A stretch of 64,000 bases of DNA from Eledone cirrhosa (Eukaryota), in NCBI GenBank assembly GCA_964016885.1, contig OZ024746.1, forward strand, positions 41,106,001 through 41,170,000, written 5' to 3'. The notes under the pieces are model-generated. The model ran no database searches, was not told where the DNA came from, and was given only the letters and a program-made list of their open reading frames with translations. How positions within the stretch are numbered: the first letter of the stretch is position 1; the number at the start of each line of letters is the position of its first letter. The translations under genes were made by a program, and so were the position numbers. Of this stretch, positions 1 to 64,000 are shown piece by piece.

Positions 1-130
1 GGGTATTCACCAAGTCCATTGCCAGACGTCGGAGCTTCAATGAATCCATGCCCAGGGAAGCAAGGCGTTCAGAGTATGGTAGGTGTCTGATGGAGGGTAT
101 GCGCTTGGTTGCACGTCTCTGAACAGTTTA
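1..130 (-). mobile_element. CR1/L2-type LINE RT C-terminal fragment
   Basis: Minus strand reads VQRRATKRIPSIRHLPYSERLASLGMDSLKLRRLAMDL, a typical CR1-clade post-RT motif. Confidence 0.8.
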
Positions 131-325
131 TTTGTATGCTTTCTATTGAAATAGATATCAAATTGATAAAAACATTTGATAATATCTGTTGGGGTTGGGT
201 GATCATTAGAATTTTAGTAGTAAAAAAAATATACTACAATTCTCTATAAAGCTGCTATAAAGACACTCAAAGGCTATGTATGTTGTTTAAGTGCTGGTCA
301 TGTCAAAATTTACTACAGCTATTGT

Positions 326-522
326 ACAAGGGTGGGCTGAAACGTTCATAGACTGGCTATGAAGGAGTGATGTTAGAGCTGTGAAATCTTCCACGCATTG
401 ATTTCAACTCTTCTTAATAACTGCATTGTTTCTTTCCAGGGACTATGTTGAAAAATAAACCTTATTTGGTCATTCCATGACAGTGTCTTGGTTAGCCTAT
501 GAACTTTTCAGCCTACTCATAT
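326..522. mobile_element. mariner-like MITE
   Basis: Imperfect TIRs (caagggtgggctgaaacgttcatag / ctatgaacttttcagcctactc) with TA flanks; related copies at about 13090-13396 and 38233-38424. Confidence 0.6.
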
Positions 523-746
523 ACACTGTTTCTGAGCAAAGCATCAAAGAATGCTTGCTGCAATTTCTCCTGATAAAACAGAACTTGTTCCACACCTATT
601 TTACAATTGTGTGGTGGTTAGCAGTAGGAAGGACATCTAAATGTAAAAAATATAATTACCCCAAGAAATTTCCCCAAATATGTAATGGCATATAAAAAAA
701 TGAATAAAAAACAGTAAATAAAAAAAAAAAAAATGGTGATACTTAC

Positions 747-833
747 AGGCAAAACCAAGAACATCTCTGTCCAGTGTCCTATTAAGCCTTTGATGTAGAT
801 ATATCGCAACACATTGGCAATGAGAACTCCAAT
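747..833 (-). CDS. TMEM94: TMEM94-like coding exon 6 (IGVLIANVLRYIYIKGLIGHWTEMFLVLP)
   Basis: ttccAG acceptor, CCT|gtaagt donor, 87 nt, phase 0/0; resembles TMEM94 FLITNALRFIF. The gene continues left of the window. Confidence 0.85.
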
Positions 834-917
834 CTGGAATTAAAGAAAATTTCTACATAAAATATAGCAACAAGAGAAGGAAGTAAAGGAGAGATATATG
901 GATAGGTGGGAAATATA

Positions 918-951
<34 letters not shown>

Positions 952-2078
952 AGTTAGAAATGCCAGAAATGAGTGTGATTCAATAAAACACAATTCTTCA
1001 AATGTAATCCTTTCATTAGTATTTCAATTACAAGATAATATTAACCTATTATAGCTTATACACTCTGCATACATCACTGAAACCTATTAACTCCAGTATA
1101 TATGTATGTACCCGTAACTCCTGATTGAGTTGTAGAGGTGCCGTAGTGACATACGTTGTTTCTTGGGCAATTTTTAAACTTGGCAGAGCCCATGTCCTCT
1201 CCATGTCTGAACACAGCCGATTTCTTCCAGAGAAAGAGAAAGTGAGAAAGAGATATAAAAGAATGAACGCCAGTACAAAACTGGTAACTTTTATTATCGA
1301 CCTTGAAAGGATAAAAGGCAAAAAGGCAAAGTTAACCTTGACAGGATTTGAACTCAGAGAGCAGAGAGCCAGAACAAATATCCCAAAGCATTCTAATAAT
1401 TATCAATTTGCTGCCTATCAACTCTAGTACATGGCAATTAAAATACACCTTACCGAAATTTGAATTTTTATTTCCAAATTTTATCAATAACCAAATGGAA
1501 CATACTTTTGTTATTAGAAAAGGAGAAGTATAGAAGAGAAGAGTTGAGAATTATGTATAAATCTTTCCTCCGCATCATCATCTGTCCCCTTTTCCATGCC
1601 TATATGGGTCCTTTCTAACGCAGACTCCCTCATCATCATCTCTGTAAGGTTAAGTGTTTTGAGATCTATTCAAACCACATCAGTCTAGATTTTTCTTGGT
1701 TTTCCTCTATTATAACTTCTTTCCACCTGACATCACTTGGCACTTCTTCAGCATTCCTAATCCATAGGCATTTGTCTATGAATGTTTTATTTATTAGTTA
1801 TGTTTTATTTATTTATTAGTTATGGTGGCACAGATAAACACAACACCATAGTGGGAAAAAACATTGTGGTCTTCTCAGTGTAAGATTATGAAATATTTTG
1901 AGCTATTGAAAGGGTTGTAAAAAAACAGATCTAACCATGAAAACTTCATGGTAAACAAGATGTATTTTGTGAAAAGGGAACATTTTACTTATAAATATAT
2001 TTAGTGCCTTTGAAGAATATTTAATAAAAGTGATGCTGTATAATAAATAAAATGAAATAAATAAAAACAACACTTTAC

Positions 2079-2184
2079 CAGAAGCAACGGCAGGACAGTC
2101 CTTTCCAAGAGAACACTATAAATTTGATATCGCATGGAATCAATGATGCTAGCAGGATGTCTTCTTGTTTTGTCCAACAAGATT
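2079..2184 (-). CDS. TMEM94: TMEM94-like coding exon 5 (ILLDKTRRHPASIIDSMRYQIYSVLLERTVLPLLL)
   Basis: gacAG acceptor, CTG|gtaaag donor; phase 2 in, 0 out; resembles TMEM94 RPVTALDNERF...AVPVVL. Confidence 0.85.
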
Positions 2185-2914
2185 CTGTCAAAAGAATTAG
2201 AATAAAATAAGCTTATTATTTGTACTTTTAATATATTACAAGTCATCGAGTTCTTAACATTATTCAAATAGTTCATTGATGAGAAAAGAAAGCAAAAAAT
2301 TTCATTTCTTTTAGTATAATCCCAATGTAATTATCAAATCAGCCTTGCAGGTGTTGGTGCCTTGATAAAATGCACCTTGCACACTCTGAATTTGTTGGTC
2401 AAACAGAGACAATATAGGATAGAGATGACACTTTAGCCTTGTCGAAGACATAAAACCTCTCTAGGGTAGGTGCCAAAAAATGCACTCAGTACACTGTTAA
2501 TTGGCAAGTATTAGGAAGAGTATCTGAACATAGAAACCCCTACCAAAAATTGAATATACAAATAAGACATGATCCCATGACATGTCTAAAAACCGACACA
2601 AATTGTAATAGCCCATCCAGCGTAAAAAGCAGATATAAAATGATAATGATATTGTAAATAATTTTATTAGTTTCATAACTAACATATTGTGTCATTCTAG
2701 GTTGATTTCAACAGGAGTTGCCTTCAACTTTCATCTTTCCAGATAAGATACAATAATTGAAGAGTAAGAATGACTTTTCTTCCAATTTCACATTACAGAT
2801 CAAATAAAAACATTTGCTGAATCTGCATCAACTATTTTAGTATACCCAATTTTAAATTTCATTTTATTTAAACTGTACAAATATATAAATTTTATAACCC
2901 AATAAATATTTACA

Positions 2915-3047
2915 AAGAACAGTCAGTAGGCACCTCTTAACAAAAATACACCCCCACCCCATCCACACCACCCCTTTCGATGTAAAGTTATGTTGGTGCC
3001 ACAACATCCAGTCCGAAATAAATGAGGTCGTGTAGTAGGTGTCACGA

Positions 3048-3082
<35 letters not shown>

Positions 3083-3305
3083 AGTCCACGCTGTAATGTG
3101 GCCGTGTAGGCAACACGGTAAAAACCTTCCAGTCCACACTTTAAACGTGGTTGGTGTTAGGAAGGGCATCCAGCCATAGAAAACCCGCCAGACAGTCCTA
3201 TACGAGCAAGACAACCAATGTTGCCTCAAGTGGGAAAATTCCATCCAAACCCATGCAAGCGTGGAAGATGGACATTAAACGATGATGATGATGATGATGA
3301 TGATG
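2915..3305 (+). mobile_element. RTE LINE 3' UTR fragment with (GAT)n tail
   Basis: Closely similar to 56208-56696, the 3' UTR of the RTE element; ends in (gat)n. Confidence 0.85.
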
Positions 3306-4038
3306 AGAATATGCATTGCTTTGTTTTCATCATCTAGAAATATTTCTAGAAGGCCATTTAGAAAAAGCATCCAGATGTCTCTCCCCATATCCTACTACCT
3401 TAAAAAAGGAAACAGGCATTTGAATCTAGGATATTATAGTCCTGGATATACTTCAAACAAAGACAAGACAATCACAGATGTTTATTAAACCAAGGAAAAA
3501 ATGCATTAAAAAACTGTACAATATAAATGGCAATAAGGAAACAAAAGAGAAAGAAAAGAAATTAAGTAACGAAAGAAAGAGGAAAGGGAGCAACAGACTC
3601 AACACACCATATTAAACTGAGACCATAGGACTGCTCAATCAAGATTGATCATAGGCGAAGCACCAAAACCAAATCTTTCCAGACTGGATATAGTCAAAGT
3701 ATAGTAGCAAGGGTAAACATAGGATGGAAGATAATAAAAGAGCTATGATCCCTGCTAATATGAGATATGTGCAAGGAATGTAATGCAATGATAGTGAAAC
3801 ATACTGAGTGCCGAAATACACATTTTTGATAAGTTTTTGTCTGACAACAAAAGAAACCTGTTTTAAAAGCAGACAAAGAAGTTTGAAGGAAATTGAGAAG
3901 ATTGATCTCCAAACACCGAGTCTTATAGAAAAGATTATGCAGGATCAAGTTGATTGCAGATATTTGTATTGTAAACATAGTGAACCCATGCCAGTAGAGA
4001 AAACAAATAATAGAAAGAAAGAAAACAAAAAATATTAC

Positions 4039-4199
4039 CTAAAGTTTTCAACAAAGGGTGTTTTTAGAACTGTAAATTGTTGGGGTTCCAGTGGTACACG
4101 GCCCTGAGGTAAGCCATACTGCTCTACAGGAGCTGCTTGTTCAGGAGTATAACAGTCTCCTTCAAAGAGAATGGTGCCTTCTTCACCACCATCATCAAT
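4039..4199 (-). CDS. TMEM94: TMEM94-like coding exon 4 (IDDGGEEGTILFEGDCY...FTVLKTPFVENFR)
   Basis: Not in the ORF track; translated by hand. ttAG acceptor, AG|gtaat donor; resembles TMEM94 FRVLETPVIDNIR; phase 0 in, 2 out. Confidence 0.88.
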
Positions 4200-5578
4200 C
4201 TAACAATAAAAGAATGTATAATAGAAATATTTATTTTATTAGTTACTAGCTACCGAGATACATAACTGTTTTTTAACTGTTTTTTAACTGTTAAATTATT
4301 TTTATCATCACCATTGCATTGCAGTCAAAGTTTTTATTTTTTTTTTTTTTATTCAAATTACTTCTTTGAAGTGTCTAAATTTCAATTATTCAAGTTATGG
4401 CCATCTCACCAACATTAATATGATTCTAGCATTAATCTACCCTTAGAAATGGAAATAACTTTCAACAGTACAGTCTCCTACTTCAAAAGTTGCTTTAACT
4501 CTTTCATTACTGTTTCTAATGAAACACTTTGTATTTTAATTAATTAATGAAAAATTTGAGAAGGATTTATAAAACTATAATGTCAATAAAAGAGTATTTG
4601 TTACATTAACACATTTTCTTATAAGTTAAAAAAGTTTAAATTTAAGTAGGAACCCCATAAAATGGGTGGCTAACTTAGAAACAGAGGTTGCTTTGGGCTG
4701 GCAGGTATCATAAGGTGTATTTAATGAACTATAGGAGCAAAACTAGGAGCAAAAATCTTCTTCAAAATGTCAATGTCATCTGTTTACTTTTTTAAATTTT
4801 TTTTATGCTAACAAGTGTACATTTATTTAGTAGTTACCTTATCACTACTGTAGTAAGTACAGTGGAGTCTACACTTCAATGAGGAGCTCTAAGATCTAAA
4901 CATATTCGAAGTTGTCTCTCTTGTCAATAATAGAAATCAAAATAATATTAATCAAGGACCAATACTGTTTTCTTCCTCACAATATAATTATTTCAAGTTA
5001 GCTCATTGTATTTAAAGACCCTCTTCGGTCACGAACGACCATGGGATTTGCACCTAGAAAGTTCCTCTCCAAGGCACAAGTCTGAACAAGGTTGTTTGTG
5101 GAAGATCAGCAGTTGCCCATTCATACCAGTCTCCCCTCGTTGATATTAATATTTACCTGAATATATGTGATCATGACATATTGTTGAAATACAGTTCATC
5201 TTTGAAATCTGTTGAAAGCTTCTTCAACAAATATAGAATAATGTTAGTCAAGAAGGAAGTTACTGCATTGTTGCTGAACCTAATAGAAATATCAGCAAAA
5301 CTTCTTTCAAATCACACTCAAAAGTGACAGACCCCTTAGATAATGTAGTCCTAGATACACTATGCCTGATCTTAAAGATTCTTACATAAAACTATGATGG
5401 AAGATTTTTAGATATGATTCTAGAATAAACAGTTTTGAATCATAGAACAGTGGGGGCAATTTCAGGCAGTTATCAAAAAGGTTTAAAGAAAGAGTAAATC
5501 AACAGAAATGAAAATAAATCTAAGAGAGAAAATAAATAAATATATAGGAAAGGATAATGAGAAAATTCTTTGGTTTAC

Positions 5579-5772
5579 CTTCAGTTCTTGGCACTGCACT
5601 GGAACAGTATGACCAGGTCTTAAAAGAATAACATCACCTTTGACCATCAGGATGATGGGTAAGTCTACTAATACACCATCCCGGTATGTCCACTGTGTGG
5701 ATATGCAGGGAGACTGGGGATTGTTCATGTGTAAATAATCTTGAGAATCCCATATTCCATCCACTAAATTTT
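5579..5772 (-). CDS. TMEM94: TMEM94-like coding exon 3 (...SPCISTQWTYRDGVLVDLPIILMVKGDVILLRPG...ELK)
   Basis: Matches my recollection of the TMEM94 motif QWAYRDGHLVNLPVSLLVEGDIIALRPG; ttctAG acceptor, AAG|gtaaac donor; phase 1 in, 0 out. Confidence 0.92.
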
Positions 5773-5873
5773 CTAGAAAAGAAGAATTAAAGTCACATCA
5801 GAAATTATGATTACGTTGGCATAGACAAATCAATTTAAATTATAAAATTCTTTAATATTCTATCTATATGATT

Positions 5874-6206
5874 CATCATCATTTTACGTCCGCTTTTCCC
5901 TGCTTGCAAGGGTGGGATGGGAACCAATTCTAGCTTTGATTTCTACAGCTGGATGCCCTTCCTAACACCAACCTCATTTACAGTGAGTACTGGGTGCTTT
6001 TTTGCCGTGGCACCTCCACGACCACTTTGCAGTGGAATGATAGGGACCCCAGTCCCTATCATCTCATTTCTACAGCTGAGTAAACTGGAGCAATGTGAAA
6101 TAAAGTGTCTTGCTCAAGGAAACAACACATCACCCGGTCTGAGAATTGAACTCACAACCTTTCGATTGCAAAGCCAATGCTCTAACTACTTAGCCATGTG
6201 CCTCCA
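5874..6206 (-). mobile_element. tRNA-headed CORE-like SINE with RTE-derived tail
   Basis: Box A (tggctaagtag) and box B (gttcaattc), central ccttgagcaagacacttt block, tail shared with the RTE 3' UTR. Confidence 0.8.
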
Positions 6207-7116
6207 TGATTATAGAATTTTATTTTGTTACTAGAGAACAAATCGTTACCATTATATTTCACAGCTAAAGATGAGTTAATGAAGAAGTTTATAAGCTTAA
6301 AACAGCAGCTAAAGCTTGATTTCAGCATATTACCATATATACGCGAATATAAGCCAAAGAATAGATGACAAAAAAACAACAAACATAAATGGTAAATTGG
6401 GGGGGGCTCATACTCGGGGGGTAATATTTTGACAATTTTCACCAAATTCAAATTCTACATAAATGAAATACTAAAATATCTAGAGTGACTATTTCACAAT
6501 GAAATACCATTTTTCTACAATTACTATATCGTCATGAGTTTTATTTATGCATGAGAACATTCCCAACAAACTTTTATTTTTACTTTTTAATACCTAAATA
6601 TCTCCTAGATATGTATGCATACAAGTGTGCTGACTGCTTTTCTCTGACTTTATATTTTTCCTATCAATTTTATTTTGTTTCACTCTCTCGCTTGCTGTCT
6701 CTTCCTCCCCCTTCTACTCCGATTCCTTACACAGTGTTCTCATAGCCGATCTCTTAAATATTACACAATCATTTCGATCTCCCCCTAGCATTTTTAATGA
6801 TCTCCATAACAGTTAAAGAAAATCTTTTTAAAAAATAATACAGTGAATTTGTCAAACAAAAACTATACTCTAAACAACACTTAAAAAATTTTAAATATCA
6901 AAATATTAAAACTTCATAAATATTTTTTCCACTCATGAGAATTTCAAAACAACACCATAATGTGTTGATTAGCTGCCTCAGCTCATAAACGGGGTTTATA
7001 AGCTGAGGATTTTTGGATTTTTGCCCATTTCTCAGACATAAAATAGGGCGGTGGTGGCTATATTAGAATATATATGGTAAATAGCTCCAGCTGCTTGAAA
7101 TAATAGCCAAATCTTC

Positions 7117-7156
<40 letters not shown>

Positions 7157-8355
7157 CACTAACATGTTAGAAGTGGACACATTGAATAATGTAGACTTGA
7201 GTGCACCATACTCGGAAATAAAACAGGATGGTCACAGATGGATGGCCTAACGTCATAGCCATGACCTAGAACTAAACAAAATCCACCAAGAAAATCTTGG
7301 CTTTATAATACAAGATCCATATTTAGCAACAGGGAAATACTGGCTATATATGGATTCTATGGACAGGGTTAAAAAGTTGAGGTCAATTGATGTACATAGC
7401 TTTGATAAAATAGCTGATAGAAAAGCAGATATTTTACAAGCAATACATTATTTAACTCTTTCATTACTGTATTTGGAATGAAATATGTTGCCTATATATT
7501 TCAAATAATTTTTAAAATTATAAAAAATTGGAGGAATTTAATAAAATAACTCAAATTTTCATTGGTAAACTATTTGAAACAACATTTAACAAGAATTTAT
7601 AAAAAAAAATATGGAAGCTTTCAATATAAATATGAACACTTTAAAATAGGTAGTTTTGTATTTATAGAACCAGGATCAGTTTCAGACAGGTTGGTGTCAA
7701 AGGGGTTAAGCAGTCTATAGTATCATAGATGTTATTTAGCCCATCGTCAGTCCTGATTGAATATTGCAGCTGTGAATATGCTATCTTTAAAAGTAAGTAG
7801 GAGTATACTTTCCAATGTTACTTTTTTATACTTAAAATAGTCGGATGGGATTTGAGGAAATTTGGCAGCTATGTCTAGCAGGTAGAAACCTACAGAGAGA
7901 CTCTTTCATTGGTTTGATAGTAGTACACTGAACTGTGGTGGTGTAGAATTAACACCAACAAATTATTTGCTAAAACTGATATACTACTACTAACATAAGT
8001 ATTGAATTCTCTTTCAACCTGTTGATGTTACTGAAGAAGTGTAACAATGAATTTTACAACTAAAAAACAAACAAAAAAAATCCACTCAGTTATTGATATA
8101 CTTTGAGAGGGTAATGCTGACAAAAACACTTGCATCAGTTGGGTTTCAATTTCATTGTTATTAGTCAAGTAACTAATCCATTTATCAGTTGGTTAAGCAA
8201 CCAGGTGGTTATTTAATTGTCAAAGCTCCTTCGTCACACACAGACTTTCTCAATGACTAATTTGACCCCCTGTATCTCCGCTTCATTTTGATTTTGTTCC
8301 AAAAACGAAAAACATTAGATGATTGAGGAAATGATAAACTGGGCTAGATGCTTAC

Positions 8356-8513
8356 CCCGTATCTTGACCAATGCTTCTTGAGCAAGTCGGATAGGTTCTT
8401 TTAACACCAAAGTTTGATTCCAGCATACTAAATAACCATTGAAAATTAGACTGAGGATTATTAAGATAGCTTCTGCTAGCCACCATCGACTTTGATACAC
8501 AGGTTTATCTATG
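8356..8513 (-). CDS. TMEM94: TMEM94-like coding exon 2 (IDKPVYQSRWWLAEAILIILSLIFNGYLVCW...VKIR)
   Basis: tttcAG acceptor, G|gtaag donor, phase 2 in and phase 1 out; encodes a transmembrane segment. Confidence 0.85.
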
Positions 8514-9729
8514 CTGAAATAAAACAATAAAAATACATAAAATACATACAGTTAAAAGAAACAGGAGTATGTTGAAAAGGAGAGAATAATATACTACATT
8601 TTAAAATAAAAGAGTTCTAATGCCAAAGGAATAGTTTACATTTCTTGGTTTCATAAAACGTTGCAATTGGAGCTGCCTAATATTGTACCACCTCCACTCA
8701 AGCATTCTCATCTCAAGCTTGTGTCCAACCTCTCAAACCCTGCAATAACCACTATACTCATTTTTTGTGGCCTAGAATACTGGCACTTTGGAATTCCCTT
8801 ACTACAAGCATTGACAGGCACCAGTTGAAACAGAACATCAGTGGCATTAATCTTCTGTTTAAAATTGATTAACACTTTTTAACTTAAAAAAGGAATATTA
8901 CAAATTTATTCTTAATAGAATTGAGGTGCATGCATCATTTTATGTGTGCTTTCCATGCTTGCATGGTCCCAAACTAGATAGATTGGGAGGACCATGACTT
9001 GCTCATATGTTCCATTTTGGCGTGATTTTGATAGCTAGATGCCTTTACAGAGTGTACTGGGTGCATTTTATTGTGGCACCAGATCTACCACCAAGAGAAT
9101 GCATTGGGTGCAACTAGCAAAACCACTTACAAAGTGTACTGTTTGCATTTTATCATAGCATTAGCACTGTCATTTTACAGAGTGCACCGAGTACATTTTA
9201 TCATGACACCAGCTTACAGAATGTACTGAGTGCATTTTATAATGGAACCAGCATTACGTGTATTGGGTGCATTTTATCGTGTCCCCCAGCACTACCCATT
9301 TTATCAACATTATCATAGAACATACTGAAAAAAAAAAAAAAGTTGACTTCAGTATTGGAAACCAAAACGACTTAAGCACAGCAATATATCTTGTTTAACA
9401 CTATACATTGTGCCATCCACCACCCTTCTCCAATATATTAATCACTGAATAGAATCCAATTAAGCCTTTCTGGAATCTCAAGGTAGGTTGGATTACATTA
9501 ACAAAACATTGTTCAAGTCAAAAGCAACTCATTTTGTTACATACAGGCTTTGTCATCAAAATTGCTCTTGCTACATTTAATTAATCAACTCCTTGTGTTA
9601 TCTTCTGTCACAGACAGCAAAACTTGTTTATACATGAATAATGAAATACTTTGTCCTCAACCTAAAAAGAAACCTTTCCTTTTTAATCTAACAAAGAGCT
9701 ATCAAATTATTAGCATCATTGTTTGTGTT

Positions 9730-10225
9730 TCTGAGGTCCTTTTTAATGAATGTAAAACAACAGAGAAGGCTGGAAAAGAACTGAAGTGTGACTGGTCTTG
9801 TAGATGAGTGGAGTATTGTTGAGAGAGATAAGACAAACAAATTACTGGGGTGATATGAATAAAACCAATGATGAATGTTGTGAAGAAAAATTGGAATGAG
9901 ATGATTGGGTTGGGCATTGTGTTGAAGGATAAAAGTGATTGGTTAAGAAAAATAGAGCTAATGATGAAGTTTGTGCAAGAAATTGAATGAGATGGTTGGG
10001 TCATATGTTGATGTAGGCTGAATATGACTGGGTGAGAAGAGTGATTGAAATGAATGTAGAAAGTAGAGGAAAGAAAAGACCAAGAAAGACTTGGCTAAAA
10101 GCGGAGGAAATAAAAACCTGGGGTTGGTGAGGGGGGGGGGGGTGTAGATGATAGAAGAAAGTGGAGAAGCTTGTCATGGGGCCAGCATTGCTAACCCTGC
10201 TTTAGCAGGGAAGATGGACTTAAAG
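9730..10225 (+). mobile_element. Highly degraded RTE LINE 3' fragment
   Basis: Remnants of RWLGH and RPRKTW motifs; a similar relic lies at about 14560-14990. Confidence 0.55.
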
Positions 10226-11740
10226 TGCTTGTTGTATTGTTTGTGCTTTTATTTGGGTTTTCTTTGGGCTTATATTCAAAATTTGGACAAGGTTTTTGAG
10301 GCACTTTTTTCTTTGGCTAGATGCCATTTTTAACATAATCCCATACTTTATTTATAAGAATAGTAAGTATATATAGCAAACTTTCATTGGCCAGCCAAGC
10401 TGCAGGATGTATTGTATATGCAAGACTTATAAATTGCTACTACTTGCTTCAAGTTTTGTCAATATGAAAATATTCATGGTAAATAACTGATACAATCCCC
10501 ATTCTGTCTCAACATCCTCCTCCTCCTCTGAAGAATGACTGATACATATACACACCCATATATGAGATGTTTCTCTACAGTTTCTGCCTAGCAAATTCTA
10601 CTCACAAGACATATTGGTCAACCAAAGGCTATATATAGTCCAAAATACTTGCCTAAGGTTCTATGTAGAGGTGGAGGCCTAAACTATATGGTTGCAAAGC
10701 AAACTTCTTAACCTCACAGCCAGGTTTGTGTAATGTGCATATGTAAATAAAACCACAGAATATTAATTTTGTAGTGTGATGCATTTTTACTACTCAACTT
10801 ACAACTTATTTTTAAAATATGGAACTGTTACATGCCCCCTCCCTCCAAAAAAGAATGGAATATAAATATTGAAAAAAAAAAAGTTTTATTTTTTGGCACA
10901 ATTTGAAATGAAAAAGAAAGTTGATTAAATCTTACCGATACTTATTTTATCAACCCTGTAAGGATGAAAGGCAAAACAAGGCAGCGAGTTAGCAGACATG
11001 GAACAGACTGTCATTGGTTTCAATGATATTCTAGGTGCTTGATCAACAGAACAGTCAGTTTATGAAATTATAGTTCTGAGCATTCCACAAACACGTGCGT
11101 AATTCTCAGGGAGATTCAGCACGATACAGAATGTAACAAGGCTGGCCCTTTGAATTAGAGGTAAAGTCCATCCAACAGGTTTCCAAACAGTTTCTGTCTC
11201 CCCAATTTCACTCAAGGCATGGGTTGACCCAAGGCTAGGGTAAATGACACTTGCCCAAGATGCTACACAGTAGGATCAAACCTGGCTAAATACTTTGTAG
11301 CATTTTGAGTTCAAACACACCAAAATCAACATAATTTTTCATTCCTCTGATGTCATTAAAGAAACTATCAGCAATATACTCAAATTAGTGTTTCTCAGTG
11401 GGATTAAAACTAGTATCATAATGGGAAACATATATACATACAAGAAAGCCCCCTCTCTAGCATTTCACCTCTATCCTTTGTTGATGCACATTATCAATGT
11501 ATAATGTTTTCCTCTTTTCATCATTATCATCACTGTTTAAAGACTATTTTCTATACTTACATCTGTTAGATGAGCAGTCACATATAGAAACTAAACTGGA
11601 CACATCTTGCTTGTGTGCTCTGTTCTTTTGGATTGGTTTCTATGGATGGATGCTCTTCCTAACACCAACCACTTTACAGCAATCTATTGTGACTCTGGCT
11701 CCTTATAGATGAACTTAGTCAAGGGTTGGTTGAAAAGTTC

Positions 11741-12439
11741 ATGGAAAGAAACAATGCAGTTATTAATAAAGAAGTTGAAATTATTGCTTGCAAAATTTCA
11801 CGGCTCTAGCATCACTCCTTTGTATATGTAAGTCATCTTTGTTGAATCTCTTGCTTGACTATAGAATATATTGTTCACACCATCACCATTTTATATCCAT
11901 AACCCTTGCTGGCATGTTTTGTCACATTCTGAGACTAAACTGGTCATATGTTCATCTTGTTCATATGTTCCATATTTGGCATAGTTTTTTTAATGTCTGG
12001 ATGCCTTCTTAACACCAACCAATTTACTGTGTGTAGTGATTATTTTTTAGAGTGGACTGGGTGTTTTATAGTGGTATCAGCATGGGACATAAACAAACAT
12101 TACTAGTCACCTTAAGTTTCGTTGATATGAAGACATACTTATACATATAGCATAATCATCATTTTTATGTATTTTCTCTAGTTTGAGATTAGACAGGTCA
12201 GAGAACCTCATCTTGCTCATGTTTTTGAGCATGTTTTCTATAGGTGGATGACCTTTTAAACACCAACTACTTAACAGATGGGATGGTATGGAGTAATGGA
12301 GGGTGTGAATTGTAGCTACTACATGATTTGTTACTTGTAGGTAGTTGATTAAACACGCACACACACACACACACACACGTATATATATATATACACACAC
12401 ACTTAAATATATGAATGTATGTCTGTATATATGAATGTA

Positions 12440-12475
<36 letters not shown>

Positions 12476-13169
12476 CATACATACAGACATACATTCATAT
12501 ATTTAAGAGTGTGTATATATATATATATATATACACACACACTGTGTGTGTGTGTTTAATCAACTACCTACAAGTAACAAATCATGTAGTAGCTACAATT
12601 CACACCCTCCATTACTCCATACCATCCCATCTGTTAAGTAGTTGGTGTTTAAAAGGTCATCCACCTATAGAAAACATGCTCAAAAACATGAGCAAGATGA
12701 GGTTCTCTGACCTGTCTAATCTCAAACTAGAGAAAATACATAAAAATGATGATTATGCTATATGTATAAGTATGTCTTCATATCAACGAAACTTAAGGTG
12801 ACTAGTAATGTTTGTTTATGTCCCATGCTGGTACCACTATAAAACACCCAGTCCACTCTAAAAAATAATCACTACACACAGTAAATTGGTTGGTGTTAAG
12901 AAGGCATCCAGACATTAAAAAAACTATGCCAAATATGGAACATATGAACAAGATGCAGTGACCTGACCAGTTTAGTCTCAGAATGTGACAAAACATGCCA
13001 GCAAGGGTTATGGATATAAAATAATAATGATGGTGATAATATATTCTATAGTCAAGCAAGAGATTCAACAAAGATGACCTACATATACAAAGGAGTGATG
13101 CTAGAGCCGTGAAATTTTGCAAGCAATAATTTCAACTCTTTACTAATAACTGCATTGTTTCTTTCCATG
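11741..13169. repeat. ~1.4-kb near-perfect palindrome centred on (TA)n
   Basis: Mirror ORFs in the track (12107..12400- vs 12415..12801+; 11788..12012+ vs 12802..13122-); arms checked by eye; centre at about 12446-12470. Confidence 0.95.
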
Positions 13170-13749
13170 GACTATCCTGAAATATTAAACCACATTTGGT
13201 CATTCCACGAGAGTATCTTGGTCAGTCTATGAAGGAGTGATGCTAGAGCTGTGAAATTTTGCATGGATTAATTTCAACTTCTTTATTAATAACTGCATTG
13301 TTTCTTTCCATGAACTATGTTGAAAAATAAACCACATTTGGTCATTCCATGAGAGTATCTTGGACAGCCTATGAACTTTTCAACCAACCCTTGACTATAA
13401 TTATAAATAAAATAAGTGTGGGTTGGTGTAAAAAATGTCTTATTTAACTTATGCCAACATGTGATGATGATGATAGATAAATACTGCAACAAATAGTGTG
13501 TTGCCAACAAATATATCTATATAGGTGAGATAATAAGTACATACATGAGATATCTATGAGTATGCAACAACTTTAGATATGAGAATATTAATACACTAAT
13601 ATCAAATACTGTACAGTAGATGATAAAGTGAAATATTTTATTTTCCTACTAATTTATTAGTGGTTAGTTTAGTACTTCTGGAAGGGTAGGTAGATGGCAA
13701 TCAATCAAGAAACTATATACTGTAGGGTTTATCTGATATGGTGTGTGGG

Positions 13750-14195
13750 GAGGGAGAGGAAGTAGAGTGAGAGTTGAGAGAGAGAGAGAGAAAAACATGA
13801 GGAGAGAGTGAGGGAGTGAAAGAAGAGTGGTAAGAGAGAGGGGGAGAGAGCAGAGAGAGAAGAGAAGAGGAGAGAGAAGAGAGAGAGAAGAGAGAGAGAA
13901 GAGGAGAGAGAGAAGAGGAGAGAGAGAAGAGGAGAGAGAGAAGAGGAGAGAGAGAAGAGGAGAGAGAGAAGAGGAGAGAGAGAAGAGGAGAGAAGAGGAG
14001 AAAGGGACAGGAGAGAGAGAAAGAGAGAGAAAGGGACAGGAGAGAGAGAAAGAGAGAGAAAGGGAGGAGGAGAGAAGAGAGAGGAGAGAGAGGAGAGAGA
14101 GAGAGGGGGAAAGAGAGGAGAGAGAGAGGGGGGGAAAGAGAGAGAGAGAGAGGGGAAAGAGGGGAAAGAGAGGAGAGAGAGAGGAGAGAAAGAGA
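13750..14195 (+). repeat. Polypurine (GA-rich) low-complexity tract
   Basis: About 450 bp, almost entirely G and A, with a gagagagaagag-like period. Confidence 0.95.
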
Positions 14196-16215
14196 TCAAA
14201 ATATATAGTATTGCATCAATTAGTATTGGTTTGGGCTTTGTATTCCAGAAGATTCTTAGTTGTGTTATTAATGTGATGTTATTAAATAAATTACATGAGA
14301 TGTTCAAGGGAAATATCAAATTACTTCATGAATGGAAGACATTATCTACCATTACAAAAATAATGTTTTTTTTCTTGTTTAACATCAATTATTTTCCTTT
14401 TTTTATGTTTGCTAACATGAGTGGGGTGATTTACCAAACAATGACCTTTTGCATGTTGTTAGAACAAATGTTTTGCACAACCCATCCAACCCTTGCTAGC
14501 AGGGAAAATGGATGTTAAACGATGATGATGAGCTGGATAGGTTTCTCTCCAATAATGAACGGCTGGCTATATGATGTCTAAATGTGAAGTGCACAATGTT
14601 GCATGGACATGAAAAATGAGGGGAATAAATGCAGAGGATATGCGAAGGCTGAGGAGAAGAAATGAAGCGACCATGATTCCTGTGGATGTGTGATGTTAAT
14701 GTGCAAAAGTGATGAAGCATGGATGAGTTAAGAATAAAATGTGTATAAGAAGAATCCAATGTAGTGTGCAAGAGAGCAGACTATGTTGGATATGTGATGT
14801 GCATGGATGATGGCTGTTGGGTGAAGTGAAACTGCAGGAAGGGCTGGGCAGAAACGGTGAGAAAAGATGTCAGGACTGTATTTCATAGAGGGAATGTCAG
14901 AATGTAACAAATAGAGGAAAGCTGTGCTAGTAAAGACCCATAAAACAATGTGCAAACATGGAAAAACAAACGAAAGGATGATAATGAATAGCCTCCATAT
15001 TGTTAAAACAGCTTAACTATAGAGTGGAGGTGGTACATATTTACAGTTAGGTAGACTGAGATGGAAAATTGCCATCATCATTGAAAGGGTTAACTGCTAA
15101 ATCTCAGGACAGCATGATTCCCAAGTAATGATAGTCAAAACATTGTTTAAATCTATTATCATGTACAGGCAACTTATAAAACAAACATATGTGACTGGCA
15201 CTGCTGAACAATACAATAGCTGTAGCAAAGTTTCAATTCATAAACAATATTCTCATTATCATAATAAAAAAAAGTCTGTCACAAGCCCCGAGGTTCATCA
15301 GGCTGGTGCTTATCTTGGTTTCATTGGCATTAGGTGATTGAGAATACAGGCCACCAGTACATCACAGAGTTAACTCCCAGCTACTGCTTTTTCTCATTTT
15401 CAGCTGAGTGGATTGGAACAATGTGAAATGAAGTGTTTTGCTCAAGAACACAATGCACCACCAAGCCCAAGAATTGAACCCATGACATTACAATTGTAAT
15501 ACCAACACCCTAATCACTAGGACTCATGCCTTCACAATATCATACCACAGCAAATACAGCTCTAAATTTGTAAAATGGGATTCTTCATCATTTCTATTTT
15601 TACTTTTCCAAGCAGGTATGGATTTAAACAAGACATTTTTTAAGCAGTATACTTTAGGTGGATGCCTTTCCTAATGCCAATCACTACCTGTTTTCAAGTT
15701 TGATACTTGAAGACAGCTAAGCTTCACCTATGAAGCCAGTGAACTGTGAAACATTGTTTAAAGGGTAAGGATAAAGACCCTGTTAGTTATGAATGACCAT
15801 GGATTTGCACCTAGAAAGTTCCACCATCCGAGGCACAAGTCTCGGGAAGTTTGTTTGTGGAAGACCAGTAGTCGCCCATATATAGAAATCTCTACGCTCT
15901 ATGCTACCAATGTTGTTCAAGGGAAAAGCTGATAACTTAACATCAGTGACATCACAACTCATTTCTACAGCTGAGTGAAATAAAAGGTCTTGCTCAAGGA
16001 CAACACACCACCTAGTCCAGGAATCGAACACTCAACCTCATGATTGTAAGCTCAATGCACTTTACAATTTATGTACGATATAAACAAATGTTACTGCCCA
16101 AGTGATATCAGTATAAAAGTATATGCCCAGACACACACACAAAGGTTACTATCTGTTTGGGGGCACATATTGCTATTCAAAATAGATAGAGACATGGGAC
16201 ATCCTGTACACACAT

Positions 16216-16593
16216 ATCATCATCATCATTTTACGTCCGCTTTTCCCTACTTGCAAGGGTGGGACGGGAACTGATTCTGGCTTGATTTCTACAGCTGGAT
16301 GCCCTTCCTAACACCAACCTCATTTACAGTGCTTTTTTTTTTTCCGTGGCGCCTATATGTCCACTTTACAGTGTGGGCTGGGTGCTTTTTTGCCGTGGTA
16401 CCTCCACGACCACTTTGCAGTGGAATGATATGGACCCCAGTCCTATCATCTCATTTCTACAGCTGAGTAAACTGGAGCAATGTGAAATAAAGTGTCTTAC
16501 TCCAGGAAACAACACATCACATGGTCTGAGAATTGAACTCACAACCTTTTGATTGCAAGGCCAATGCTCTAACCACTAGGCCATGTGCCTCCA
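16216..16593 (-). mobile_element. CORE-like tRNA SINE, left copy of an inverted pair
   Basis: Same family as 5874-6206. Confidence 0.85.
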
Positions 16594-16631
16594 TTATATA
16601 TCATCATCAATATATATATATATATATTGAT

Positions 16632-16955
16632 GGAGGCACATGGCTTAGTGGTTAGAGCATTGGCCTTGCAATCGAAAGGTTGTGAGTTTAATTCTCAGAC
16701 CAGGTGATGTGTTGTTTCCTTGAGCAAGACACTTTATTTCACATTGCTCCAGTTTACTCAGCTGTAGAAATGAGATGGTAGGGACTGGGGTCCCTATCAG
16801 TCCACTGCAAAGTGGTCGTGGAGGTGCCACGGCAAAAAAGCACCCAGCACTCACTGTAAATGAGGTTGGTGTTAGGAAGGGCATCCAGCTGTAGAAATCA
16901 AGCCAGAATCAGTTCCCGTCCCACCCTTGCAAGCAGGGAAAAGTGGACGTAAAAA
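16632..16955 (+). mobile_element. CORE-like tRNA SINE, right copy of an inverted pair
   Basis: Head ggaggcacatggcttagtggttagagc (box A), box-B-like gtttaattc, RTE-like tail. Confidence 0.85.
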
Positions 16956-17255
16956 AAAAAAAAAAAAAAAAAATTATATATATATATATATATCTATCTA
17001 TATATCTATCTATCTATATATATATAATCTAGCTGTCGTCTGTTCTACAGTGTGGATGTCATTCACTTCGCACAGAAGTTTTGTTCAAATTTATTGAGGA
17101 AATTTTGTGAGTTCAAACTTAATTTTGATACAATTGTGTAGCTTGACCCTCCGTCTGAACTGTCAGGCGGTGGGTCAGCTCATCTTTACCCCTCCTAGAG
17201 GTGAAAAACCTGTTTTAAAAAATTTTGTGTAAAAAATTTCAATCGTCTAACAGAA

Positions 17256-19130
17256 ATGTTAAACGCAGCGAACGAAAATAGTGGTGGGGGGACAGCGGTA
17301 AGAGTTGTAAGCTCGCACGCTTTAGTCCTCCCTTCCTTCCCAACTAACGTCATAGAGAAGGAAGGAAAAATGAAAATAAAAACGGACGAATCTGCGGAGG
17401 AAAAAAAATTAAATGACGAAAACAACGAAAAAAAGAAATTTGAAAAATTGCATGACAATACTAATAACACAAACAAAGACACAACAAACAAAAAAATAAC
17501 AGTTGAAAATAACATAATATCAGAAAACAAAGCAGACGACAAGATTTCTTTTGCACAGAAAACAAAGAAATCTTTGACTTATATAGCGGAAAACATTTCA
17601 GATGTGGTACGAAGGATCACGGACGCAAAACAATACATAAGTGAAGGTGAGAATGGTATTTTATTGGTAAAAATGCCTCAAGAATTCACGAAAGACATTG
17701 AAAGCCGAACGGTCAAGTTTCGGACCATCAACAACAGTACAAAAAAACCTGAACAGCCTTCTCAAGCAGATATCAAAACAGTACTCGCAGAAGTACTGAA
17801 TGAAACAACTTTCATAAGAAAAGACAGACTGTATGGAAGCCTAGCAATTATCATGAAGAACGAATCGGCGGCAAAAAAATGTGCTTTGTCACCGATTCGT
17901 TCGAAAAATTTCACCTTTTATCCATCTTATATGGGGAAAAAAACTCAACGCATATGGCTGGATGCAATGATGCCAGATGTGGACTACTGCTGGCTCATAG
18001 CTGGCTTCATCGATCCAGTGAATGACAACGTGATTTCCATTGGGAAAACCACAGGCAATGCGTTCAGTGGAACAGGTATAGAGCTGGTAGTACAAATGAA
18101 GCCTGAACGCATCGCCCAAATACCCGACAGAATCCTATTAGAGGACCACGGGTATATAAACATTAGCGTGGAGGGGAGAAGGCCGTCCTGCCATATCTGT
18201 GCAGGCAGAGGGCACCTGAAGGCCGCTTGTCCCCAACTCAACAAAAAGAAAACCCTGCTACCAACACCAGCTCCACCACCACCACCACAACAGATAAACA
18301 AACAACAAAACTCAGTCCCACCCAACCCGTCCCTCAGTAACACCACAACACCACCACAACACAAACAGTCACAACACATTACCCCAAAACAAAATACAGG
18401 CCCACCCAACCTCTCACTCAATAAAACAACACAACCACCGCAGACACAACACACAACACAGTCTAACATAGTGACATCCATCTCCCCCACAAAGAAAACC
18501 AACACGGAAACATTACCAGCAAACATACCTCTTCCCTCCAACACTGAAGATAACCCAACGAATTCGGAGGAAGAAACGGAGTCCTTCAGACAGATTAAAA
18601 GGAAAAAAAGAAAACATGTGCAAAACACACAAGGACAAACAACCCCCACCCAAATCGCAACACAATCTAACAAAACAGAAAACACCCCTCCAGCAACAAA
18701 CAAAACCAAACCTGCCCCTCCCCTCTTCGAAACACTCACACCATCCGAAAAAAAGACATTACACTATACTTACATCAACAGAAACAATAATAAATTAAAT
18801 GAACTCATATACAATAATCCTTCGGTACAAACCGAAGGTGTAAACTTTGTTTCATCAGAAAACCACCCACATTTAAAACTAATAAAAATCCCAATGAACC
18901 TCTACCAAAAACTAAAAAAGGATTTTAAGGAGGACGTAGGACCACCCTCTGTCAAACCCATAAACCGCGTCCTACTAAAAAGCTTTCCCCCTCCCCTTCC
19001 CAACACAACTCCAAACACCCCAACCCCACCACACACCGACGACCCCACACCACCACAAGACACCCCTTCACCCAACACCCCCGACCCCATGGAAGTCGTG
19101 CAACCCGAACCCCGGGAAGCGGAAAGGTAG
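17256..19130 (+). CDS. LINE ORF1, gag-like protein with CCHC knuckle
   Basis: 624 aa; CHICAGRGHLKAAC (CX2CX4HX4C) followed by a Pro/Thr/Gln-rich tail. Confidence 0.9.
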   Translation: MLNAANENSGGGTAVRVVSSHALVLPSFPTNVIEKEGKMKIKTDESAEEKKLNDENNEKKKFEKLHDNTNNTNKDTTNKKITVENNIISENKADDKISFAQKTKKSLTYIAENISDVVRRITDAKQYISEGENGILLVKMPQEFTKDIESRTVKFRTINNSTKKPEQPSQADIKTVLAEVLNETTFIRKDRLYGSLAIIMKNESAAKKCALSPIRSKNFTFYPSYMGKKTQRIWLDAMMPDVDYCWLIAGFIDPVNDNVISIGKTTGNAFSGTGIELVVQMKPERIAQIPDRILLEDHGYINISVEGRRPSCHICAGRGHLKAACPQLNKKKTLLPTPAPPPPPQQINKQQNSVPPNPSLSNTTTPPQHKQSQHITPKQNTGPPNLSLNKTTQPPQTQHTTQSNIVTSISPTKKTNTETLPANIPLPSNTEDNPTNSEEETESFRQIKRKKRKHVQNTQGQTTPTQIATQSNKTENTPPATNKTKPAPPLFETLTPSEKKTLHYTYINRNNNKLNELIYNNPSVQTEGVNFVSSENHPHLKLIKIPMNLYQKLKKDFKEDVGPPSVKPINRVLLKSFPPPLPNTTPNTPTPPHTDDPTPPQDTPSPNTPDPMEVVQPEPREAER

Positions 19131-19163
19131 GTCTCTACACTCTCCTTTGGCTCTGCCGCCCAC

Positions 19164-22100
19164 ATGGATGTGTTAAGAGTAGGATGTTTGAATGCACGTG
19201 GCCTGGGCTCAACTTGGAAGCAAGCAAAGCTTCTAAATGACCTCAGGTCATGTAGTATAAATGTAATGGTTATCTGTGAGACTCGAATCAGCGTCATGCG
19301 GCAGCTGGCCCCCACCTTCGATGACTTTGAGGTGCATGCATCTCTCTGTCAACCTGGAGGTGGGGGTGGGGTTGTCGTGCTGCTGCAAAAACACCTGGGT
19401 CTTGCCGTACAGGTTGTGCACTCGGACCCGGAGGGTCGTTTGTTGGTGCTAGACGTTGGCAGTAGTGAAAGTGCGGCCTTGAGACTGGTCGCCGTCTACT
19501 CCCCTTTCGGAGCTGAACGGCCCGACTTCTTCCAGCGTTTGGAGACTTTTCTGGGAACGTCGCGTTCCCTGCTTCTAGCGGGGGATTGGAATGACATCCT
19601 AGATGCACGTTGGGACTATGCAGGAGCATGTCCTAATAGAGGGGGGTGTAACAGCCTCAAGGGGTTACTCGACCGTTTTAACTTGGTCGATAGATATCGA
19701 CTAGATTTTCCAACTGTGCCTACCTGGACTTGGAGAAACCACAGTGGTCAATCTAGATCGTACTTAGATAGATTCTTAGTTAGAAGTAAGGATAGGGACA
19801 TATTAAGCTGTCCAGAAATGCGCACGGTTGGCTACACGGATCACAAATTAGTGACCTGCGTGGTCAATCTCGAGAAAACACATAGACAGGGTCCCGGTTA
19901 CTGGAAACTTAATTTGTCTTTACCGGCAAAAGAGACTTACAGAAACCGGATTAGCAGATTAGTTAAGGAGAGGTTGACGGGTGCAATCGTCAACAACCGA
20001 TGGTGGGCATCTCTCAAAAGAGAGATTAGAACAGAATCAATAAGCTATAGCAAGATGTTAGCTGCCAATAGGAATAGAAACGAGAAAGAATTAACAGGTA
20101 AATTAGAAGAGGCAATCAAGAGCGAAGATGTGGCCAGAGTGCTGGCATCGAGGACGGCCTTGAACCAGTTTTTCGATGCAAAGCATGAAGGCTGCGTCAT
20201 TCGAAGTAAAATACGTGCTCTAGGTAATGAGGGGGCCAAAGCCGTTGGATGGGCCCGCGTGACAGAAGCTAAAAGTGGAAATCGATCCACCATCCGGTCG
20301 TTGCAAGACGAAGATGGACGAGTGATCCGGGAGCCTAAGCAGATGTGCGAGGCCTTTCAAAAGCACTTTGCCCAATTGTTCGGGGGAGGCGAGGGTCCGG
20401 GCCGGGGCGTGAATTTCGGTCCATACCTCGACGGCCTGCCGCGTCTCTCGAACAAAGAGGCGGAGTCCTGCGAGGGACCAATCTCGGCTGATGAGATCGG
20501 AGATGCGCTGAGCCAATGCAGCAGACGCAAATCTCCAGGTCTCGATGGTATACCTTACGAACTTTATTTAGCAATGCCGGTCTTCTTCTCCGAACTCCTC
20601 GAAGCGGTCTACTGCAATTGGCAGCAGAACGGGAGAATTCCTTGTTCTGTAGCCAAGGGCGTAGTCACGCTGGTGAGGAAGGACGAGAACAAGGGGGATA
20701 GTATAAATAATTTTCGGCCCATAACCCTGCTAAACACAGAGTTAAAGATTTTGGCCAAGGTGTTAGCAAAGAGGTTGGCGCTTGTCGTGGGTGGCCTGGT
20801 GGGAGATGCGCAGACATGTGCTATCCCATCCAGGTCCATTCACGATAACCTCCACCTCATGCGATACATCATAGAGAGGGTTGGCAACAAACCCGGCTTC
20901 GGTGGGGCCCTGATCAACTTGGATCAGTCTAAGGCCTTCGATAGGGTCGACCATGGTTACCTGGATGCGGTGCTAGCGGCGGCTGGGTTCGGTCCTGTTT
21001 TCAGAGGCTGGATCACTGCCCTACATAGCAACCACATCTGTTCTAGGATCAAGGTGAACGGCTACCTTTCGAAGCCGTTCGAAATCACACGATCCATTCG
21101 ACAGGGGTGCCCTCTCTCCTCCCTTCTGTACGTATTGACTCTCGAGCCTTTACTGAGGAAGTTGGAGTTGTTGCAGGGTATCCCCCTGGAACCAGGATTG
21201 AGCAAAGCGGTGTCGGCCTACGCCGATGACGTAACAGTAATGGTATCAACCGACTCGGAGATCGAGGCGATCGGTACCTTACTGGAGGAGTACGAAAGGT
21301 TGTCAGGAGCGAAACTGAACCGGGAAAAATCCATCGGGCTGCAACTCGGAACGTGGAGAGGCAGACCGATGCCTCCCGATGGTGTCGTCGGACACTGGAC
21401 GGAGGGCCCGGTAAAGTTGCTTGGGGTCTGGTTTGGACCGGACCTCCAGGTGGAAAAGAACTGGAACGAGGTTACGAACAAGGTGTTTGCACTAACCCAG
21501 AAATGGGCCAAGTGTAAGCTGTCCCTAAAAGGCCGGGCGGAGGTGGCGAACATTTACATAGCGTCCGTCACTTACTACCGCCTGACTGTCGTGCCTTGCC
21601 CTAAGGAAACACTCACCACCATGGAACGCATGCTCTTCCAATTTCTTTGGAAGAAGCGTCCTCCTATGGTGAGAAGATCCATCTGCTGCCAACAACCTTC
21701 GAAAGGAGGGCTGGGGATGCCGTGGTTGATGATGCGTAGGCACGCATTAAGGCTACGGCACCTACAGGTATTCCTCACTGGTCAACCGGTGTGGGCTCCG
21801 TTCGTGAAACGAGCCTTTCCGAGACTCGTCTCACTCACCGAGCTACAGTCCTGGGTCAAGCAAAGATCCGGAAAACTGGGAGACTGGCACACTGAGTGTG
21901 CTCAGGCGCTCAGGGCTCTCTGGCAAGCGGGCCGGGCCATCGGTGGAGAATCCACCTCATCATTCTATAGAGGGCTGGTGGCTAGCAGGGGCGATGACAC
22001 CCTTGGAGAGTCGCTGGACATGGAAGAAGACGAACTGGCCAGCCTGTTCGGTAGGACTTTCGGCCCAGGACCAATGGACAACTTCCAGAAGTCACTGGCC

Positions 22101-22601
22101 TGGCAGTGCTACCGAGGGGCTCTACCCGTTCGAGAGAGGCTCTACAGACACGGGCGCCCGGGCAGGGATCCCTCAAAAAAGATTTGCCCTAGATGCGTGC
22201 GTCACGAAGAAACCGTGGCGCACGCATTGGTGCAATGTCCGGGCGTGGCTGATCTGTGGGGCTACGCCGAACAACTGCTGTCGCGGGTGGCGCCGATTAA
22301 ATTGACAGCCGAGTCCGTGATGACAATCAAACCGCCTCCCCTCTTCACAAAGGAAGCAAAGGCGGTTTTTCTGTGCGTAATAGCCATGTTGAAAGAGGTT
22401 GTTTGGTGGACACGATTGAAAGGTCTGAGGTCAGGCAACTTCCTCTCTGGCCATAGTCTGGTCTACTTCTTCCGATATCACTTCGGAAGAAGGATAAGAA
22501 TGGAGAGAGAGGTGCTTGGCCACAGGCAGTTTTATGAAAGGTGGGTGATAGTGGCGAGAATGGCTCGTGTAAATGGGCCTTCTCTGTATACCATCCTGTA
22601 G
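19164..22601 (+). CDS. LINE ORF2: APE endonuclease, reverse transcriptase, C-terminal zinc finger
   Basis: 1145 aa; LNARG, GDWN, LDRF, TDH (APE); KSPGLDG, FRPITLLN, KAFDRV, RQGCPLS, YADD (RT); KGGLG; CPRC...HALVQC. Confidence 0.97.
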   Translation: MDVLRVGCLNARGLGSTWKQAKLLNDLRSCSINVMVICETRISVMRQLAPTFDDFEVHASLCQPGGGGGVVVLLQKHLGLAVQVVHSDPEGRLLVLDVGSSESAALRLVAVYSPFGAERPDFFQRLETFLGTSRSLLLAGDWNDILDARWDYAGACPNRGGCNSLKGLLDRFNLVDRYRLDFPTVPTWTWRNHSGQSRSYLDRFLVRSKDRDILSCPEMRTVGYTDHKLVTCVVNLEKTHRQGPGYWKLNLSLPAKETYRNRISRLVKERLTGAIVNNRWWASLKREIRTESISYSKMLAANRNRNEKELTGKLEEAIKSEDVARVLASRTALNQFFDAKHEGCVIRSKIRALGNEGAKAVGWARVTEAKSGNRSTIRSLQDEDGRVIREPKQMCEAFQKHFAQLFGGGEGPGRGVNFGPYLDGLPRLSNKEAESCEGPISADEIGDALSQCSRRKSPGLDGIPYELYLAMPVFFSELLEAVYCNWQQNGRIPCSVAKGVVTLVRKDENKGDSINNFRPITLLNTELKILAKVLAKRLALVVGGLVGDAQTCAIPSRSIHDNLHLMRYIIERVGNKPGFGGALINLDQSKAFDRVDHGYLDAVLAAAGFGPVFRGWITALHSNHICSRIKVNGYLSKPFEITRSIRQGCPLSSLLYVLTLEPLLRKLELLQGIPLEPGLSKAVSAYADDVTVMVSTDSEIEAIGTLLEEYERLSGAKLNREKSIGLQLGTWRGRPMPPDGVVGHWTEGPVKLLGVWFGPDLQVEKNWNEVTNKVFALTQKWAKCKLSLKGRAEVANIYIASVTYYRLTVVPCPKETLTTMERMLFQFLWKKRPPMVRRSICCQQPSKGGLGMPWLMMRRHALRLRHLQVFLTGQPVWAPFVKRAFPRLVSLTELQSWVKQRSGKLGDWHTECAQALRALWQAGRAIGGESTSSFYRGLVASRGDDTLGESLDMEEDELASLFGRTFGPGPMDNFQKSLAWQCYRGALPVRERLYRHGRPGRDPSKKICPRCVRHEETVAHALVQCPGVADLWGYAEQLLSRVAPIKLTAESVMTIKPPPLFTKEAKAVFLCVIAMLKEVVWWTRLKGLRSGNFLSGHSLVYFFRYHFGRRIRMEREVLGHRQFYERWVIVARMARVNGPSLYTIL

Positions 22602-22816
22602 GTAAAGAAGTAAAGGAGAGGGGAGCACCTTCTCCATGTGCTCCCCGGGCAAAGGATTGCACACTTTTTCGGGGGTGTGTGCAACCCCCATCACGTCCCC
22701 TCCCTTTTGAGGTTATTTTCGATTATTTTCATGTTACACCCTTTTTACTCGATTATATGTAAACTCCCCCTTTGTATTTGTCCCTTCTTTTTATGCCTTT
22801 ATGGTAAATAAAGAAA

Positions 22817-23737
22817 TCTATCTATCTATATATATATAAATAAATAAAACTGAGGATGTCTGTCTGTGTATGTACGAGTTGAATCCCTAAAACTCAAGAA
22901 CCACCCAACCGACTGTTTTCAAACTTTACACATGTAATACTTACGTTTCAGGGAGTATTCTGAGGAAAAAAAATTTTACAAATTTTCAATGCCCTAGGGA
23001 CCGCATTAGGCGATTTAGCGATCTCTCTCTATAAATCTTAGTCTTTCTCTTTTTAGATAGATACATACATACATATAACGTCGCGCCCTTATAATATCTG
23101 TCTGCATTACGTCACTTCCCTGAGGATGTCTGTCTGTGTGTGAGTTTGAATCACCAAAACTCGAGAAGTACCCAACCGATGTTTTTCAAACTTTACATGT
23201 GTATTACTTATGTTTCAGGGAGTGTTATGTACATAACAAATTCAACTTTTTGATCTCCTAGGGCCCGCATTAAGTGAAAAACTGCGTTTTTTAAGCTTTT
23301 TAGGGGTTTTTGAGGCATTACGTCAAATCGATTTCCTTGAAATTGTAACTATGTATTAGTCAGTCTCTTCTTCATACAGTGAGCAAAGTAAATCCAACTT
23401 TTTCATGGCCTAGGGCCCGCATTAGGTGAAAAACTTCATTTTTTCAGCTTTTTAGGGCTTTTTTGAGGCGTTACATCTAGCCGATTTTCCCGAAACTTCA
23501 AGGCATATTATGCACAGAAAAAAAATTCATTTTCTTGATCCCCAGGGCCCGCATTAGGTGAAAACCTGCATTTTTCCTGCTTCATCGAGGAAAATCCTAA
23601 AGATTATCCAGCCATCAGAGTATTCGGTTTATTTTCTTTACATATTGTCCAGGCATGCAGTTTTTCCATGATTAGGTCTGTTGGTGGCCCACGTTCTAAA
23701 ATACCTTATCCCGTGCAACGCCGGGTACCACTGCTAG
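22817..23737 (+). mobile_element. Non-autonomous Helitron
   Basis: 5' a|TCtat...ataaa start; 3' hairpin cccg-tgcaacgc-cggg (23710-23725) then CTAG|t. Internal repeats: ctgaggatgtctgtc block at 22850 and 23120; agggcccgcattag four times. Confidence 0.8.
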
Positions 23738-24078
23738 TATTATACATATATATACACACACACATATATATATATATACAACAGACCTCCCAAACTTCTC
23801 AAATTTCATTTCAATCATATTAAGAAATAACTATATATAATATGTATATAAAAAAAAGAAACATACAAACACAAAAGAAAGGCTCACAACTAAATCTATT
23901 TTTTTTTTTACAAAAACCACATGATTAGTAAGTATGTTAATCAGATAGTCAATATAATGTATAGCTGTATCTTGAATGTTAGATAGAACTACTGTTTTGT
24001 TGGTAGGAAACATACCTAATATATATATATGAGAGAGAGAGAGCGAGCGAGAGAGAGCGAGAGAGCGAGCGTGTGTGT

Positions 24079-24148
<70 letters not shown>

Positions 24149-24238
24149 GTGTGTTATATGTGTGTGTGTTATATGTAAAAAAAAAAAAAAAAAAAAAAAA
24201 AAACGGTGAAGAAGGACTGGCAACTTTACCCTCTAGAT

Positions 24239-26457
24239 CAGGGGTCACCAAACCACGGCCCGCGACGTCAGTTCATCAGGCCCGCCGACGGTACTTGCAT
24301 TTGCGTGATAAAATGGATGGAACACGAGATGTTTCTAATTCAATGTCTTTTTCATTTTCAGGTCCCGTTTTCTTCACTCTTTATTATGGTTACTAAGAAA
24401 AGAAAAGTGGACGCCGAGTGTCGCATTTTCAATGAAGAATGGGGAGTAAAGTACTTCTTTGTGGAAACAAAGGACCAGAAAGCTAGTTGCGTGGTATGCA
24501 GCGAAAGTGTTGCCGTTTTGAAAGAGTACAATCTTTGGCGTCACTATGAAACAAAACATCTATCAACATATTCAAAGTTTTCTGGAAAGTTATGCTCTGA
24601 GAAATATGAGTCCATGAAATGTGGTTTAGAAACTCAAAGAAATCTCTTTACGAGAAAGTTTGCTGAAAATGAATGTCACTCGTACAAGTTACAAAATAGT
24701 GCCAGGAAAACCGTTTACTGATGGCAACTTCATCAAAGAGTGTATGATGGAAGCAGCAAATGACTTGTGCCCTGAGAAAGCCGATTTGTTTGGAAGTATC
24801 AGCCTTTCGGCAAGTTCAGTTGTGCGAAGAACAGAAGAACTTGGAGAGAACATAGTGCTACAGATATGCGAGAAAGCTAGGAACTTGTTGTGGTATTCTC
24901 TGGCGCTGGATGAGTCTACTGATCTCGAGTACGTCACAACTTCTCGTGTTCATTTGTGGTGTCAATTTGGACTTTCAGATAACGGAAGAGTTGGCATCCG
25001 TTTGCTGCATGCATGGAACAACAACTGGAAAAGACATTTTCATGGAAGTGCAGAAAACTTTGCAAGACTATAACCTTCAGTGGAATCAGCTTCGAGGTGT
25101 TATAGTTGATGGTGGGAAAAACATGGCTGGAGTGAGGTAGGGTCTGGTCGGGCAGATCAAGACTCAGTTGGAAGATTTGCAAATTCCGGGCGCTCTGTTC
25201 ATACATCAGCAAGCACTCTGTGGGAAAGGCTTGGATATTTCTTGTGTACTGAAACCAGTCGTTTCTGCTGTGAACTTCATTCGGGGACATGCACTCAATC
25301 ACCGTCAGTTCCAGGCTTTTCTTGAAGAAATTGATTCTGATTTCTGTGACTTGCCTTATCACACAGCAGTGAGGTGGCTCAGCTGCGGTAAAGTCCTGTT
25401 TCATTTTTACAAGCTCCGAAACGAAATAGATGTTTTTCTCACTGAAAAAGATATAGCTGATCCACAGCTGTTAGATCCTACCTGACTGTCAAAGTTGTCA
25501 GTTTTGGTCGACATCACATTCCACATGAATGAACTGAACTTGAAACTTCAGAGAAAGGATAACCTCGTCTGTGATCTCTACAGAATCATCAAAGGATTTT
25601 GGAGAAAGCTGTCATTGTTTGAAGCACAACTGGAAGGAGAAAACTCATTTTCACTGTTTCAAAGAGTTTTGTGCTACAATTGCTGAAGATGTCAACTTCG
25701 ATTTTCCTAAAAAGATTATTCGCGACTTGAAGCATTTTTTTGGAGAGATTTTTAGATCTTGACAAAATTGAGAGTGACATTCTTCTGTTCCAGAATCCGT
25801 TTGATTGTAACCTTGATGATGTGCCAGTTGAACTACAGTTGGAGCTCATTGAGTTGCAAGCAAATGACTTGTTGAAAGAAGCACAGAGAAGGAAAACTTG
25901 TTGCATTTTACCGCTTCTTACCTGATGTTGAGTTTCCGAAATTGAAGAAATTTGCCACTGGTATGGCATCATTGTTTGGAACAACTTATGTCTGTGAGCA
26001 AACATTTTCAAAAATGAAGTATGTGAAGTCAACACATCGAACGAGATTGACTGATGAACATTTGAAAGCAATTCTCTTGATTGGATGCAGCAATTCCAAA
26101 CCAAACATTGATGATATCTTGAAAGCAAAACGTCAGTTTCACAAATCTCACTAACCTTTTTTGCTGCTTAGTTTGTAAGATTCAGATATGTGCACACTAG
26201 GTCTGATGTAACTATATTTTTGCTAATGTCGCCTTCTTTGATAACTTTTTAGTAAATAAATATGTTGGTTGTCTTTGTTTTTTGTGCATTGCACGCCACT
26301 CGCCCATGATTAACATGGAATGCTAAACGTAGTGTTTCGTCTTTTGTCCCAGAGCTTTCGTTCTGGCTTGCAAGTATTGAACAGAATGATTATGCGGCCC
26401 GCGCTCGTCATTCTTTCAGTTATCCGGCCCACTGTGGAAAACGTTTGGTGATCCCTG
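24239..26457 (+). mobile_element. hAT (Buster/Charlie/SPIN-like) DNA transposon
   Basis: TIRs caggggtcaccaaac / gtttggtgatccctg; perfect 8-bp TSD ctctagat at 24231-24238 and 26458-26465. Confidence 0.95.
24386..26154 (+). pseudogene. Disrupted hAT transposase (GTF2IRD2/SPIN-like)
   Basis: Fragments in different frames: KKRKVDAECRIF, BED-like CVVC..HYETKH, SLALDESTD, HTAVRWLS, FGTTYVCEQTFSKMK; several stops and frameshifts. Confidence 0.92.
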
Positions 26458-28077
26458 CTCTAGATGAATAATGCAAGCAATCGTTTTGTAAATATGTAAT
26501 GATACTACATGAAACTGAATTAGCAATAAAATCTAAAAAAAAGTACTTCAGATTGAAAATTAATGTCTTTTACTCAATATCATATTCTCACAGTAATCTG
26601 TCCTCTAATAATGATACAATAAATCTTTGAATTAACAAACTTTGTATTTAGATATTTTCTGCTAAATCACTACAGGATGTTATGAGTTAACACTTTAGCA
26701 TTTAAACTAGCTGTATCCGGCCAAAATTCTCTCACCACTTCTGTTCAAACCAGCTGTAACTGGTTACTCATACTGATGTTAAGGGATTTTTCTCAATATT
26801 GAATCTATGAGATTTTGATATTTATTTTATGTGAGGTAAAGCCTATAAAAATATAATAGTAAATATAGAGTAATGTAAATGGTAAAGGGCTAAAGCAATT
26901 GACAGAGTTATTAGGGTGTTGTACTAAAAGCACTGCAGTATTCGTTCCAGCTATCTGCTTTCTGAGTTCAAGTCCTATAAAGGTCAACTTCACTTTTCAC
27001 TCTTTCAGCATCAATAAAATAAAGTACCAATTTTAGGTAGTGGATTGACAAAACTGTTTGAGTGTCAGACAAGATGCTTTAGTAGCTTTTAGCAGAGTTC
27101 ACTCTGTTGCATATCATTTGAACCATGTCTCCAATTCAAGGAAATTTTCCTTCTTCCATCCCTCCTGAGCAGTCTCAGAGACCCTGAAAAAAGTTATGTG
27201 TACTGCCCTTCCTGACTAAAGCGGTAAAAAAATTTTTTAAAAAGGGCTAAAGAGCTATGGCAAAAATTAAAAAAATATAATTTTTCTCAATGCCATCTGG
27301 TGGCATCCAGAGGTATTAAATGGGCCAAAGGCAGATTTATCTAGCATATATAATCCTTTAGGTACAGGAGCAGAGAAAATTCCACCACCTTGTTCCATTT
27401 CATTTTCAAGTTCTAGGACCAAAGGTGCAATATTCCCTACATCAAATGGAATATCTTATACAAGGTACCTCCTGACTATCCCAGAGGCCACTACTCCTAG
27501 CTTTATCCCTGCAAGAGTTGCACACATTGCAGCAACCTCCAAAATCCATCAACAAGAAAACCATGTTAACATTTTGCTGTCAGCAGAGAAATATGCGCAA
27601 GGTGGTTAGCCCTTATTCTCAAATCAGCATACCAAAATAAGATCTGCAATTTCCAGTAACATCATATACACCAAATGAATGTTTATCCTCATGCCAATAC
27701 CAGAATGATGCACTCATTGATCCTGCAACACCAGATCCCCAGACCACTGTTTATAAGCAACTACCTATTAACTCTGTTGGAATAGATTATTGAGTACCAT
27801 AAGCCACTGTGTTGTAAATATTGATTGCACAGATTAAAACCTCATGTCACCTTAGTGGATATCATAAACCAATGTGTTGTAAATATTCACTGCACAATTT
27901 AAACTAGAATAAAGCAAAATGAATACTTCTTTGAAAGAGGGATGACTAAAAAAGAGGAGAGGGTATCGGTACTCAAAATCCCAAAATAAGAATATTGTAA
28001 CAAATATATTGTTTTGCAAGCTTTGTAAAGTAATATATCAACTATGAGAGAAAATCAAACAAAAACCATTTACTTAC

Positions 28078-28379
28078 TCGTCTTGGTAACGGTACTCATA
28101 AGCAAACAATAAGACAATTGCTAGAATAAATAGGATGATAAAACTTGTCCAATGTAAAACTGATTTCACATATCTAAGGTTGAAGCAGTGAAGTTGTTCA
28201 GTAATTTTCCTTGATCGAAGAGAATTTTCAGCAAATTGTACTTCAGTTAGCAGTTCTTCATAGAATGTTAATAGAGCATGTTTTGTGGTGAACCCAACTT
28301 GTTCCTCTTGAGGCTTTTCACCACATGTAGAATGGTTGGAGCCCTCCTCTTTTGGAGAAACAGGGTCATGGCTTGGCAT
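28078..28379 (-). CDS. TMEM94: TMEM94-like membrane protein, first coding exon (MPSHDP...YRYQD)
   Basis: Acceptor tttAG before 28386, ATG at 28379, donor GA|gtaagt at 28077 (phase 2). Contains GFTTKHALLTF and the hydrophobic SVLHWTSFIILFILAIVLLFAY. Phase matches the next exon. Confidence 0.8.
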
Positions 28380-29415
28380 GGCACATCTAAAAATATAACA
28401 AAATATATAAAAAATGAATAAAAATAAAAATAATTTAATTTCAATGTTATCAAAATATAAAAAAGAAATACTAAAACAAATCTTATGCATTTTAACTCTC
28501 AAAACAGATTTTCATAAAATTAAGATCTCTTTGAAATCTCAAACAAAATTTGACTTCTGAAAAACTGAATGTAAACCAACTATTTAAAAAGGATGAAAGA
28601 ATGGAAAAAGGTATGTGTGTGCAAATGTATATTTGAACAAAATGTAGCATTTAAAAATAACAGCCATATTTTAAAAAAATGGGGCAATAGAAGAACAAGT
28701 GAAGTAACATAGGTTGAGTGTTTACCAAGAGGTAGCACTGTTTAGGGAAAAATAAAATGAAATGAAAGCAGTCTGTAGAAAAGGTGCATGGAGGTTAACT
28801 TAGAGAGACCAAAATGTAGAGGTGAGCAAGGTTGGAGACAGGGAAATATAATACACATGAACAAGTTACTCTCAATCGATTGAAATATAAATGTACTAAT
28901 ACAAGATGGCTAGTTATAGAAGACAGAGTAGGGGAAATAGGTAGGAAAGATATGTGTAAGGTATGTTAAATATCCTTCAGGCAATAAGCCAATTCAACCA
29001 AACATGCCAAAAAATAAATATATATAAAATAGTACTTATATCACATTGGTTTGATTTACATGAATAAAGTAGTGAAATAATCCAATGTCCATTTATAACA
29101 TATACACACACATATACATATATACACACATATAGATACATATACACACACACACATATATATAGCCAGTTAATCTTGTACGGTAGTTAAGTTGATGACA
29201 ACAAAAAGCATCCAGCCCACCCTGTAAAGTGATCATGTTGACAAAAAACACCTGGTCACCCTTGTAATGAAGCAAATGCGGTTGGTGTTAAGATGAGCAT
29301 CCGGCTACAGAAACACTTCTGTATGAACAAGACATGGTCACCTGATCTGACTTGTCTCACAACAGGAGAACTCCTCTACCCATGTTAGCATTGAAAATGG
29401 ATGTTAAACAGTGAT

Positions 29416-29451
<36 letters not shown>

Positions 29452-29877
29452 CATGCATAGATACACACATATCTATCATACGTCCATTTCCCAGAGATAG
29501 AGAGAGAGAGTGTGTGTGTGTGTATGTGTGTGTGTGTACACACACACACAAATATATACTCATACCTATATATATATATATACTCTAAAAATGAAAAGAA
29601 CAACATATTTAATTATATCATTCTATTCAACCTTTATATGTCTAGGAAAATATACTTAGTAACAATGTATATTATATATGAATGGAAACAAACACACAAA
29701 AGAATAAAAAATTATCAGTAAAGAAATAATTTTAAAAAATATATATTCTCAGATATGATAAAACATGATAGAACTGAAGATAAATTTGCATATCACCTGC
29801 TATAAAGCTAACATAACTCAATAGATGGTTTATTGAAATTAAAGACAGCTGTTTTTGGTCTTAGTACACATGCAGAC

Positions 29878-29928
<51 letters not shown>

Positions 29929-30005
29929 AATAGAAGCAACAAGGCAAACAACACAGTACAATGAAGAAATATATTAGTTTAATACTTGATACAGTAGGAA
30001 AAGAG

Positions 30006-30041
30006 TCCTTACGTTTCAGACACCAGTCCTTCATCAGAAGA
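30006..30041 (-). ncRNA. Minimal hammerhead ribozyme motif (Penelope-type)
   Basis: Minus strand: tctt CTGATGA a ggac-tggt-gtct GAAAC GT A agga. Confidence 0.65.
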
Positions 30042-30247
30042 TAGAATAAGAAATATAAAAGATGAAATACAAAGATAACATGAGAAGAGGAAGGAATGCA
30101 AAAAGATTTGAGAAAAATATTGAGAATATATATATATAAATTTTTATTAATTCCTTCAAGCAAAGTTGGTATCTGTTGGACTCCCTCATATGTATGTCTG
30201 TACTTGTGTATATATATATGTATATATCTTCAGTGTGTGTATGTGTG

Positions 30248-30294
<47 letters not shown>

Positions 30295-30553
30295 TCAATA
30301 AGAACAATGAAGTTTTGTTTACATGTATTTAGATTTTTATTGTGTATTGACCTGTTACACGCGCTTCGCAGATGATTGGCTCAGGGTCACCCATAGAAGT
30401 TATGGACTCGACACAATTATTGATTTGGTCATCAGACTGGCGATGTGACAAGAAATTTGTCGCATTGCCAGTCTGAAGAGCAGTGGAACTCATCAAATTG
30501 GACCAATGGAAATAGTTTCCTTGGTCTGATTTGATGAGTGTGTGCATATGTGT

Positions 30554-30588
<35 letters not shown>

Positions 30589-30846
30589 CACAAAACATCC
30601 AGCCCATAATGTAAAGTGGTCATGTAGGTGTTACGACAAAAAGTACCCAGCACACACTGTAAATGTGGTTGGTGTTAGGAAGGACAAACCAACCAGAAAC
30701 AGTCCTATACGAGTGAGACACGATCACCTGACCCACTTACTTCAAGTGGGAAAAACCCGTCTAACATATGCTAGCATGGAAGATAGACATTAAACGATGA
30801 TTATATATAAGTATGAAATACCGTTTCATTTTTTTCCGTAGATGAT

Positions 30847-30895
<49 letters not shown>

Positions 30896-31998
30896 GTCTC
30901 AAGTGCTCATATTGGTACCACCACCAGTAATTCACTGAGTCACACACTATATATATTATATATATATACACACCCCCATACATATACAGTCAAGTATGTA
31001 TAAGAGGAAGAAGTAATAAATCATTATTTAAATAGTGCTGTGTAGTTTCAAATGTATAATAGAACAGTTTCAATGCCAAACATCATAGTCTGTGTACATG
31101 CACTTACTTGTGTGCACATGTGTGTGTGTGTGTGCATATGCATGTGCGTGCGTATTATAGCTAGCCAAAAAGAGTTTCAACTTACAGCAGTTAAGAAAAG
31201 AATTAAATAAAAAAGATCAATTTATGTTATATTGGTATTTGAAGGTTTGACATAACTAGTATGCTGAGTATCAAAAAGTTATGTAGTGTAGTGGAATATT
31301 ATAGGTATACGAGGAAACACAGACACACACTAGGTCTACTAATATTATGCTCTTTACTTAGTGATCAAATTCATTAGTAATACTACTAATAATATATATA
31401 TTACAATTTTACTATGAACCTCCCAAGTGTTGATTTACAATGATAAATGTACCCAGCACACTCCTTACAGTGGTTGGTGATAGGAAGGCCAACCAGTCAA
31501 ACAAAGGGTTGAGAGGACTCTTCAGCTGTGTCAAAGACATTTGGCAGTGTGTGGGATCATGTGAGTTGCAGGTCACTTCCCTGTCTGAGCCCTCAGTAGG
31601 ATGCAGGAATGTAAGCGAGATGCAGGCCCCTGGCCCATCGTGGGGCCAGTACCTCTACCTTGAGTACCAACCTGGTCTGCTGATCCTGTCCAACCCTTGC
31701 TAGCAGGGAAATCAGATGTTAAATGATGATAATGTTATGAATCTAATTGCTGGAATAAATACCCAACAGAGCTCAGTACTCTATACACTATTAACCCTTT
31801 AGCATTTACATTACTCTATATTAACTATTATATTTTCATGGTAAAGGCTTTACCTCACATAATTGTATCACAATATATTTAATCTATGAGATTTTGATAT
31901 TTATTTTGAGAGCAATACCAGCTTACATTTGAGGTCAATAGTTTGCTGATTTTCACCAACTTCAAATTCTATGTAATTAAAGTGCTAAAATATTTTCA

Positions 31999-32521
31999 CT
32001 TTCATTTTAGAGATAAATATTATACTAGTTCCATTTTGGCTATAAATATTATACTAGTTCCATTTTGGCTATAAATATTATACTAGTTTCATTTTGGCTA
32101 TAAATATTATACTAGTTTCATTTTGGCTATAAATATTATACTAGTTTCATTTTGGCTATAAATATACTAGTTTCATTTTGGCTATAAATATTATACTAGT
32201 TTCATTTTGGCTATAAATATTATACTAGTTTCATTTTGGCTATAAATATTATACTAGTTTCATTTTGGCTATAAATATTATACTAATTTCATTTTGGAGA
32301 TAAATATTATACAGGTAAAATTCCGTTATAACGAATACCATAACAAATTTTTCAATCCCCAAGGTAGTAAGAAACAAACACTCGATTTGTTTTGGTCGAT
32401 CTTGTTATAAACAATTTTTTGTTACAACAAATTTTTTTTATACCCCGTGAATTTTGTTATAACAGAATTTCACAGTACTAGTTTCATTTTGGAGATAAAT
32501 ATTATACCAGTTTCATTTTGG
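31999..32521 (+). repeat. 29-bp minisatellite (ataaatattatactagtttcattttggct), about 12 units, interrupted by a MITE
   Basis: Tandem copies read directly from the sequence; the array resumes after 32477. Confidence 0.95.
32312..32475. mobile_element. Tigger/pogo-like MITE
   Basis: TA|caggtaaaattccgttataac ... gttataacagaatttcacag|TA; a second copy lies at 62779-62937. Confidence 0.8.
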
Positions 32522-34808
32522 AAGTGAAATTTGTTTTTCCTATTGCTTTTATGTATTTTGAATGAATATGAGGTTCAAAATTATTAGAAATTGGTAAAAA
32601 AAAATGGAGTTGTGAAACAAAAACCATACTTTAAACAACACTTAAATCATATATTACAACTTTATAAATATATTCTCCACTCATGAGAATTTCAAAACTG
32701 CCATCTAAACAATGTGTTGATTAGCTGCCTCAGCATATATACAGGATTTGGATTTTTGCCCATTTCTGAGACATAAAATGGGGTGGGGTTTATAAAGTAT
32801 ATTTAGTACTTGACATACATGTCACTGAAGAGAGCAACCCCCTCTCTCAAAATCACAGGTCTATGCCTGCCTCCCCCCTCCATTTTGGCCTATAACCAGC
32901 CTGTTCTCTAAATTTGAGGTTTTATACCTATGAGGTTGCATCTCATAGGTCTTTTGGGTGTAATAATAATGGCCCAAGGTCTATGATGACACCATTTCTG
33001 CAGTGACAGGAGGTGGGATCTGAACTCAGAAAGCACAAGGTTGGAATAGATTCTGTAAAACATCTCAGTCAATGATCTAACAAATCCACCAATCCACTGT
33101 CCTGGATTGGTACCTTACTGACCTTGAAAGGTTAAAAAGTAAAGTTGACCATGCCAAGATTGTTCATGGCCTTAAGTCCAGCTGCAGATTTGCACGATCT
33201 GCAGCAAATGTGACAGACAAAAGATGTACCCTCTAATGGGTTGATTGGGCCAGTTTTTTGGATGTCATCCTTATGTACCCTCATATGCCTGTTAAGACCA
33301 GAGCAATGCCTATATACTCATAACCCAAACATAAATTATATTTATTTAACATTATATATTATATACCAAATGAGCAATTTGAAATGGGACCTATATTTCA
33401 TATCTGGTCTGGGCATTTTACCTGCTTTGCATGGCACTGGGTATAGTCAATTAGATCAACATCAGTACTAAACTAGTACCCATTTTATTGACCACCCTAA
33501 CAATCTTGCCAACCAATTATCCTTTCTATTACTAATGAATAAATTTATCTCGACACCAGAATTAGACATCTTTTTTTCTCTTCACACTTGGATTTTTTTC
33601 TCCACAATATTGGCGGTTCAAACTGCTGGAACATATATGCACAAGCCAAGTATGTTTAACCTTTCTAATGCCAAACAGCCCCTAGTTCTATGATACGAAA
33701 TTGTGTATCTTAAAATAAATTTATCTTAAAATTTAGCATAATTTATGTAAGAAATATTAAGTCATGTTCTAAAGTTTTATATTACTAAATCCTTTCAAGT
33801 TCTTTATTTTCAAAATGATTTTAAAATATCTAGAAATAAGGTACCCAAAGGTTTAAGATATATACTTGTAACAAACAAAAGATCTTTCCAGGCTCATGCA
33901 AAAATAGATTTGGGTGATAGACTTAAATCATCAAGCAGTTTAATCTTTTTATCACCTTATTTCTAATGAAAGAAATTGTCTGATTTTCTGATCACATTGA
34001 AAATAATTAAGAAGGATTTAGTAATATAACTTTCTTGTTATTAAGCTGGTGTTTGGAACGTAACTTAGCAACGGTTCTTACATGAAATTATGGTGGAAGG
34101 TTTTTAAAGAAATAAGCTAGCTTTGTATCATAGAACCAGAACAGTTTCAATTGAGTTGGTAATAAGGAGGTTAAACAACTATAGTATCATAGTTGTTTAA
34201 CTTCTAGTCTGCTGATTGTGCAGACATATGATCAAAATCAACCCAAAGGTGACCATCTCATCTTTTTCAGATAAAATCTATTTAGGACTACAGTAACAAA
34301 TGTTTTTTTTTCTTTTTTGGGGATGGTAGGATGTGATTTGAGAGAATATGTTTGCTATTTGAAATTATGTTTGTTATGTAGCCATTAAGGTTAAATGACT
34401 ACATACCAACACTAATTAGCTTGTTCCAATTATAGCAGAAATTTTCTGCAATAGAATCTTTGTTTTTTTTTATTAATTACATCTACACAATACATATAAA
34501 CAGAATTAGAAAACCAAAAACAAAAAAAGTATTGAGTTATAAACCTAGAGAAAGCAGTGAGAAAAATCAATCTTCAACCCTACCACATTTCAATATTAAA
34601 CTAATGGGTGTTGAAGGAAACAAACAATAGATGATAATGTCCATCTGCTATAAGAGCTAAATTCTCTTGTGGAAAACTCATGAAACTATGCAATAAAAGT
34701 TAATGCGTAATCAATTTTGTAGTAACATGCACTATGGTAGTGACCCAGTTTGTTTCTGCAAAGTTTTGAGATATAAAGAGACACACATGCTCTCCCTTTC
34801 TGTCTATC

Positions 34809-34841
<33 letters not shown>

Positions 34842-34940
34842 ATATATAACGGAGGAAATGTGGTAAGGAGCCAGGTGGACCATAACGCACCAAAGTACTC
34901 AATACTTAGGGTAGTAGAGTGGGTAATAGGAACGAGTAGG

Positions 34941-35036
34941 ACCCCGACGGCTGAGCTCAAGCTGTTTCAACGGCTAATTCTGGACTAAATGAAAATTTTT
35001 ATCCTGGTATTTGAATAGCCGAGCTTCTCAAGGAGT
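34941..35036 (-). ncRNA. Second, slightly mutated copy of the U3-A8 hammerhead
   Basis: Reverse complement of 35624-35719 with three substitutions in stems; core TTGAGAA / GAAA / GTC retained. Confidence 0.6.
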
Positions 35037-35623
35037 AATTCCATATATGGTAAAAGTGATTGTCACAAGGATTGGTCAAAAGTTTGTTGTTGAGACATAA
35101 TTCTATCATGGTAATTTGTGGAGGGAAGGGGTAGCTGAACCTGCCAGTAGGTTGACCCGTCACCATAAGATATACTCGGTTTATTACTTATACCTCTTAA
35201 AAGGGTCTCACTATATAATTCCGTCCCACCTAGTAAACCTTTCTTTAGCAGTACCAGTGAGAGACTTGATAGCTGTCCTTAGGTCGTAGTAACCAGAAAT
35301 TGTTTATTTATTTATTTTTTTTATTTTTTTATTACATTTAATTGCTTTTTAACACACTCAGTATTTTTTTTATATATTTACCCCATACTATTTTACTTAT
35401 TGTTTCGACTTCCTCCCCCTCCCTAGTATCTTCTTTGACCTCATGCCCAGCTGTAGTCGGCACTATCAACGCATGACTGGGTCTGCTCCACCCCTCTCCC
35501 TTTCTCCTACTGGCAGGTTCAGCTACTCCTCCCCTCCACAAATTGCCATGATAGAATTATTATGTCTCAACAACAAACTTTTGACCAATCCTTGTGACAA
35601 TCACTTTTACCATATATGGAATT

Positions 35624-35719
35624 ACCCCTTGAGAAGCTCGGCTATTCAAATACCAGGATAAAAATTTTCATTTAGTCCAGAATTAGCCGTCGAAACGGCT
35701 TGAGCTCAGCCGTCGGGGT
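35624..35719 (+). ncRNA. Type I hammerhead ribozyme, U3-A8 core variant, long stem II
   Basis: acccc TTGAGAA g..cggcta-[long loop]-tagccg.c GAAA cggct-tgagctc-agccg TC ggggt; GUC site at 35712-35714. Confidence 0.72.
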
Positions 35720-35729
35720 CCTACTCGTT

Positions 35730-35771
<42 letters not shown>

Positions 35772-35945
35772 AATTAGGTATGTAACTACAGTTATAGGCG
35801 ACATGCCGTTCAAAGCACTCAATGCTGTTATGTTGGGGTGTATCCCAGAGTTAAGGTGGCTGTACTGTGCAGAGTGTAAATACGGTAAGTAGAGTCAAAA
35901 ACAGTGTTGCAGCATATGCACAATCTTTATTGGCATATTACAATG

Positions 35946-36106
35946 GTTTCAATATCGATCAGCTCAGGGTACAATCATAATGATGGGGCCCAACTCTTCT
36001 ACATCTCCTCAGATATGCCTTTGCATACATGCATATCTGAGGAAATCTAGAAGAAGAGTGAGGCCCCGTCATTATGATTGTTCCCCGAGTTGATCGATAT
36101 TGAAAC
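35946..36106. repeat. Fold-back hairpin with ~70-bp arms, probably a palindromic MITE
   Basis: gtttcaatatcgatcagctc...tcctcagatatgc pairs with gcatatctgagga...gagttgatcgatattgaaac around a 12-nt loop. Confidence 0.85.
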
Positions 36107-39100
36107 AATGCCAATGTCTGCCAAAAAAAAGTTTTTTGGGGGATAACAATCACATTAACTGAGGAATAGGTGATAAAATGGAGGAGGAGGGAGGACAGTT
36201 TATATATGCCATCTAAATGGCTTATAGATGGGAGTTGGATTTTTACCCATTTCTCAGACATAAAACAGTGGGTAGTCTGCTTATATTTGAGTATAATAAG
36301 TAGTACTACTAGGGTCATTAATTCCTTTTTCTCACTGATTCTCTCCTTCTTTGGAATAAATTCATGAGTGTGTCAGGTCTAGTTTGAACACAAACTTTCT
36401 TCCACCAGTCGTTGAGTCTTTGAAAAAGAGCATGATACTGCTTTTTCTTTCTGTGACCATACACAATACTTAGACTGGTTGATCCTAACTATTATCATGT
36501 GTCTTATTCTTGGATGTGACCAGAGTCTCAAACTGGCCTTTGAACTATCAACCTTTTTTATTTCTATATTAATTCTACATTGCCAATGTATTTCAATTAA
36601 TTTTGAAAATATATATATATATTTGGAGGAAGTTAAAATAACTAATTGTTTCATTAGTAAGCTCAATTTTAGAACATTACTTAATAAAAATTTCTTTAAA
36701 TTATTCTGGAAGGATTTAATATAAAGATGAACATATTAAAATGAGCAATTTTATATCATAAATACATGACAATTTCAGTTGGTTTGGTATCAGAAACATT
36801 AAAGCAATATTTTTATTCAATGAATAAAAATAATGTTAAGAGACTAAAATCTTGTATTCATAGGATAAAATTTTGATTTTAGTTAACTTTTTATTGAAAT
36901 TGTATTTTATACATGTCAATATAATGAAAGAAAACTAATGAAGTAAAACATTCAGTTCAACCCACATCTCGCATACAAATCTTTCTTGTTAACAGAGAAA
37001 CAGCTGATGCCACCTCTCCCTCCCATCACCACCTCTTGCCTGCAAGTAAAATTTCATTCAAATTTGAAACATACTATAAACTTTTGAATTATCAAACCCA
37101 TATTTAGATATTTTCTACTAAATAATTACTGGATCTTAAGAGTTAAGTGATTCTTTAACCTAATATTCACAGCTGGTAGGCTTTTGACCAAAGGTTTGCC
37201 CCAATGAGATCTCATCCTACATTTACTTCAAGACAATATGTATCTTTAACCCTTTAGCATTTAAACCGGCCAGAATTCTCTCACTTTTTTCTGTTCAAAC
37301 CAGTCATAATCAGCTGCTCATACCGATGTTAAGGTATTGTTCTCAAAATAAATAATATCAAAACCTCAGATTCATTATATGAGATATGTGAGAAAGCCTT
37401 TACTGTGAAAATACAATAGTAAATATAGAGTAATGTGAATGCTAAAAGGTTAATGTTTTGTAATATTTTGAAATACTGGAATGGACCTCTGCCAGTTTCC
37501 ATAATGAGTGTTCCACCTGTCTGATCAATGGAACTTCCTGCTCATGAAATTAATGTGTATGGGGTTGAGTGTTCCACAGACGTATGTACCCATTACATAA
37601 TTCTCAGGGAAATTCAGCATGACAAGAGTGCAACAAGGCTGGCCCTTTGAATTACAAGTACAGTTCATCTGATGGACTTTCAAACAGTTTCTATTCAATT
37701 TCAATCACAAGACGTAGGTTGACATGAGGCTATGGTAAATAGTACTTGTCCAAGATGCCAAGCAGAGGGATCGAACCCAGGACCTAATGAATGCAAAGTG
37801 AACCTCTTAACCATTCAGGCACGCTGCATCCAATTTAAAATACTATAAGTTAGTACTTTCTGCTAATTATTTATTCATCATGTAACAACACAAAAACAAA
37901 ATTGTGTTGATGGACTATTTCCAGACACCCAGGGTCTCAAAGTTGCTTTCTTCTTTATCTTATTTGTCCTGCTGTATTTTCTATTGTCTGTCTTTCCTGT
38001 ATTTTACAGATGACTACCTTATTTTTACAGTGACTGGTAACAGGAATGTCAATCTGTTCAGCTATTTAGTTTATTGATTGGCAACATTTTGGTGTGTGGT
38101 CAGTTTGTTGTTTTTATTCAAAACGCAATCCCAAAGAAACGAGGGGGGTGGTTTCATGAAAATGAATATAAAAGAATCAGATACAGCAGGGTTTACACAG
38201 TAGACTAGGTTAGTGCGGTACCTGTAGTATAAACGAGGGTTGGCTGAAAGGTTCATAGGTTGACCAAGATACTCTCATGGAATGACCACATGAGGTTTAT
38301 TTTTCAACAGTCCCTGGAAAAAAACAATTCAGTTAATAATAAGAGTTGAAATTAATGCAAGCAAGACTTCACAGCTCTAGTATCACTCCATAGTCAGCCT
38401 ATGAACTTTGCAACTAACTTTGTACAATAAAGGGGCTCAATTAAAAATAAGTATGGGTTGGCGTTAAGAAGGGCATCTTGTAGTATACTGCTTCAAAAAC
38501 AGCCTAGTCTAGCTCATGCAAAAAGTGGATGTAAAAATTATGCTGATGATGAATGTATGAAATGAATTGTGTATGAGTGACTTGAGAAAACAAGAAACAT
38601 CAGTATAATATATATTATGCACACTAAAATGGGTGCATTGGTGCCATGATAAAATGGTCTCAATTCATTCTGTAAAGTGGTAGAGCTGGTGCCACAATAA
38701 AAACGATCCACTCAGCCCTGTAGAGTTGTAGTGGTGGTGCCACAATAAAATGCACCCAGTAAACACTGAAGTGGTTAGCATTATAGGATAGATGGGCATC
38801 TAGCCATAGAAACCATGCCAAAATTGGAAGTAGGAACTAGATGTGATCACCCGACCACCAGATGATTTATATATCATGATCATTTTATGTTGATTTTTCT
38901 GCGTTGGAATGAGTTAGACGACTTGTTCTGTTGTGGACAATGTTAGGTCAGGTGATCATGTCTTGCTCATACTGAACTAATTTTGGCTTGGTTTCTACAG
39001 CTGGATGCCCTTCCTAACACCAACCTCATTTACAGTGAGAACTGGGTGCTTTTCATCGTGATACCTCCACAATCACTTTACAGTGTGGGCTGGGTACCTT

Positions 39101-39111
39101 TTACCATGTCA

Positions 39112-39158
<47 letters not shown>

Positions 39159-39313
39159 CATACACTATAAATCTATTTTTATTTTCTCCTTGCTCTGACT
39201 TGTCACCCTTCTACTCCACTAACACTTTCTACTTCTTCCCTTCTCTTATTCTCTACTGCTATAATTTTTCTACACTTTCATTTCACCTTGCAATACCAGT
39301 AAACATTTTATCT

Positions 39314-39346
39314 CTTTCTGATGAAGGGTTCTGCTTGAAACAGACT
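39314..39346 (+). ncRNA. Degenerate minimal hammerhead motif
   Basis: CTGATGA a gggt-tct-gctt GAAAC after a CT-rich tract next to (TA)n; the cleavage side has decayed. Confidence 0.4.
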
Positions 39347-41259
39347 TTTTTCCTTACACCAAATTTATTCCACTGTTTGAACACTTTAAAATTTTATTAT
39401 TACTTATTCAGAAGGAAAAAGCAATGCTCATAGCCGATTTCAGGGGCTCTAGGACAAGGAGGGAGACAGAAAGGTAGGCATCCTGAAACTGGAGATCTGG
39501 CCTGAATGATTGGAAATGAGTGGACTCTGTTAAAGGTACTTAAGAGAAAGGTGGTGATGTTAAACTAGGTGATTGATTAAGTCTACCATTCAAGTGGTTT
39601 TATTGTGGCACTATTATAAATAGGAGGCTTGTTTTAGATGATTTTCATGTCTATATTGGCAAAGAAAATGTAAAAACTGATGGTGACGATAACTCTGAAG
39701 TTTGTCTCAAGCCCAGAAGCTCATTAGATCAGTGTATATCTTGGTTTCCTTGGCGTTAAGCGATAGTACAAGACATGACACCAGTTCATCACAGGGTTAA
39801 ACTCTTAGCTACTACCGATATTCATTTTCAGCTGAGTAAGTAAACTGAAATGAAGTGCTTTGGTCAAGAACACAGCATAATTTGATCCAGGAATCGAACC
39901 TATGGCATAATTTTAAGTTCAACACCCTAACCACTAGGTCATGTGCCACCACTGTGATGATAATTGGATTATTGTATTTAGATGCTAAAAAGACAATATT
40001 TATTAACATTGTAATATTAGTTAGCCTAAGGCTTTATCTAGATTTGCATACTTTTATTACATAATTCACTCAATAATGTATCAATTAGGTTACCTAAATA
40101 ATTTTGTACTTTAAGACATCTAGCAGCTATTAGTCATTTAACTCACACTGTGAGCTTAAACATTGCAAGTGTTGGTTGCCTACCAGTGCATATGAACTTT
40201 AATGCACTGCTTGCACACTGATCTGTTAGCTCTATAGATGTTATTCAATATAATGATCTAGCAATGGATTAAGTTATGGTCTTTAAACAAAGCATTTACA
40301 AAAACTGATCATTCAATTATCATTTGCTCGTAAGAGTTTAGAACCAGATAACCTGATATATGTTGTCCAATAAGTTTTGGTTTGGAATACATGTAGCATA
40401 GAGGAACCCATTAATAATTCAGTATATTATTTACATAAAGAGATTAATATATCTCCTTTGGCTTTGATGATGAGGCTTCCAGTTGCTCAATCAACAGAAT
40501 GGTCTACTTATTAAATCAACATGCACGTGGCTGATTATTCAATAGTACATGTACACAATTTTCATAGGGATTCTGTGTCCTAGTGAGTGACAAGGCCACC
40601 CCTTTGAATTAGATGTACACTATCTAAGAAGATTCAAAACAGTTTCCGTCTATCTAATTTCATTCACAAGGCTTGAGGCAACCCAAGGGTATGGTAAAAG
40701 AGACCAAAGATGTCACAATGAGACTGAATCTAGCACTTCACAATTGTGAAATGAACACTTAACCATTTGGTTATGCTGGCTTCATATTATTTACACATAA
40801 TTGAAAAAGAAAGGGTTAACCTAGTGGTTAAGGGTGGTGGATTGGTAGAACATCAGACAACATTTTGTGTCAGAGTTATGGACCTTTATGTTCTGATGTC
40901 AAATCCTGCCAAGATTAGCTTTGCCTTTCATGCTTACGGGGATGATAAAATAAAGTACCAGTAACACACTGAGGTTGATTTAATTGACTTTCCTCTTCCC
41001 ACCAAAATTGTTGTCCTTGTGCCTAAATCAGAAACCATTATTTACATATGTTGCAATTTAAAATTTTTAATTTAGAATTCTACCAATAGTTAAACATCCT
41101 GCCAACTATAAAAAACTAAAAGTTAAAGTCAATATTAGTAAGTTTCTATTTATTATTGAGTCATTGTACTACCCTGTTGATGTTACAGTTTACGACTGCA
41201 CAGCTTTAGCAAATTTTCTATGTCATTGCATTTTATTGTAGGTTTCCTGGGTATTTTAA

Positions 41260-41456
41260 CCCTTTAATGCTCAAACCAGCCAGAATTCTCTACCTCTTTC
41301 TGTTGAAACTGGCTGTAACTGGTCGCTCAAAGTGATGTTAAGGTATTGTTCTCAAAATAAATACTTTCAAAATCTCAGATTTGATATTATGTGAGGTAAA
41401 GCCTTTACCATGAAAATATAATAGTATATATATAGAGTAATGTGAATGCTAAAGGG
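41260..41456. mobile_element. piggyBac-like MITE family (TTAA|CCCTTT...AAAGGG|TTAA)
   Basis: TTAA flanks and CCC/GGG termini; other copies at about 26691-26889, 31795, 37249-37449, 43450-43760, 45683-45882 and 47985-48170. Confidence 0.75.
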
Positions 41457-43535
41457 TTAATGAAAGGGGTCACAGTCCTAACATGTCACCATTTTCCTGA
41501 TGACAAGATGCAGTATTTGAACCCAGAATGCACAGAAACAACATATTTCTCTAACAACTTAGCCAAGTCACTACCCTGAACTGGCATCTTAGTTATAAAG
41601 GATGAAAGGGGAAGCTGACCTTAGCAGGATTTGAACTCAAAATAAAGAGAGAAGGTGTTTGGAAATTAAGCTTGGCTGAACTTTATTCTATAATTAGCTT
41701 TCTTATAATTCAATCTGAGTTATGTTCTGTCTGAAAATTTAGGCATTGTAACAGTTTTAACATACTATGAAGTAATGATTCTTTTGATGGAATATTTGGC
41801 TGCTCTGCTAGCAAGTCAAATGAATGACATGTTCTTTCACTGGCATGCTGAAAATCAGTAAGCTGCCTACAAGAATAGCTGAGAAGTTAAAGGTATGTAA
41901 TATAATGTAAAGTAGGCAGTACTTGATTCATATTTTATATGTTGGCAGGTTGTTGGCTCTAGAAAAAGCAAAATAGTTAGTCTACTCACTGGAGTGTGGC
42001 AAGAAAAGGAGAGAAATAAGCAACAAAAGGAAAATTTAAAACAAAAATATTCACAAAAAAAACAAAAAAAACCTAAAAAAATAACAAACCCAAAATAGTA
42101 AATGGAATGCACCAAGATGGAGAAGGAAAAGAAATCAAACCACATTGAATCAGTCTAAACCATATCAGAATGGTAAGTGGACATAAAAGATGAACATTGG
42201 TTACAAGCACTTAGAATTATATCTTTTCCTTCCACTCCCATAAAAACGATCTACAGTACATACATTTAAGTATATATAATAAAATATCACTTTTGATTTG
42301 GAAATAATAAATAAATCATTTAATAGAAAATGAATTATTGTTTTGTAAACAGTTTATTGGCTCAGGATATAATCACTGGCACTTATTTCGTTAAGCTTAC
42401 AGGATTAAAACTCAGACAAGTGCAACACCAAGCTCATTATCAAACTGTTTTCGTCAACCTTACTATTGTCTGTAGGAAACCTGATATTTTACGGAAGGAA
42501 GAAAATAGGAAGTTATTGTGTCCATGCCTATTTTCAAGGGCATTAGTGACAAGTGAAAGACGTCAACACATTGTTGACATGGTTTATATCAAACTATATC
42601 AAACAACTAGTTGGAATATAAATAATATATATTCAAAACCATGTTAGCAATTGCTAGATTAAATCCTTAAATTTAAGGGTGGCTATATTTAAGATCAACT
42701 TCAAAGTATTTTCTTTTCACAAGGTAAGGTGGTCATGTTAGTGACATGACAAAAAAGCACCCAGTCCACTCTGTAAAGTGGTCAAGGTGGTGACAAGAAA
42801 AAGCACTTGATCCACTTTGTAATGTGGTCGCACTGGTGACATGATGAAAAAGTACCCCGTCAGTTGGTCATTTTGGTACCATGATAAAAAGTACCCACTC
42901 CTCGCTGTAAATTTGGATGGCATTAGAAAGGGCATCAAGCCATAGAAACCAAGGCAGAAACAGTTCTGTATAAAGATGACACGGTCACATGACCTGACTT
43001 GTCTCAACGGGATAACTCCCCTAACCCTTGTTAGCATGGAAAATGGGACGTTAAACAGTGATGATGATGATAATGATGAAGGTAGAGAGAGGATCATATA
43101 ATAATATGTAGAGAAGCAGTTAGAAGATAATTTTAAGAAACAAATAAAACTATAGGTTATTGAGATAAGGAATTTACCAAATATAATCTATAGTCAAGTT
43201 ATATTTCATTGGAATTGCCCTTGCCAGCTTTGTTTGCCCTTCAGACTATCTGGCTTCACAAATAACTGACGTCCATTGTTATCTGTGTTGATCAAATAAG
43301 ATTTAACTTGAAACCAGCTCATGATCTATTGGTAGAAACTAAAGATATTGGGACCAGGGCTCAAAGTGATCTTTGCCTTAATGACTTGCAGTATGTCTAT
43401 TGTTGCATACTACCGTGTTTCAGCCAAATGGAGCAGAAGGTTAGATTAACCCTTTAGTATTTACATTACTCTATATATATATACTTGTTTCTACTTTAGG
43501 CACAAGGCCAGCAATTACCCAGTGCATTACTGGTA

Positions 43536-43570
<35 letters not shown>

Positions 43571-45473
43571 TATTGTATTTTTGTGGTAAAGGCGTTATCT
43601 TACATAATTATCTCACACAATATTGAATCCATGAAATTTTGATGTTATTTATTTTGAGAACAATACCTTAATAAAAGTATGAGCAGCCAGTTATGGTCAG
43701 TTTGAACAGAAAGAGGTGAGAGAATTCTGACCAGATATGACCAGTTTAAATTCTAAAGGGTGAATGGCAGCCTGAATGACAGTTTTGGAGAATGTCAAAC
43801 TAAATGGACAAAACAGCAATGTGGTTGGAGATCACATATTTGTACTTGAGCAGTGTGGTGAACAATGTTCTCACCAGGCAACTAGTTATCAATACCAACA
43901 ACTACCAGAGACCCAGTTTATAAGCATCAAATTGCACAGCTCTAGAGGAGAAGTGAAAATATGATGCCTGAAACAAATAGATTTATGTGGAGCACAATCT
44001 CACTTTGAGATGGCTGATACGAAAACTATCTGAATTTCTTTTATATAAATTAGGTGGATTCATTGCTTTAAACTTGAAGCCTGCTAGAACTGAGTAACAC
44101 TCCTGCAATAAACTGACATACTAAACTACAAGGAGAAATGTGACTCATTTATCACCTAGTTAAGAAAACCAAAAGAAAGAACCAGCTTTAGGCTGATCTC
44201 TCAGAAGCTTAGAAAAGAAAATCAAAGAATATATATCATCATTTTAAGTCCACTTTTCCTTACAGACATGGGTTGGATAGGTCGTTACAGACCAAGTCAG
44301 TATTTAATCAGAGATACTCCTCTTCTATGGGTTGGATGACCATATCTTGCTTAGATTTCAGTTTTGGCATGGTTTCTATAAGTGGATGCTCTTTCTAATG
44401 CTGACTACTTTATAGAGTGTACTATATTTATTTTATTATGGCTCCAGCACATGGGAGGTTGTCATGCCTTTGATATGAATGGTCTTCTCAACCCTTTTCT
44501 GGTATAGCTGCTATGGTTGGATGCCATTACAAATACCAACCACTTTACAGAGTGTACCGAGTGTATTTTATTGTAGCATTAACACTAGAGAGATTGTCAG
44601 GTCATTGACTGAAGAGGCCTTCTTACTCAATGTTACCACTTCACAAATTGTACTTTATAGTAGCACCAACACAACACTAAAGAGGTTTTGTTTCAAGACA
44701 AACTTGTTGGAGAGTTGTGTCTTGACACAAACTGAAGGGTTCTTTCAACTCCTAGTTTGGCAAGCTCTCTATGGCTGGATGCCCTTGCTAACACCACTAG
44801 CTGCATGCTAAATTCATGACTGTACTAATTGCCAACTCTTACCTTCCTAGTTACACCTCTGTACATAGCTTGTATAGCCTTTACAAACTATCCATCTACA
44901 CTCACCGATTCATGAATTATGTCTGTATATGTTTATAGCAGTTCTCAGTTTTGTGCATTGTAATTCCTATGATTACACCAGTTAGATTTCACTAAGATAA
45001 GGTCATGTACACACTCTACAAGTCATTCGTTCCCACAGAACATTAGTATAACAGTAAAACCATTGCTTGACAATATTTTCAATAATTAGATTTAAAGGTT
45101 AAGATTTTATAATTGGCATATAAGACAAACCTTTGTTTTAGCATAATTCTAGAGCACCATATTTAACAAATACAATAAATAAATTATTAGAAGTAGTTGG
45201 AGGTTTATCTACATTACTTCATAATCTTTCAATGAGTCACATAAAAAACACTGAGGGTGTCAGTTTACTGGACATAAGAGTAATAGATCATAACCTGTCA
45301 CGATTGTATTGTGTATATGAATGGTAAAAGGTATTAGTGACTGTTTCATAAACTTTCAGTAATGTTAAAATATTCAAATATTTCCTATGAGAAAATGAAA
45401 TGTTTCAATAGTATTATAATCCACAACCTAACATATTTCAATAACTATTCTTCTTGGAGTTATTGTAACATCA

Positions 45474-45660
45474 GGCGGTGGAATTGGCAGTATCAGTAGA
45501 GAGTCAGACACCATGCTTTGAAGCATAGAGTTACGTCCCTTTACGATCTGAGTTCAAATCCCGCCGAGGTTGACTTTGCCTTTCATCCTTACGGGGGTCG
45601 ATAAAATAAAGTACCAGTAATGTACTGGGTAATTGCTGGCCTTGTGCCTAAAATAGAAAC
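45474..45660 (+). mobile_element. Meta-domain-type SINE
   Basis: Box B gttcaaatc followed by ttgactttgcctttcatccttacgggggtcgataaaataaagtaccag; copies at about 1280-1420, 26900-27030, 40835-41035, 59748-59928, 60006-60178 and 62308-62462. Confidence 0.75.
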
Positions 45661-46378
45661 AGTTATTGTAACATCAGATTAACCCTTTAGCATTTAAACC
45701 GGCTGCATCCAGCCAGAATTCTCTCACCTTTTTCTGTTCAAACTGGCTGTAACCGGTTACTCATACTGATGTTAAGGTACTGTTCTCAAAATAAATAATA
45801 TCAAAATCTCAGAGATTTGATATTATGTGAGGTAAAGCCTTTACTGTGAAAATATAGTATATATAGAATAATGTAAATGGGTTTTTAAAAATTTAATCAA
45901 TTTAGTAATGTGTTCATCAGACATGACAATGGTGATTTATATTGTGCATTATGACAAATAAGTAGCAGAAATAGAGTTAGTGTACTACATTATGGTAAAG
46001 CACTTAAAATATTACGCTCTCTTCATCAAATACCTTGTTTCTTAATTGCTTTGTGTTAGGCAATGTAACGAGTTTATAATAGTCACCACTTATTTTTATA
46101 ATTATTTTGTTTCATACTACAGGAAACAAATGGTTTTGAATGGCAACTTATCTTGATTATCATCTTTGTCATTAGTCAATATACATGCATAGGTGCTAAG
46201 AACCCCCAAATTTATAAAGCAGACAAAATAAGGTTTATCCCACCCCTAAAAAAAAACAAAAAAACAAAACAAAAAAAAAACTGGTGAAATGGCAGTTTGC
46301 AAGAAGCTGTTGTAGTCCCGCAATTAATAGTGGTGGAGCTAGTGTTAATGGATACATTTTCATCAGATACATATGTCT

Positions 46379-46419
<41 letters not shown>

Positions 46420-47396
46420 ATTTTTTAAATTCATTATTGTCTATATTTATACACAAATATACAAATATTCACATGTGAATGACTTCACCTGCCTTGTTAA
46501 ACATTGGCAACTTATAATGCAGACCTAGGCAGCTGCTGGTTTTTTTTTTAAATCTTCCTATTTGCTGCCAACGTACAAGGTTCATGTAATGCCTATTCAA
46601 ATTGAATATTTGTAGTAATTATACTCAGTCTTATTTTCTGGTCTAAGAGAGCCTAATGAGGTTACCAACACAACCTCTCTTCTTTAAATTAATAATAAAA
46701 ATAAGTGTATTTTACATCTCACATTTTATCGGTACTGTTTATGTACAATTTCTTTTTTAATCAATAATGATGTCATAAGGGCCCTAGTAGTCTCATCAGA
46801 GATCACATTTCCTGCATATAAACAAAAAAGAGATGCAATTTGATGAAGTGAGGTTGCTATTTTGCAATGTTAATCTTCCATCTAATATACATCCGCATTC
46901 TGTTTTCTAAAATGATTTTAATAAAACTGCAGAAGACATGTTTTGCCAAATGCTTTACAACAGAGCCATCAATTTCCATTTAAGCAAGTTCAAATTTGTT
47001 TAATAAATCATCATCACTGTTTAATGTCTATTTTCCATGCTTGCATAGGTTAGATGGCAGGCATGTGAACAAATTGTTGTGAAAATTAGTTAGAGTAAAG
47101 GTTTTAATTTTATATGTGATGCAGTCTGAGTGCTGTTTTGTACTTTTCAAGAATGTCTTGGAAATGTAATTTCATGTGATACAGGATGTTAAGAGTTAAT
47201 GGTGACAAATTGATAAATCATCTGACATTCCAGATACTCATGGATTAAAAAACAAACTTAGCCAATGAGTAAAATATATACTTGAACAAAATGTTCATAT
47301 AAAATGACAAATAAATTTCATGAGACTATTAAAAAGTGGTGGGAAGGGCTTAATTTAATGAGTAAATAAGTAAAAATGTAACAAAAAAAAAAAAAA

Positions 47397-47460
47397 AAAA
47401 TTAATATCAACATACATACATGCAGGAAAATTAATATCAACATACATACATGCAGGAAAA
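47397..47460 (+). repeat. Exact 30-bp tandem duplication
   Basis: ttaatatcaacatacatacatgcaggaaaa twice. Confidence 0.95.
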
Positions 47461-49903
47461 CTAAGACCAAAATTAAAAATATCAGCTTCAACAACTATGT
47501 AATAGAAGTTTAACATAATTGCTAACAGAAATTTAAAACTTAAACAATGACAGATGCTTTCATTATGTTAAAAATTGTAAGTTAATCTATCCACTTGTTT
47601 AGTTTCCATTGTAAAATAAAAGATCTACTCTGATACCCCACTTGACTTTATCACTCAGATATCTTTGGACTCTTACTCTTTTCTGCTAGTTGGGATGACC
47701 AGTACCCTCTTTGATTGGATGCTCTGCTTGTTACTATTGTAAGTAGCAGTGGATACAGGATGGCTGAATGATTAAGTTAGCTTTGCAATTATTAGGTCCT
47801 AGATTTGATCTCACTCCATGTCTACTTGGGCAACTATCATTTATCATAGCCTTGGGTAGAGCAATGCTTTATGGGTGAAATTAGGCAGATGGAAACAATT
47901 TGGAAGCCTGTCAGATGGAGTGTATCTAATTTGAAAGGCCAGTTTTGTCACACTGAATCTTCCTTAGAATTTTAATTAAATCAACCTTTTAGCATTTACA
48001 TTACTCTATTTTATTTTCATGGTAAACATTTTATCTCACATAATATCAAATCTATGAGATTTTGATGATATTCATTTTAAGAACAATACCTTAACATCTG
48101 TATGAGTGGCCAGTTACGGCCGGTTTGAACAGAAAAAGGTGAGAGAATTCTGGCCGGATATGGTGGGTTTAAATATACAGGTCAGTGGAACGTTCAGCGA
48201 TTTACATGTTAATTTCATGAGCAGGTTGTCCTATTGATTGAACAACTGGAACACTAATTGTGGAAACCGTCAGAGTTCCATTTCATTCATTGCAAACTGT
48301 CCTCATAAATCTTAGGCAGTTTACCACATGATCTGGAGTATGGAAAATCTTGTCAAGATGCCAGCACTACTGGGTGGTTTTCTTATCACTTGGCAGAACC
48401 TTTTCAGTTTCTTTCTTATTATTTTGGTAATAGTGTATGTAATAAAGAACTTTTCTTATGGAAGTATTTCTGTGTGTTGTAATGAGACACTTAATACAGA
48501 CCATCACCACTTTAACGTCCATTTTTCCACGCTAGCATAGGTTAGACGAGTTGTCCCATTGTGACAAGCCAAATCAGATGACCATGTCTTGCTCAGATAG
48601 AACTGACCTTGGCTTGGTTTCTATGGCTAGAGGCTCTTCTTAACGTCAACCACATTTACAGTGTGTACTGGGTACTCTTTTTCAAGACACCTACACAACC
48701 ACTTTACAGTGTGGGCTGGTCTCTTTGCTGTGACACCTACATGACCACTTTATAGTGTGGATTGGTGAACACTATATTTCAGAAATTTCTGCTACCCATG
48801 TATCTTCAGATTTTAGATACCATGTTCCTAAGGCAGAGGTTGCAACTAAGAGAAGACGGGGTCATTATAGTCACTGGCTGATATACTATTGTGTTGTTTA
48901 GTCTTTCCAAATGTTGCAGATGTTAGTTTCACCTATCTGAGACAAAGGTGTATCCCATTCCTCACTATTTAAAAAAAACTATGATAAAATATACTGCAGC
49001 AAACTGGAAGTCATGATTTCTTTCTCTCATTCCCACCACTAGTCTTCAAGACCCTGAACAGATAAGGTCATAGGTATGGCTCTTTTTTCTCTCACCTAGC
49101 TAGAAAAACAAAATAATTTTCATTGCATCAATTAGAATACAAAAAAAAAAAAAAAAACCCTGAAAACATTTCATTATAACACTAGTAGACCTCATCATGC
49201 AATGGTTTATTGGTGAAATGAATTTATAGCTGCTTGGTTCTCAGTCAAAATTACTTTATTTCATCTATATTGTTGATGTCCTTTGCAAGCACTGAACTCT
49301 TCAACTTGAATAGTTCTTCGCGTAAAAATCTCACGCTTTAAGCTGATATAACCAAAACTATTATTCCTTCCTATTTACATACTTCAATTCATTTCTATTA
49401 ATAGGAAATAAATTAACTTTAAGACGTGGTATGAAAACGAGAAGCAATTTTATAATCTTTTTTTTCCCACATTTTATTGAGTGTGTCAAGGTATAAGCGT
49501 TATGTTTATAAACTCACCTCTCCTCCAGACAATTCTGTTTTCATGTCAATTTGTATGAATGAGTATACTACAAGACATTCATAGAAAAGTGACATACAAA
49601 TTGAACAATATACTTTTGTAAAGTGGTGAGATCACTAAGTTCAAGAAATGATAAAGCAAATTACAGTATTTGTATTCACACGCATGTTATGGTCACCTGT
49701 AACCCATGAGTCAGAACAGGTGGCCATAGAAGTAAAGTTTCTAAATTGACTGCGTTCACCCTGATGGAGAGACAAGGAAATCCAGGATACGTACGAGCTA
49801 GCGACCTGAAATATCTTCAATATTGGTCTAGGATTCACACCAAAAAAAAAAAAATTATGGCAGAGAAATAAATATCTGAATGTATACGTACGTGTGTGTA
49901 TGT

Positions 49904-49954
<51 letters not shown>

Positions 49955-52056
49955 TGTGACTTTATGACTCCGTAAAAACACTACATGAATGTGTGCAAAT
50001 GCATGTATAAATGAACGTCTACACACGAGTGTGATATATCTATGTATATGTGTCTGTAGAGGAATGTGTGTGAATGTGAATCTCACACATAGTTGGATAA
50101 CTTTTCTGAATCGATTTGTTATTCATTCATGAACGACAAACTTGTTTTTCATGTTTTGCTCAGAGAGAGAGGTGTGTGTGTATATATACACATGCACAGC
50201 TCACAGCGATAAAATAAAAATGTAAAAACCAAAAATAAACAAATAAAATGTACTGTGTCATTCTCTATTGAAATGATCCAGAGTTATGAATGGGATAATA
50301 TAATAGTTTATACGACCATGCTGTTGTCAAAAATAAAAGGTCTCTCAACAAGTTGTAAGAAAAGAAAACAAAAATATTTTGAATCATGAAAATATTGTCA
50401 TGTATGTATTATATGTATACAAACAAGTCATATAAATATATTTGTTTATAAACAGAAAGAGAAAGCAAGAAAAACAATTTTAGGATTAAAAAAAAAAAAA
50501 TCTAAGACGCTTATGTGTAATATCGCAATGCAATATAATTATAGTATTAATTTAATTTCATAAAATGCTAAATTCTTATTTGAGTATAGTCGACTTATAG
50601 CATTTGTTATCGTTTGGAGGGAGGCCAGACTAGTTGCATACATACAGACTCTTACTATCAACAATCAATAACTGCCAATTAATTTGGCAGTTGTCGGTAC
50701 AATAGTACTCAAGCAATCCCACTGCCACTATCTACCTACCCAAAAGGCGTACATAAATAAAGAGACCATATAAATTATCTTTATTTAAAACCCGAAACCA
50801 GCCATCATTTATAGTAAATTAAAAATAGGAAAAACATTGTACAAAATTTATTGTTAAACGACATTCAAACATTAAACGAAGCACCTATGGAGGCTATATG
50901 TTTCCAGGAAATGTTCAAATTAGTAATTCTTCGATTTCTACCCTCGGTTAACGGTGGGTGTCACACCAATTCTTACCAAAAACATTCGCGTCTATATATC
51001 AATATGTTACTGTTTATTCGTGACTCTTGAAGGATAAATAAATAGCTGACTACTCCGGCAGGACATGAACAGAAAAACGTAGTTTGTTAATATCCGTCAT
51101 TCTGTTACTAAATCATTGTTGCAGTCTAATTTTTTCTTTGTTATCTTTAAAACCACCGAGACCTACTTCAAAGTTTACACGATTACATATGAAAACAAAA
51201 GTAGTAAAACATATACACATACACGAAATCTAATGGGGTTATTTGGAATACGATATCAAAGTATAATACCGAACACCCCCCTCCCGACTCTCCCACGCAC
51301 TTCGTTCCTTCTCACATCGCATCATGACATGAGTGAATGTCTATAGCTACATAGACTCAACTTATACATAAAGGTTGCACATGTGTTACAATTGCATCAG
51401 GTAGTAACGAATCAGTATTACTATTTTAAAGTAACAACATTATCCTCGAATAAAGACGAAAGAGAAAAAAGAAAACAAATAAATCAACAATAGACAAAAC
51501 ATAGCAGACATTTCACCTTGCAAATATATTTTTCATTATTGTCATTATTATTATTATTACGAGCCAGCAAGGATTCGTCTTCGTAACCGCTCAAGCTGCT
51601 AGAAATAGCAGCAAAATTATTTTTAATATAGACACAAGACAACATATACTAGGAGAACGGTACAGTCAAGATAAAAATCGCTCGACAGCAAGATTTGAAC
51701 TCTGGACGTATTTTACTTAATTACTATTATCCATAATATTATCTCATGCTTAATTATCAAGTATATTAGTTTCTCTTTAAAAAAATAAATAAATAAAATT
51801 AATGAACTTTTTGAAATTAATCTCCAGGCACACAGCGAAAATTTCCCGGTCAGAGTAGCGAAAATGTCGGTACCACAGGTAAACAAGTCATTCACAATCT
51901 GAAGATGTTGTCTGCTAAAATTTTATTATAATTTGAAGAAAATGTGTCACGGCGAAGACTTTAGACATGTATAACCACATATATCGATCAATTATATATC
52001 GTTACATATTTATAAACAAGAAACAAGCAAATAATTTTCCTTTTTGTTAAAAATTG

Positions 52057-52200
52057 CTTACCTAGAGTGTCAGACTTCCCACCAGAATTTCCTATCAATT
52101 AATTCGGACAATAACGAGACCAAACGCTCATACATAACTTCTCCTTTCACATGTATAGAAATATGGCGGTAATGTTTGTAACGAGCTCTATGATTGGCTG
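52057..52200 (-). promoter_or_regulatory. Candidate promoter and non-coding first exon of the TMEM94-like gene
   Basis: Minus-strand donor AG|gtaagc at 52061; YY1-like aatatggcgg (52160-52169); CCAAT box (52192-52198); locally more CpGs and fewer repeats. Confidence 0.35.
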
Positions 52201-52670
52201 GTGTAGCTTTCTTATATTCATGTGATTTTTGTTTGTTTTTGTCTTCTTCTATGGGTGTGAGTGTTATATATATATAGAGAGAGAGTCATTATTATTATTT
52301 TACGTTCGCGTTTTATGAGTCACGGTTGAGACAAGCTGCCGGGTCGAAGAATTACATCTCGTTTGTAAGCTCCATTTTTGGCATGGTTTCTACGGCTGGA
52401 TGTCCTTCCTAACGCCAACGATTTCACGGAGTGTACTTGATACATTTTATCATAATACCAGCACTAGCGTGTTTGTCTTGGATCTCGCAACATTAAAAGG
52501 TACTCGCTTCCCCACAATGCCTCCAGTCATTAAGTACAAGGGGCGTGGAGAGAGAGAGAGAGGATAAGAGCGAGGGTTGCTAAAGTACATTAGGAGAGAA
52601 AGAATGAATTGTAGTGAAGGGGTGAAGAAATAAGAGAAACAGTGTAGGAGTGAGTAATAGAAAAAATACT

Positions 52671-52865
52671 CAGGCCTGCCAACCTCTAAAAACCTAAACG
52701 GGGAGTATCATGAAAAAAAGTGTCCCCAAACTGTGAGATGTGAGGCAAAATTGGGGAAATTTTACATAATGAAAGCTATACCCATTTTCACAAGAGAAGA
52801 CATCTTCACCCACCTCAAAGTGAGTGGGAGCTCACCCCATCTGATGGGGGAAGTTGACAGGTCTG
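52671..52865. mobile_element. Small TIR element (MITE)
   Basis: caggcctgccaac ... gttgacaggtctg; flanks aatact / gatact. Confidence 0.5.
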
Positions 52866-53273
52866 GATACTATAATAGGAGAATGGAATGAGAGGAGTGG
52901 TGTAGAGTGGGGAGTAATGTAAAAGGAGTAGTACTGGAGGGAGAATCGTAGCTACACTTTACTGGAGGGGGGGGGGGGGGGGGAGGGGGGTTATATACTA
53001 ATGAGAAGTGGTCTTCGGCAGAAAGAGTGATTGCTGGCAACATAGAGAGGGTGGAGGTAGAACGTATAGATAGATCTAATGCAATCCTTCATTGATGCCA
53101 TAATGAGGTAAGAAGTAGATTGTGGGCAATGGTGCCACAAATAGATGAGTGTGTGGGTAAGAGTCAGAGTGCGACATAGTCGTTAATTCCATTAGCAGGG
53201 GGGGGGGGTGCATTTCAGGACATTTGGGGTAGGCACTTTAATTCGTAATAATTCTAAGAGTTTTGAAATAAGC

Positions 53274-53612
53274 ATCACCATCATCATCATTTTACGTCCG
53301 CTTTTCCCTGCTTGCAAGGGTGGGACGGGAACTGATTCTGGCTTGTTTTCTACAGCTGGATGCCCTTCCTAACACTAACCTCATTTACAGTGAGTGGTGG
53401 GTGCTTTTATGCCGTGGCACCTCCACGACCACTTTGCAGTGGAATGATAGGGACTCCAGTCCTATCATCTCATTTCTACAGCTGAGTAAACTGGAACAAT
53501 ATGAAATAAAGTGACTTACTCAAGGAAACAACACATCACCCGGTTTGAGAATTGAACTCACAACCTTTCGATTGCAAGCCCAATGCTCTAACCACTAAGC
53601 CATGTTCCTCCA
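53274..53612 (-). mobile_element. CORE-like tRNA SINE with RTE tail
   Basis: Same family as 5874-6206 and 16216-16593. Confidence 0.85.
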
Positions 53613-53649
53613 TGTGTATGTGTGTGTGTATATACATACATACATATAT

Positions 53650-53698
<49 letters not shown>

Positions 53699-53785
53699 AT
53701 GGAAAATTTGAACAGGAACAAAACAGAGAGGCAGTACAACGAATGTTTATTAATTTCACGCTCTTGAGAGGGGTGGTGGTGGGGA

Positions 53786-53817
53786 ACGACGTTTCGGGCA
53801 TAAGCCCTTCTTCAGGT
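53786..53817 (-). ncRNA. Minimal hammerhead motif in a ~220-bp insert between (TA)n runs
   Basis: Minus strand: ac CTGAAGA a gggc-ttat-gccc GAAAC GTC gt. Confidence 0.65.
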
Positions 53818-54454
53818 GAAAAGTGTGTGGGAAGAGAGGTTCAAAGGGTGTGTAGGGAAGTGGTGGAGAGACATATAACGAAAAGGGGTGGGAGGAAACG
53901 GTGCAAATGAAAATAAAAATATATATATATATATATATATACGATATTAACAAATGGAAACTATATTTATAAAACCATATTTATTTCATTATACATATTT
54001 CAAGGACACCAAATTATGGTGTGCTTTCATCAGATAAAATATAATATAGAGCAGTTTTATAAATAAATATTGACACACCCTTAAAGAATGCAACCATTAC
54101 TGTTGGAAGCTCACGGATAGTGGGGTTATAACTTTATTTATACTATTATGTAAATTAGTATTGGATATTTTTAAATAAGCCGTTGGGTTACGGAGAAAGA
54201 GAGAGAGAGAGAAGAACGAGAGAGAGAAAAAAAAAGAGAGAGAAAGGAGAAAGAGAAGAGAGAGCGAAAACTCTAAGTGATAGGTTGTTGAGTTATCTTA
54301 ACATTTGAGATGATGAAAGAATAAATAATATTTATTTTTTATGGATGAATAGAGAGATTCAAATAATCGTGAATGGAAAATACAATTATTTGTTGAGTGC
54401 TTTATATCAGTTATAAAAATATTTGCTTGTTGTATCCCAACAATTTAAATTGAA

Positions 54455-54520
<66 letters not shown>

Positions 54521-54545
54521 ATAAGTAAGGCAATCAAATAAGTAT

Positions 54546-56696
54546 AATAAGTAAGGCAATCAAAGATATGAAGACGGGTAAGGCGGCTGGGCCTTCGGAA
54601 ATAGTTGCTGAGATGCTGAAGGCATCTGGTTCGGTGGGACACACCATGGTCACCCGGATAGTTAACCAAGTCGTACAGAATGGGGTTGTTCCGAAGGAAT
54701 GGCGTAGCAGCATCATCGTTAACTGCTATAAGGGAAAAGGAGATGCCCTAGATAGGAGTAACTATAGAGGCATTAAATTAATCGACCAGGTCATGAAGGT
54801 CACGGAAAAAGTAATAGCGCAACTAATCAGAGAGAGAATTGATCTAGATGAAATGCAGTTCGGGTTTGTGTCAGGCAAAAGTACCACAGACGCTCTTTTC
54901 ATTGTACGACAACTACAGGAGAAGTACCTAGCTAAAAGTAAACCCCTATACTTAGCTTTTGTCGACTTGGAGAAAGCCTTCGACAGAGTCCCCCGTTCCA
55001 TTATCTGGTGGTCTCTTAGAAAACTAGGTGTTGACGAATGGCTTGTGAGAGCTATACAAGCCATGTATAAAGAAACAGTCAGTAAGGTTAGAATTAACAA
55101 CGAATATAGTGAAGAGTTTAGCGTAAAAGTTGGTGTCCATCAGGGCTCTGTACTTAGCCCCCTACTATTTATTATTGCCCTTCAGGCTATAACAGAGGAG
55201 TTCAAGACCGGCTGCCCATGGGAACTCCTATACGCAGATGATCTAACGCTCATAGCTGAATCAATGACCGAACTAGAGAAGAAATTCCAAACGTGGAAGC
55301 ACGGCCTAGAATCAAAAGGCCTTAAAATTAACCTGGCTAAGACTAAAGTTCTAGTTTGTAGGAAAGAAAATAAGGCGGCGGTCCCATCGGGGAAATGGCC
55401 ATGCTCAGTGTGTAGGAAAGGCGTAGGTAGAAACTCCATTTTATGTCCCAAATGCAAAGTATGGGTGCATAAAAGATGTAGTGGGATCACAGGTAAGCTA
55501 ACTAAGAACATAGATTTTACATGTGGCCGGTGCTCTGGTGCAATAAGTAGCAGCAAGTGCCCACAAAATACTAGCTCCTTCAACTGCGCAGAGGGTTCTA
55601 TAGAAATAGTGGACAGCTTCCGTTATCTGGGTGACAAAATCAGCAGTGGGGGAGGGTGCTCTGAAAGTACAGTAGCTAGAGTCAGAACTGGATGGAAAAA
55701 GTTCAGAGAGCTTATACCACTATTAGCCGCTAGAGGGTTCTCCCTAAAAATGAAAGGCAGGTTATACGATGCCTGCATACGAACAGCAATGCTGCATGGC
55801 AGTGAGACCTGGGCATTGTGTGCAGAGGATATACGCAGACTAGAGAGGAACGAAGCTTGCATGCTCCGCTGGATGTGCAATAGTAATATACGTCAACGGC
55901 AAAGCATAAACGAACTAAGGAAAAAATTAGAAATAAGAGGGATCAGATGTTGTTTACTCGAGAGAAGGCTACGTTGGTACGGTCACGTGATGCGCATGAA
56001 AGACGACAGCTGTATAACAAAGTGCAGGGCAATAAAGATAGACGGTAGCCACGGAGTAGGCAGACCCAGAAAAACATGGGACGAGCTGATAAATTCCGAC
56101 CTCACACGCTTACACCTCTCCAAGACAATGTCACTGGACCGAGACCTTTGGCGGTACTCAGTAATAGAGAAGACCCGCCTTACCTAAATACAAAGTAAAA
56201 ACCTACTACAGTCAGTAGGCACCTCTATCAAAACACACCCCCGTCCCACCACCTCCACCCCACCCACACCGCCCCTTTCAATGTAAAGTTATGTTGGTCC
56301 CACAACATCCAGGCCGAAACAAATGAGATCGTGTAGGTGTCACGACAAAAAACACACAGTCCACGCTGTAAATGTGGCCGTGTAGGCAACACGGTAAAAA
56401 CCTCCCAGCCCCACACTGTAAATGTGGTTGGTGTTAGGAAGGGCATCCAGCTGTAGAAAACCCGCCAGACAGTCCACGCTGTAATGTGGCCGTGTAGGCA
56501 ACACGGTAAAAACCTCCCAGCCCCACACTGTAAATGTGGTTGGTGTTAGGAAGGGCATCCAACTGTAGAAAACCCGCCAGACAGTCCTATGCGAGCAAGA
56601 CAACCACTCTTGCCTCAAGTGGGAAAACCCCCGTCCAAACCCATGCAAGCGTGGAACACGGACGCTAAACCTGATGATGATGATGATGATGATGAT
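54546..56696 (+). mobile_element. 5'-truncated RTE-clade LINE inserted in (TA)n
   Basis: RT ORF, 3' UTR with a ~112-bp internal duplication (56357-56586) and (gat)n tail; TA runs on both sides. Confidence 0.92.
54568..56187 (+). CDS. RTE reverse transcriptase (no endonuclease part) with PHD-like insertion
   Basis: GKAAGP, NYRGIKL, FVDLEKAFDRV, GVHQGSVLSP, YADD, FRYLG, RLRWYGHV, GRPRKTW; uninterrupted for 539 aa. Confidence 0.95.
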   Translation: MKTGKAAGPSEIVAEMLKASGSVGHTMVTRIVNQVVQNGVVPKEWRSSIIVNCYKGKGDALDRSNYRGIKLIDQVMKVTEKVIAQLIRERIDLDEMQFGFVSGKSTTDALFIVRQLQEKYLAKSKPLYLAFVDLEKAFDRVPRSIIWWSLRKLGVDEWLVRAIQAMYKETVSKVRINNEYSEEFSVKVGVHQGSVLSPLLFIIALQAITEEFKTGCPWELLYADDLTLIAESMTELEKKFQTWKHGLESKGLKINLAKTKVLVCRKENKAAVPSGKWPCSVCRKGVGRNSILCPKCKVWVHKRCSGITGKLTKNIDFTCGRCSGAISSSKCPQNTSSFNCAEGSIEIVDSFRYLGDKISSGGGCSESTVARVRTGWKKFRELIPLLAARGFSLKMKGRLYDACIRTAMLHGSETWALCAEDIRRLERNEACMLRWMCNSNIRQRQSINELRKKLEIRGIRCCLLERRLRWYGHVMRMKDDSCITKCRAIKIDGSHGVGRPRKTWDELINSDLTRLHLSKTMSLDRDLWRYSVIEKTRLT

Positions 56697-56706
56697 ATAT
56701 ATATAT

Positions 56707-57536
56707 GAAAAAGTAAGTCCTTCATCAGTGACCCTCCAACCGTCCCAGGCATTTCATCGCTTTAAGGGCCATATACCTCAGGTTGGTGCGAACAACGGCT
56801 AAAAAAAGTCGTTGGGACACGTAAAAAAAGGGGACGTTAGGTTGGAGGGTCACTGATGAAGGACTTACTTTTTCATATGTTCCCATTTGCAACGCGCAGC
56901 TCCATTATTATCATATTTACACATATTTTTTCTTCTGCTGCCACCCGTCTGTTTCGTTCTTTGTATCTTTACCCTTTCTAGCAGTCTCTCTCTCTGTTAG
57001 CCTCCTCCTCAACTTTCACTCACTCATTCTCTGTCACTACCTCTCCTCCTCCTCCTCTTTCCTCCTCTTTCTTCCCGCTTGACCTTTCCGATTTCTTTTC
57101 TCGCGCGTTCTTGGCCAAGCCGGTATGAAATTTTTTTTCTCTCTCTCTCTCTCGTCTGCGACTTCACAGAACTTATGTTTACCGAATTCGTAGACCAGAC
57201 CCCTTCTTCTTCCCCCCGTTAGACCTGTGCGAAATTCCTTCCTTGCTCACATTTCAACCAGGTTTGATGGTCTTTTGTCTCTTGTTCACGATTTCACCGA
57301 GTTTATATTCATAGAAATCTGGGACTTGTCTCTTTCTTCTCACTTTCCGTTGCTTAAACCATTTTGTTTGTTCACCCTAACGTCCCCTTTTTTTACGTGT
57401 CCCAACGACTTTTTTTAGCCGTTGTTCGCACCAACCTGAGGTATATGGCCCTTAAAGCGATGAAATGCCTGGGACGGTTGGAGGGTCACTGATGAAGGAC
57501 TTACTTTTTCTTTCATATGTTCCCATTTGCAACGCG
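56707..57536 (+). mobile_element. Penelope-like non-coding element (inverted plus direct terminal repeats)
   Basis: 56707-56841 is inverted relative to 57376-57509; 56840-56896 is a direct repeat of 57476-57536; CT-rich body; repeats contain ctgatgaaggact. Confidence 0.7.
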
Positions 57537-57546
57537 TATATATGTG

Positions 57547-57670
57547 AAGGTGCATGGCTGAGTGGTTAAAGAATTGGATTCACAATCTCGAGGCTGTAAG
57601 TTCGATTCCTGGACCGGGCGATGCGTTATGTCCTTGAGCAAGACACTTTATTTCACGTTGCTCCTTCTAC
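57547..57670 (+). mobile_element. tRNA-derived SINE head plus CORE-like block
   Basis: tggctgagtgg (box A), gttcgattcc (box B), tccttgagcaagacacttt. Confidence 0.75.
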
Positions 57671-57764
57671 CTGGAGTTGCGACCAATAGATAGTACTAGC
57701 AACTGGAAAGACCGACGAAAACATTGTTTCCTCGGTCCAATTTGACGAAAGTCGGTCGATCCTT

Positions 57765-58338
57765 ATATATATATATAAATGTATATATAGTGTATTTTGT
57801 AATACACTGTATGCTTAATTAAAAGCATTTCAAAGACCTTATGCTATTGTTTTAGAGTAGTGACAGTCTCACTTACTTTAAGTTTTCAGCTGTCACTACT
57901 CTAAAACAATAGCATAAGGTCTTCGAAATGCTTTTAATTAAGTATACAGTGTATTGCAAAATACACTATATATACATTCATATATATATCGGTATTTCAG
58001 AGCGCCAATTCTAATTTTCAATTTCTGCTTGACCGGCAACCACTCTGTATAATCAGTTCCTGATTATTACTAGAAATTCTATAAGAATCAAACATTCATG
58101 ATTTTCAGCAAACAGGTGGAGTACATGGCTCTGATAAGTACCAATCAGTACGAAACATAGCTCTGTCAGCTTTATTTCCCCTGTTTGCTGAAAATTTAAA
58201 GTAAGTGAGACTGTCACTACTCTAAAACAATAGCATAAGGTCTTTGAAATACTTTTAATTAAGCATACAGTGTATTGCAAAATACACTATATATACATTC
58301 ATATATATATCGCTATTTCAGAGCGCCAATTCTAATTT
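57765..58338 (+). mobile_element. Penelope/retrozyme-like non-coding element, ~321-bp unit with inverted 5' copy
   Basis: 57770-57890 is inverted relative to 58187-58310; direct repeats at 57890-58017 and 58211-58338; (TA)n flanks. Confidence 0.78.
58101..58195 (+). ncRNA. Type I hammerhead fold with CUGAUAA core
   Basis: ggct CTGATAA gtac-caatca-gtac GAAA ca-tagctc-tg TC agct, closed by the long helix ttttcagcaaacagg / cctgtttgctgaaaa. Confidence 0.75.
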
Positions 58339-58357
58339 ATATATATATATATGTATA

Positions 58358-58456
<99 letters not shown>

Positions 58457-58772
58457 TTATTAAAATAACAGATTAAAGTTTAAGCAAAGAATCGCTGCTT
58501 TCACCCTTAACAGGATCTTCTGAAACTAACAAAGTCAATCTGTAAACGCAGAAGTGGATATTTCAAAAAACGTTGCAACCGGAGGAAGACAGGAAGACGA
58601 TACTTTGGTTCGTGGAAACGTATAGGTTGCCAGTTTTGTCAGAATGGACGTGCACGGCATTAGAATCCTTAATAGAATGAATTCTATTCTTCATACGTTT
58701 CCACGAACCAAAGTATCGTCTTCCTGTTTTCCTCCCGTTGCAACGTTTTTTGAAATATCCACTTCTGCGTTT

Positions 58773-58848
58773 ACAGATTGACTTTGTTAGTTTCAGAAGA
58801 TTCCGTTAAGGGTGAAAGCAGCGATTCATTGCTTAAACTTTAATCTGT
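58773..58848 (+). ncRNA. Type I hammerhead fold with CAGAAGA core (5' pLTR)
   Basis: Same fold 660 nt upstream; stem II variant tcc/ggg still pairs. A third copy lies on the minus strand at 58468-58543. Confidence 0.65.
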
Positions 58849-58993
58849 TATTTTAATAAATATTTGCTCTACGGTTCTTATATATTTGATATATATTTAT
58901 CCTTATCGAGCCCTCTTTGGATTTTAGTCTTCAAATTTATTATTGTTACTATTTGGCTCCCTCGGTTGAGCACTCTACTGACTTATATTCATC

Positions 58994-59413
58994 ATGCAGA
59001 ATCAACATCTGAATATTTCTACAAATAACATATCCGTACCAAGCATGAAAACATATCTAAAACTCCTGATACAGAAAACAGACGCGTTCATTAAAAGGCT
59101 GCGTTGGCGTGCCTTTTATTTCGATAATCCGCGAAAAGCAGACAACAAACAGGATAAATTTGGATTTAAAACCTATAATAACCCCCCGTGTAACCCAGCA
59201 TTGCTACCCTTCGAAAATGATGTCTTGGAACTCATTCGGAGTATCAAATTTCGGATTAGGAGCAATTCCTTCCAGCAAGACCTGAAGAATAGAATTCGTT
59301 CTATTAAGGATTCTAATGCCGTGCACGTCCATTCCGACAGAACTGGCAACCTATACGTTTCCACGAACCAAAGTATCGTCTTCCTGTCTTCCTCCGGTTG
59401 CAACGTTTTTTGA
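58994..59413 (+). CDS. N-terminal fragment of a Penelope-like element protein
   Basis: LIQKTDAFIKRLRWRAFYF, KFGFKT..PP, FENDVLELIRSIKFR and SDRTGNLY (DKG/DKT-type motif) resemble the PLE pre-RT region. Homology ends at about 59353, where the repeat begins. Confidence 0.75.
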   Translation: MQNQHLNISTNNISVPSMKTYLKLLIQKTDAFIKRLRWRAFYFDNPRKADNKQDKFGFKTYNNPPCNPALLPFENDVLELIRSIKFRIRSNSFQQDLKNRIRSIKDSNAVHVHSDRTGNLYVSTNQSIVFLSSSGCNVF

Positions 59414-59432
59414 AATATCCACTTCTGCGTTT

Positions 59433-59508
59433 ACAGATTGACTTTGTTAGTTTCAGAAGATCCTGTTAAGGGTGAAAGCAGTGATTCTTTGCTTAAACTT
59501 TAATCTGT
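59433..59508 (+). ncRNA. Type I hammerhead fold with CAGAAGA core (3' pLTR)
   Basis: agttt CAGAAGA t-cct-gttaa-ggg-t GAAA gca-gtgattctt-tgc TT aaact; distal stem I acagattga / ttaatctgt. Confidence 0.68.
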
Positions 59509-60392
59509 TATTTTAATAAATATTTGCTCTACGGTTCTTATATATTTGATATATATTTATCCTTATCGAGCCCTCTTTGGATTTTAGTCTTCAAATTTAT
59601 TATTATTACTATATATATATATATATATATATATATTCATTTGTTAAGCAAAACAAAACCACAAATTTCACAAGGAAGACATTATTAAAAGATTGTCAAC
59701 ATAGTTTTAGTTTAATGTATGGAATGTAAATAATAATACTAATAATTGTTTCTACTTTTGGCACAAAGCCAGCAATTACCCAGTGTATTACTGGTACTTT
59801 ATTTTGTCGACCCCGTAAGGATGAAAGGCAAAGTTAACCTTGGCGGGATTTGAACTCAGAATGGCAAGGGCCGTAACTCTATGCATCAAAGCATGGCATC
59901 CGACCTTCTACTGATACTGCCAATCCCCTAATGTCTGTTTACAATTGTTTCGCTACTCCATATAATGTTTCTGGATCAAATGATTATAGATCATTATTGA
60001 TCTGGATTGGCAGAATTGGTGGAGGGTTGGACATGCTTTCCAGCATAGTTACGTCCCTTTACGATCTGAGTTCAAATCCCGCCAAGGTTAACTTTGCCTT
60101 TCATCCTTACGAGGTCGATAAAATAAAGTACCAGTAATGTACTGGGTAATTGCTGGCCTTGTGCCAAAAGTAGAAACAATTATTGATCTGGTTCAGTTGA
60201 AGATAATTAACTTAGGTAAAATTGGAGCAGTTCGTCGGAACTTCAAAAGGAATATAAATTAAGGTAAAAAAGATGGTTACATGAATGTAATGTTCCATAT
60301 ATTGGTATTTCATTATTGTCTGCCATTGTACATTGAGCACATGCCTTTACGCTTTGGCTTCTAACTAATTCACCAATCTCTCTTCTCCTCTC

Positions 60393-60424
<32 letters not shown>

Positions 60425-60699
60425 GAATACATATATATATATATATATGAAATGAATACATATACATATATATATATGAATACATATATATGAATACATA
60501 CATATATATATATATACATACCTATATATATAGATATATATATATATGAATACATATACATATATATATGTGAATACATATATAGATACCAGAAATCTGA
60601 AAGTGTACCATTGAGAAGTAAGGTGAAGGTGCCATTGAGTGTACAACCCCCACCCCACCTTTAGCAAAGGGCCTACCTCCCAGACTACCACTATATCAA

Positions 60700-61790
60700 C
60701 ATTTATTTCACCAATTATCATGGTCCTTCATCATCTCTATTGTTAGGTTTAGCTTCTTGAGATGGGTTTTCACTACTTCATCCTGTTCGATTAGGGTTTC
60801 CTCTACCACAGGTTTCTTCTACTTTAAGTGTTCAGTACTTCTTTGTGCAGCTGTCAGTCTCTATATTTATCACATGTCTACACTATTGTAATCTCTCTTG
60901 ATCATGATATCTGATTCCTCTTATACTCAGTTTTTCTCAAAGCACATTTGTATTTCTTTGTCAAACATGCTAACATTACAACATCTACTGGAACATGCTC
61001 ACTTTTTTTCTAAGCTTTGCAAATCCTCTGCATTCAAGACCCATGTCTCACTACCCTGCAGCATCATGGTTTATATACAAGCATCACATAATCTACTCTT
61101 CATTCTGAGAAAGAAACTCTTTGTTTCCAGCAGAAGAAATATTTTCTTAAATTTTCGTTCTTACTCTAGCTATTCTACTTTTAGAACACCGACCTTCAAC
61201 GCAGATTAGGTCACCTAGTTAACAAAAGTTGTCAACTACTAGAGAGTTGTCTGAGCATATGAGTGACTCTATTTCTCTTAGTGTCTATTACTCCTATGTA
61301 TCTGCTCTATATGAAGTCTATATTCTTCATTAGTCTGCCTATGATCCTACTACATCTCTTGTACATAAATAATTTACATTAGGTACTCAGTATGGAATTC
61401 CTCCCTGCTCCTTTTCTGCATACTGAACAAGGCTATTTCTCCGATAGTTTCAGGGATCCATTTTTTTTTCCTATTTACTAAAACTTTAAATTTTGCTAAG
61501 CTTACTTTGAGGCCATTCCATTCCAGGTTTTGCTTTTGTGCCTGGAATTTCATCTCTAACACTTCTACAGATTCAGTTTTAAGGACTAGGTCATCAGCAT
61601 ATAGGAGTTCCCTTGGACAGTTAATCTTAAACTCATTTGTTATGGCTTAGAAAATAATGATAAAAAGAAGAGTGCTGACAACAGAGTCCTGATGGACTTT
61701 TACCTGCAAGCTAAATTTGTTGCTGTACTCATTGCTAATCCTCAACTTGCTGATTGCACCTCTGTACATGACTCCCCCTCTACCAACTTC
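60700..61790 (-). pseudogene. Degraded RTE LINE related to 54568-56187
   Basis: Minus-strand remnants ELLYADDLVL, PCSVCRKGAGRNSIL and MLQGSETW, with many stops. Confidence 0.8.
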
Positions 61791-62778
61791 TTCACCTATA
61801 TTTATCTTTGTATAAACATGCTAAGATGTATTGTTTTCTTGATATATTTTTGCATATGTACAAATGTGTGTCAGTAGTTGTGTGCATATATGCAAGGACA
61901 CATGAATACATAAATATTTATAAGTGCATATATTGATGGACATGTCTGTGAAATTCTAATGTATATATGCATATTGCTGTTTACTTTGAGACTATCTTGC
62001 TCTCTTCAGTTTCAACATTTCAACTATTTTTATATATTTCTATGTACAAACATTAACATGTATAAAGAAAGCGGTTGAAGTAGTGGGAAAATTTGAAATA
62101 TGTGCATCCCAACATGAATGACCATAATAGTTGTTTCTACTTTTGGCACAAGGCCAGCAATTACCCCAGTGTATTATGGCAGTGAGGAAATTGAGCAGAA
62201 GCCTGTCATATACCATATATACTTGAATATAAGCCAACTTGAATATATGTTGACTCAAATATAAGCTGACCCTACCCTATTTTATAAAATATATATAGTC
62301 AAATAATTGTTTATACTTTTGGCACAAGGCCAGCAAATACCCAGTGTATTACTGGTACTTTATTTTATCGAGCCTGTAAGGATGAAAGGCAAAGTTAACC
62401 GTGACCGGATTTGAACTCAGAATGTAAAGGGCAATAACCCTATGTTGTAAAGCATGGTGTCTGATGATAATAGAAATATAATATGGAAATTAGAATGCTA
62501 CATGCTATTAAGTGGACATGTGATTAAGGAGTTTGCTTTGCAGCCATATTGAGTGACATAGTTTTTGTTAGTTGAATGTAAATGATAAATATATAACATC
62601 TCACCATTTAAGGTTTAGTCCACCTCGTGGTCCCAGTGAAAAGGTTTATTAAAATGTAAATTAATTGATGTTTATTAGCATAATAATTAAAAAATTATTA
62701 ATGGTATGGACACATTTTTATCATTCATTAATTCTCAAATAATTTACTTAATTTTAAATTTGATGATCGTTGGTAATA

Positions 62779-62937
62779 CAGTCAAATTCTGTTATAACGA
62801 AATACATGGATTATAAAAAACGAAAATTCTTTATAACGAGATCGACTGACACAAATCGAGCGTTTGTTTCCTATTACTTCGGGGATGAAAAGAAATTTTG
62901 TTATACTGAAAAATTCGTTATAATGGAATTTTACCTG
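62779..62937. mobile_element. Tigger/pogo-like MITE, second copy
   Basis: TA|cagtcaaattctgttataac ... gttataatggaattttacctg|TA. Confidence 0.8.
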
Positions 62938-63473
62938 TAATATTAAAATTTGTAGCAATATAAACTTACTCATCATTTAACATCCATTTTTCCCTGTTAG
63001 TAAGGGTTGAAATAAATATGTGTCATGATAAATTTACACACATCTATTATAGGGTGTGTGGATGTATTTGGCTCAGTATATGAATATGTATGTGTGTGTG
63101 TGTGAGTATGTGTATCATCATCATCTCTGTTTAATGTCTATTTTTCCATGCTAGCATGGGTCTTGTGAGAAATGCCAAGTCAGGTAACCATGTCTTGCTC
63201 ATACAGAACTGAGTTTGACTTGGTTTCTACAGTTGGATGCTCTTCCTAACACCAACCACATTTACAGTGAGTACTGGGTGCTTTTTGACATGACACCTAC
63301 ATGGTCGCTTTACTGTGTGGGCTGGGTGCTTTTTGTCATGATGCCATCATGACCACTTTACAGTCTGGGGGCTTCTCTAGAAGTGTGCTTCATTTCTCCC
63401 TTTTCTACTTTTCCCTCTTTTTTTTTTTTAAATCTTGCCTGTCTTCGGTGTTTCTCTCTCTTCTCTCTTTTAC

Positions 63474-63510
63474 TATCTTCCAATGAAGGACTAGTGTCTG
63501 AAACGTTAAT
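63474..63510 (+). ncRNA. Decayed minimal hammerhead, same family as 30006-30041
   Basis: tatctt CCAATGA aggactagtgtct GAAAC GTT, compared with tatctt CTGATGA aggactggtgtct GAAAC GTA. Confidence 0.45.
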
Positions 63511-63564
63511 ACTCCAACTATATGGAATTATATTGTTTTTCCTTGTAGACTTGCCTTATAGTAC

Positions 63565-63607
<43 letters not shown>

Positions 63608-64000
63608 ACATCTTCAAAACTAAATATATGTCAGCAGATAAGAATAATCAACCTCTACACCTTACAATATATGATAAACCCATACAAAAAGTTTCAGAAT
63701 TTGTCTATCTAGGTCATAAACTGTCAAGCATGAATGATGGTTCTATTGCAGTTCATCACAAAATAGGCTTTCGACAACAAGTGTTTCAGTTATTCAAACA
63801 ATGGAGTCTGCTCAGGAAATTGATGTGTATGTGGCTGAGCATTTCACTGGCACGTGCACCATTAATGTAATTTCCAGGGAGATTCAATGTGATATTGTGT
63901 GTGACAAGGCTTTAAATTAGAGGCGTGGTCCATCAGACAGGCTTTCTAATAATTTAGTCTATCTAATTTCAATCACAAGACACGGGTCAACCTGAGGCTA

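Follow-up and report, generated by a model that had tools for sequence, protein, structure and literature searches.

The window, that is, the whole 64,000-nucleotide stretch analysed here, contains an 885-bp feature carrying a predicted hammerhead ribozyme, and the locus raises the question of what this feature is and what its ribozyme does. The feature is almost certainly a Hydra-clade Penelope-like element (PLE), truncated at its 5' end and inserted head to head in a (TA)n tract. As an earlier note on this DNA had described, the element is embedded in (TA)n, and tracts were found at both flanks. The features referred to below are as follows.

28077..28379, minus strand: TMEM94, first coding exon; the insertion is 6.5 kb away
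34805..34848, no strand: left (TA)n target microsatellite
34849..35151, minus strand: inverted short arm, the pLTR end with a tail of ~77 nt (34849-34925)
34929..35038, minus strand: hammerhead copy in degraded form, with its core at 35025-35031 and an A.C mismatch in stem III
35151..35733, plus strand: tail-less main arm, read as the 5'-truncated 3' UTR and pLTR of a Hydra-clade PLE
35624..35719, plus strand: predicted type I hammerhead, with predicted cleavage after 35714
35672..35677, plus strand: initiator-like TTAGTC in loop II, with a predicted transcription start at A 35674
35700..35708, plus strand: loop III, which contains the TGAGCTCA palindrome, at +27..+35 relative to the predicted start
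35732..35768, no strand: right (TA)n target microsatellite

The inverted arms (34926-35151 and 35506-35734) share 96% identity over 229 nt. Judging from its position in ORF-bearing copies, the main arm begins about 600-700 nt downstream of the ORF stop. The window copy consists of the final ~580 nt of the 3' UTR and pLTR joined to a shorter, inverted and tailed arm, whose 5' end falls at a motif that recurs among arm ends, about 206 nt upstream of the predicted cleavage site. This layout is the one given in the legend of Figure 2 of PMC8557442, and the locus itself is an ordinary and probably inert copy from a known clade. An imperfect short hairpin repeat lies at 35943-36109, 200 nt to the right of the element.

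The right arm contains every listed element of a type I hammerhead. Stem I is formed by 35624-35628 and 35715-35719, the UUGAGAA core (U3-A8) occupies 35629-35635, and the G35636-C35691 pair closes a stem II domain of 56 nt. GAAA follows at 35692-35695, stem III (35695-35699/35709-35713) has 5-6 bp, and the cleavage triplet is GUC, with C17 at 35714. The type I core (U4 G5 A6 N7 x A9, G12 A13 A14, A15.1-U16.1, H17) is present with N7 free, and the variant core and oversized stem II of the earlier note are thus both found in this arm. That note had described complete hammerheads in both arms, which holds for the right arm (1.5 kcal/mol above the minimum free energy, MFE) and fails for the left, where three substitutions give a U.G pair in stem I, a G.U pair at 10.1-11.1 and an A.C mismatch in stem III, and the hammerhead fold lies 8.2 kcal/mol above the MFE. 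Unconstrained folding of the locus did not yield the hammerhead (z -0.77, +0.35 and -1.02). The comparison with hammerhead models that had been suggested came out negative, as an Rfam scan gave no hammerhead match at E<=10 in either arm, and the pLTR held no canonical CUGANGA hammerhead, its core being a variant and not absent. For the family alignment, RNAalifold preferred a non-hammerhead fold in which core and cleavage region are paired to each other; because this competing fold is favoured, ribozyme activity may need a partner RNA or protein. A partner requirement has been reported for the activity of the Poseidon_Ac ribozyme (PMC11167929). The loop III palindrome could dimerise, its predicted homoduplex having an energy of -32.1 kcal/mol.

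The ends of genomic copies were mapped relative to C17, numbered 0. Exact genomic matches numbered 50,268 for the 3' half of the ribozyme, 33,622 for the tail and 8,843 for the 5' core; the ratio of 3' half to 5' core is rough, since the patterns are unequal in length and degeneracy. Arms were sampled at 78 loci from the start of contig C1 (all places but the final two among the first 100 listed matches to the 3'-half pattern) and at a further 30 of 100 listed tail matches. The former sample demands one arm reaching -30, whereas the latter does not. Of 182 unique arms, 113 had their 5' end within a 14-nt interval of loop II (-47..-34), as did 15/30 of the tail-ascertained arms. Base-level mapping over all sampled loci covered 174 arms without the 5' half, 135 of them with a template: 44 ended at -40/-39, 24 at -41..-44 and 5 farther upstream, the remainder trailing to -30, so that the -40/-39 peak has a sharp upstream edge. 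In the older subfamily D, 36/39 arms ended at -43..-33 despite a different loop. Read-derived DNA contigs increased in depth about 30-fold across the loop II boundary in one sample (runs X3-X5, which may be the source of the assembly and are not independent of it).

The modal end, -40 (35674), is the A of TTAGTY/TTYAGTY, and TTAGTC/TCAGTY variants occur at this position. Among 34 hand-picked representatives the A and T of the motif were invariant (34/34), the remaining variation being Y, K and Y, and columns -68..-44 were mostly variable. The Drosophila initiator has the consensus TCAKTY, which the motif resembles in sequence, and TCAGTC is given as an initiator example in Table 1 of PMC6472829. 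CGAAA lies at +18..+22 from the predicted start with G at +24, and TGAGCT at +28..+33 would make a poor DPE. Taken together, it is likely that the oversized loop II holds the transcription start of the element; for the narrower step, that the motif acts as an initiator, we put the chances at about even. A second 5'-end hotspot, CTACTGG, was observed behind a pyrimidine tract about 206 nt upstream of the cleavage site in 6/89 long arms (35151 in the window, and L008, L030, L072, L093 and L098), and is possibly a minor start site.

A further set of copies begins at the predicted cleavage site. A pattern that leaves -10..+1 free and excludes most intact copies had 1,940 genomic matches. Among 30 loci obtained with the cleavage-site pattern, 7 were intact and 23 truncated; the latter started at +1 (9 loci), 0 (2), +2 (4) and each of -1..-4 (1 each), and microhomology shared with the other arm left 4 ambiguous at -6. 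When 100 of the 1,940 matches were classified by hand, 23 started at +1, 8 at 0, 6 at +2, 2 at -1, 5 at -2 and up to 8 at -3/-4, with 10 ambiguous, 4 deletions and 34 intact. The +1 peak fits run-off of the reverse transcriptase (RT) from ribozyme-cut RNA, and cleavage itself is a step that could as well be wrong as right. Neither copies beginning at a PLE cleavage site nor a transcription start inside a PLE hammerhead was found reported in the literature covered, which comprised search listings, the papers cited here and a small part of their supplements.

The strongest competing explanation accepts the same element and reads both the -40 hotspot and the +1 peak as sites where the RT stalls at RNA structure or a bound protein, rather than as RNA ends, much as at a boundary such as the template boundary of telomerase. 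Stalling also fits because both peaks coincide with helices: the hotspot lies inside stem II, on the 3' strand of its predicted inner hairpin, and +1 falls at the stem III base. A cap test, moreover, gave no excess of untemplated G at the hotspot (5/19 ends at -40 and 6/25 at -39). However, the inner hairpin is absent from subfamily D, which nevertheless stops at the same motif; the variation of the motif follows the initiator pattern; and the +1 peak spans a single base, few ends falling within the stem. We regard stalling as unlikely, while still the most serious competitor of the reading in which the peaks are ends of RNA molecules.

The core of the ribozyme was examined across the genome. 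The pattern of the 5' core plus stem II had 8,843 matches against 29 for a reversed control, indicating that it does not occur by chance. With nine core positions left free there were 6,743 matches (control, 273), and the first 100 listed were tallied by hand. U4 was kept in 99, G5 in 98, A6 in 100, A9 in 99 and G10.1 in 96, in line with the earlier expectation that copies keep the hammerhead core. N7 varied (G 66, T 16, A 13, C 5). Position 8 was A in 97, and position 3 was T in 72, C in 27 and G in 1. The U3-A8 core accounted for 69 of these 100 matches and the C3-A8 mismatch for 27; C3-G8 in this sequence context had 19 matches in the genome. The 3-8 states found in the family are thus U-A, U.G and C-G, together with C.A in the 27 matches just given. 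The C3-A8 lineage excepted, the conservation profile is that of a hammerhead core.

In a tree of 87 copies built with positions 3 and 8 masked (midpoint root; rough support, the bootstrap not having settled), U3.G8 was basal in both deep branches, U3-A8 arose at least twice, and C3-G8 fell within subfamily D. The 19 C3-G8 copies had been considered as an ancestral canonical subfamily and were rejected as such; those near the subfamily of the window are scattered singletons in the tree and for this reason were not counted as compensation. In the 34 representatives, 92.6% of cells were paired, above 500/500 shuffles and all slid controls. Two-sided changes were confined almost entirely to stem II and came mostly from one split (subfamily D against the rest), with almost none in stems I and III. 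The view of U3-A8 as a compensatory swap stands insofar as U3-A8 occurs with hammerhead-like core conservation, whereas strict compensation is not supported, since the C3-A8 lineage (27 of the first 100 listed matches) weakens a strict need for the 3-8 pair. The broader proposal, a type I hammerhead that is carried by a retroelement and combines U3-A8 with a long stem II, was supported by the copies.

A C3-A8 core is predicted to be impaired, and the activities expected of U3-A8 and C3-A8 rest partly on general knowledge of hammerheads. The other basis for these expectations is the C3G/G8C data in PMC11167929. A further alternative is that the hammerhead is vestigial or nearly inactive, its sequence being kept for a promoter or for protein binding. 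The C3-A8 lineage has been amplified (27 of the first 100 listed), the competing fold is equally or more stable, CGAAA at +18..+22 from the predicted start occupies the BridgeI position as described in PMC6472829, and the minimal hammerheads of PLEs are described in PMC4209133 as cleaving poorly in vitro. Against this, the 5' core, although it precedes the predicted start, is conserved with N7 alone free; the 3-8 states are mostly pairing ones (basal U.G, and U-A at least twice, under a midpoint root with rough support); and copies begin at the cleavage site. A vestigial ribozyme seems to us somewhat less probable again than stalling, and a ribozyme that is at least sometimes active is preferred here.

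The identity of the family was established from coding copies. A 132-nt query gave 1,699 first-look candidates, and 43 matches listed from the 40 scored were 98-100% identical. The DNA adjoining copies carries RT and GIY-YIG coding pieces; a query with the endonuclease had 150 matches, 14/150 of them in open frames of 784 aa, and ten genomic stretches examined contained 14 frames of >600 aa. In a tandem array, four units of 3,531 bp differ from one another at 0-1 nt. The ORF begins with ATG at +191 from C17 and encodes 717 aa, RT followed by a C-terminal GIY-YIG domain, with the motifs RWR (37), DKT (117), YRDD (348), CxCx5C (572), IY..YIG (592), CxxC (670) and CxH (698). By eye, no cysteine pair was seen in the GIY-YIG core, fitting an absence of CCHH. 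Pfam gave a weak RVT_1 match on an ORF fragment (E 0.17) and no match on the whole 717-aa ORF. The Hydra clade as defined in PMC8557442 includes an RWK motif, DKT instead of DKG, CxCx5C, CxxC and CxH. The putative assignment to this clade rests on the ORF motifs, and the (TA)n targets, pLTR, inverted arm and optional tail that mark the clade were all found. The intact verified ORFs belong to a sister subfamily, B, which is 92% identical over the pLTR end and 79% further upstream and in which the hammerhead fold is itself the MFE; a near-full copy from the window's own subfamily has two frameshifts.

The array itself (C1:437195500-437215300; L072, L073) is built from almost identical units of 3,531 bp, carries an inverted arm with a tail at its 5' end and has a tail-less 3' end, and fits copying of more than one unit from a circular or multimeric RNA. 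Other PLE families share the same (TA)n sites: by eye, a second Hydra-like family and Neptune/Naiad-like ORFs were seen (L031:2942-4330, L034, L029, L038).

These coding copies bear on the inference of the earlier note that the element belongs to a non-autonomous family of its own, which would be retrozyme- or SINE-like. The copy in the window has no coding capacity, and an ORF is missing from most copies, which are short. However, the sequence aligns collinearly with the 3' UTR of elements that have the ORF, the 5' ends of long arms are scattered, and the short palindromes have half a ribozyme, the subfamily markers of their parent and junctions that differ by locus. A retrozyme-like family was largely refuted by a tandem unit that is 3,531 bp long and coding and by short copies with half a ribozyme, and this explanation is very improbable; the sequence is the 3' UTR/pLTR of a Hydra-clade PLE with RT and GIY-YIG. 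Least probable of all is a regulatory effect of the insertion on TMEM94 through cleavage of the pre-mRNA. The ATG is 6.5 kb downstream of the insertion, which may sit within a 5' UTR intron, but the copy in the TMEM94 sense is the degraded arm, which makes an effect unlikely; this arm can also pair with its partner across 229 nt, and the insertion is one among thousands of recent ones.

The TMEM94-like gene itself is real, as its first coding exon shares 86% identity with an Octopus sinensis protein named TMEM94, a match that points to an octopod as the probable host; PDB and Atlas searches with this exon gave no match. At 50-52 kb, close to the transcript start that the earlier note had supposed near 52 kb, CpG o/e is 1.03. 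Several other repeats were observed in the window. An apparently intact two-ORF non-LTR retrotransposon, L1/Tx1-like by eye, lies at 17205-22601 (plus strand) and encodes 641 aa with a zinc knuckle and 1,156 aa with endonuclease and RT. Broken pieces of a hAT-type transposase, SPIN/Buster-like by eye, occur at 24179-26167, and an RTE-like reverse transcriptase of 552 aa with a cysteine-rich insert at 54529-56187 (plus strand). A fold-back element at 58419-58900, beside a long (TA)n, has arms of ~210 nt unrelated in sequence to the Hydra family and is probably another PLE stub; pieces of it recur at 57767-58338 and 59283-59640. Palindromes of dispersed repeats are found at 11736-13173 (1.4 kb) and 16229-16954 (0.7 kb).

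The arrangement of the arms provides the remaining evidence on how such copies arise. In 71/72 head-to-head pairs, one arm was tailed and the other tail-less, and paired arms differed by 1.95 nt on average, compared with 5.25 when shuffled (42 pairs); paired arms come from the same subfamily. Copying of one RNA from two start sites is the best account of this strict pairing and shared subfamily. A GAGYACTTT motif lies about 25 nt behind both arm ends, and in a quick test only the first folded into a hairpin.

Our overall explanation, in which a truncated PLE insertion, a start in loop II, priming at two sites and occasional self-cleavage are combined, is one we consider probable. Pol II would begin transcription at the A of the initiator-like motif, which precedes C17 by 40 nt, and yield a primary RNA with only the 3' half of the ribozyme, which for that reason could not cut itself there. 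The RT-endonuclease would nick both strands of the (TA)n target, and the RT would prime one RNA internally at both +17 and about +95, giving one tail-less and one tailed arm. Both cDNAs would usually run off the 5' end of the RNA and then join head to head, producing palindromes of ~200 bp. Read-through RNA from tandem units would hold the whole hammerhead and give long copies like that of the window; when such RNA sometimes self-cleaves, copies beginning exactly at the cleavage site would result.

A more specific model, which we put forward tentatively while leaning against it as a whole, is that the initiator in loop II splits the ribozyme, that RT copying is paired, and that genomic stubs in the tens of thousands record both capped and ribozyme-cut 5' ends of RNA. 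With the start inside the ribozyme, only read-through RNA could self-cleave. The long stem II may pair two ribozyme halves across the ends of one transcript, and a paired RT would copy one RNA from two fixed start sites onto both ends of the cut. If true, these copies would provide genomic evidence of PLE hammerhead cleavage in vivo, with the cleaved RNA as the template for transposition.

The family-wide map of ends, rather than this copy, is the valuable part of the analysis. The family shares with members of the Hydra clade such as Hydra-1_Obim (Craig et al. 2021, PMC8557442) the RWK-like and DKT motifs, CxCx5C, GIY-YIG, CxxC and CxH, as well as (TA)n targets, a hammerhead in the pLTR, an inverted 5'-truncated arm and a tail at one end, one-sided tails being described there for PLEs. 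In contrast, the unit is 3.5 kb here and <3 kb in that clade, and the Hydra hammerheads of File S2 all have a CUGA core and a stem II of 3-7 bp with a loop of 3-10 nt, whereas this family has a UUGANAA core, a 56-nt stem II domain and an initiator-like motif. The role of the PLE hammerhead is described as unclear in the same source. The end map turns that question into base-level predictions: RNA 5' ends should be capped at the A of loop II and uncapped after GUC, and each insertion should combine a tailed arm with a tail-less one.

U3-A8 in PLE hammerheads is not new, as it was published for the Cercyon PLE of Schistosoma mansoni with about 1,300 matches (PMC4209133). The minimal hammerheads treated in that paper (Cervera and de la Pena 2014) have in common with the present one the type I fold, U3-A8 covariation, G10.1-C11.1, an enlarged helix II, a palindromic loop III and opposite-strand pairs. 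They differ in that the stem III found here has 5-6 bp, making a monomer fold possible, in that loop II is far larger, and in that all four 3-8 states occur in one lineage; the family thereby supplies natural U.G, U-A, C-G and C.A pairs in one scaffold. Animal non-LTR retrozymes (bioRxiv 10.64898/2026.07.22.740005; PMC7229834) are likewise non-coding, type I and related to PLE pLTRs, but they are described as tandem monomers with whole ribozymes, whereas here a coding element has left a truncated copy.

Penelope of Drosophila virilis (Schostak et al. 2008, PMC2377424) has a comparable TATA-less internal initiator promoter in its pLTR. Its promoter description includes an RGACGTGY DPE and an intron, in contrast to the poor DPE and the predicted start inside a ribozyme of the present family. 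Poseidon_Ac of Anolis (Frangieh et al. 2024, PMC11167929) also uses two internal RT start sites that define the tail, has AT-rich targets and extends both strands; both strands are cut, and a dimer is predicted. The reported experiments on Poseidon_Ac found no strand bias of its start sites, whereas arms here pair strictly as tailed and tail-less. Insertion in vitro did not require the ribozyme in this one purified system, and none of the RNA reads stopped at its cleavage site, while in the present family it is genomic copies that pile up there.

Follow-up and report, generated by a model that had tools for sequence, protein, structure and literature searches.

The DNA analysed here (the window) is a stretch of 64,000 nucleotides from the octopod Eledone cirrhosa (GCA_964016885.1, contig OZ024746.1, positions 41,106,001 to 41,170,000). 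It holds at 57767-58338 an insertion that lies between TA repeats and is built on a unit of 321 nt with a GC content of 33% (Table 1). The direct repeats of the insertion are 128 nt long with a period of 321 (57890-58017 versus 58211-58338), the whole locus amounts to about 1.4 units with a single hammerhead, and a palindrome of 223 nt at 57767-57989 has arms of 100 nt (96%) around a 23-nt spacer. The repeats of 128 bp, the unit of about 321 bp and the palindrome of about 220 bp claimed in the preliminary description are thus real. Its "inverted 5' copy" does sit at the 5' side, but the sequence that is copied is the 3' part of the unit; this copy begins within the unit, at a (TA)n stretch, ends inside the distal helix of the hammerhead, and has no tail. 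Compared with the window, the unit gave only its three internal copies among the matches listed, the rest being TA repeats. Active relatives, as expected in the preliminary description, may plausibly exist elsewhere. The longest open frame over the core, of 77 codons on the minus strand, has no homologue in the protein set, which bears out the earlier view that there is no credible ORF. Neither an RT and GIY-YIG ORF nor a remnant of one was found in the 321-nt unit, and an autonomous Penelope-like element (PLE) was rejected on that ground. The tRNA gene search found none; the sigma-70 promoter scan stayed at chance level, for a type of signal irrelevant to an animal; and the phage records returned one match of 35 nt (E 0.03), regarded as chance. 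As a circle of 321 nt, the self-paired RNA form in which animal retrozymes are expressed, the unit is predicted to be 59% paired (z -4.9), mostly in the ribozyme hairpin; the remainder of the unit has a z of -2.0.

Table 1. Features of the insertion, its hammerhead fold and the two adjacent elements (positions in the window).
Feature	Position	Strand	Basis or detail
Element A, non-coding, CT-rich interior, PLE layout	56699-57536		146-nt inverted arm, ~57-nt repeats, 18-nt tail
Short TA run, left flank	57763-57766		sequence
Copy of the element's 3' region (58187-58310), inverted and truncated at its 5' end	57767-57890	-	4 mismatches in 124
Upstream direct repeat, pseudo-LTR-like 5'-truncated tandem copy with tail	57890-58017	+	4 mismatches in 128 versus 58211-58338
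Non-coding spacer ahead of the ribozyme hairpin, unique part of the 321-nt unit	58018-58099	+	no PLE protein similarity
Type I hammerhead fold, extended (core with helices I, II and III, internal loop 1 and distal helix)	58100-58196	+	descriptor, folding, Rfam alignment
Distal helix of the hammerhead	58102-58116/58180-58194	+	15 Watson-Crick pairs and 2 more
Core positions 3-9: C3 (58131), U4, G5, A6, U7, A8 (58136), A9	58131-58137	+	sequence, strict descriptor
Stem II	58138-58141/58148-58151	+	4 Watson-Crick pairs, G10.1-C11.1, 6-nt loop
3' core: G12 (58152), A13, A14, A15.1 (58155)	58152-58155	+	
Helix III region	58155-58166	+	3-bp stem, 6-nt loop, near-palindromic
GUC triplet; cleavage predicted after 58167	58165-58167	+	strict descriptor
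Downstream direct repeat, the element's 3' end	58211-58338	+	
28-nt tail, in both direct repeats, missing from the inverted copy	58311-58338	+	repeat comparison
(TA)n target tract, right flank	58339-58452	.	sequence
Element B, internally deleted Hydra-clade PLE, PLE layout	58453-59612		660-nt unit, 260-nt repeats, inverted copy, 89-nt tail

The hammerhead has the topology of type I, with three helices around the core and helix I open. In helix I, a U.U mismatch separates 4 bp from a single further pair; towards the distal helix there follow a 4 x 3 nt internal loop, three base pairs and a bulged U. Ten of the 11 invariant core bases as well as C17 are present; the exception is A8, which faces C3, and the Watson-Crick pairing of positions 3 and 8 accordingly fails. 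In the strict descriptor these two positions were free to be any base: it matched once in the 64-kb window, at this site, and never in 150 block-wise dinucleotide shuffles. This confirms the hammerhead as first described, with its C3/A8 core, stem II, GAAA, short stem III and GUC; the distal helix of about 15 bp is equally confirmed by its Watson-Crick pairs. A relaxed descriptor, by which the distal helix and the loops were not considered, gave 7 matches in the window versus 0.085 per window in 200 shuffled windows, and 0.025 per shuffled window at a score at least that of this hammerhead. The folding z of the hairpin is -5.88, none of 200 shuffles being equally stable. The idea that the match arose by chance within an AT-rich hairpin can point to Rfam, where the model Hammerhead_HH9 scores 21.0 bits (E 0.0046 in a search of 211 nt) and does not reach its gathering score of 52, and where the search over the whole 64-kb window yielded 65 matches with no ribozyme among them. 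It can also point to the folding of the monomer, in which the hammerhead conformation is predicted at 6.6 kcal/mol above the minimum with a stem III probability of about 0. A weak, palindromic helix III and cleavage as a dimer are however usual for animal type I hammerheads (PMC4209133), and we rejected a chance fold on the shuffle counts of both descriptors; we give it hardly any credence. In a dimer, 10 of the 12 positions of the helix III region pair, at -7.3 kcal/mol. As this helix is weak and palindromic, a working member of the family would probably cleave as a dimer.

Other hammerhead-like motifs occur in the window. At 35943-36109, two inverted motifs form a palindrome; their cores are intact, their stem II is long, and they are similar to the motif given for Hydra-1_oBim in PMC8557442 (File S2). 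Minimal PLE-type hammerheads at 30037 and 53815 (both on the minus strand) have intact cores, a bulged base before stem II, and a palindromic helix III of 4 nt.

The hammerhead uses the 2'-OH of G8 as its general acid (PMC11300833; PMC6155905). When this part of the core was mutated in all pairwise combinations, every single mutant was of low activity and the C3G/G8C swap alone brought a rescue (PMC9901934), while G8C and C3G have been taken as inactive hammerhead mutants (PMC11167929). Judged from this published mutagenesis, A8 breaks the pairing of C3 with G8, by which the general acid is positioned, and the ribozyme of this copy is therefore probably inactive. A8 is also seen in PLE-associated hammerheads: in those of the Cercyon PLEs of Schistosoma it is compensated by U3 (about 1,300 matches, PMC4209133). 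The unit retains C3, so that the pair is broken, and a compensated U3-A8 variant was rejected. For a wider comparison, hammerheads were scanned in GTDB with C3 fixed, with one stem II sequence, and in prokaryotes only. Among the 129 matches listed, 126 have G8 and 3 have A8; when stem I and stem III must each have 3 bp or more (9 dropped), the listed matches divide into 118 with G8 and 2 with A8, a share of 1.7% (2/120; CI 0.2-5.9%). Together with the core mutants of PMC9901934, this scarcity supports the earlier proposal in so far as a change of G8 to A is probably inactivating. The matches listed (L001-L080) lie mostly in Patescibacteria/Saccharibacteria genomes. The two loci with three helices and C3/A8 (L025 and L057) may be dead copies, consensus errors, or a tolerated variant. 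Their existence among the 120 listed matches implies that A8 is not strictly barred in nature; our literature search found no report of a tolerated C3.A8 core, and among the papers listed none with G8A or C3U.

It is very unlikely, in our estimation, that A8 is functional or conditional, either because the extended fold tolerates C3.A8 or because A-to-I editing yields an inosine that pairs with C3. Loops 1 and 2 do still fit the HH9 consensus, and the same two bacterial loci can be cited in its favour; set against this is the low activity of single core mutants in PMC9901934. As for editing, inosine at position 8 of the hammerhead may support cleavage. Coleoids are known for widespread editing of repeats, the data being mainly from squid (PMC9068888), and if the whole insertion is transcribed, the ribozyme would stand at the end of a predicted duplex of about 124 bp. 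This duplex is however confined to the present insertion and absent from the RNA of the unit; A8 is predicted to be unpaired (P paired 0.05), which is not the usual context for ADARs; and editing would strike A6, A9, A13 and A14 too. That A8 is a conserved switch, at which the highly active ADARs of cephalopods restore C3-I8 so that cleavage and circle formation of a PLE-mobilised retrozyme depend on editing, is therefore a far-fetched proposition. If true, this would represent a new mode of controlling a ribozyme; none of the papers listed in our search describes a natural editing-gated ribozyme in its title or the start of its abstract.

PLE insertions are recognised by a partial tandem arrangement that forms a pseudo-LTR, an adjacent inverted 5'-truncated copy, and a tail of 30-40 bp at one end; (TA)n targets are known for the Hydra and Naiad clades, and microsatellite targets have also been tied to Naiad and Neptune elements (Craig et al. 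2021, PMC8557442). Four such features are found at 57767-58338: the pseudo-LTR tandem, the inverted copy, the one-sided tail (at 28 nt slightly below the PLE range), and the (TA)n target. The same layout recurs in the neighbouring elements A and B, and in all three elements the inverted copy starts at an internal stretch of the ATAT type. None of six sequence comparisons of the unit with A and B, including their 3' parts, surpassed shuffles. The term "unrelated" in the preliminary description thus holds for the sequence, in which no relation to A or B appears, and not for the mechanism of insertion, since the layout is common to all three.

Element B provides the PLE context. Its ORF (58994-59356) represents the first 121 codons, or N-terminus, of a PLE protein, and the homology stops at 59356, almost exactly at the start of the repeat (59353). 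HMMER with this ORF found 1061 matches at E<=0.001 (best 1.2e-22), a word-indexed protein search 61 candidates with none at E<=0.001, and Pfam no family. Among eight long homologues Pfam gave only RVT_1 (P0052, E 8.5e-4) and GIY-YIG (P0120, E 0.012), both below the curated cut-off. In the five long homologues examined the CxCX5C linker is present in four, DKT in four and RW[K/R] in all; these are marks of the Hydra clade (PMC8557442). B also contains a hammerhead-like motif, seen by the relaxed descriptor at 58522 (-), 58794 (+) and 59454 (+), in which Rfam found no ribozyme at E<=10. Its U.U-based stem II resembles many of the Hydra rows in PMC8557442. All three copies have A at position 4, which indicates that the change was already in B's template. 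Near 57490, element A holds a perfect first half of a hammerhead core, followed by neither stem II nor GAAA. Between A and the insertion, in the same TA tract as the 321-nt unit, lies a tRNA-derived SINE-like element (57544-57762; Rfam tRNA, 20.3 bits), at whose 3' end a 7-bp inverted repeat encloses GAAA and a TGACGA word occurs, loosely like a degenerate type II hammerhead that lacks stem I. Further upstream, at 34850-35734, an element between (TA)n tracts has inverted arms of 229 nt and a one-sided extension of about 76 nt; it is probably a PLE insertion on the minus strand.

From this layout and context we are rather confident that 57767-58338 is a single insertion of a non-autonomous, non-coding retrozyme-type unit, which a PLE, most probably one from the Hydra clade, moved in trans into a (TA)n stretch of octopod DNA. 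The search with 16 long Hydra-type proteins (tblastn) gave no match in the 321-nt unit, and none of three short words taken from it is present in the supplement of PMC8557442. As these comparisons link the unit to no PLE by sequence, the partner is assigned from context, and the Hydra clade is a guess; Hydra-1_Obim of Octopus bimaculoides does prefer (TA)n (PMC8557442, File S1). That no such link was found would also suit a retrozyme monomer that was placed by a LINE or by duplication at the DNA level, with a palindrome that arose later by fold-back rearrangement or is an artefact of assembly, in a tract that is rich in microsatellites and palindromes. We regard this as improbable: the three repeat copies carry private differences, which make a simple assembly duplication less likely; a one-sided tail and a TA start are found in all three adjacent elements, one of them a PLE remnant; and neither a poly(A) tail nor a target-site duplication is visible at 57767-58338, where both flanks are TA repeats. 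Elsewhere the window has long LINE ORFs, at 17205-22601 with an ORF of 641 codons followed by an endonuclease-RT ORF of 1156 codons, and at 54529-56187 with an RT ORF of 552 codons and a PHD-like finger. It also holds two microsatellite-centred palindromes made of repeat-family copies (11736-13399, 1442 nt; 16218-16954, 772 nt). Its host sequences include a TMEM94 exon at 28095-28382 (-), 87% identical to that of Octopus sinensis, as befits an octopod host, and, by its appearance, a candidate further exon of this gene at 5483-5797 (-).

Mobilisation by a PLE would proceed in three steps. The PLE protein would bind tandem or circular RNA of the unit; its GIY-YIG endonuclease, to go by PMC11167929 and by the flanks, would cut AT-rich DNA; and reverse transcription would begin at two sites 28 nt apart, namely the 3' end (58338) and the internal TA stretch (58310). 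The products of this last step are those seen at the locus: the longer one, of 1.4 units, would leave the direct repeats, while the shorter one, of 124 nt, would be fixed in inverted orientation. Two nearby starts of reverse transcription have been offered as the explanation of the PLE tail in PMC11167929. There, the start site is not homologous to the cut DNA, whereas here TA microhomology occurs in three of three elements. The hammerhead of a working family member would cleave multimeric transcripts into single units, and would probably do so as a dimer.

The repeat copies also give a measure for the date of the G8A change. The three copies differ at 5 of 300 site-copies, and G>A or C>T changes affect 4 of 78 G/C site-copies. 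The chance of such a change at position 8 after insertion is hence 5% (CI 1.4-12.6%), and for at least one of the four G/C core sites it is 19%, or 10% with B pooled. This rate makes a post-insertion origin plausible, and we give it an even chance. It is about equally likely that A8 was present in the template from the start, since hammerhead mutants insert in vitro and since B has A at position 4 in all its copies; we put this a little under even. A base-call error seems very improbable. If the template had A8, it might be a state of the family, that is, of a subfamily with a dead hammerhead that is still being copied, and to this too we assign somewhat less than an even chance. Such a subfamily could keep spreading because PLE insertion needs no cleavage and uncut RNA is the better template: insertion of PAc in vitro is undiminished by hammerhead mutants, its main substrate being uncut RNA (PMC11167929). 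B offers a template-borne parallel, but its motif is seen by the relaxed descriptor only, and the post-insertion rate of G>A and C>T suffices to account for A8. The short copies of the unit terminate 3' of the cleavage site, at distances of 19 and 43 nt, as fits an RNA with a cut upstream and an uncut middle ribozyme; they might as well just stall at the distal helix, and either would give these ends.

Our best reading of the locus is therefore a non-autonomous PLE insertion of the retrozyme type whose hammerhead is mutated, and not a working ribozyme. As it stands, it is one more hammerhead-bearing repeat, probably dead, and of modest weight. It is at the same time a clear case of a retrozyme-type unit that is entirely non-coding and bears the full insertion signature of a PLE (inverted copy, tail, TA target). 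Mobilisation of animal non-LTR retrozymes by PLEs was proposed by Cervera and de la Pena (2020, PMC7229834), and in a bioRxiv preprint Li, Clavereau and Pollet (2026, 10.64898/2026.07.22.740005) argue from pLTR homology and co-occurrence that retrozymes are non-autonomous PLE sequences; to this idea the locus adds structural support. It also extends animal retrozymes to octopods: among the papers listed in our literature search we found no octopod retrozyme or hammerhead beyond those of PMC8557442, while the supplements of PMC7229834, PMC4209133 and the preprint may list cephalopod motifs. Whether PLE spread needs cleavage is a question raised in PMC8557442 and PMC11167929, and if A8 proves common to a subfamily, it would be proof in vivo that this spread can dispense with it.

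The closest Rfam family, Hammerhead_HH9 (RF02275, clan CL00010), aligns with its full model to 58114-58189 and has in common with the unit the 6-nt loop 2 and the 4-nt 5' side of loop 1; the unit departs from it by G8A and by mismatches in helix I and the closing helix. With the animal non-LTR retrozymes described in PMC7229834 and Li et al. 2026 it shares its non-coding nature, a canonical type I hammerhead, its size (321 nt within 150-450), a GC content below 50%, a helix II of 4 bp, a helix I of 6 positions, an internal loop, and a weak, palindromic helix III. A retrozyme-type unit, as first suggested, is thus supported by a hammerhead fold within a short, low-GC, non-coding sequence of retrozyme size. 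Retrozymes as described in these sources differ from it in the A8 core, the inverted copy and the tail. When such retrozymes have a target-site duplication, it exceeds 4 bp; here one would fall within the TA repeats of the flanks. By Li et al. 2026, an active retrozyme has at least two tandem units with a complete hammerhead in each; having a single hammerhead in about 1.4 units, the locus is a "monomer" in their terms, and a tandem retrozyme array at this locus was rejected. Compared to Hydra-clade PLEs, the unit has no ORF and no detectable sequence similarity, its helix I continues as a long distal helix, and its A8 stands against G8 in all 26 Hydra cores listed in PMC8557442, these rows having been found with a canonical descriptor. 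Its helix III approaches the ACAG/CTGT form of 4 of the 26 Hydra rows (File S2), and its hammerhead lies 207 nt from the 3' end versus about 100-200 nt in the Hydra-clade entries compared (PMC8557442). Common to both are the pseudo-LTR, the inverted copy, the one-sided tail, the (TA)n target, and the 3'-proximal hammerhead.

Follow-up and report, generated by a model that had tools for sequence, protein, structure and literature searches.

The window, a 64,000-nt stretch of the Eledone cirrhosa assembly GCA_964016885.1 (contig OZ024746.1, positions 41,106,001 to 41,170,000, forward strand), contains an insertion of 1.4 units with two hammerheads in tandem. In the unit numbering used here, position p corresponds to window nucleotide 58692+p in the first repeat and to 59352+p in the second. 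The insertion and its flanks comprise the following features.

58338..58452, strand not given: (TA)n target, left flank
58453..58693, minus strand: inverted arm, in which the junction separates repeat positions 3-171 from the final 70 nt of the ORF piece
~58516-58522, minus strand: core of a third hammerhead copy, within the inverted arm
58694..58952, plus strand: first pseudo-LTR copy, unit positions 2-260, starting at most 2 nt from the junction position
58713..59056, plus strand: predicted long-range RNA domain, predicted on intact family copies
58789..58839, plus strand: hammerhead-like motif 1, CAGA core at 58794, with a private change that weakens stem II
58994..59413, plus strand: 139-aa frame, made up of Hydra-clade codons 1-120, one codon across the junction and 18 read-through residues
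59354..59356, plus strand: private junction of ORF position 662/663 to repeat position 3/4, one base being common to both sides
59355..59612, plus strand: second pseudo-LTR copy, positions 3-260, terminating in (TA)n at the position-260 end of the family
59449..59499, plus strand: hammerhead-like motif 2, core at 59454, with a private CpG change in stem II that is also found in the inverted arm
59610..59636, strand not given: (TA)n target, right flank

The two direct repeats of the original prediction were confirmed (58693-58952 and 59353-59612, 260 nt, 97% identity, spacing 660). When reverse-complemented, the inverted arm (58453-58693) matches 59283-59523 at 98% identity; it terminates in (TA)n at the position-171 end of the family. 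The ORF-to-repeat junction, which stands in for approximately 2.6 kb of the parent unit, is also found in this arm, as had been predicted, with its coordinate corrected from 59353/59354 to 59355, shared base included. At position 112, a CpG, the second repeat and the inverted arm have a derived base which is absent from the first repeat and is present in 9 of 341 family copies. Within the 70-nt ORF tail, zero derived changes are common to both arms.

Other elements were observed in the window. A separate multi-copy retrozyme-like family is represented at 57767-58338, 115 bp left of the insertion, by a 321-nt tandem unit with a hammerhead, whose core in this family is UUGAUAA (U3-A8 covariant), the window copy having a private C at 58131. 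Insertions of this family are flanked by (TA)n, carry an inverted arm on the 5' side, terminate on the 3' side at unit position 100 or 126-128, and reach at most approximately 3.6 units. Of 2205 candidates in the genome the best 39, which were scored, match at 93-97% and show no seam in the unit, and no convincing ORF remnant was found in this family. The element at 56699-57536, with 146-nt inverted arms, a short direct repeat 636-640 nt apart and microsatellite flanks, has a Penelope-like architecture in which a complete hammerhead was not seen. At 54529-56187 a 552-aa open frame encodes a non-LTR-type reverse transcriptase, which we take from its motifs to be RTE-like, and a decayed relative of it lies on the minus strand near 60900-61650.

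A search of the animal's own genome (3.0 Gb) returned 4211 candidates for the insertion. Among the best 40, which were scored, the other top-scoring matches span positions 3-663 and then continue into a longer ORF, and examination of 20 loci with wider flanks gave a parent unit of approximately 3.26 kb. This search and the motifs of the intact ORF uphold the proposed derivation from a Penelope-like element, a 23-mer from the repeat having 11,537 exact matches in the genome. In the 20 loci the arms run to a (TA)n end at position 171 or at position 260, and many of these insertions have an inverted arm on the 5' side. Across a set of 413 arm pieces, 3' ends fall at 170-171 in 143 cases and at 260 in 204. 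The inverted arm, ends and target of the window insertion are thus ordinary for the family.

The intact parent ORF (locus L046, 709 aa) contains the motifs DKT, RWR and YRDD and, by eye, a CxCX5C linker followed by a C-terminal GIY-YIG-type endonuclease region with CxxC and CxH and with no CCHH; a Pfam search of the parent and 139-aa proteins matched no family. The Hydra clade is defined, in the part of the source that treats it, by DKT, an RWK motif, the CxCX5C linker and an endonuclease with CxxC and CxH (PMC8557442), and on the basis of these motifs the parent is assigned as a Hydra-clade (DKT) Penelope-like element. The DRT motif of the window copy had been thought to recall a Naiad-like clade. 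It is a private change of DKT, which is read in all 29 full-length copies and in the inverted arm, and Naiad elements are characterised by a DKA motif, an N-terminal endonuclease and no canonical hammerhead, whereas the parent element has DKT and a C-terminal endonuclease region.

The 3' untranslated part of L046 (unit positions 3013-3267) contains a 134-nt internal duplication of approximately 80% identity, both copies of which terminate in an acceptor-like site. The parent family also carries an intron of 720-750 nt. It has two GT donors and a single AG acceptor, the latter lying immediately ahead of the repeat. Intron retention is well known in Penelope elements; precise loss was seen here in some insertions (2 of 30 consecutive copies), and the intron-related loci are L132, L145, L091, L108 and L116 (unit positions 2510 or 2542 to 3265, approximate for L116). 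The spliced copies show that the template was sense-strand, at least for those insertions. Loci L134, L136, L140, L153 and L160 form an older subfamily, approximately 85% identical, whose copies all begin near unit position 3222-3229 and terminate at 170 or 260, and which is possibly a fixed short non-autonomous form. In L086 a 2-kb inverted duplication of host DNA surrounds an assembly gap and is likely an assembly artefact.

The 139-aa ORF (58994-59413) had been described as one that the element keeps. The open frame does exist; its last 18 residues are read-through into the repeat, the frame stopping 59 nt into the second copy. Comparison of the first 119 codons with the 29 full-length copies revealed 8 private changes, 6 of which are non-synonymous against a chance expectation of 76%; these include K11N, P14S and K116R (the last producing DRT) and affect the conserved KNIP and DKT motifs. 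Ordinary full-length copies are equally open to codon 120 in 22 of 29 cases. This pattern of change is that of an ORF remnant decaying neutrally, with no sign of a maintained mini-protein, and the suggestion that the frame is kept is not supported. A self-propagating non-autonomous family with a functional mini-protein would fit the open frame and a unit length divisible by three, but it is highly improbable given the single locus, the early stop in the second repeat, the neutral changes and the damaged conserved residues, and an open frame is expected from the youth of the insertion.

With respect to the ribozymes, a descriptor scan confirmed the predicted type I hammerhead fold in both repeats, with predicted cuts after 58834 and 59494. 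Three helices are present, closed by stem I (stem I of 5 bp, stem II of 3-4 bp, stem III of 4 bp), with a CAGAAGA core instead of CUGANGA, a CUU cut triplet and a U.U pair closing the 3-bp stem II, in which each window hammerhead copy has a private G.U change. An Rfam scan gave no hammerhead match within the element, and the 71-nt hammerhead pieces fold no better than shuffles (z +0.94 and +0.36). Distant relatives were sought by metagenome scan, in which a single protein found no relative and an alignment query recovered them; of the 76 loci, the 49 covering the ORF start were tested. The descriptor matched 32 of these 49 relatives, compared with 2 of the 98 regions reversed as controls. Where a relative has a 5' match, the hammerhead lies mostly 170-225 nt before the ORF (200 in the window), and the U.U closure of stem II is common to 11 of the 32. 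The matching place and shape indicate that the window hammerhead is, as judged from sequence, a true homologue of the hammerheads of the clade.

The core reads CUGA in all 32 of these relatives and CAGA in 315 of 341 copies of the Eledone family. A U4-to-A change lowers hammerhead activity, and a literature search for data on this change found nothing useful. There was no accumulation of ends at the predicted cut, which accounts for 1 of 60 5' ends lying between positions 40 and 160 and for 2 of 413 3' arm ends. This agrees with the use of uncut RNA as template described in the available part of a study of a related enzyme (PMC11167929). It appears that the hammerhead remained uncut inside the unit and probably was not the maker of the joint.

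The junction itself was then found to be restricted to the insertion: its pattern has 2 matches in the 3.0-Gb assembly, both within the window insertion and the same at 1 and 3 mismatches, and a 100-nt DNA search agrees, with 2 junction-spanning matches among the best 40 of 1359 candidates. Breaks at ORF 655-667 gave 16 matches, of which only the insertion's two join the repeat. The others comprise indels and a 61-nt deletion, three copies belonging to another family, and a single end in (TA)n. In four public runs (DNA or unlabelled), a kind of data from which rare variants drop, no listed contig or read bridges the junction and no listed piece has the window's private base at 59340. No RNA run appeared among the sequencing runs listed. 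The original prediction was of a retrozyme-like derivative with further copies, and it named a junction unique to this locus as evidence to the contrary; this locus alone was found by the genome search. The window insertion is thus not a multi-copy family with a shared unit, which is what a non-LTR retrozyme would be, and a 660-nt monomer RNA from the locus is possible on paper.

One explanation for such a locus is that it is the daughter of an older deleted DNA copy, lost or unassembled, possibly made by way of a hammerhead-cut 660-nt circle; this amounts to the original prediction minus its protein. A master with two slightly different repeats accounts for the position-112 change, two hammerheads flank the unit, and metazoan retrozymes work in this way according to the accessible part of their description (PMC7229834). 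However, no master or sister copy is present in the assembly, no derived change unites the arms in the ORF tail, the core is CAGA in nearly all copies, and the four public runs weigh, weakly, in the same direction. This explanation is considered unlikely.

Junctions of similar form were found elsewhere in the genome. At least 40 sibling insertions have the ORF start (~346-387) joined back to the repeat start (~-28 to +39), giving units of 330-390 nt, of which the 660-nt unit of the window is a long outlier. The class came to light on examination of 30 consecutive ordinary copies and of 75 loci out of the 95, besides the window insertion, in which the base preceding position 3 is unusual, and the sibling samples were chosen by junction-centred searches. 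In the siblings noticed first, the ORF part stops near 367-377. When one sibling junction was used as query, all 40 of the best 40 scored candidates span it, and a gapped junction pattern matched 43 times, compared with 7 times when reversed as a control. Selection of breaks only at ORF 365-377 also returned 43 matches; 29 run into repeat positions ~-28 to +39, 11 are small indels, 1 is unrelated, 2 are of unsettled class and none is a (TA)n end. Selection of breaks only at repeat positions 7-14 returned 238 matches, 69 of which were examined (the first 30, and 39 from the 70 that followed once evident indels and previously sampled loci had been set aside), and gave 12 ORF-joined insertions, 11 from ORF 346-387 and one doubtful near 1805. 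By rough extrapolation the class makes up approximately 1-2% of family copies.

Omission of 12 loci with indel-distorted junctions or passenger copies left 40 clean insertions with 30 junction types, the probability that two insertions share a type being 0.022. Within an insertion, the junction recurs: of 11 insertions with more than one pass, 9 (L164, L167, L170, L181, L212, L242, L247, L262 and L283) show the same junction each time, while in L168 it is the same in 3 of 4 passes with one lacking a base, and in L229 it is altered. In 7 of the 11 it lies on both inverted arms, like that of the window. Junctions which are private and yet repeated are the expected trace of reverse transcription round a single circular or end-joined RNA. 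In L167, L181 and L262 each arm has sequence missing from the other, so that neither can be a copy of the other and both required a template running more than once round the unit. Arms stop 8-13 nt past the joint in L212 and L242. Since the siblings point to an RNA template, the earlier reading that the deletion predates the insertion stands in so far as the junction existed before either arm was written, and an older DNA copy is not required.

The fraction of derived variants in common is 0.35 for same-junction pairs against 0.30 for others, which favours an independent origin of insertions of the same type. Same-type pairs are nevertheless commoner than shuffling predicts (17 vs 7, p 0.01), so that a number of insertions may be the offspring of earlier ones. 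L166 and L187, with junction and variants in common, may be such a parent and daughter; this possible re-mobilisation is a further point for descent from a DNA master. Microhomology at the junctions is slightly raised (mean 1.23 vs 0.90 nt shuffled, p 0.02; none in 14 of 40) and leaves the choice between ligation or a circle and enzyme jumping undecided.

Several candidate patterns were rejected. The junction of 372 with 3 was considered as a spreading family, but the five loci L104, L176, L183, L185 and L229 have both flanks in common and are thus passengers of a larger repeat. An excess of 5' ends at position 3 was also dismissed, the approximately 25 true breaks fitting, by rough estimate, the background given the size of the family. 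An origin of the junction by splicing or back-splicing was rejected, as the skipped part is without GT-AG ends; a working splice acceptor does lie 4-5 nt upstream. It should also be noted that a repeated junction of a smaller kind occurs in the L221:1409-1713 region and in L239, where a very short tandem duplication covers repeat positions ~13-62.

The window insertion matches the sibling class in the 5' side of its junction (3/4), its arm ends, its one-base overlap and a forward arm that stops at most 2 nt from the joint. In other respects a different origin could be argued, in which a full-length RNA was the template, 2.6 kb of it was passed over by the enzyme, and the inverted arm then arose by copying from the new DNA strand or was made alike by gene conversion. 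The forward arm here contains the whole of the inverted arm, which would allow copying from new DNA; the position-112 change is common to the inverted arm and second repeat only, a pattern which, with a single RNA template, would call for conversion afterwards or for the same change to have arisen twice; and ordinary internal deletions occur in L393, L116, L121 and L127. Against this, two coincidences are needed, as the start of the skip and the stop of the forward arm both fall at position 3, and that position lies inside the zone of clustered sibling junctions. Many family insertions, among them three siblings with repeated junctions, have non-nested arms, which implies that arms are normally copied from RNA. 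An internal deletion of this kind is therefore regarded as rather improbable.

A possible reason for the clustering of the sibling junctions was found in the predicted structure of the RNA. Folding of five natural copies predicted stems between positions 21-38 and 349-364 and between 53-78 and 302-337, with pair probabilities of approximately 0.9 in most contexts and weaker ones in L050, and the sibling junctions sit just outside the outer predicted stem. Over the first 400 nt, 40 pairs with a span of at least 250 nt are expected, whereas the other 11 segments of the unit have at most 20, and none of 40 shuffles reached 40 long-range pairs. In 10 of 13 distant relatives the matching region lies above both ORF-interior controls. 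In overall folding energy the 421-nt region is unremarkable (z -0.06), and only the long-range pairing stands out. The stem is a predicted one, resting on folding and not on covariation. The 3' end of the window piece, at 662, is far from the 346-387 cluster, with no other copy breaking there into the repeat, and the predicted stem does not explain it.

On balance it is somewhat probable that the window holds a one-off, decaying insertion of an abundant Hydra-clade Penelope-like element, copied from a short end-joined RNA piece (positions ~3-662). Such RNA pieces would be leftovers trimmed towards a base-paired domain holding the 5' and 3' ends together, usually 330-390 nt in size and 660 nt in the window. 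The ends would either have been joined as a closed circle or crossed by the enzyme jumping from end to end, the element protein being supplied by a full-length copy. Synthesis would have started internally at 260 and 171 on the two target strands, one copy running 1.4 rounds and stopping at the joint and the other crossing the joint once, after which the two copies would have been joined head to head. A broader proposal can be put forward only tentatively and is doubtful as it stands: that in this genome the Penelope reverse transcriptase routinely copies single closed RNA circles of 330-390 nt (660 nt in the window), formed independently of the ribozyme from the joined trimmed ends of a conserved base-paired domain, and that each such insertion is both a one-circle fossil and a newborn proto-retrozyme. 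Given an active ribozyme and a promoter, such a tandem unit with its hammerhead would then lack nothing further to found a retrozyme family of the type of the neighbouring 321-nt one.

The window locus itself is a dead by-product and its interest lies in its class, which bears on whether Penelope enzymes read round their template and on the birth of non-LTR retrozymes from Penelope repeats. No description of the private but repeated junction pattern was found in the open-access literature, supplements being outside the scope of the search. Compared with Hydra-clade elements, as presented in the accessible part of their description (PMC8557442), the family is alike in DKT, the RWR form of RWK, CxCX5C, the endonuclease region and (TA)n, and also in partial tandems, an inverted 5' arm and an optional 3' extension. 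It differs in its CAGA hammerhead core and in 3' ends 89 nt apart as against a 'tail' of 30-40 nt, and the window copy is a circularly permuted 660-nt piece rather than a 5'-truncated one. That source also describes Chlamys non-autonomous elements such as MRC1, which are likewise short Penelope derivatives with pseudo-LTRs and head-to-tail copies; these are true multi-copy families, unlike the window insertion (PMC8557442).

For Anolis Poseidon, two internal start sites and extension of both target strands were reported in vitro, with uncut RNA as the template and a protein requirement for the ORF start (Frangieh et al., 2024; PMC11167929). The same internal starts are proposed here for an element of a different clade, and in the portion of that report available no permuted or repeated junctions are described. 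Ribozyme-cut circles have been proposed, in the sections of the two papers concerned, as templates for Penelope tandems (Cervera and de la Pena, 2014; PMC4209133) and for retrozymes (Cervera and de la Pena, 2020; PMC7229834). The present model resembles the former in deriving more-than-unit copies from circular or end-joined RNA. As set out in that part of the paper, hammerhead cleavage gives a seamless joint at the cut (PMC4209133), whereas the joints here are heterogeneous, their upstream side lying approximately 100-140 nt from the cut and their downstream side 200-240 nt from it (520 in the window).

Retrozymes have also been tied to pseudo-LTRs by phylogeny, and DNA-level local tandem amplification proposed for their birth, in the accessible text of a recent preprint (Li, Clavereau and Pollet, 2026; bioRxiv 10.64898/2026.07.22.740005). 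The insertions described here suggest a one-step, RNA-level route to retrozymes without a ribozyme cut. In so far as non-LTR retrozymes are covered by the consulted parts of the two sources (PMC7229834; bioRxiv 10.64898/2026.07.22.740005), the class shares with them a short tandem unit, a type I hammerhead in each repeat and an origin from Penelope pseudo-LTRs, and the 330-390-nt units of the siblings are within their size range. It differs from them in that each insertion has its own junction, with the joint off the ribozyme cut and an unselected ORF remnant, while the window insertion comes close to the retrozyme as defined in the available text of the preprint, namely two consecutive units with a hammerhead (bioRxiv 10.64898/2026.07.22.740005).
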